Notes under the pieces: generated by a model
Told to the model about the DNA's origin: nothing
What the model saw: only the letters and a program-made list of their open reading frames with translations
Databases searched by the model: none
Assembly (NCBI GenBank): GCA_051294375.1
Contig: JBJCIZ010000072.1
Location: 1 to 25,487, forward strand
DNA length: 25,487 bases
Direction of reading: 5' to 3'
Source of the DNA: Paraspadella gotoi
Taxonomy: Eukaryota > Animalia > Chaetognatha
Part shown: positions 1-25,487 of the stretch, piece by piece
Numbering within the stretch: position 1 is the stretch's first letter
Layout: the number at the start of each line of letters is the position of its first letter
Program-made: the position numbers and the translations under genes

Positions 1-404
1 TTGCCTTTGCCTTTGCCGTATGACTGAGCAATATCTCTCTATCTCTCTCTCTCTGACATCTGGCTGTATGACTCAGTGTCAGGATCGGGATCGACAAAAA
101 CGACGATGAAAATTTGAACGATGGCTGAAGCAAATGCGACGATGAGAGCGACGACAAAAGGAGTGACGCATAAAGCGACAATTGAAGTAGCAAAAGAGAC
201 GAGTTTTGTGCGTCTGTTTGAGTCCGCTGTTTCAGGAGCCGCAGCAAGGGGGCTTCGATGAAAAAAAGTGCCCACTATAATCAATTAATTGTAAATCGCT
301 TTAGCGATTTACTTTACCCTAGAATTTTGGTCATTTTTTTTCTGTCATTTTTTCCCATCATCTTTCTTCTCTTACTAAGAGCTTTTTATTCATTTTTTAT
401 TCTT

Positions 405-1010
405 AGCAAGTTGAAAAAAGTATGCAAGTTAAAAAAAGTATGCAAGTTGAAAAAGTATGCAAGTTGAAAAAAGTATACAAGTTAAAAAAAGTATGCAAGT
501 TGAAAAAAGTATGTAGTTTGAAAAAAGTATGCAAGTTGAAAAAAGTATGCAAATTGAAAAAAGTATGCAAGTTGAAAAAAGTATACAAGTTGAAAAAAGT
601 ATGCAAGTTGAAAAAAGTATGCAAGTTGAAAAAAGTATGCAAGTTGAAAAAAGTATGCAAGTTGAAAAAAGTATGCAAGTTGAAAAAATGATGCAAGTTA
701 AAAAAATAATGCATGTTAAAAAAATGATGCAAGTTGAAAAAATGATGCAAGTTGAAAAAATGATGCAAGTTGAAAAAATAATGCAAGTTGTAAAAATGAT
801 GCAAGTTGAAAAAATGATGCAGGTTGAAAAAATGATGCAGGTTGAAAAAATGATGCAAGTTAAAAAAATGATGTAAGTTGAAAAAATGATGTAAGTTAAA
901 AAAAGATACAATTTAAAAAAATGAAAAAGGTGAAAAAATAAAAAAGTAAAAAAAAAGTATGCAAGTTGAAAAAAGTGATACAAGTAAAAAGAATGATGCC
1001 AGTTAAAAAA
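405..1010. repeat. 18-bp minisatellite array (TGCAAGTTGAAAAAAGTA, switching to TGCAAGTTGAAAAAATGA after ~675), roughly 33 units, decaying at the right end
   Basis: Directly visible periodicity; produces the spurious 6-aa-periodic ORFs (MQVEKS / LKKVCK / FFNLH). Confidence 0.95.
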
Positions 1011-1191
1011 CATATTAATAGTGCTACAGTCACAGTTTAGTTTAATCCCTTAAACGCGATTTACATGTATTGGTGCAGCCACTGGTTAATTATTTGATCA
1101 GATCTTGCATTTTTGGCCTTTTCGTCAAGAAAAAAATAATGACGATACTTATGGCGACGACGACAATGATAACACCGATGCTGATTTATAA

Positions 1192-1230
1192 ATTGATTGA
1201 TTGATTGATTAATTGATTGATTTATTGATT
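1192..1230. repeat. (TTGA)n microsatellite
   Basis: ttgattgattgattgattaattgattgatttattgatt. Confidence 0.85.
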
Positions 1231-2273
1231 TAGGCAGATACGTGCTTTTTCCTGTGTGTCCTGAAGGAAGATTCCGAGTTTTGACCTCCGTCTCCGCCTC
1301 TCAAAAAAGGGTTCCATCAATGAGGACACCAAACATCAGATTTCTTTTAATTTGAATGAAATGAAAAGAAATGAAACAGAAGCAAAAACTTTTTATTTTT
1401 TTTCTCAGATAAGCTTTACATAGAAAGCTCAAAGTTTTAATATCCTCATCATGAGGCTCATGGAATCACAGTCAAGTTGGGTCTACTACCATGGATCTAA
1501 AAATGATATCCCAGTTAAATTATAATTTGGCAAACAAGATTAATATTTCATTTCATCTAAATCTAAATTTTTTTAGTGAAATGAAACAATAATTTTAACA
1601 GCTAATATACAATTTAAAATTTTTTTATCAGATTATTAATTCTTCTGAAAAGACGAAACAAAAATTTCAAGATTACATTTGCTCATTAAATTTGAGCTCA
1701 TCTCAGCAGACGATTCCTCCTTGCTCCCTGATGCTCCTCCTATGAAGCGGATTTAGATTTTATTAGTATTTTTATCGAAGTATTATAAGTGCATATTATA
1801 ACTGATGAGCGGGGTTTTCCATCAGTTGCTCACCCTTCTGAGAGTATCTATAACGCAGGATTTAGTGAGTCTTTAGAGATCAAGAACTGGAGGTAAGCAA
1901 AAGGCAAGCATCGGTTTAACGATAGAAACAACGATGATCTCTCAGGTAAGCTCGGCCTAGCCACTAATCAAATGAACAGTATGAACCAATAACCATTTAA
2001 ATTAACAATCATATAAATAAACCGTACAAACAAACCGTACAAACCAACTGTATAAACCCCAATGATGGCCAACCAACATTAATGCGATCTGTATGAAATA
2101 GAATCATGACTAATCAAAGCAATGAAACAACAATGAACTGCACTGCTTGTAGACAAACATCGATTGTTTATACTTTTAAACAGCTTTACAAAAGGCGAAT
2201 AAGAACGACGGATCATGACGAGAAGTTTATGTCCAACAGATACTTTCCCCTTTTTTAAAACTGAGCGTCCCGC

Positions 2274-3080
2274 TCAGCGTCGCTTTTGAGATGGGAAACG
2301 ATCAGGGGAATCGTCACGTCTTCTTTTCCTTTCAATGGCACGAAACGAATCAAAAATACTTGTCTTTTCGCAGAATAACTGGACAAGAGACACAAATATC
2401 GCACGATGGCGAAGTGCCTGGAGCGAAGGGACCACTTCTCCGTTGAAATGAAGACCACGGCGGCAGAGTTTTCCTTCTGTGACAAATTCGGCCAATGAAT
2501 CGACCGTCGGAGCAAGGCCGCAAGATTTGCAAGTTTCCGCGGCGTCGAGAACGTGATAGGGGGACCAGTGAAGTTGTCGGTCGAAAAATTCTTGGATCCG
2601 TCTACTCTGGAACGTGAAGACGGATCTATCGCCTAATTTTGTGAATACGTTTGCAAAATCGTGCCATAATCGACGAGCAAAGACCGGAGAGTAATGGTAT
2701 ACTCGCCGATTTACGCGAAAAGTGAGGAAATTAGTTTCTTTGGCGCCGATATTTTCCAAAGGAACGTGAGAAAGAGCCGTGAAATAACGGACTTTTTTCA
2801 ATTCGCGCTGGAAATCAAAAATGTCACTCCTTTCGCTAATGATTGTGCCCTCTCCGCGGTCTGGAACAAGACTGTGGAGACGGGCATTAAAGGGGCGATA
2901 ACACTTTGGTTCGAAATGGCGTTCATCGTCGAGTTTTCCGCTTCTTCCGCCTCGAGCTTTGATCAGGAAAGATGCGAGGGAGGGATGACTCTCCGCGATA
3001 AAAGTCGCACATTTTTCGAAGACAAAGTCGTCACCATCGCTAAATTGGATGCAGAAAGTATATACATCTTGTTGCTTCAT
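2274..3080 (-). CDS. Hypothetical protein (268 aa); C-terminal half may be a degenerate 3'-5' exonuclease-like fold
   Basis: Long clean ORF. VLDAAETCKSCGLAPTVDSLAEFVTEGKLCRRG..PSLQALRHRAIFV loosely parallels the C-terminal helices of WRN/RNase D-type domains but lacks the YAAxD motif; function is inference. Confidence 0.55.
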   Translation of the reverse strand: MKQQDVYTFCIQFSDGDDFVFEKCATFIAESHPSLASFLIKARGGRSGKLDDERHFEPKCYRPFNARLHSLVPDRGEGTIISERSDIFDFQRELKKVRYFTALSHVPLENIGAKETNFLTFRVNRRVYHYSPVFARRLWHDFANVFTKLGDRSVFTFQSRRIQEFFDRQLHWSPYHVLDAAETCKSCGLAPTVDSLAEFVTEGKLCRRGLHFNGEVVPSLQALRHRAIFVSLVQLFCEKTSIFDSFRAIERKRRRDDSPDRFPSQKRR

Positions 3081-3654
3081 CTCGCCGCAGATATAAACAC
3101 GTAAGATTCGCTCGATTTTTCATTGTGCAATGTGCATTGAGAGCGACAAAACGGCGAGAGAGAGGTAAATTTTTCTCTTCTGAACAAATTTCAATGAAGC
3201 GCAAAACTGCGTTACGTTTGAAGAGATCACCAAAGTTTTCGTCTGGAACACGTAAATGGGGAATTTCTTGGATTTTTAGCCAAAGGATGTCGTGGTTTTC
3301 CCAATTCGCTAAAACGAAGCGAACAACCAGAGCGATATCTGGCGAAGCGAAATTAGGGATAACGAGGCGAAGTGATTTCGCATCCCAGGGTTGACGTAAG
3401 AAAAAATCCAAGAGAGTAAATACGGGGACACAATAAAACTTGAGTTGACACAGCGCATGAAGACGGCCGCGTCCGAAACCGCCGTCGCAAAGAAAATGAC
3501 GAACGAAATCGTCGCGATCGTTGGCGTTGAGATTCGAGATAAAGTCTCTTGCCTTAACGTGAGTACGCTTACATTTTTCTCTGTTTTGACTTTGTCTAAA
3601 TTTTGCGCAAATGTTATCGAAGCTGGAGCTGCTCCGAGGAAACTTTACGTAAAT
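3040..3654 (-). pseudogene. Reading frame interrupted by the transposon at 3655-5088 (..IYV|KFPRSSSSFDNICAKFRQ...LDFFLRQPWDAK...)
   Basis: Removing 3655-5088 plus one TSD joins the 5024-5284 frame (LPLIYV) to an open frame running into ORF 3040..3411. Confidence 0.55.
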
Positions 3655-5088
3655 TAGGAGTCTAAGTCGTTCTTAGAAATTGAGGAAGACTTTTTCAATG
3701 GAGATTTTCGTTAAATCTGACTACCAAATAATGTCAAACGCCCCCTGGGAAAAATTCGGGTAAAAAATAGATGTAAAAACACTCGATTCCAATCCTGTTT
3801 GCATCTGAAGGGCTCGCAATTTTTTTTCTCCTGACAAATAACCATCATTTTGACATCCGAACCATTCGATTCAAATGACTGGTCCGCTCGCGGAAAATAT
3901 TTTTGACGCAATTTTTATATATAAAATAAAGGGATTTCTCAAACTTCAATACAATGTCAACGCATTTAAGGTATGTTGTCATTTTACAATAAACTTCGAA
4001 TTCAGGAATCCGATAGCAATATGTCTGAAGGGCTCTCAAAATTTTTTCTTTACATTTCATTTGGTTATTTTAATATGATACTAGGAGTCTAGTCGTTCTT
4101 AGAAATGAGGAAGACTTTTTCAATGAGATTTTCGTTAAAATCTGACTACCAAATAATGTCAACGCCCCTGGAAAAATTCGGTAAAAAATAGATGTAAAAC
4201 ATCGATTCCATCCTGTTAGTCTGAAGGGCTCGCATTTTTTTCTCTTGACAAATAACCATCATTTTGACATCGAACCATTCGATTCAAATGACTGGTCCGC
4301 TCGGGAAAATTTTTTGACGCAATTTTTATATATAAATAAAGGGATTTCTCAACTTCAATACAATGTCAACGCATTTAAGGTATGTTGTCATTTTACAATA
4401 AACTTCGAATTCAGGAATCCGATAGCAATATGTCTGAAGGGCTCTCAAATTTTTCTTTACATTTCATTTGGTTATTTTAATATGATACGATCATGTTAAA
4501 GTGAATTAGTCCATTTTGGTGAAATTTTTATTTAAAGTAAAAGTAAAAGAGGAGCTAACGATCGAATTCTAAGAGTTTTCAACCGGAGTCAGATTCGGAA
4601 AAATCTTATATGGGGAAAATCTTCCAAGAAGGGTGGATTTTCCGAAGATTTGGTTAATATTTTCTATATTTATGGTCGGATTTTTTGAAACTTAAAAATA
4701 GCAATATTGCCATCATTCTACATTGGCCGTCAAAGAATATATTAAAAAAACCTCTGACTTTTTTCGTCAAAGCTTAGTCCTAATGATACGATCATGTTAA
4801 AGTGAATTAGTCCATTTTGCTGAAATTTTTATTTAAAGTAAAGTAAAAGAGGAGCTAACGATCGGAATTCTAAGAGTTTTCAACCGGGAGTCAGATCGGA
4901 AAAAATCTTCTATGGCGAAAATCTTCCAAAGAAGGGGTGGATTTTCCAAAGATTTTGGTTAATATTTTCTATATTTATGGTCGGATTTTTTTGAAACTTA
5001 AAAATAGCAATATTGCCATCATTCTACATTGGCCGGTCAAAGAATATATTAAAAAAAACTCTGACTTTTTCGTCAGAGCTTAGTCCTA
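3655..5088. mobile_element. Non-autonomous DNA transposon (~726 bp without the nested copy), termini TAGG...CCTA, 7-bp TSD CGTAAAT
   Basis: CGTAAAT at 3648-3654 and 5089-5095; short imperfect TIR TAGGA(GT)CTAAG vs TAGGACTAAG; AT-rich, non-coding; interrupts a reading frame. Confidence 0.88.
4082..4782. mobile_element. Full-length second copy (701 bp) of the same transposon nested within the first, 7-bp TSD ATGATAC
   Basis: Starts TAGGAGTCTAG, ends CTTAGTCCTA; ATGATAC at 4075-4081 and 4783-4789; colinear with 3655-4081 + 4790-5088. Confidence 0.85.
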
Positions 5089-6005
5089 CGTAAATGAGAG
5101 GAAGGGATAGGAATCGACATGAGGGAAGGAGGGGGAGGGGTAGTGGGGAGGGCTGAAGGGGTGAGAAATGGAAACAATGGATATGAGGTTGAATTAATAG
5201 AAGTAATATAAGAAGCATTAACATTATAATTAAAATTATTAATATTATTAACAGCGTTATTATTAATTGAAGTTTCATTTTCATCTATATATGTTATAGT
5301 TGATTGATAATTTAAATCAAATACAAAATTATCAGTATCATCATCATCATCATCACTAATAGGATAATCACATAATTTACGATTTTTCGCACCTGGAGCG
5401 TCTAAGATAGGTTGTATTGGCGTTGAATCTGGGACTTCGCCGCACGGAAAAATGTCGTCATCGGCGTCGTCTTCCATGATGGACGCCACATACTCAATTT
5501 CAAATTTTTGACCGTCACGCTCTTCCTTTAGTTTGGCGAGCGTAATTTCTCGTCGCTTACGGTTTTGACGTTCTTCATATTGTGCCTGTTGAATGCGCTC
5601 GGAGACGGCGTCGCGACTTTTCTTCAGTCGCCGACATTCACTTTTTTCTTGATCGCCGAGCTTCTTGAACAATGGCGGATTGGTCATAGCGCGGACGATG
5701 GATTTTAACGAAGGACAGTAGTAAGTATTCGAATCAGAACCGGCTTGTAAGAAGTGGGCCAAGCGCAACCCAATACGTTCGGAAAGCATGGACGCTGTCT
5801 GCAGACTAACGAGTGCGTCAAGCGCCGCGTAGCATATCTGTGGGGGCTTGACCAGGGATTTGCGCTCGTCAAAATCCGCAAGATGGTCCCGATGGAAAGA
5901 TCTTTTGTCGAGAATGTAATTCGGTTTGACGAAATGATGGAGATATTTGAGGGAAGGGGCTCCCAAGACGCCGAAAAAGGGCATCGAGGAAACCCAATCC
6001 AACAA
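5073..6005 (-). pseudogene. 5'-truncated protein with the C-terminal part of a DEDDy (RNase D/WRN/MUT-7-like) 3'-5' exonuclease, then a coiled coil and an acidic low-complexity tail
   Basis: SLKYL..V....LDK......DF....L...QICYAALDA matches the Exo III region of DEDDy nucleases; Exo I/II not present (frame closed at ~6090); 3' end hit by transposon. Confidence 0.65.
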
Positions 6006-6031
6006 GGGGGAGGGGCCTCTAGAGTGGTTGA

Positions 6032-6205
6032 CTAAAGACGCGAAAAAGAGGGGGCCGGAAATTAAGATCGGGTCGTAAGTCGGGAGAGTCTACGGAGTAC
6101 CTGGTGAAATCGAGCGATTCAGATCGTGGCACTTGGATGAGCAAAGAGAATGTCGACGACCTTCTTGGGTGGGGAGGACGATTTTTACATCATGATCTCT
6201 TCTGA
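6032..6205 (+). pseudogene. C-terminal chromodomain-like remnant of the Polinton retroviral-like integrase
   Basis: Unlisted frame reads LKTRKRGG..STEYLVKSSDSDRGTWMSKENVDDL (EYLVK..TW..N chromo pattern), overlapping the penton start where the integrase often sits; no DDE core upstream. Confidence 0.6.
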
Positions 6206-7183
6206 CGTCGACGAGGGAAAATTTTTTGCGGATAACAAAAGCAGGGATTTTATGAATAAATTTCCAGACCCCGTCCAATTAACAGGCGGAAACTGGGAAT
6301 GCGCTCTTTTAGAATTTTCATACGTTAATTCTATATTGAATCCTCACAACCCGGATGAAAATTATCTAACCCTTTTTGATTTTCTCTACAAAGTATCGGA
6401 CAACCCAGTCGTTCCAATAGCCACGTGGGGTCGATTTTACGACGTAAAAATACAGGAAGGGAATTTTAAGATGGGGGAGCATCTTTGCGAGACTCTCAAT
6501 GAGTTGATCGCCTCTCAAATCCCTCGTCTTAAAAAGGTTTTTTCTTACAATAACAACGACAGAAAAATTCACTACAAGTTGAAGGATGAATTTCTTACCA
6601 TATCTATCAATGGTCCCATATTGTTTACCATGGGCAATGACAATTCTCCAACGGTCGACAACGAACTGATACTCGGAAAGAGTAAAATAGGGGGAAGTTA
6701 CGAATATCAGTACGTAGACACCAAAGGTCAAACGGTCAAAGAGACGAGGATATTTAGCGACACTACAAATTACGACATGAAAAGCGCGGACGAAAATGCC
6801 GATGGCAAATTGACAATGACGCTTCAATTACAATTTTGCAACGCCCTTTTACTATACACAAATTTTTAAAAATTTTGGCGTACCTCATTGACATTTAGTT
6901 CGTTGCTCAAAGTGATCCCGTTCGAAAGAAGAAAGACCGATGAAGATCCTTATCGCGTTCTCGTCCACGTCAAGTTTCCCATTTACTTGGAGGTCGAAAG
7001 ACTACATTTGGATATCATACACATGGTTATCAAAGACTTTTATGGACACACCATAATATTTGAGGTAAAGAAAAATAATTTTCCCCATTATCTATAAAAA
7101 CCCGTCACTTTTCTCTATTTACTTTTTAGGAAGGACTGACCTGGGCTCTCTTACACTTTCGCCGTAAACTTCAAAGAATTTAA
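6150..7183 (+). CDS. Polinton minor capsid protein (penton); in-frame stop at 6867-6869; intron 7065-7129
   Basis: N-term FYIMISSD..FF.DN..DF.NKFPDPVQLTGGNWECALLEFSY; LLLYTN..LLKVIP; spliced C-term DFYGHTIIFE|EGLTWALLHFRR typical of Polinton pentons. Confidence 0.9.
7065..7129 (+). other. Spliceosomal intron in penton (65 nt, phase 0)
   Basis: GAG|gtaaag...actttttag|GAA; restores F-E-E-G-L-T...LHFRR. Confidence 0.85.
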
Positions 7184-7193
7184 ACAAAAAAAA

Positions 7194-7705
7194 ATGGATA
7201 TAAAAACAATCAAGCTTCCCTTCAGAAGACGGCTCCCCGGGAGAAAATTTTGCCCCCCACGTTATTTAGCCCCCTTCCAACCATATCAAGCTACGGGAAA
7301 AGGAATTGGATCGGTCTTCTCGCGTCTCGCCAGAGTTGTGGTTCCATTCTTTAAAAGAGGCGTCTCTCTCGTTAAACCAGTCATCAAAGCGGCGGCGCCA
7401 GCGGTGAAAAAAACATTAAAGCGTACCGGGGATGCTTTAGCGCAAGAGGCAATTTCTTCGGGCGTTTCAGCATTGACCGACATCTCCACCGGACAGTCGC
7501 CTAAAAAATCGTCAAACGAGCCGGTCAAATAACTAAGGATCAATTGACGCAAGGCGCCATCGAAGTGGTCGGAGACGTTCTCGCTTCGAGGACCGCGGCT
7601 AAGACTAAGAAGAAAAAAAATATAAAAGGGAAACCACAAAGAGGAAAGGGCAAAAGAGGAAGAAAAAAGAAAAGAATCAATCCTCGATTAAAAATATTTT
7701 ATTAA
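7194..7705 (+). CDS. Basic virion core protein (pVII-like), frameshift in the A-run at ~7503-7509
   Basis: QATGKGIGSVFSRLARVVVPFFKRG is the GxG + amphipathic helix motif of Polinton core proteins; shifted frame continues KIVKRAG...KPQRGKGKRGRKKK..KIFY* (7705). Confidence 0.8.
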
Positions 7706-7713
7706 AGAAAAAA

Positions 7714-9151
7714 ATGACGGATAATCTCGTTCGCGCGACCGGAGTCAACAAGGGTGAGGCGTGCGTAGAGAGCGCCCTCGACGTTTTTGAAAGGGTTAAC
7801 GAGGCCGTAGGCATCGAAAGGGTCCGATACGACGTCATTTCTCCAACGAACGCCTTGGACACCGCGAATAACAATGTCATCGCGTTCGACTTACCCCCGT
7901 GTTCAGAATTTTTGGATATGAACTCTACCTTTTACGTCGTCGATCTGACCATAACGAAGAAGGACGGCTCCCAGATAGACGCCATTACCGACAAGAATTC
8001 TTCGTGCAGCGTCATCAATTCCATCGCCTCGACCATGTTCGAATCCGTGACGTTCAAAATCAACTCGGTTAACTTGAGCGATTCCTACTCGACATACGGC
8101 TTCGCTTCTTAGTTTACAAACTTGCTTAATTATTCGCTCGATGCCCAGCCTAAAATGAAAGTCATGGGATGGGTTTGGATGACAACTTCGACGCGGATCA
8201 AGCTCAGACGGCTGCGGCGGCCTTGGCGTTTAAAACCAGAGCCACGATGTTTGGTCGCGGGTCTCTGGTTAGATTGGTGTCTTTCATAAATCACGGGATG
8301 TTTAATCAAAACAAACTGTTAATTCCCCAGGTAATTATTAAATAAATAATTAGTTAAGTATTATATTTTGAAACTAAAATTTTCTCTCTCTCTCTCTCTC
8401 TCCCCGTGTCAGGTAACATCGTCCTTAACTTTTGTGAAGAACGGCGACCCTTTTTGTCTCCTCAGCGGCGCCACGGATCCGGACTTCAAGTTGAATTTGA
8501 AACGAATGCAACTTCATCTGCGAAAGGTCGAGGTTTTACCCTCCATCAAGCTGGACATAGAGAGAAGACTGATGAAACAAAATTGCGTTTACAACGTACA
8601 AATACCAAGCTGCCGAGCATTCACCATAGCGAGCGGGACGAAAACTATCACCATAGAAAATGTACTACCTTCGTCAATTTTCCCGGAAACCCTCGCCGTA
8701 GCCTTCACGTCCACTTCCGGATACCTGGGGAATTTTTCTAAAAATCCATTCAGATTCGATAATCACGGTTTAAAAACTTTAAAGTTCATCGCCGAAAACG
8801 AAATATTGTCCAGTAACAACGGAATAGAGGTTGAATTTTCTAAAACGTCGAACGAAAAAGATTACTCTCTCGCCTATTTTCGTCTTTTCAAAAGTGACTT
8901 TCGTTATAATACTGGTTTACCAATCTCTATGGAACAGTTTGCCTATGGGGGATATTTAACGTAATGTCTAACGTGAGATATACTACCCCGTTTCAAGATC
9001 ACGTCTTACCCAGAAAATTTTCAATTGCCCCGGCGGCCGGATGTCGTTCGACACTTCATCCAACAACGACTCTTTGACCATGCTTGTCTTTTCTACCCAT
9101 TCCGGGACCATCTCGTTGGATTCTCGACGTCAAGTTATTAAGGATTATTAA
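7714..9151 (+). CDS. Polinton major capsid protein (double jelly-roll, PY/hexon-like); intron 8331-8412; stop at 8110 and several frameshifts
   Basis: SALDVF, ISPTN, FLDMNST, INSIASTMFESV, HGMFNQNKLLIPQ|VTSSLTFVKNGDPFCLL, LHLRKVEV, YLGNFSKNPFRFDNHGL, ISMEQF..GGY, ISLDSRRQVIKDY*. Confidence 0.93.
8331..8412 (+). other. Spliceosomal intron in major capsid (82 nt, phase 0, (CT)n tract)
   Basis: CAG|gtaatt...gtgtcag|GTA; joins KLLIPQ to VTSSLTF. Confidence 0.85.
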
Positions 9152-9162
9152 AAAACCAAAAA

Positions 9163-9789
9163 ATGGATTCTACGGAAATGAATGAGATCGCAACATCGGA
9201 TCCGTATTCTCGCCAAATCTATGGTGGGATTTACGCCATCGACACCCTTCCAATTCTCAAAGAGGGTTACGCCTATTTCTCAAATTTACAGGTTTTTATT
9301 TTTTTATTTTCTTACCATAAAAAATAAAGTCCCATAATTATATCCCTTTATCCACATTAAAGGAATCTCATTTGCCCGGGGATCACTGGATATTGCTTCA
9401 TTCTGGCCCAGACCGATATTTTGTCATGGATAGTTTCGGTAGAAAGCCTTCCGATATTAACGTCCCCCCTCGATTCTTTTCCGACGAAAAAAAAATATTG
9501 TTTATCTTAACGAAGCTATTCAATCTCCAGAAACCCAAACCTGCTTGCCCATTGCCTCGTATTTTTACTTTTCATGGGGAGAGGAATGACGCCGGAAAAA
9601 ATAATGAAAACGATTTACGACTACCCGCGAGTTAAGAGCGCCTTGCGGCACGACATCGTGGCGACTCTTTTAATCAGATCTCTGGACGCGGAAGACGGAA
9701 GAATTACCCCTTTTTCACCCCTCTTAAAAAGAAAGAAAAAGAAAGAAGGGAGACAGGGGGAAAACTATAAAAGGCATCAACCCTTTTAA
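9163..9789 (+). CDS. Adenain-family (C5-like) cysteine maturation protease; intron 9292-9362; frameshifts ~9490 and ~9546
   Basis: YGGIYAIDTLP..NLQ|ESHLPGDHW (catalytic His), MDSFG, then AIQSPETQTC / AHCLVFL across shifted frames (oxyanion Gln, catalytic Cys). Confidence 0.92.
9292..9362 (+). other. Spliceosomal intron in protease (71 nt, phase 0)
   Basis: CAG|gttttt...attaaag|GAA; restores NLQESHLPGDHW. Confidence 0.8.
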
Positions 9790-9804
9790 AATTAATTATT
9801 AAAA

Positions 9805-10014
9805 ATGGCCAAGAGAAAAAAAAATTCATCTCGGGCTAAAAAAAAGTCTCAATTTGGCGGTAGGAAAGAAAAAAAAGTCAAATGGGAGGACGTAAAAAAA
9901 GGAAAAAAACTCAAACGGGCGGACGTGGAAAAAGTAAACGAATTAAAACAAACATTTCGAATTGACAACATGTCGAGACTCGACTTTCATACTAAAAACA
10001 ATTTGCGATTATGA
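9805..10014 (+). CDS. Small Lys/Arg-rich protein, probable second core protein; may extend past 10014 by frameshift
   Basis: Follows protease; very basic; contains QFGG resembling an adenain cleavage site; A-rich start context. Confidence 0.5.
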   Translation: MAKRKKNSSRAKKKSQFGGRKEKKVKWEDVKKGKKLKRADVEKVNELKQTFRIDNMSRLDFHTKNNLRL

Positions 10015-10795
10015 GGCAAAGAAAAAAAATTCTCACCTCTTTTCTCACCTCTTCTCGAAGAAAGCGACGCGAGATTTTCATTCGAACGCTCCCCCTCGTT
10101 TCATCGTCTTCTTTCTTCCTCTTTTTATTTTCCTCCATTCTCGATCCACCCTCGCCCGGATCGTTCGATTCGAATCCTGGAAGTCGCTCGCCACTTTTCT
10201 TCGACACTGTTGGATTAGGAGGGAGACAAAGAGAAAAAAAGATTAAACTTCAATTTCTCTCTCTCTCTCTCATTATTATTACGATTCTCGCTATTATCGA
10301 CATCGTTTTAATCGTTATCATTTTCATCGACTTACTTGCGAAACTATTTTTGGTCAAAACTTTAAAAAAAAAGATTCTTCAAAAAAATGTCAAATCTGAA
10401 AAAAAAGTCAAAAAAATTAAAAAAAGAAAAAAAAACTTTGAAAAAAGAAATGGGGAGTCGAGATCGGGGGATTGCGAAATTGAGAGAAAGACGCGTCCCT
10501 CATTTCCCCTCTCCTTTTATTTTCTTTCGATATTTGTCTTATCGTTTTTATCTCTCTCTCTCTCTCTCTATTCTCTATTTCTCTATATCCCTCGTTATAT
10601 TAACCATTATTCCCCACATTTTTTTCCCTGTCAAAACTACGATCTCTTTCTCGTTGACTATTTAATCAAAAAAAACTTTGACAATTCTTCATTCTGTTTT
10701 CTACTCCCACGGACAATTTTTTGTTTATTCTCGATCGAGAGAGAGAGAGACGGGTCGACATAAAAAAGGAAAAAAAAAAATTCGTCGTAAAAAAA

Positions 10796-12061
10796 ATGAC
10801 CTCGACCTTCGCCAAATTCCCTATCGGGGAAAGACTGACGGTGACTTGTCACGCCAACTTAGAGTCAAACTGCGTCAAAATTCGCGAGACGAAGCTAATG
10901 GCGCCGAACTGGCAACAATTTGGTTCAAAACGATCGAATGGCGAAATTTAGTGTCTTGTTTACCCTTTGCCNNNNNNNNNNNNNNNNNNNNNNNNNGACG
11001 AGGAGTTGACTTTCTGCCAAACTAGCTGAGTTAGGGGAGATGGCGTTCAACCGGTTTGCCGGCGCTTTCGAGCCTCGCTTCAAGATATCAGCGAAAGATG
11101 GGCGCTGGTGGTTTCCATATTTCACGACGAGGCCGGAAGAGTCTTCCCGCGAGTGGCGATCCGCGAATTCGGCCTTCGTGGACGGAAACGATGGCAAGGG
11201 TCGACGCCCAAAATTTGCCGGAAACCCGTGGTCCCTTGGAAGTCGGAAATGGGCGTGAACGGCGTCGCCATGATTATGACCCCCGAAGATTTTAGAGCGC
11301 TGAGGTAAAAAAATAATTGAAATGGTTATTTTATTCCGTTTAAAAAATCTCTTTCTCTCTCTCTCTCTCTCTTTTTTTTTTAGATTCGCGTCTTCGAACG
11401 TCACTTCGGCCTTGAGAAGGAATTCAACGAGATGTCTCACCATAGGAAATCACGAATCTCGCGAACGAGTGTCTCGATCGTTGGCGGATGTCGTCGACGC
11501 CTTCTGCAAGGGTTCCGGATTTGGCGAACGATTGAATTCTCTCGGTCATCAACTCCGACGATGTCTACGTTGACCTCGCTCGTGGCGGCTTCCGGGGAGA
11601 GAAAATCTCGTGGGAATAGCCTCGTCCCCGGAGGAGGAGAAGAGACGGACGGAATCGCCTTTGGAAAAAAAACCACCAAAAAAAAAAAAAAATGGCGGCG
11701 CACTGCGCGATCGAACCCCCTCGCTCAAACATCCTCCGCCTCTTCCGCCGCGCATTCTTCTTCTTCCGCTTCTGGAGAGAACGACAAGACGCCCCGGCAC
11801 CGCCGCTGGCGCCGCTGGCGGCGATGGGGAAACGGCGAGAAGAGAGCGGCGCGGGTCGCCACTACAACAACAACAACAACAAAAAATTAAAAGAAAACGT
11901 CGAGAGCCCTCGACTTCGCCACCGGCGAAAGAAGATAAAGAGGAGGATGAAAAAAAGCCAAATGAAAACGCAACAACAACAACAACAACGACGAAGATCT
12001 TAATAATCATGTTTGGAGAAACTTTTGAAAGAAAACAACGTGACTCCCCGAATTTGTTTAA
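10796..12061 (+). CDS. Putative tandem PC4-like ssDNA-binding protein A with low-complexity C-terminus; intron 11305-11383; frameshifted, spans a 25-N gap
   Basis: FPIGERLTVTC..NCVKIRE..APNWQQF and ISERWALVVSIFHDEAGRVFPRVAIREF...GVAMIMTPEDFRALR resemble the PC4 pattern (VxVxxF..VxIRE..GIxLTxEQW); ends LKENNV.PEFV* as read more cleanly in copy 2. Confidence 0.6.
11305..11383 (+). other. Spliceosomal intron in PC4-like gene A (79 nt, phase 2)
   Basis: AG|gtaaaa...(ct)n tttttag|A TTC; also present in copy 2 (~21348-21429). Confidence 0.75.
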
Positions 12062-12076
12062 TTTTTTTCTTTCTCT

Positions 12077-12107
<31 letters not shown>

Positions 12108-12117
12108 TCTCTCTCTT

Positions 12118-12163
<46 letters not shown>

Positions 12164-12376
12164 CGTCTATTTCCTAACTATTTTTTTTTTTTATCTTTTT
12201 TCCCTTTTTTTTATTTTGGTTTCTCTAATTATCTCGCCGAATGTTTTGTATATTATAAAAAGAAATAAAAATTAATAATAATAGATTTCATTTCTTAATT
12301 AAAATATATACACGCGATTACAACGAAAAAAAATAGAGAGAGAGAGAGAGGGAGGAAGAGAGAAAAGAAAAATCCA

Positions 12377-14851
12377 CTATCCTTCCTCCTCCTTCCGCTT
12401 CTTTCTCTCTCTTTTTTTCTCTCTTTTCTCCTCCTCTCTCTCTCTCTCTCTCTCTTTTCGTCCTCTTTCTCCCAACGATCGGAGCGATAATCGCCCAGAG
12501 CCAGAGATTTGAAATTTTGGTTCAACCAGTATCTCTTTGTCGTCGCTGGTCGAGAGACTTTTCTTAGTCAGTTTTTTCGAATAGAGAGTTAGTTTATCGG
12601 CGTCGATTCGCCGCTGAGATGGTTCTGGAGGGGCCAGGTACGTAGAGATTCTCTGAAACTTCTCTCGTGGGTCAACTCTCAGGGGAATGGTCGTCTGCAA
12701 GTTCCCTTAGCCTTGGGATACTTTTCCCCGTTCGAAAGAGCCGGCGAAGGCCGACGCGGATCGTGCACTTGCACGCACCGCGCCGCGGCCGCAACGCGGC
12801 TGGGGGCGCCCTCAAGGTCGCGTGCTCAACTTGCCACGACGACACGCTGTCAAAGGCGGCCAATGGCCCAGCGGAGCGTTTAACTCTACTTCTGTTTCCT
12901 TTCTTCTATCATCCCTTCTTTCTGACGATATACTGACTGACGAAAGCATGGGGAAAAAGTGTTTCGCGGCCGCACAAATTAACATCGATACCCTTCTCTC
13001 ATCTCCAATAGGGACGCCAATCCAATTGGTTGTCGGAAGGAGAGCGGGAGGAGGGGCGGTAAGGGAGTCGGACGTCTAACGTGGTAAAGATTCGATATCT
13101 CCTCCGACCTCTTCTCGCTCAAGAAGGGTGGGGGGAAAATAAAGCCTCGTCGTCCGAGATTCATTCGCTACGTCGTAATACGTCTGCCCATCACACCAAG
13201 AGCCAAGGGGGATCGACGGCGACTCGTTCGATGAAGGGAAGAAGAGTTAAAGCATTGGGCAGTAAGTTGATGCAACTCGGGCCAAGTATTTGATCGGGGT
13301 GTTCGTTGATTTCGTTAAAAAACAAAAAAATGAATAATAATAATAATAATAAAAATGAGGGAATGGAGGAGGGAAGATGGGGAAAAAAGTAAAAAAAATG
13401 ATGACGTTTACCTTTAAAAAACCCGAACTCTGAGCTCGATTCTTTCTCGATAACGCTAGCCAGCCTCGGGAGAAGTTTTTTTGGATTGTTGACCAAAAGT
13501 AGGGGATGTTCCCATCCGTCAATTGCTTCGTATCACAACCAGGGCGCAGCGCGCCAATCGCGCCAAAATTGATTTTGGATTTTCCTTTTCCCTCGTCTCA
13601 ATGACAAAAAAAAGGCTAGTCGTGTTGTCGGGTAGACCCGAAGGCGCACCCTGGCGTCTCCCTGAGTCGGGAAAAACTCGTTTGACGCCCCTCAGAAAAA
13701 GGAAGCGCACCCATCAACAGTTTAGGAGAGCGTCGTTAGAATGAGCCGTGCGCCGACCATGATGTGGCGAGCACCAACCCTCATTTCACTCTGGCCAGCT
13801 TCCACAGACGCTAATGGACGTGACGTAAAATCCACCCAGAAAACCATTTTCGACAAGTACTCCGGACTTCGACAATTTTGACCAGTTTGAAGAGCGTCGG
13901 TTCAATTATGGGTATCGTCCAAACACCGAATTGACGCAGAGTTTGTAAAAGTTTTTCAAAAACGGGGTGGTCGCCTCTTTTCTCTTTCGCGAAAAGTGAT
14001 CCACGTACTCTTTCATGAAAGGTTTTTGACGAAAGGCTATGGCCGAAGTCAGCTCCGTCAACTCCAAACCCAAAGAGAGGCCAAGGCTAAACTCTCTCTG
14101 GTCAAAAAATATTTCTCTTTGAGAGTCGTGCAAGCGACTAGCTTTTCCACGGCGCCTAGTTTGTGATCGTACTTTTGCGCCAAACGACGACTAAAGGGTG
14201 ACAAATCTTCGACCTTGACTTTTCGCTTTCTCGCAAGATTGGAAAGTCCTTCATGGCGTGATGGAGATGCTCGGCGTTCGAAGGGTCGCTTCAAGAATCA
14301 ATCCTTCTCCGTCTTCGTCCTTGTGAGTCCAATCCTCCACGCCCCTCTTTCAACGTCTCGACGGATCTCTTCAATCTTTCCGGCGATACGAAGGCGTAAC
14401 CGGCGTTAAGGTAAGGCCAAACGACTCGCGTAACCGTAACTGAAAGAGGGGGAGAAGATGGGTAAAGACATAAAAAAAAAACAACAACAAAAACTTTTTT
14501 CCTTTTCCCTTACAGGTTGTTGGCGTCTTCGTGCATCAACAGGCGCGCCGGATATTTAGGATCGTGATCGTTGTATCCAACTTCGTTCGACGAGGCGGAA
14601 AGAAAGCGAGAATTCACCGATACGTATCCTCCTCTAAAAATTGGTATGTTTAATTATTATTATTATTATTATTATTATTATTTATTCGATCATTCGTTCG
14701 TTACTTTAATTTTAAAAAAGAAAAAAAATATTTTTCTTGGCATTAACCTGAGCATAGATTCGAAAGCTAAAAATTCTTGACGCCTTCCGAAGAAAACAAC
14801 TCGATCTTTACTTTCGAGAATTGGAGCATGATATCTTGGCTAATAAAAAAT

Positions 14852-14888
<37 letters not shown>

Positions 14889-15055
14889 GGGTAATTAATG
14901 GGGGGGGAAAATCAATCTCTTTTTTACATTTTTCACGACTCACTTTAAAGCGGGTCCCGAGACGTAATAGCACGGATCCAAACGAAAACAATCTGTTTAC
15001 TTTTCTGTAGTTTTCGAATACGTCCCCAAAAATGTACAGTCGAGTTCCTGAAAAA

Positions 15056-15094
<39 letters not shown>

Positions 15095-18000
15095 GTAAAA
15101 GGAATAAAGCTTACAATTTTTTTTGTGTAATAATATTATCTTACGTTATAAAAGAGTAAAATTCTCCTAAATTGTCGAATCTCAAGGCATCCCATATTTC
15201 TCGAATCTTTAAGTAATCCTCTTCCGAAATGAGCTTTTGTTTCGACTCGTCAAAGTATTTCTCTCTCGGGGGCAAACTGTTTTCTTCGAGAGTTTCCAAA
15301 TTTAAATATTTAAATGGCATACACATTTTTAAAGAGACGGTGTCGAATAGCTCTTCTCGACCAAACGTTTTCTTCACGTGAGAGACCGTCAACGGAAATA
15401 TTTCAGATGGGTGGCTCTTGCCGCGACATCTGTCGCAATCTTGTCGCATAAAGCCATCGCAATCGGGACACTCGATCTTGAAGCATTCGTCGACGCGCGA
15501 ATCGATCAAGTTGGACAGACTCGATATTAAAACTTATAACTGTCTCTTATGGTTAGAGTAGCCATCTTAAAGCAATTTCGCAAGCTAAATATTCGTTGTC
15601 TCTTCTTCTTCTTCTTCCATTGGAAAATCCCATGACCATTGCGAAAATCCTCCCGAATCGTATCATACATCATCATCTTCTCGTCTCGCTCCAATCTCAA
15701 ACCGTAATCATCGTCGTAATCATTCAATCATCACGATCGTCTAACGATCTCTTCCTCGTCTAATCCGTTCCCGAACAAGGTTCGGCAGAGAAAGTTGATG
15801 TCTATCGTTTTGAAAAAGAGTTTACCTTTTGCCCAAGACCTTTTCGAATATTTCTTACTAGTTTGTTCGCTTCCTTGATGCGCACGCTTGAAGGATCAAG
15901 TTACAATCGAAATTTAGCGTCCGCTGAAAATAGAAAAAAAGGGTAGAGAAAAGAAAAAATATATTAATCTAGTCGAAAAAGTTTAAAATAAATAGAGATT
16001 TGTTATTAAAGCTTTCTTTACTTGTGAAAGTACATGATCCATCTGTCCGCCGAATGATTCTTTGCGTTGCAAGTCCACGTGACTTTTTAACCCACAAATT
16101 TCCCGTTTCTTATGGTCGTGATGTTTACAAAACGATCGTATGGGGTAAAAAATTCTCTCCGCAAAAATGACAGGTGGTTGCCATGGCGTACGATGGCTTT
16201 CGTCGAGATCGGCGTCATAATATGGGCACGTTTTGACGCAAGAGGCAACCAATAATGATGGAATCTTGACGGGCTTGACGCAAGACTCTAACGCGGCGTT
16301 CTCGCCCAGATATTTTCTCATAGGAAAGTTGTCCAAAGGATAAGACGATTTAATAAAATAACTATAACTGATGGCCGATAATTCTTCCACAATTTTTTGC
16401 GTTTCTTTAATTTTCAAAACACGGTTGAAACTCGCTACATTTTTTGCACGTTTTTGCGTGATCGGCTTCGTGCTTAGACTTGATCCATGACCAATTTGGT
16501 CTTCCATTCGCCGCCTCGTCCCTTCTCTCTACGGTCTTAACTGGGATGGGTCTCGTCTCGAAATCCGCGTAGGCACGAAACAAAATTCCGAATGAAAAAG
16601 TTCTCTCGCGCGTCATACTGTAAAAATGTATTTTTTTCCGGGTAAATCTCTAACTGCGCCGTCACCGTTTCTCGCCCACACAGTCGAGAATGAAGAGAAA
16701 AGGCGTTGGGTGATTGCGTACTGTACAAACACTTGACGCAAACGAAACGTCTCCCTCTGCGAGAACAAAATTGAGACGAAACTAATCTCGAAAAATCCGT
16801 GATAGATACGAGATGGCGCTGAGATGTTTCTCCTTTTTTTCCTTTTTCAGAATAAGCAAGTTACAGACTCTGACGTTGTCGACTGAATTTCTTTTAGAGA
16901 TTCTATAAGGATAGATGACTCTTTAATTTTATTGATTTTGTCTTCTTACTTAAAATTCCATAGACGTTGATGCAAATGTCGGGTTCAGTCTTTCCACTTG
17001 AGAAAATGAAGATGGCTTAGCCGGGCAGGGTACGTCGCCCATTTTTATCAAATGTCGATATCTGACGTAACTATTGGCCCTTTCTCTGTGACTGTGAGGT
17101 TTATACAAACAGCTTAACAAAGCTAAATGTAAACATTCTGGATGTTTACTTTTAACGTTGCAAACGCAATGTTTTTTCGATAACCAAATCGGGGTAGGGA
17201 TGAAGCAACCGAACAGAGATGACTTCCCACCCGAAGAAGGATGAAAACTGGCGAGGGTTAAGTCGGCTCTCTCTATCTTATCGTAGACTAAATCCGAACC
17301 TAATTCGATGCGATCCTCGATTTGATGATGCAATCTCGCCATTACGGCCGCCAATATTTCCATGATGGAATCTGATTCGTTATAATATTATTGACTTTTG
17401 GTCGAAGAAAAATGAATGTAAGAGCCTTCTTTCTCGTTAAAGAATCGTACTAAAAAGCAGAGGATGGAGCTTAATAATTTTCTCTTTTTAAGTTCTTTCG
17501 CGATTAAGGGAAAAATCTCCTTTTTTAAATGTCAAGTTTCTACGTTATACGTTTTATGAGCGTGAAATCCTCCTCGATAGGTACCAATTGCAGATTAAGC
17601 AAAAACATTTCTCTTAACTTTTTACATTTTACATCGAAACGTGAATACTTGTGAGGGGGCATCGAATTCTCTTCTTCTTTTTGCTCTATTTCTTCGACGT
17701 CTCTATCGTCCTCCCGCTCTCCCGCTCCTCCCGCTTCTCCTCTAGTTTCTTCCCTTCTAACCTCTCTCCCGTCGCCTCGCGAGAAGTCGCACTCTCTTTG
17801 GATGTCCCTGCAATGTCTCTGAGGTTTTGCCGATGCTTTCGAGAGGGCTCCCCCGAACATCCTGAGTGGCGCGAGCGTTCCGTTCTCGTCCAGCGCCGCC
17901 TCCTTCACTTTTGGTTGGCGTTAGCGTTCCGTTCTCGTCCAGCGCCGCCTCCTTCTTCACTTTGGTTGGCGTTAGCAGGGTTCTCTCCGACGAGTCTTTC

Positions 18001-18326
18001 GCCCCATCGCCGTTCGTCGATGATGCGAGAGAGAAAGGAACTGGAGATAGAGGCGATGGATACCGCCGAGTGAGCGATGGAGGAGAGGGCGAAACATAGC
18101 TCTCTGAGGCGCCGCTCTTCTTCTCCTCGGGCTCCGAGGAATTGTCCGTGCTATATGAAGAGGCAAGCGACGTCGTTGCGTGAGAACATTCGCGGGAGGC
18201 GTTGATGGCGAGAAGAAGGTGGTCGGAGACTGAGGGTAGACGTTCCTCCGGGGAGTGAAGGGGGGTGGTGGGGGGAGTGTTGGGGGTAAGTTTATTCTTC
18301 TTTCTTCGTTTCCTTTTAGGTGGCAT
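12377..18326 (-). CDS. Protein-primed family B DNA polymerase (pPolB) with N-terminal terminal-protein region; 6 introns; many frameshifts/stops
   Basis: KKHCVCNVKSKHPECLHLALL, INVYG, DFSRL..CVKCL, YADFET (Exo I), IRDSYKF, MPFKY..LPPREKYF, GDVFENYR, LDPCYY, LRGGYVS, EDANNLYG (motif A), KLCVNSVFGR (motif B), degraded YTDTDS near 13620-13640, FFK|(D)EIN, KAKG, KKSLSTSDDKRY. Confidence 0.95.
13316..13411 (-). other. pPolB intron 6 (~96 nt; acceptor G missing in this sequence)
   Basis: AAAG|gtaaac...ttttta[g]|ACGAAATC restores FFKDEIN (conserved FKDE motif). Confidence 0.6.
14440..14513 (-). other. pPolB intron 5 (74 nt) inside catalytic motif A
   Basis: GCC AAC AAC CT|gtaagg...ctttcag|T TAC GGT gives DANNLYG; conserved in copy 2 at 24921-24998. 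Confidence 0.92.
14634..14747 (-). other. pPolB intron 4 (114 nt)
   Basis: CTC AG|gttaat...tttttag|A GGA GGA gives the conserved LRGG motif. Confidence 0.85.
14840..14943 (-). other. pPolB intron 3 (104 nt, (CT)n tract)
   Basis: TTA AA|gtgagt...ttattag|C CAA joins GPAL to NQDIMLQFSKVKIELF. Confidence 0.85.
15048..15144 (-). other. pPolB intron 2 (97 nt, (CT)n tract)
   Basis: TATAAC|gtaaga...ttttcag|GAA CTC GAC within the Exo III region. Confidence 0.8.
15924..16021 (-). other. pPolB intron 1 (98 nt)
   Basis: CAA|gtaaag...attttcag|CGG ACG CTA AAT TTC GAT (Exo II-like NFD). Confidence 0.72.
17876..17976. repeat. ~50-bp tandem duplication in pPolB N-terminus (TPTKV(K)KEAALDENGTL x2)
   Basis: agcgttccgttctcgtccagcgccgcctccttc...actttggttggcgtt occurs twice. 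Confidence 0.85.
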
Positions 18327-18463
18327 GATTCAGTTTTTTTTGAGTCTTTTTTCTTTCTCAGTCAAAGGTTTGTCATCAGACATTAAACCTAGAAAAGTAA
18401 AAGAAAAATTATGTTAGAGAAAAGTTTATCGATCATATCCTCAGAATTAATCCCGTATAAATT

Positions 18464-19012
18464 TTATAATCTTCGCACAACTCTTCGTGAATGGCGCGCA
18501 TCACATTGTCGGTTAATATGACAAATTGTTATCGATGTGAGAGTCGGAACCAAATAATGAAAAACCATAGCCCTAATCCCTAAATTTTTCAATGAGTCTA
18601 TCACAGTGTCTGTGCAGTGGCGAAGGTGGCGTAGCTTGACGAGAAAACGAGATAGGTCTCGAAGAAGAGCCTTGATGACCTTGCGATAAAAACTCTTGAG
18701 GTTTTTGTCGATGTCCTTGCGTTCGCGCGACTCGTCTTTGACCATGAGAAACACCTTGCGATAAAGGTTCGCATTTTGATGAAGCAAATATCTCGACCTC
18801 TTGTACTTTTTTAACTTCAATTTGGCGTACAAGAGGGAAGTTGACAAGTCGTCCAATCGAGCGGTTATCTCCGATATTTGACAAGTTTTTTGCTTGACGG
18901 AATCGGATGAAAACACTAATTTGGTTAGTGCCAAATACAGTTGGTCTATGCCCAATGTTAGATATCCAAATTTGTGGACGGCTTGCAAGGCTAAGTGAAC
19001 TAAATCACCCAT
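18464..19012 (-). CDS. Hypothetical helical/basic protein (element accessory gene)
   Basis: Open frame of ~183 aa from MGDLV; same strand as and directly upstream of pPolB; no family recognised. Confidence 0.55.
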   Translation of the reverse strand: MGDLVHLALQAVHKFGYLTLGIDQLYLALTKLVFSSDSVKQKTCQISEITARLDDLSTSLLYAKLKLKKYKRSRYLLHQNANLYRKVFLMVKDESRERKDIDKNLKSFYRKVIKALLRDLSRFLVKLRHLRHCTDTVIDSLKNLGIRAMVFHYLVPTLTSITICHINRQCDARHSRRVVRRL

Positions 19013-19051
19013 GATAACTAAAAGATAAAACGCAATTGACAAAAAATACAA

Positions 19052-19336
19052 TTATTCTTTTTCAATAAATTCGAGGACTCTAGCTTTATAAGAAGAACCA
19101 TTTATAAAATGACAGTGACAATTGCCCTCGTAAGGGTCTTCGTGAAAGATGTGACGAGCCGTAGTTCTACATATGCCATTTATTTCTTCTTCCAAAGACT
19201 GTTGATAGCTATAAAACGCACGTTTATTGTCCTCTTTAAATATACGGTTATGTTGTACAACGCTATAGTGCCAGATCATACGTTGCTGATTCAAAAGTTT
19301 AATTATAGGTAAACACCCGTCGTAACGATCGACCAT
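19052..19336 (-). CDS. Hypothetical protein or 3' part of the 19303-19848 gene
   Basis: 94-aa ORF overlapping the upstream ORF by 34 nt; may be frameshift-linked. Confidence 0.45.
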   Translation of the reverse strand: MVDRYDGCLPIIKLLNQQRMIWHYSVVQHNRIFKEDNKRAFYSYQQSLEEEINGICRTTARHIFHEDPYEGNCHCHFINGSSYKARVLEFIEKE

Positions 19337-19848
19337 TCTATAAAGTAAAACATTCTTTTACCGATGCTACTAAGAATTTCAAACATATCGTGCGGCAAAT
19401 ACTTTTGAGTAGAGTCCGTTCCGTAAACGATTTGAGTTTCTTTCAATCCTTCGACGATGGTTGGCGTTTGAGAGAGCGCCTCGATGGCTCGATCCATGAA
19501 GATTTCCAATTCGCCCAGATGTGGAGCTTGCGAAAGACTAAGAAGCCTGAGGATGTCCTCTTTCGATTTCTGCCAAGACTCGCCCGTTTCGTTCTTGCGT
19601 CGATGCATAAAGGAGAGGGCGTGGTGAATCGTGTTGTTCAGTGTTAAAAAGTTTTCGTGAAAAACTTTATCGGCATTGATCAAAGTCTGTAAGAGTCTTT
19701 TGACTGTAAAGCCAAAGTATGACTTGTGGTATTGACGCGGCGCCGATGGTACGATGATTCCACTTCCCGGATTCGATAACCAATTAGAGTCGTCATCTCT
19801 CGGAGAGTCGTTTTCCCCCAAAGAATTAGTTTCAATATCATCTAGCAT
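19303..19848 (-). CDS. Hypothetical protein (element accessory gene)
   Basis: ORF from MLDDIETN, immediately after a ttttcag acceptor-like site; no family recognised. Confidence 0.55.
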   Translation of the reverse strand: MLDDIETNSLGENDSPRDDDSNWLSNPGSGIIVPSAPRQYHKSYFGFTVKRLLQTLINADKVFHENFLTLNNTIHHALSFMHRRKNETGESWQKSKEDILRLLSLSQAPHLGELEIFMDRAIEALSQTPTIVEGLKETQIVYGTDSTQKYLPHDMFEILSSIGKRMFYFIEWSIVTTGVYL

Positions 19849-20054
19849 TGTCTGAAAATAACATATACCAATCAAATGTAATCATTCTGTTAGCGCACGC
19901 TTTTGTTTATTTTTATCGCATTCAATTTTCCCATCCCCAAAAAATAAAACGAAAAATCAGAAAGTTTTTTCTTATTTTTAATTCAAGGCAAAATTTAGTT
20001 CATGATTCGAAATAAAAAGTTATTTAGCCTCCAACGACTAAGATGCGGCGTCCC

Positions 20055-20896
20055 TTAAAGCGCTTTGACGATCTTTTTGAGCAACTTAATTAAGTTGCGA
20101 AACTCGTCGGCGTGAAAGAGAAATACCGGATAAGTTAGAGGTGACAAACAAAAGACCAGGTTTGCGTCGAAGTAGTACGGTCGAGGGCCACGTTGACCTT
20201 GGGCATATCGTCTTTCGATTTGAAAATTGACATGCTTATGCCAAGACTTTGCGTTAACGCATACCTTTAAAAATTATAACCGTATTAATTAATAATTTTA
20301 TGTAATTTCTTTATTCTCTCTCTCTTTCTCTTTCATTACTTAGTTATTACCTTGGTCCGTTAACGATGTCCGCTATTTCACCAACGCCTTCCAGTTTCTT
20401 CAGCTCGTCTTCGATCTTCAACTCGTAGAGGCTCAAAAGACGGGTGACTTCTCCTTTGTTTAGCGAGATGCTGGTGACCGGTTCGATGGCTCGCGACTTG
20501 GACTTTAGCCGCCAGAAAAGTCCGAAGTCTTAGGCGTAGGATCGACGAATCTTTCCTTAAAGATCTTGACGCCGTAGTCTTCTTCATTCAAAGTGACCAT
20601 GGTGTATGGGCTCAGTGTCCAGTAGTCGGATGGTGTGTTTTTTGCCGCCTTGTGCATGTCGTCTACTCCCCCCGACTCATGCAAGGTCGATTGACGCAAA
20701 GTTTGAGGTCTATGAGTGTAGGATATGTGTATAATATCTAAAACAGTCATTAATCATTTTTCTATGGTAAATTACCTTTTCGCCAATTTTTGCCCGATGG
20801 GCCTTCGGCGGCTTCATTTTGGGTATTGCGGAAATCATTATTTTCGAAAACGACAAGAGGGATGTCTTCGAAATCGTCATCGTCGTTAGATTCCAT
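20055..20896 (-). CDS. Putative tandem PC4-like ssDNA-binding protein B; introns 20738-20775 (uncertain, 38 nt) and 20265-20350; frameshifted
   Basis: Domain 1 YWTLSPYTMVTLNEEDYGVKIFKE...TSISLNKGEVTRLL..IEDELKKL; domain 2 RYALTQSLGISMSIFKSKDDMPKVNV..RPYYFD...SGISL.HADEFRNLIKLLKKIVKAL*, read across frameshifts; close to the PC4 consensus. Confidence 0.7.
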
Positions 20897-21112
20897 ATCT
20901 AACCGTCTGTAATTATTATAGATTAATATTATTTATAAATATGTATAATTAAATATAGATATAATTTATTAACCTTTTCCCATTTATTGATTTGCTCGAT
21001 GCGTTCATCTTTGCGACGGTTTTCTCTGGTCAATTGAACGATGGTCAGTTGGGCTGATCTGAGAGAGTCGCGTAAAGAATCGATGATAGAGTCGCGAGAT
21101 TTAGCTTCTTGT
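20886..21112 (-). pseudogene. Last two exons of a coiled-coil protein gene (intron 20907-20973), 5' part removed by the breakpoint at ~21150
   Basis: ttttttag|A QEAKSRDSIIDSLRDSLRSAQLTIVQLTRENRRKDERIEQINKWEK|TVRYGI*; last exon overlaps the ATG of the next gene. Confidence 0.55.
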
Positions 21113-21151
21113 CTAAAAAAATAATAATTATTTTTTTATATTCGATTGTAT

Positions 21152-22728
21152 TGGTTTCCATATTCCACGACGAGGACGGAAGAGTCTTCCCGTGAGTGGC
21201 GATCCGCGAATTTGCCTTCGTGGACGGAAACGATGGCAAGGGTCGACGCCCAAAATTTGCCGGAAACCCGGTGATTCCTTGGAAGTCGGAAATGGGCGTG
21301 AACGGCGTCGCCATGATCATGACCCCCGAAGATTTTAGAGCGCTGAGGTAAAAAAACAATTGAAATTGGTTATTTTTTTCTGTTTAAAAAAAATCTCTAT
21401 CTCTCTCTCTCTCTCTTTTTTTTTTGTAGATTCACGCGTGTACTTCGAACGTCACTTCGGCCTTGAGAAGGAATTCAACGAGATGTCTCACCATAGGAAA
21501 TCACGAATCTCGCGAACGAGTGTCTCGATCGTTGGCGGATGTCGTCGACGCCTTCTGCAAGGGTTCCGGATTTGGCGAACGATTGAATTCTCTCGGTCAT
21601 CAACTCCGACGATTCTACGTTGACCTCGTCTGGCGGCTTCCGGGGGAGAAAATCTCGGGGAAATAGCCTCGTCCCCGGAGGAGGAGAAGAGACGGACGAA
21701 TCGCCTTGGAAAAAAAACCAAAAAAAAAAAAAATGGCGGCGCACTGCGCGATCGAACCCCCTCGCTCAAACATCCTCCGCCTCTCCGCCGCGCATTCTTC
21801 TTCTTCCGCTTCTGGAGAGAACGACAAGACGCCCCCGGCATGCCGCCGCCCTGCGCGGCGATGGGGAAACGGACGAGAAGAGAGCGGCGCGGTCGCCCAC
21901 TAACAACAACAACACAACAAAAATTAAAAGAAAACGTCGAGAGCCCTCGACCTCGCCACCGGCGAAAGATAGCATTCAAAAGATATCTCGCGGTCGCTCT
22001 GTCCAATTCATGAATTTTAATGGGAACAGCATTAAACTAATCCATTATTGGTATTTATTATTGTATTAAAATATTTTTTTCCAAAAATGTTCAGAACCAT
22101 GAGTAATTCGCTAATTAATATTATTATATTGCTATATAATGTCAAAAATTTTTTTTGGATATTTTAAGTTTTTTTAATTGATTCTGATAGAGCTTAAAAA
22201 GTTAAGCAAAAAATATAATTACAACTTTTTAAAATTTTGATGTTTTATTACTAAAAATTAGTAAAAACTGTTAAAATCATCGGATGATGATGATGATAAT
22301 AATTTTTTAAGGTTTTTCCCAATTTTAGCCCACTTATCATCAAAATATTGAAAAAAGAATTATACTTTGTGTAGATAACTTTTCATAAGCTATTTGAATC
22401 TGCTTTTAAAAATAAAAAATTTTCAAAAAAATTTTTGACATTTCCTATCTATAAATAAATATTAAAAAATTAATTACTAATGCTTTTAGCCATTTTAGAA
22501 AATTTTGCTCCATTGAAAGTTTTCTCAGAAATGTATGAAGTTTCATTTGGAAAGGTTCCCAAATCAAACTTCTGACCCACCCCATTGACGACGTTTGGGT
22601 CTAATAAAGAGGAGGACGAAAAAAAGCAAAATGAAAACGGCAACAACAACAACAACAACAACGAAGATCTTACTAACATGTTGGAGAAACTTTTGAAAGA
22701 AAACAATGTGCTCCCCGAATTTGTTTAA
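21152..22728 (+). pseudogene. 5'-truncated copy of PC4-like gene A, disrupted by insertion
   Basis: Matches 11109-12061; ends EDLTNMLEKLLKENNVLPEFV*. Confidence 0.7.
21970..22603. mobile_element. 634-bp AT-rich insertion with TAG...CTA termini, absent from copy 1
   Basis: Copy 1 reads gcgaaagaagataaagagg; copy 2 reads gcgaaaga[TAGC...TCTA]ataaagagg; TSD only partly visible (AAAGA on both sides). Confidence 0.75.
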
Positions 22729-22948
22729 ATTTTCTCTCTCTCTGTCTCTGTCTCTCTCTCTTTCTCTCCGTCTATTCCTAACTATTTTTCCCTTTTTTCC
22801 CTTTTTTTATTTTGGTTTCTCTAATTATCTCGCCGAATGTTTGTATATGTATAAAAAGAAATAAAAATTAATAATAATAGATTTTGATTTCTTAATTAAA
22901 ATATATACAACGCGATTACAACGAAGAAAATAGAGAGAAAAAAATCCA

Positions 22949-25487
22949 CTATCCTTCTCCTCCTCCTTCCTCCTCCCTCCTCGCTCCGCTTCTTTCTCTC
23001 TCTTTTCTCTCTTTTCTCCTTTCTCTCTCTCTCTCTCTCTTTTCGTCCTCTCTCTCCCAACGATCGGAGCGATAATCGCCCAGAGCCAGAGATTGAAATT
23101 TGTTCAACCAGTATCTCTTGTCGTCGCTGGTCGAGAGACTTTTCTTAGTCAGTTTTTTCGAATAGAGAGTTAGTTTATCGGCGTCGATTCGCCGCTGAGT
23201 GGTTCTGATGGGGGCCAGGGTACGTAGAGATTCTCGAAACTTCTCGTGGGTCAACTCTCGGCGAATGGTCGTCTTGCAAGTCCCCTTAGCCTTGATCTTT
23301 TCCGTCTTCGAAAGAACGCCTTGCATGCACGCACCGCGCCGCGGCAACGCGGGGCCCCTCAGGTCGCGGCTCTGCCGCGACGACACGCTGCGGCGCCAAA
23401 GGCGCCGGAGCGANNNNNNNNNNNNNNNNNNNNNNNNNNNNNNNNNNNNNNNNNNNNNNNNNNNNNNNNNNNNNNNNNNNNNNNNNNNNNNNNNNNNNNN
23501 NNNNNNNNNNNNNNNNNNNNNNNNNNNNNNNNNNNNNNNNNNNNNNNNNNNNNNNNNNNNNNNNNNNNNNNNNNNNNNNNNNNNNNNNNNNNNNNNNNNN
23601 NNNNNNNNNNNNNNNNNNNNNNNNNNNNNNNNNNNNNNNNNNNNNNNNNNNNNNNNNNNNNNNNNNNNNNNNNNNNNNNNNNNNNNNNNNNNNNNNNNNN
23701 NNNNNNNNNNNNNNNNNNNNNNNNNNNNNNNNNNNNNNNNNNNNNNNNNNNNNNNNNNNNNNNNNNNNNNNNNNNNNNNNNNNNNNNNNNNNNNNNNNNN
23801 NNNNNNNNNNNNNNNNNNNNNNNNNNNNNNNNNNNNNNNNNNNNNNNNNNNNNNNNNNNNNNNNNNNNNNNNNNNNNNNNNNNNNNNNNNNNNNNNNNNN
23901 NNNNNNNNNNNNNNNNNNNNNNNNNNNNNNNNNNNNNNNNNNNNNNNNNNNNNNNNNNNNNNNNNNNNNNNNNNNNNNNNNNNNNNNNNNNNNNNNNNNN
24001 NNNNNNNNNNNNNNNNNNNNNNNNNNNNNNNNNNNNNNNNNNNNNNNNNNNNNNNNNNNNNNNNNNNNNNNNNNNNNNNNNNNNNNNNNNNNNNNNNNNN
24101 NNNNNNNNNNNNNNNNNNNNNNNNNNNNNNNNNNNNNNNNNNNNNNNNNNNNNNNNNNNNNNNNNNNNNNNNNNNNNNNNNNNNNNNNNNNNNNNNNNNN
24201 NNNNNNNNNNNNNNNNNNNNNNNNNNNNNNNNNNNNNNNNNNNNNNNNNNNNNNNNNNNNNNNNNNNNNNNNNNNNNNNNNNNNNNNNNNNNNNNNNNNN
24301 NNNNNNNNNNNNNNNNNNNNNNNNNNNNNNNNNNNNNNNNNNNNNNNNNNNNNNNNNNNNNNNNNNNNNNCCGAATGACGCAGATTTGTAAAGTAGTTTT
24401 TCAAAAAGCGTGGTCGCCTCTTTTCTCTTTCGTCGAAAAAGTGATCCACGTACTCCTTTCTATGAAAAGGTTTTTCGAACGTTTTATAAAAATATGCCGA
24501 AAGTCGCGAGTCTCCCGTCTAAAACTCCTAAAGAACCCCAAAGAAAAGTGTAGGGCCAGGGCAAACTCTCTTCTCGTCAAAAATATTTCTCTTGTAGAGT
24601 CGTTGCAAGCGACTAGCTTTTCACGACGGCGCCTAGTTTGTTGATCGTACTTTTGCGCCAAACGACGACTAAAGTGGTGACAAATCTTCGACCTGAACTT
24701 TCGCTTCTCCGGCGAAGATTGGAAGTCCTTCATGGCCGTGATGAAGATCCTCGAATGCTCGGGCGTTCGAAGGGTCGCTTCTAGAATCAATCCTCCGTCC
24801 TTGTGAGTCCAATCCCTCCACGCCCCTCTTCTAACGTCTCGACGGATCTCTTCCAATCTTTCCGGCGATACGAAGGCGTAACCGGCGTAAGGTAAGGCCA
24901 AACGACTCGCGTAACCGTAACTGAAAGAGGGGGAGAGGATGGGTAAAGACATAAAAAAAACAAAAACTTTTTTCCTTTTCCTTTTCCTTTTCCCTTACAG
25001 GTTGTTGGCGTCTTCGTGCATCAACAGGCGCGCCGGATATTTAGGATCGTGATCGTTGTATCCAACTTCGTTCGACGAGGCGGAAAGAAAGCGAGAATTC
25101 ACCGATACGTATCCTCCTCTAAAAATTGGTATGTTTAATTATTATTATTATTATTTATTTGATCATTCGTTCATTACTTTAATTTTAAAAAAAGAAAAAA
25201 ACTATTTTTCTTGNNNNNNNNNNNNNNNNNNNNNNNNNNNNNNNNNNNNNNNNNNNNNNNNNNNNNNNNNNNNNNNNNNNNNNNNNNNNNNNNNNNNNNN
25301 NNNNNNNNNNNNNNNNNNNNNNNNNNNNNNNNNNNNNNNNNNNNNNNNNNNNNNNNNNNNNNNNNNNNNNNNNNNNNNTATCTTGGCTAATAAAAAATAA
25401 AGAGAGAGAAAGGGGTAATTAATGGGGGGGAAAATCAATCTCTTTTTTTAAATTTTCACGACTCACTTTAAAGCGGGCCCCGAGACG
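22949..25487 (-). pseudogene. 3' part of second pPolB copy (two N gaps)
   Basis: KIKAKGTCKTTIRRELTHEKFRESL..KKSLSTSDDKRYWL; YGYASRLALPY; RGGYVS exon. Confidence 0.9.
23414..24370. other. Assembly gap (others at 10972-10996 and 25214-25378)
   Basis: Runs of N. Confidence 1.

Follow-up and report, generated by a model that had tools for sequence, protein, structure and literature searches.

The element in the window (the whole stretch of 25,487 nucleotides of Paraspadella gotoi DNA analysed here) is, judged by its gene content, of the Polinton/Maverick type, with a protein-primed PolB, a double jelly-roll capsid and an adenain-like protease. Twelve short GT-AG segments in its genes are likely removed by the major spliceosome of the host, and they were likely acquired singly, over a long stay in a single host lineage. 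It is very likely that these segments are host-type introns, their splicing being predicted from the DNA, and the lineage probably depends on host splicing. At least eight introns lie in the core genes and four in the accessory genes.

The polymerase, capsid and protease were all recognised, which bears out the Polinton- or adintovirus-like nature proposed in the preliminary description of this DNA. The genes are laid out in two opposed blocks over about 15 kb. On the + strand, the putative minor capsid gene (6150..7183, two exons, the first with one frame break) adjoins the major capsid gene; this assignment is weak, as a profile of 12 IMG/VR homologues matched the N-terminal part only, with 23 bits, which is within the background range, while the C-terminal spacing agrees with the homologues as judged by eye. 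A short, basic, uninterrupted ORF between the capsid genes (7194..7532, +) had no match in family searches. The major capsid gene (7714..9148, +, double jelly-roll; two exons and, in the window copy, three frame breaks) had 1,142 homologues at E<=0.001 and covers profile positions 6-435. The fold of one capsid homologue, P0121, resembles the capsids of iridovirus, PBCV-1, Sputnik and mavirus, and the capsid profile also matches capsid ORFs of loci that carry integrase, ATPase and polymerase, e.g. L017. The adenain-like maturation protease gene (9148..9600, 3' end approximate, +, two exons) scored 57 bits against a profile of 21 IMG/VR ORFs with the intron skipped; these homologues were chosen by a motif derived from the window, so the match to the His motif is not independent.

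On the - strand, the polymerase gene (12484..17378) matched PF03175 at E=4e-6, above the cut-off, and covers profile positions 154-1204 in order. Its homologues were fetched with an IMG/VR polymerase from locus L003 and therefore represent relatives of that query rather than the nearest kin of the window polymerase. Two window exons used as queries in word-based protein searches gave no match. Accessory genes comprise one on the + strand (about 11030-11570), three or four uninterrupted ORFs without significant match (17760..19881, -) and a gene of open frames with a predicted four exons (20058..21112, -). Plasmid tblastn, PDB sequence, PHROGs, Pfam and ESM Atlas searches yielded nothing significant for the accessory ORFs. 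Profiles gave no support to a resemblance of the 20058-21112 gene to PC4 noted by eye, or to an exonuclease-like motif noted by eye in 5073-6089. Within the window, on a fragmented scaffold, we found no retroviral-type integrase (best 28 bits, equal to background), no packaging ATPase by profile search and no terminal repeats; the ends of the element are probably not assembled there. No related loci with DNA were found in viral contigs or metagenome contigs.

Thirteen GT-AG introns had been claimed for this element. Twelve of the segments read GT..AG on the gene strand, with a pyrimidine- or AT-rich 3' part as in U2-type introns, whereas the segment at 13316-13411 has no AG at its named end. 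The twelve measure 38-114 nt, have a GC content of 9-38% against 32-57% in their flanks, and are all oriented with the gene strand (12/12). Retention would disrupt the protein in every case, since eleven lengths are not multiples of 3 and the remaining segment contains an in-frame stop. Donors are preceded by AG in 9 of the 13. The exception, an intron-like polymerase segment on the - strand (13316..13411, 96 nt), has a donor GT, ends in TA and has one stop-free frame; on that strand, the stretch 13230-13410 contains a single AG, at 13276. Polymerase profile homology ends just before the 13411 donor and resumes only about 670 nt further on, so that the proposed join 'FK|DE' was not confirmed.

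Six segments split the major capsid, protease and polymerase genes at points that are contiguous in uninterrupted homologues. A frameshift-aware spliced protein-to-genome alignment in which GT-AG was required returned exactly the proposed boundaries for 8331-8412, 9292-9362, 14440-14513, 14634-14747, 14840-14943 and 15048-15144. Run without the splice rule, the same aligner still skipped precisely 82/82 (8331), 71/71 (9292), 74/74 (14440) and 104/104 nt (14840); its skips were inexact for 15048 (95 for 97 nt) and 14634 (128 for 114 nt), both with frame breaks nearby. For each intron, a GT..AG pair of the required length would turn up by chance within a 31-nt slide with a probability of 0.05-0.10, and jointly about 3e-5 for the four exact cases. 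The capsid intron (8331..8412, +, phase 0) has a (CT)n tract and a 7-nt direct repeat across its boundaries; its excision joins capsid profile positions 194|195 and ranked first of 27 local GT/AG constructs. In the protease gene, the intron (9292..9362, +, phase 0) lies immediately upstream of the catalytic His motif, and the aligner placed it at exactly these positions even when no splice rule was set.

The polymerase introns are on the - strand and in phase 2. Excision of 14440..14513, which lies inside what we take to be polymerase motif A and keeps its ends in a second copy (24921-24998), joins profile positions 806|X|808 (rank 1 of 36 local constructs), and that of 14840..14943, with a (CT)n tract, joins 739|X|741 (rank 1 of 99), in agreement with the splice-blind skip. 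The (ATT)n-rich segment 14634..14747 was the choice of the spliced aligner and keeps its acceptor in the second copy, but was only rank 4 of 18 in the local construct test, and 15048..15144, with a (CT)n tract, has a frame break close downstream. At 15924..16021, presumably the exonuclease II motif, homology and the aligner support the donor only, a lineage-specific coding insertion following; the segment was rank 4 of 12 in the local test, with a negative score. The minor capsid intron (7065..7129, +, phase 0, GT..AG) gives an F-to-H spacing equal to that of 6 of the 12 minor-capsid homologues by eye, and the profile did not bridge it. Nine segments lie in genes for which homologues exist. 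The claim that excision restores a conserved frame stood for six of them and in part for 7065 and 15924; it was not borne out for 13316. Further polymerase jumps made by the aligner (16919-16949, 16368-16491, 15356-15469 and 14320-14362) were absent from the 40 best pairs of the splice model described below and are regarded as divergent coding sequence.

A splice model trained on the six homology-supported introns was used to score 9,210 GT..AG pairs; it replaced a rule-based intron scan that was too noisy (37 clusters). The six held-out segments ranked 4 (15924-16021), 6 (20907-20973), 14 (7065-7129), 15 (11305-11383), 18 (20738-20775) and 29 (20265-20350). The training introns had leave-one-out ranks of 6-192, and the model is therefore loose. 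The pairs scoring above the weakest held-out intron were named introns, alternative donors of these, or four unexplained pairs, and the scan gave no strong further candidate. The four accessory segments, for which there is no homologue, were assigned from this model and from open frames on either side: 11305..11383 (+, GT..AG, likely phase 2, both ends preserved in the second copy), 20265..20350 (-, likely phase 2, a 6-nt direct repeat across its boundaries), 20738..20775 (-, likely phase 1, at 38 nt the shortest) and 20907..20973 (-, 9% GC).

Fragments of a second copy (21152..25487, corresponding to 11109-11932, 11935-12849 and 13926-14964) are 83-94% identical to the first as assembled, with gaps. 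Between these copies the polymerase exons had 0 substitutions in 177 aligned bases against 16 mismatched columns in 154 for two introns, partly due to misalignment at slippage sites, and the accessory gene had 9/425 differences in the exon against 6/79 in the intron. All visible GT and AG ends were kept while the interiors varied. We also compared the region 12500-21960, which contains the nine segments on the - strand, with contigs from four runs of three studies. No intron-free joint was seen across any of these nine, and three segments were spanned intact: 20265-20350 (runs X1, X9), 20738-20775 (X5) and 20907-20973 (X2, X5, X9). Run X9, labelled 'RNA?' by guess, retains the introns that it spans, gave no splice joints and looks DNA-like, with cover in 30/30 bins and a longest record of 24,984 nt.

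Differences between window and run contigs in the polymerase gene were mostly synonymous (18 of 24 scored, against 7.0 expected), a level reached in 0 of 1,000,000 simulations. The test took 26 of the 40 differences listed, from a total of 187; two of the 26 lay outside matched segments, and the other 14 were excluded as adjoining indels, being in regions without known frame or lying outside the polymerase. Several variant-bearing contigs extend into introns. The synonymous excess in the flanking exons indicates that selection at the protein level continued with the introns in place. The window copy itself has dozens of frame breaks. All 12 of the indels listed (of 220) recur in each run with cover at the site, a pattern indicative of assembly error, and the frame breaks are probably assembly noise, with decay as the alternative. 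The scaffold is in pieces, contains N gaps and has junctions that lack support from run contigs (loose ends at 21152).

Uninterrupted homologues support the view that the introns were gained. They include the closest full-length capsid relatives, single ORFs of 425-459 aa in the same clade as the window capsid (support 0.98), although the uninterrupted homologues may come from DNA or from transcripts. In the mechanism that we propose, the integrated element would be transcribed in the nucleus by host RNA polymerase II, and the short AT- or pyrimidine-rich introns would then be spliced out. Each intron would have had a separate origin, often at an AG|GT site; the 6-7-nt boundary repeats of two introns fit small duplications, and the pyrimidine tracts may have been lengthened by microsatellite slippage. 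Polintons replicate from DNA to DNA with their own polymerase, and there is no reverse-transcription step that would purge introns; once fixed in a master copy that replicates, an intron would for this reason be inherited by every descendant. The price, on this model, would be that the element depends fully on a spliceosome able to handle introns of 40-115 nt. The suggestion in the preliminary description that the introns help nuclear expression or avoid silencing of intronless transcripts drew no support from the tests of this analysis.

A different source of introns would be insertions of introners (intron-generating transposons), as in dinoflagellate Polinton-like elements, that have since diverged beyond recognition. 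The precedent (PMC11957031, PMC12166617), the narrow size range and the presence of four polymerase introns within 700 nt speak for such an origin, but only 1 of 78 intron pairs was alike at p<0.05 compared with shuffles, no terminal inverted repeats were common to the introns (best 1-8 nt), and the boundary repeats measured 0-7 nt. Since the introns are mutually unlike, a recent burst does not fit; an old, eroded one would be compatible, and we consider introners improbable as the source. Far less credible still is a dead copy in which the segments are expanded microsatellites or insertions without function, with GT and AG ends by chance. Five segments are indeed (CT)n- or (ATT)n-rich, many contigs end at such places, 13316-13411 lacks an acceptor, and intron status is deduced from DNA; against this stand the splice-blind alignment falling on GT..AG pairs, the uniform orientation, the kept ends around varying interiors and the purifying selection on exons.

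The introns could also be real and the element immobile, that is, a domesticated or fossil cluster that turned host-like after mobility had ended, its copies being segmental duplications. This would account for the integrase, ATPase and terminal repeats not found within the window, for the many frame breaks and for the second, partial copy in tandem, and introns in giant endogenous viral elements have earlier been taken as signs of erosion, according to one report (10.64898/2026.10.09.758095). On the other hand, missing genes may lie outside the fragmented scaffold, the structural and replication modules are still together, and the synonymous excess rules out a plain fossil, though not domestication. 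We regard immobility as rather unlikely. The boldest form of our own reading, gain of introns by a living element, is as probable as its negation: a still-replicating, capsid-encoding, fully spliceosome-dependent Polinton lineage, whose introns in capsid, protease and polymerase favour conserved polymerase motifs, and which belongs to a hidden group of polintoviruses rich in introns that ORF-based surveys have overlooked or counted as fossils.

Published work states or assumes that Polinton core genes are intronless, and surveys either select for long ORFs or read interruptions as signs of decay. The suggestion that ORF-based screens would miss this element agrees with two of them: Jeong 2023 required a polymerase ORF of 900 aa, and the gene caller in Bellas 2023 was a prokaryotic one, on the ground that endogenous viruses 'do not contain introns'. 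Our literature searches returned no paper that describes spliceosomal introns in animal Polinton core genes; isolated introns may stand in Kapitonov & Jurka 2006, Pritham 2007, Repbase or supplements. An element that inherits some twelve introns while purifying selection acts on its polymerase would mean that counts of intact Polintons are underestimates, and that some of the 'fossils' may be intact elements. The element would also offer a natural test of intron gain, with intronless ancestral genes and about a dozen gains in 15 kb, in which the copies allow the gains to be dated and the question to be asked whether insertion favours conserved motifs. Intron load is further predicted to limit horizontal transfer to hosts with compatible splicing.

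Among known systems, animal Polintons/Mavericks (adintoviruses) with pPolB1 (vertebrate, PMC8097293; nematode, 10.1101/2022.07.12.499685, PMC10748475) share with the window element the PolB, capsid, protease and opposed blocks, and probably a minor capsid; the window element differs in its introns in core and accessory genes, and integrase, ATPase and terminal repeats were not found within the window. Dinoflagellate Polinton-like proviruses with introners (Gozashti & Corbett-Detig; PMC11957031, PMC12166617) likewise contain many intron-type sequences. Their inserts are recognisable transposon families, mostly acquired after integration, in proviruses whose intactness was called unclear, whereas the window introns differ from one another, recur in the copies seen and sit between exons on which purifying selection acts. 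Ginger1 DNA transposons (PMC2836005) have a core gene with 1-4 GT-AG introns inherited within the family, but are single-gene cut-and-paste elements without capsid or polymerase. Punuivirus, a latent giant virus of Chlamydomonas (10.64898/2026.10.09.758095), is an integrated DNA virus that has acquired host-type spliceosomal introns; these are RNA-validated, occur in 61/506 genes and are enriched in latency genes, and its major capsid gene has a group I intron instead of a spliceosomal one. In the window element, known here from DNA, the capsid and polymerase genes themselves are split by spliceosomal-type introns.

All 13 segments that the preliminary description had proposed as spliceosomal introns (named here by their first coordinates) are present where it placed them, and 12 begin with GT and end with AG on the strand of the interrupted gene, four on the forward and eight on the reverse strand. 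These 12 are 38–114 nt long and G-poor, with a GC content of 9–38%, and an exonic AG directly precedes nine of the 13 donors. If kept in the transcript, each of the 12 GT-AG segments is predicted to disrupt the protein. The exception is 13316–13411 (96 nt), which has a donor, ends in TA and contains one frame free of stops; the closest AG lies at 13276. Near this segment, contigs from the sequencing runs differ from the window (joint 13114–13255). It also failed the homology test below and is at best a candidate intron.

To assess intron status, the flanks of the segments, with an X placed at the junction, were scored against profiles built from 93 capsid and 92 polymerase homologues that lack interruptions. 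The proposed GT/AG pair ranked first for 8331, 14440, 14840 and 15048, with profile positions contiguous across the junction for the first three; 14634 and 15924 each ranked fourth. Spliced protein-to-genome alignment, which had been suggested as a check, recovered six introns at their exact boundaries with a frameshift-aware aligner for which GT-AG was obligatory. Without the splice rule, the same aligner skipped exactly the intron length in four of these six, came close to it in the remaining pair, and gave the exact coordinates of the protease intron; the chance of a local GT..AG pair is 0.05–0.10 per intron. A splice model trained on the six aligner-recovered introns was used to score 9,210 GT..AG pairs on both strands, among which six held-out segments ranked 4, 6, 14, 15, 18 and 29 (leave-one-out ranks 6–192).

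The forward-strand block comprises a probable minor capsid gene (weak assignment), a short basic ORF, the major capsid gene and the protease gene. Capsid exon 8413–8961 gave 1,142 protein matches at E<=0.001, and the fold predicted for the best match, P0121 (pLDDT 88), matches the capsids of iridovirus, PBCV-1, Sputnik and mavirus. The reverse-strand block contains a protein-primed PolB (17378–12484, PF03175, profile positions 154–1204) and accessory ORFs in which no family was detected. Profiles of 9 and 13 IMG/VR ORFs for integrase and ATPase produced only background in the window (<=28 bits), and no terminal repeats were found within it; because the scaffold is incomplete, they may lie beyond it, and the element may yet be a full Polinton. 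The scaffold is also noisy and fragmented, with tandem duplicates, N gaps and second-copy pieces at 21152–25487. This DNA occurs in nine sequencing runs of a single organism, from three studies, and the gene set together with the short introns suggests an animal host. We conclude that the heavily intronised Polinton-like element is real, its Polinton-like working being judged from polymerase, capsid and protease.

Upstream of the capsid block lies a 338-codon open frame (5073–6089, reverse strand) with a YAALDA motif reminiscent of DEDDy 3'-5' exonucleases; profile searches of the frame gave no backing for this resemblance. Two long overlapping reverse-strand frames at 2274–3672 (281 and 210 codons) have a GC content like that of the element and no family match, and may extend it leftwards. 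The window also holds a tandem array at 403–1000 (18-bp unit, about 30 copies), back-to-back tandem duplications at 3655–4488 and 4482–5088 (94% identity, differing mainly by small indels) that are probably assembly duplicates, and, between second-copy fragments, an imperfect AT-rich palindrome at 22078–22502 (67% over 440 nt), possibly a small inverted-repeat element.

Conservation of GT/AG boundaries between copies, on which the intron proposal had been made to depend, is seen in the two window copies as far as they can be compared: every visible GT and AG is kept, although the intron interiors differ in both sequence and length. No difference was found over the 177 bases of polymerase exon that were aligned. 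Contigs of four runs were compared with the window over 12500–21960, a range holding nine segments (the capsid, protease and 11305 introns lie outside); such contigs can prove that a segment is there but not that it is missing, and the comparison omits alignments at repeats. No joint skipping any of the nine segments was seen there, three segments were spanned intact, and several contigs stop inside microsatellite introns. No spliced RNA was seen; contigs of run X9, labelled RNA by guess, keep the introns that they span, and this run looks more like DNA, with flat cover in all 30 bins and a longest record of 24,984 nt.

The main window copy has dozens of frame breaks. Each of the 12 indels listed (of 220) is common to every run covering the site; the window is therefore the outlier, and its indels are probably assembly error. 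One of two short repeats in a proline/serine-rich ORF (17866–17924) is missing from contigs of three runs and is a copy-number variant among element copies. With regard to single-base differences between runs and window, 40 of 187 were listed and 26 scored, 24 of them in profile-matched polymerase codons. Eighteen of the 24 are synonymous, whereas the expectation for these base changes is 7.0, and none of 1,000,000 simulations reached 18. Sequencing error would not favour such an excess; protein-level selection therefore acted on the polymerase even as the gene carried segments that, left unspliced, would destroy its product. This is the strongest indirect argument for splicing, which we infer.

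The full-length capsids closest to that of the window each consist of one ORF and group with it in a supported clade, so that the simplest reading is a gain of introns on the branch leading to this element. A role of the introns in expression or in escape from silencing, as the preliminary description suggested, would be hypothetical. Among capsid homologues shorter than 380 aa, 10 of 53 (P0122, P0135, P0152, P0160, P0166, P0180, P0202, P0213, P0242 and P0260) begin at profile positions 190–197, adjoining the window intron (194|195); members of the P0122 cluster are 250 aa (11 of 14) or 215 aa (3 of 14) long, on contigs of up to 10 kb. These starts could mean that other lineages have an intron close to this position, or simply that a Met is conserved there. 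As for how gain on this branch proceeded, the introns do not form a sequence family, and their mutual unlikeness argues against a recent introner burst; boundary repeats of 6–7 nt at two introns fit small duplications.

The five polymerase introns rated as confirmed or likely (14440–16021) share phase 2, usually the rarest phase, and the three in the capsid and protease genes are in phase 0. Four polymerase introns fall inside 700 nt, at conserved motifs, and the 1.3-kb N-terminal part of the gene has none. Nothing in the homologue profile corresponds to two reverse-strand polymerase stretches of coding-like composition, one of roughly 270 nt (about 15650–15923) and one of roughly 550 nt (about 12760–13315); these are either lineage-specific inserted domains or portions of longer introns.

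In PMC8097293, 10.1101/2022.07.12.499685 and PMC10120064, Polinton core genes are described or assumed to be intronless, and PMC10748475 applied cut-offs of a 900-aa ORF and a 650-aa match. The accessible text of PMC8502044, PMC11131425, PMC6431247, PMC9004415 and PMC11296320 contains no mention of spliceosomal introns in Polinton genes, and such an architecture in an animal Polinton was not found in the literature covered, a body that excludes most subscription papers, Repbase and supplements. Polinton-like viruses with group I introns are reported in PMC12220804. The nearest precedents are dinoflagellate elements with introners (PMC11957031, PMC12166617), the punuivirus and Ginger1.
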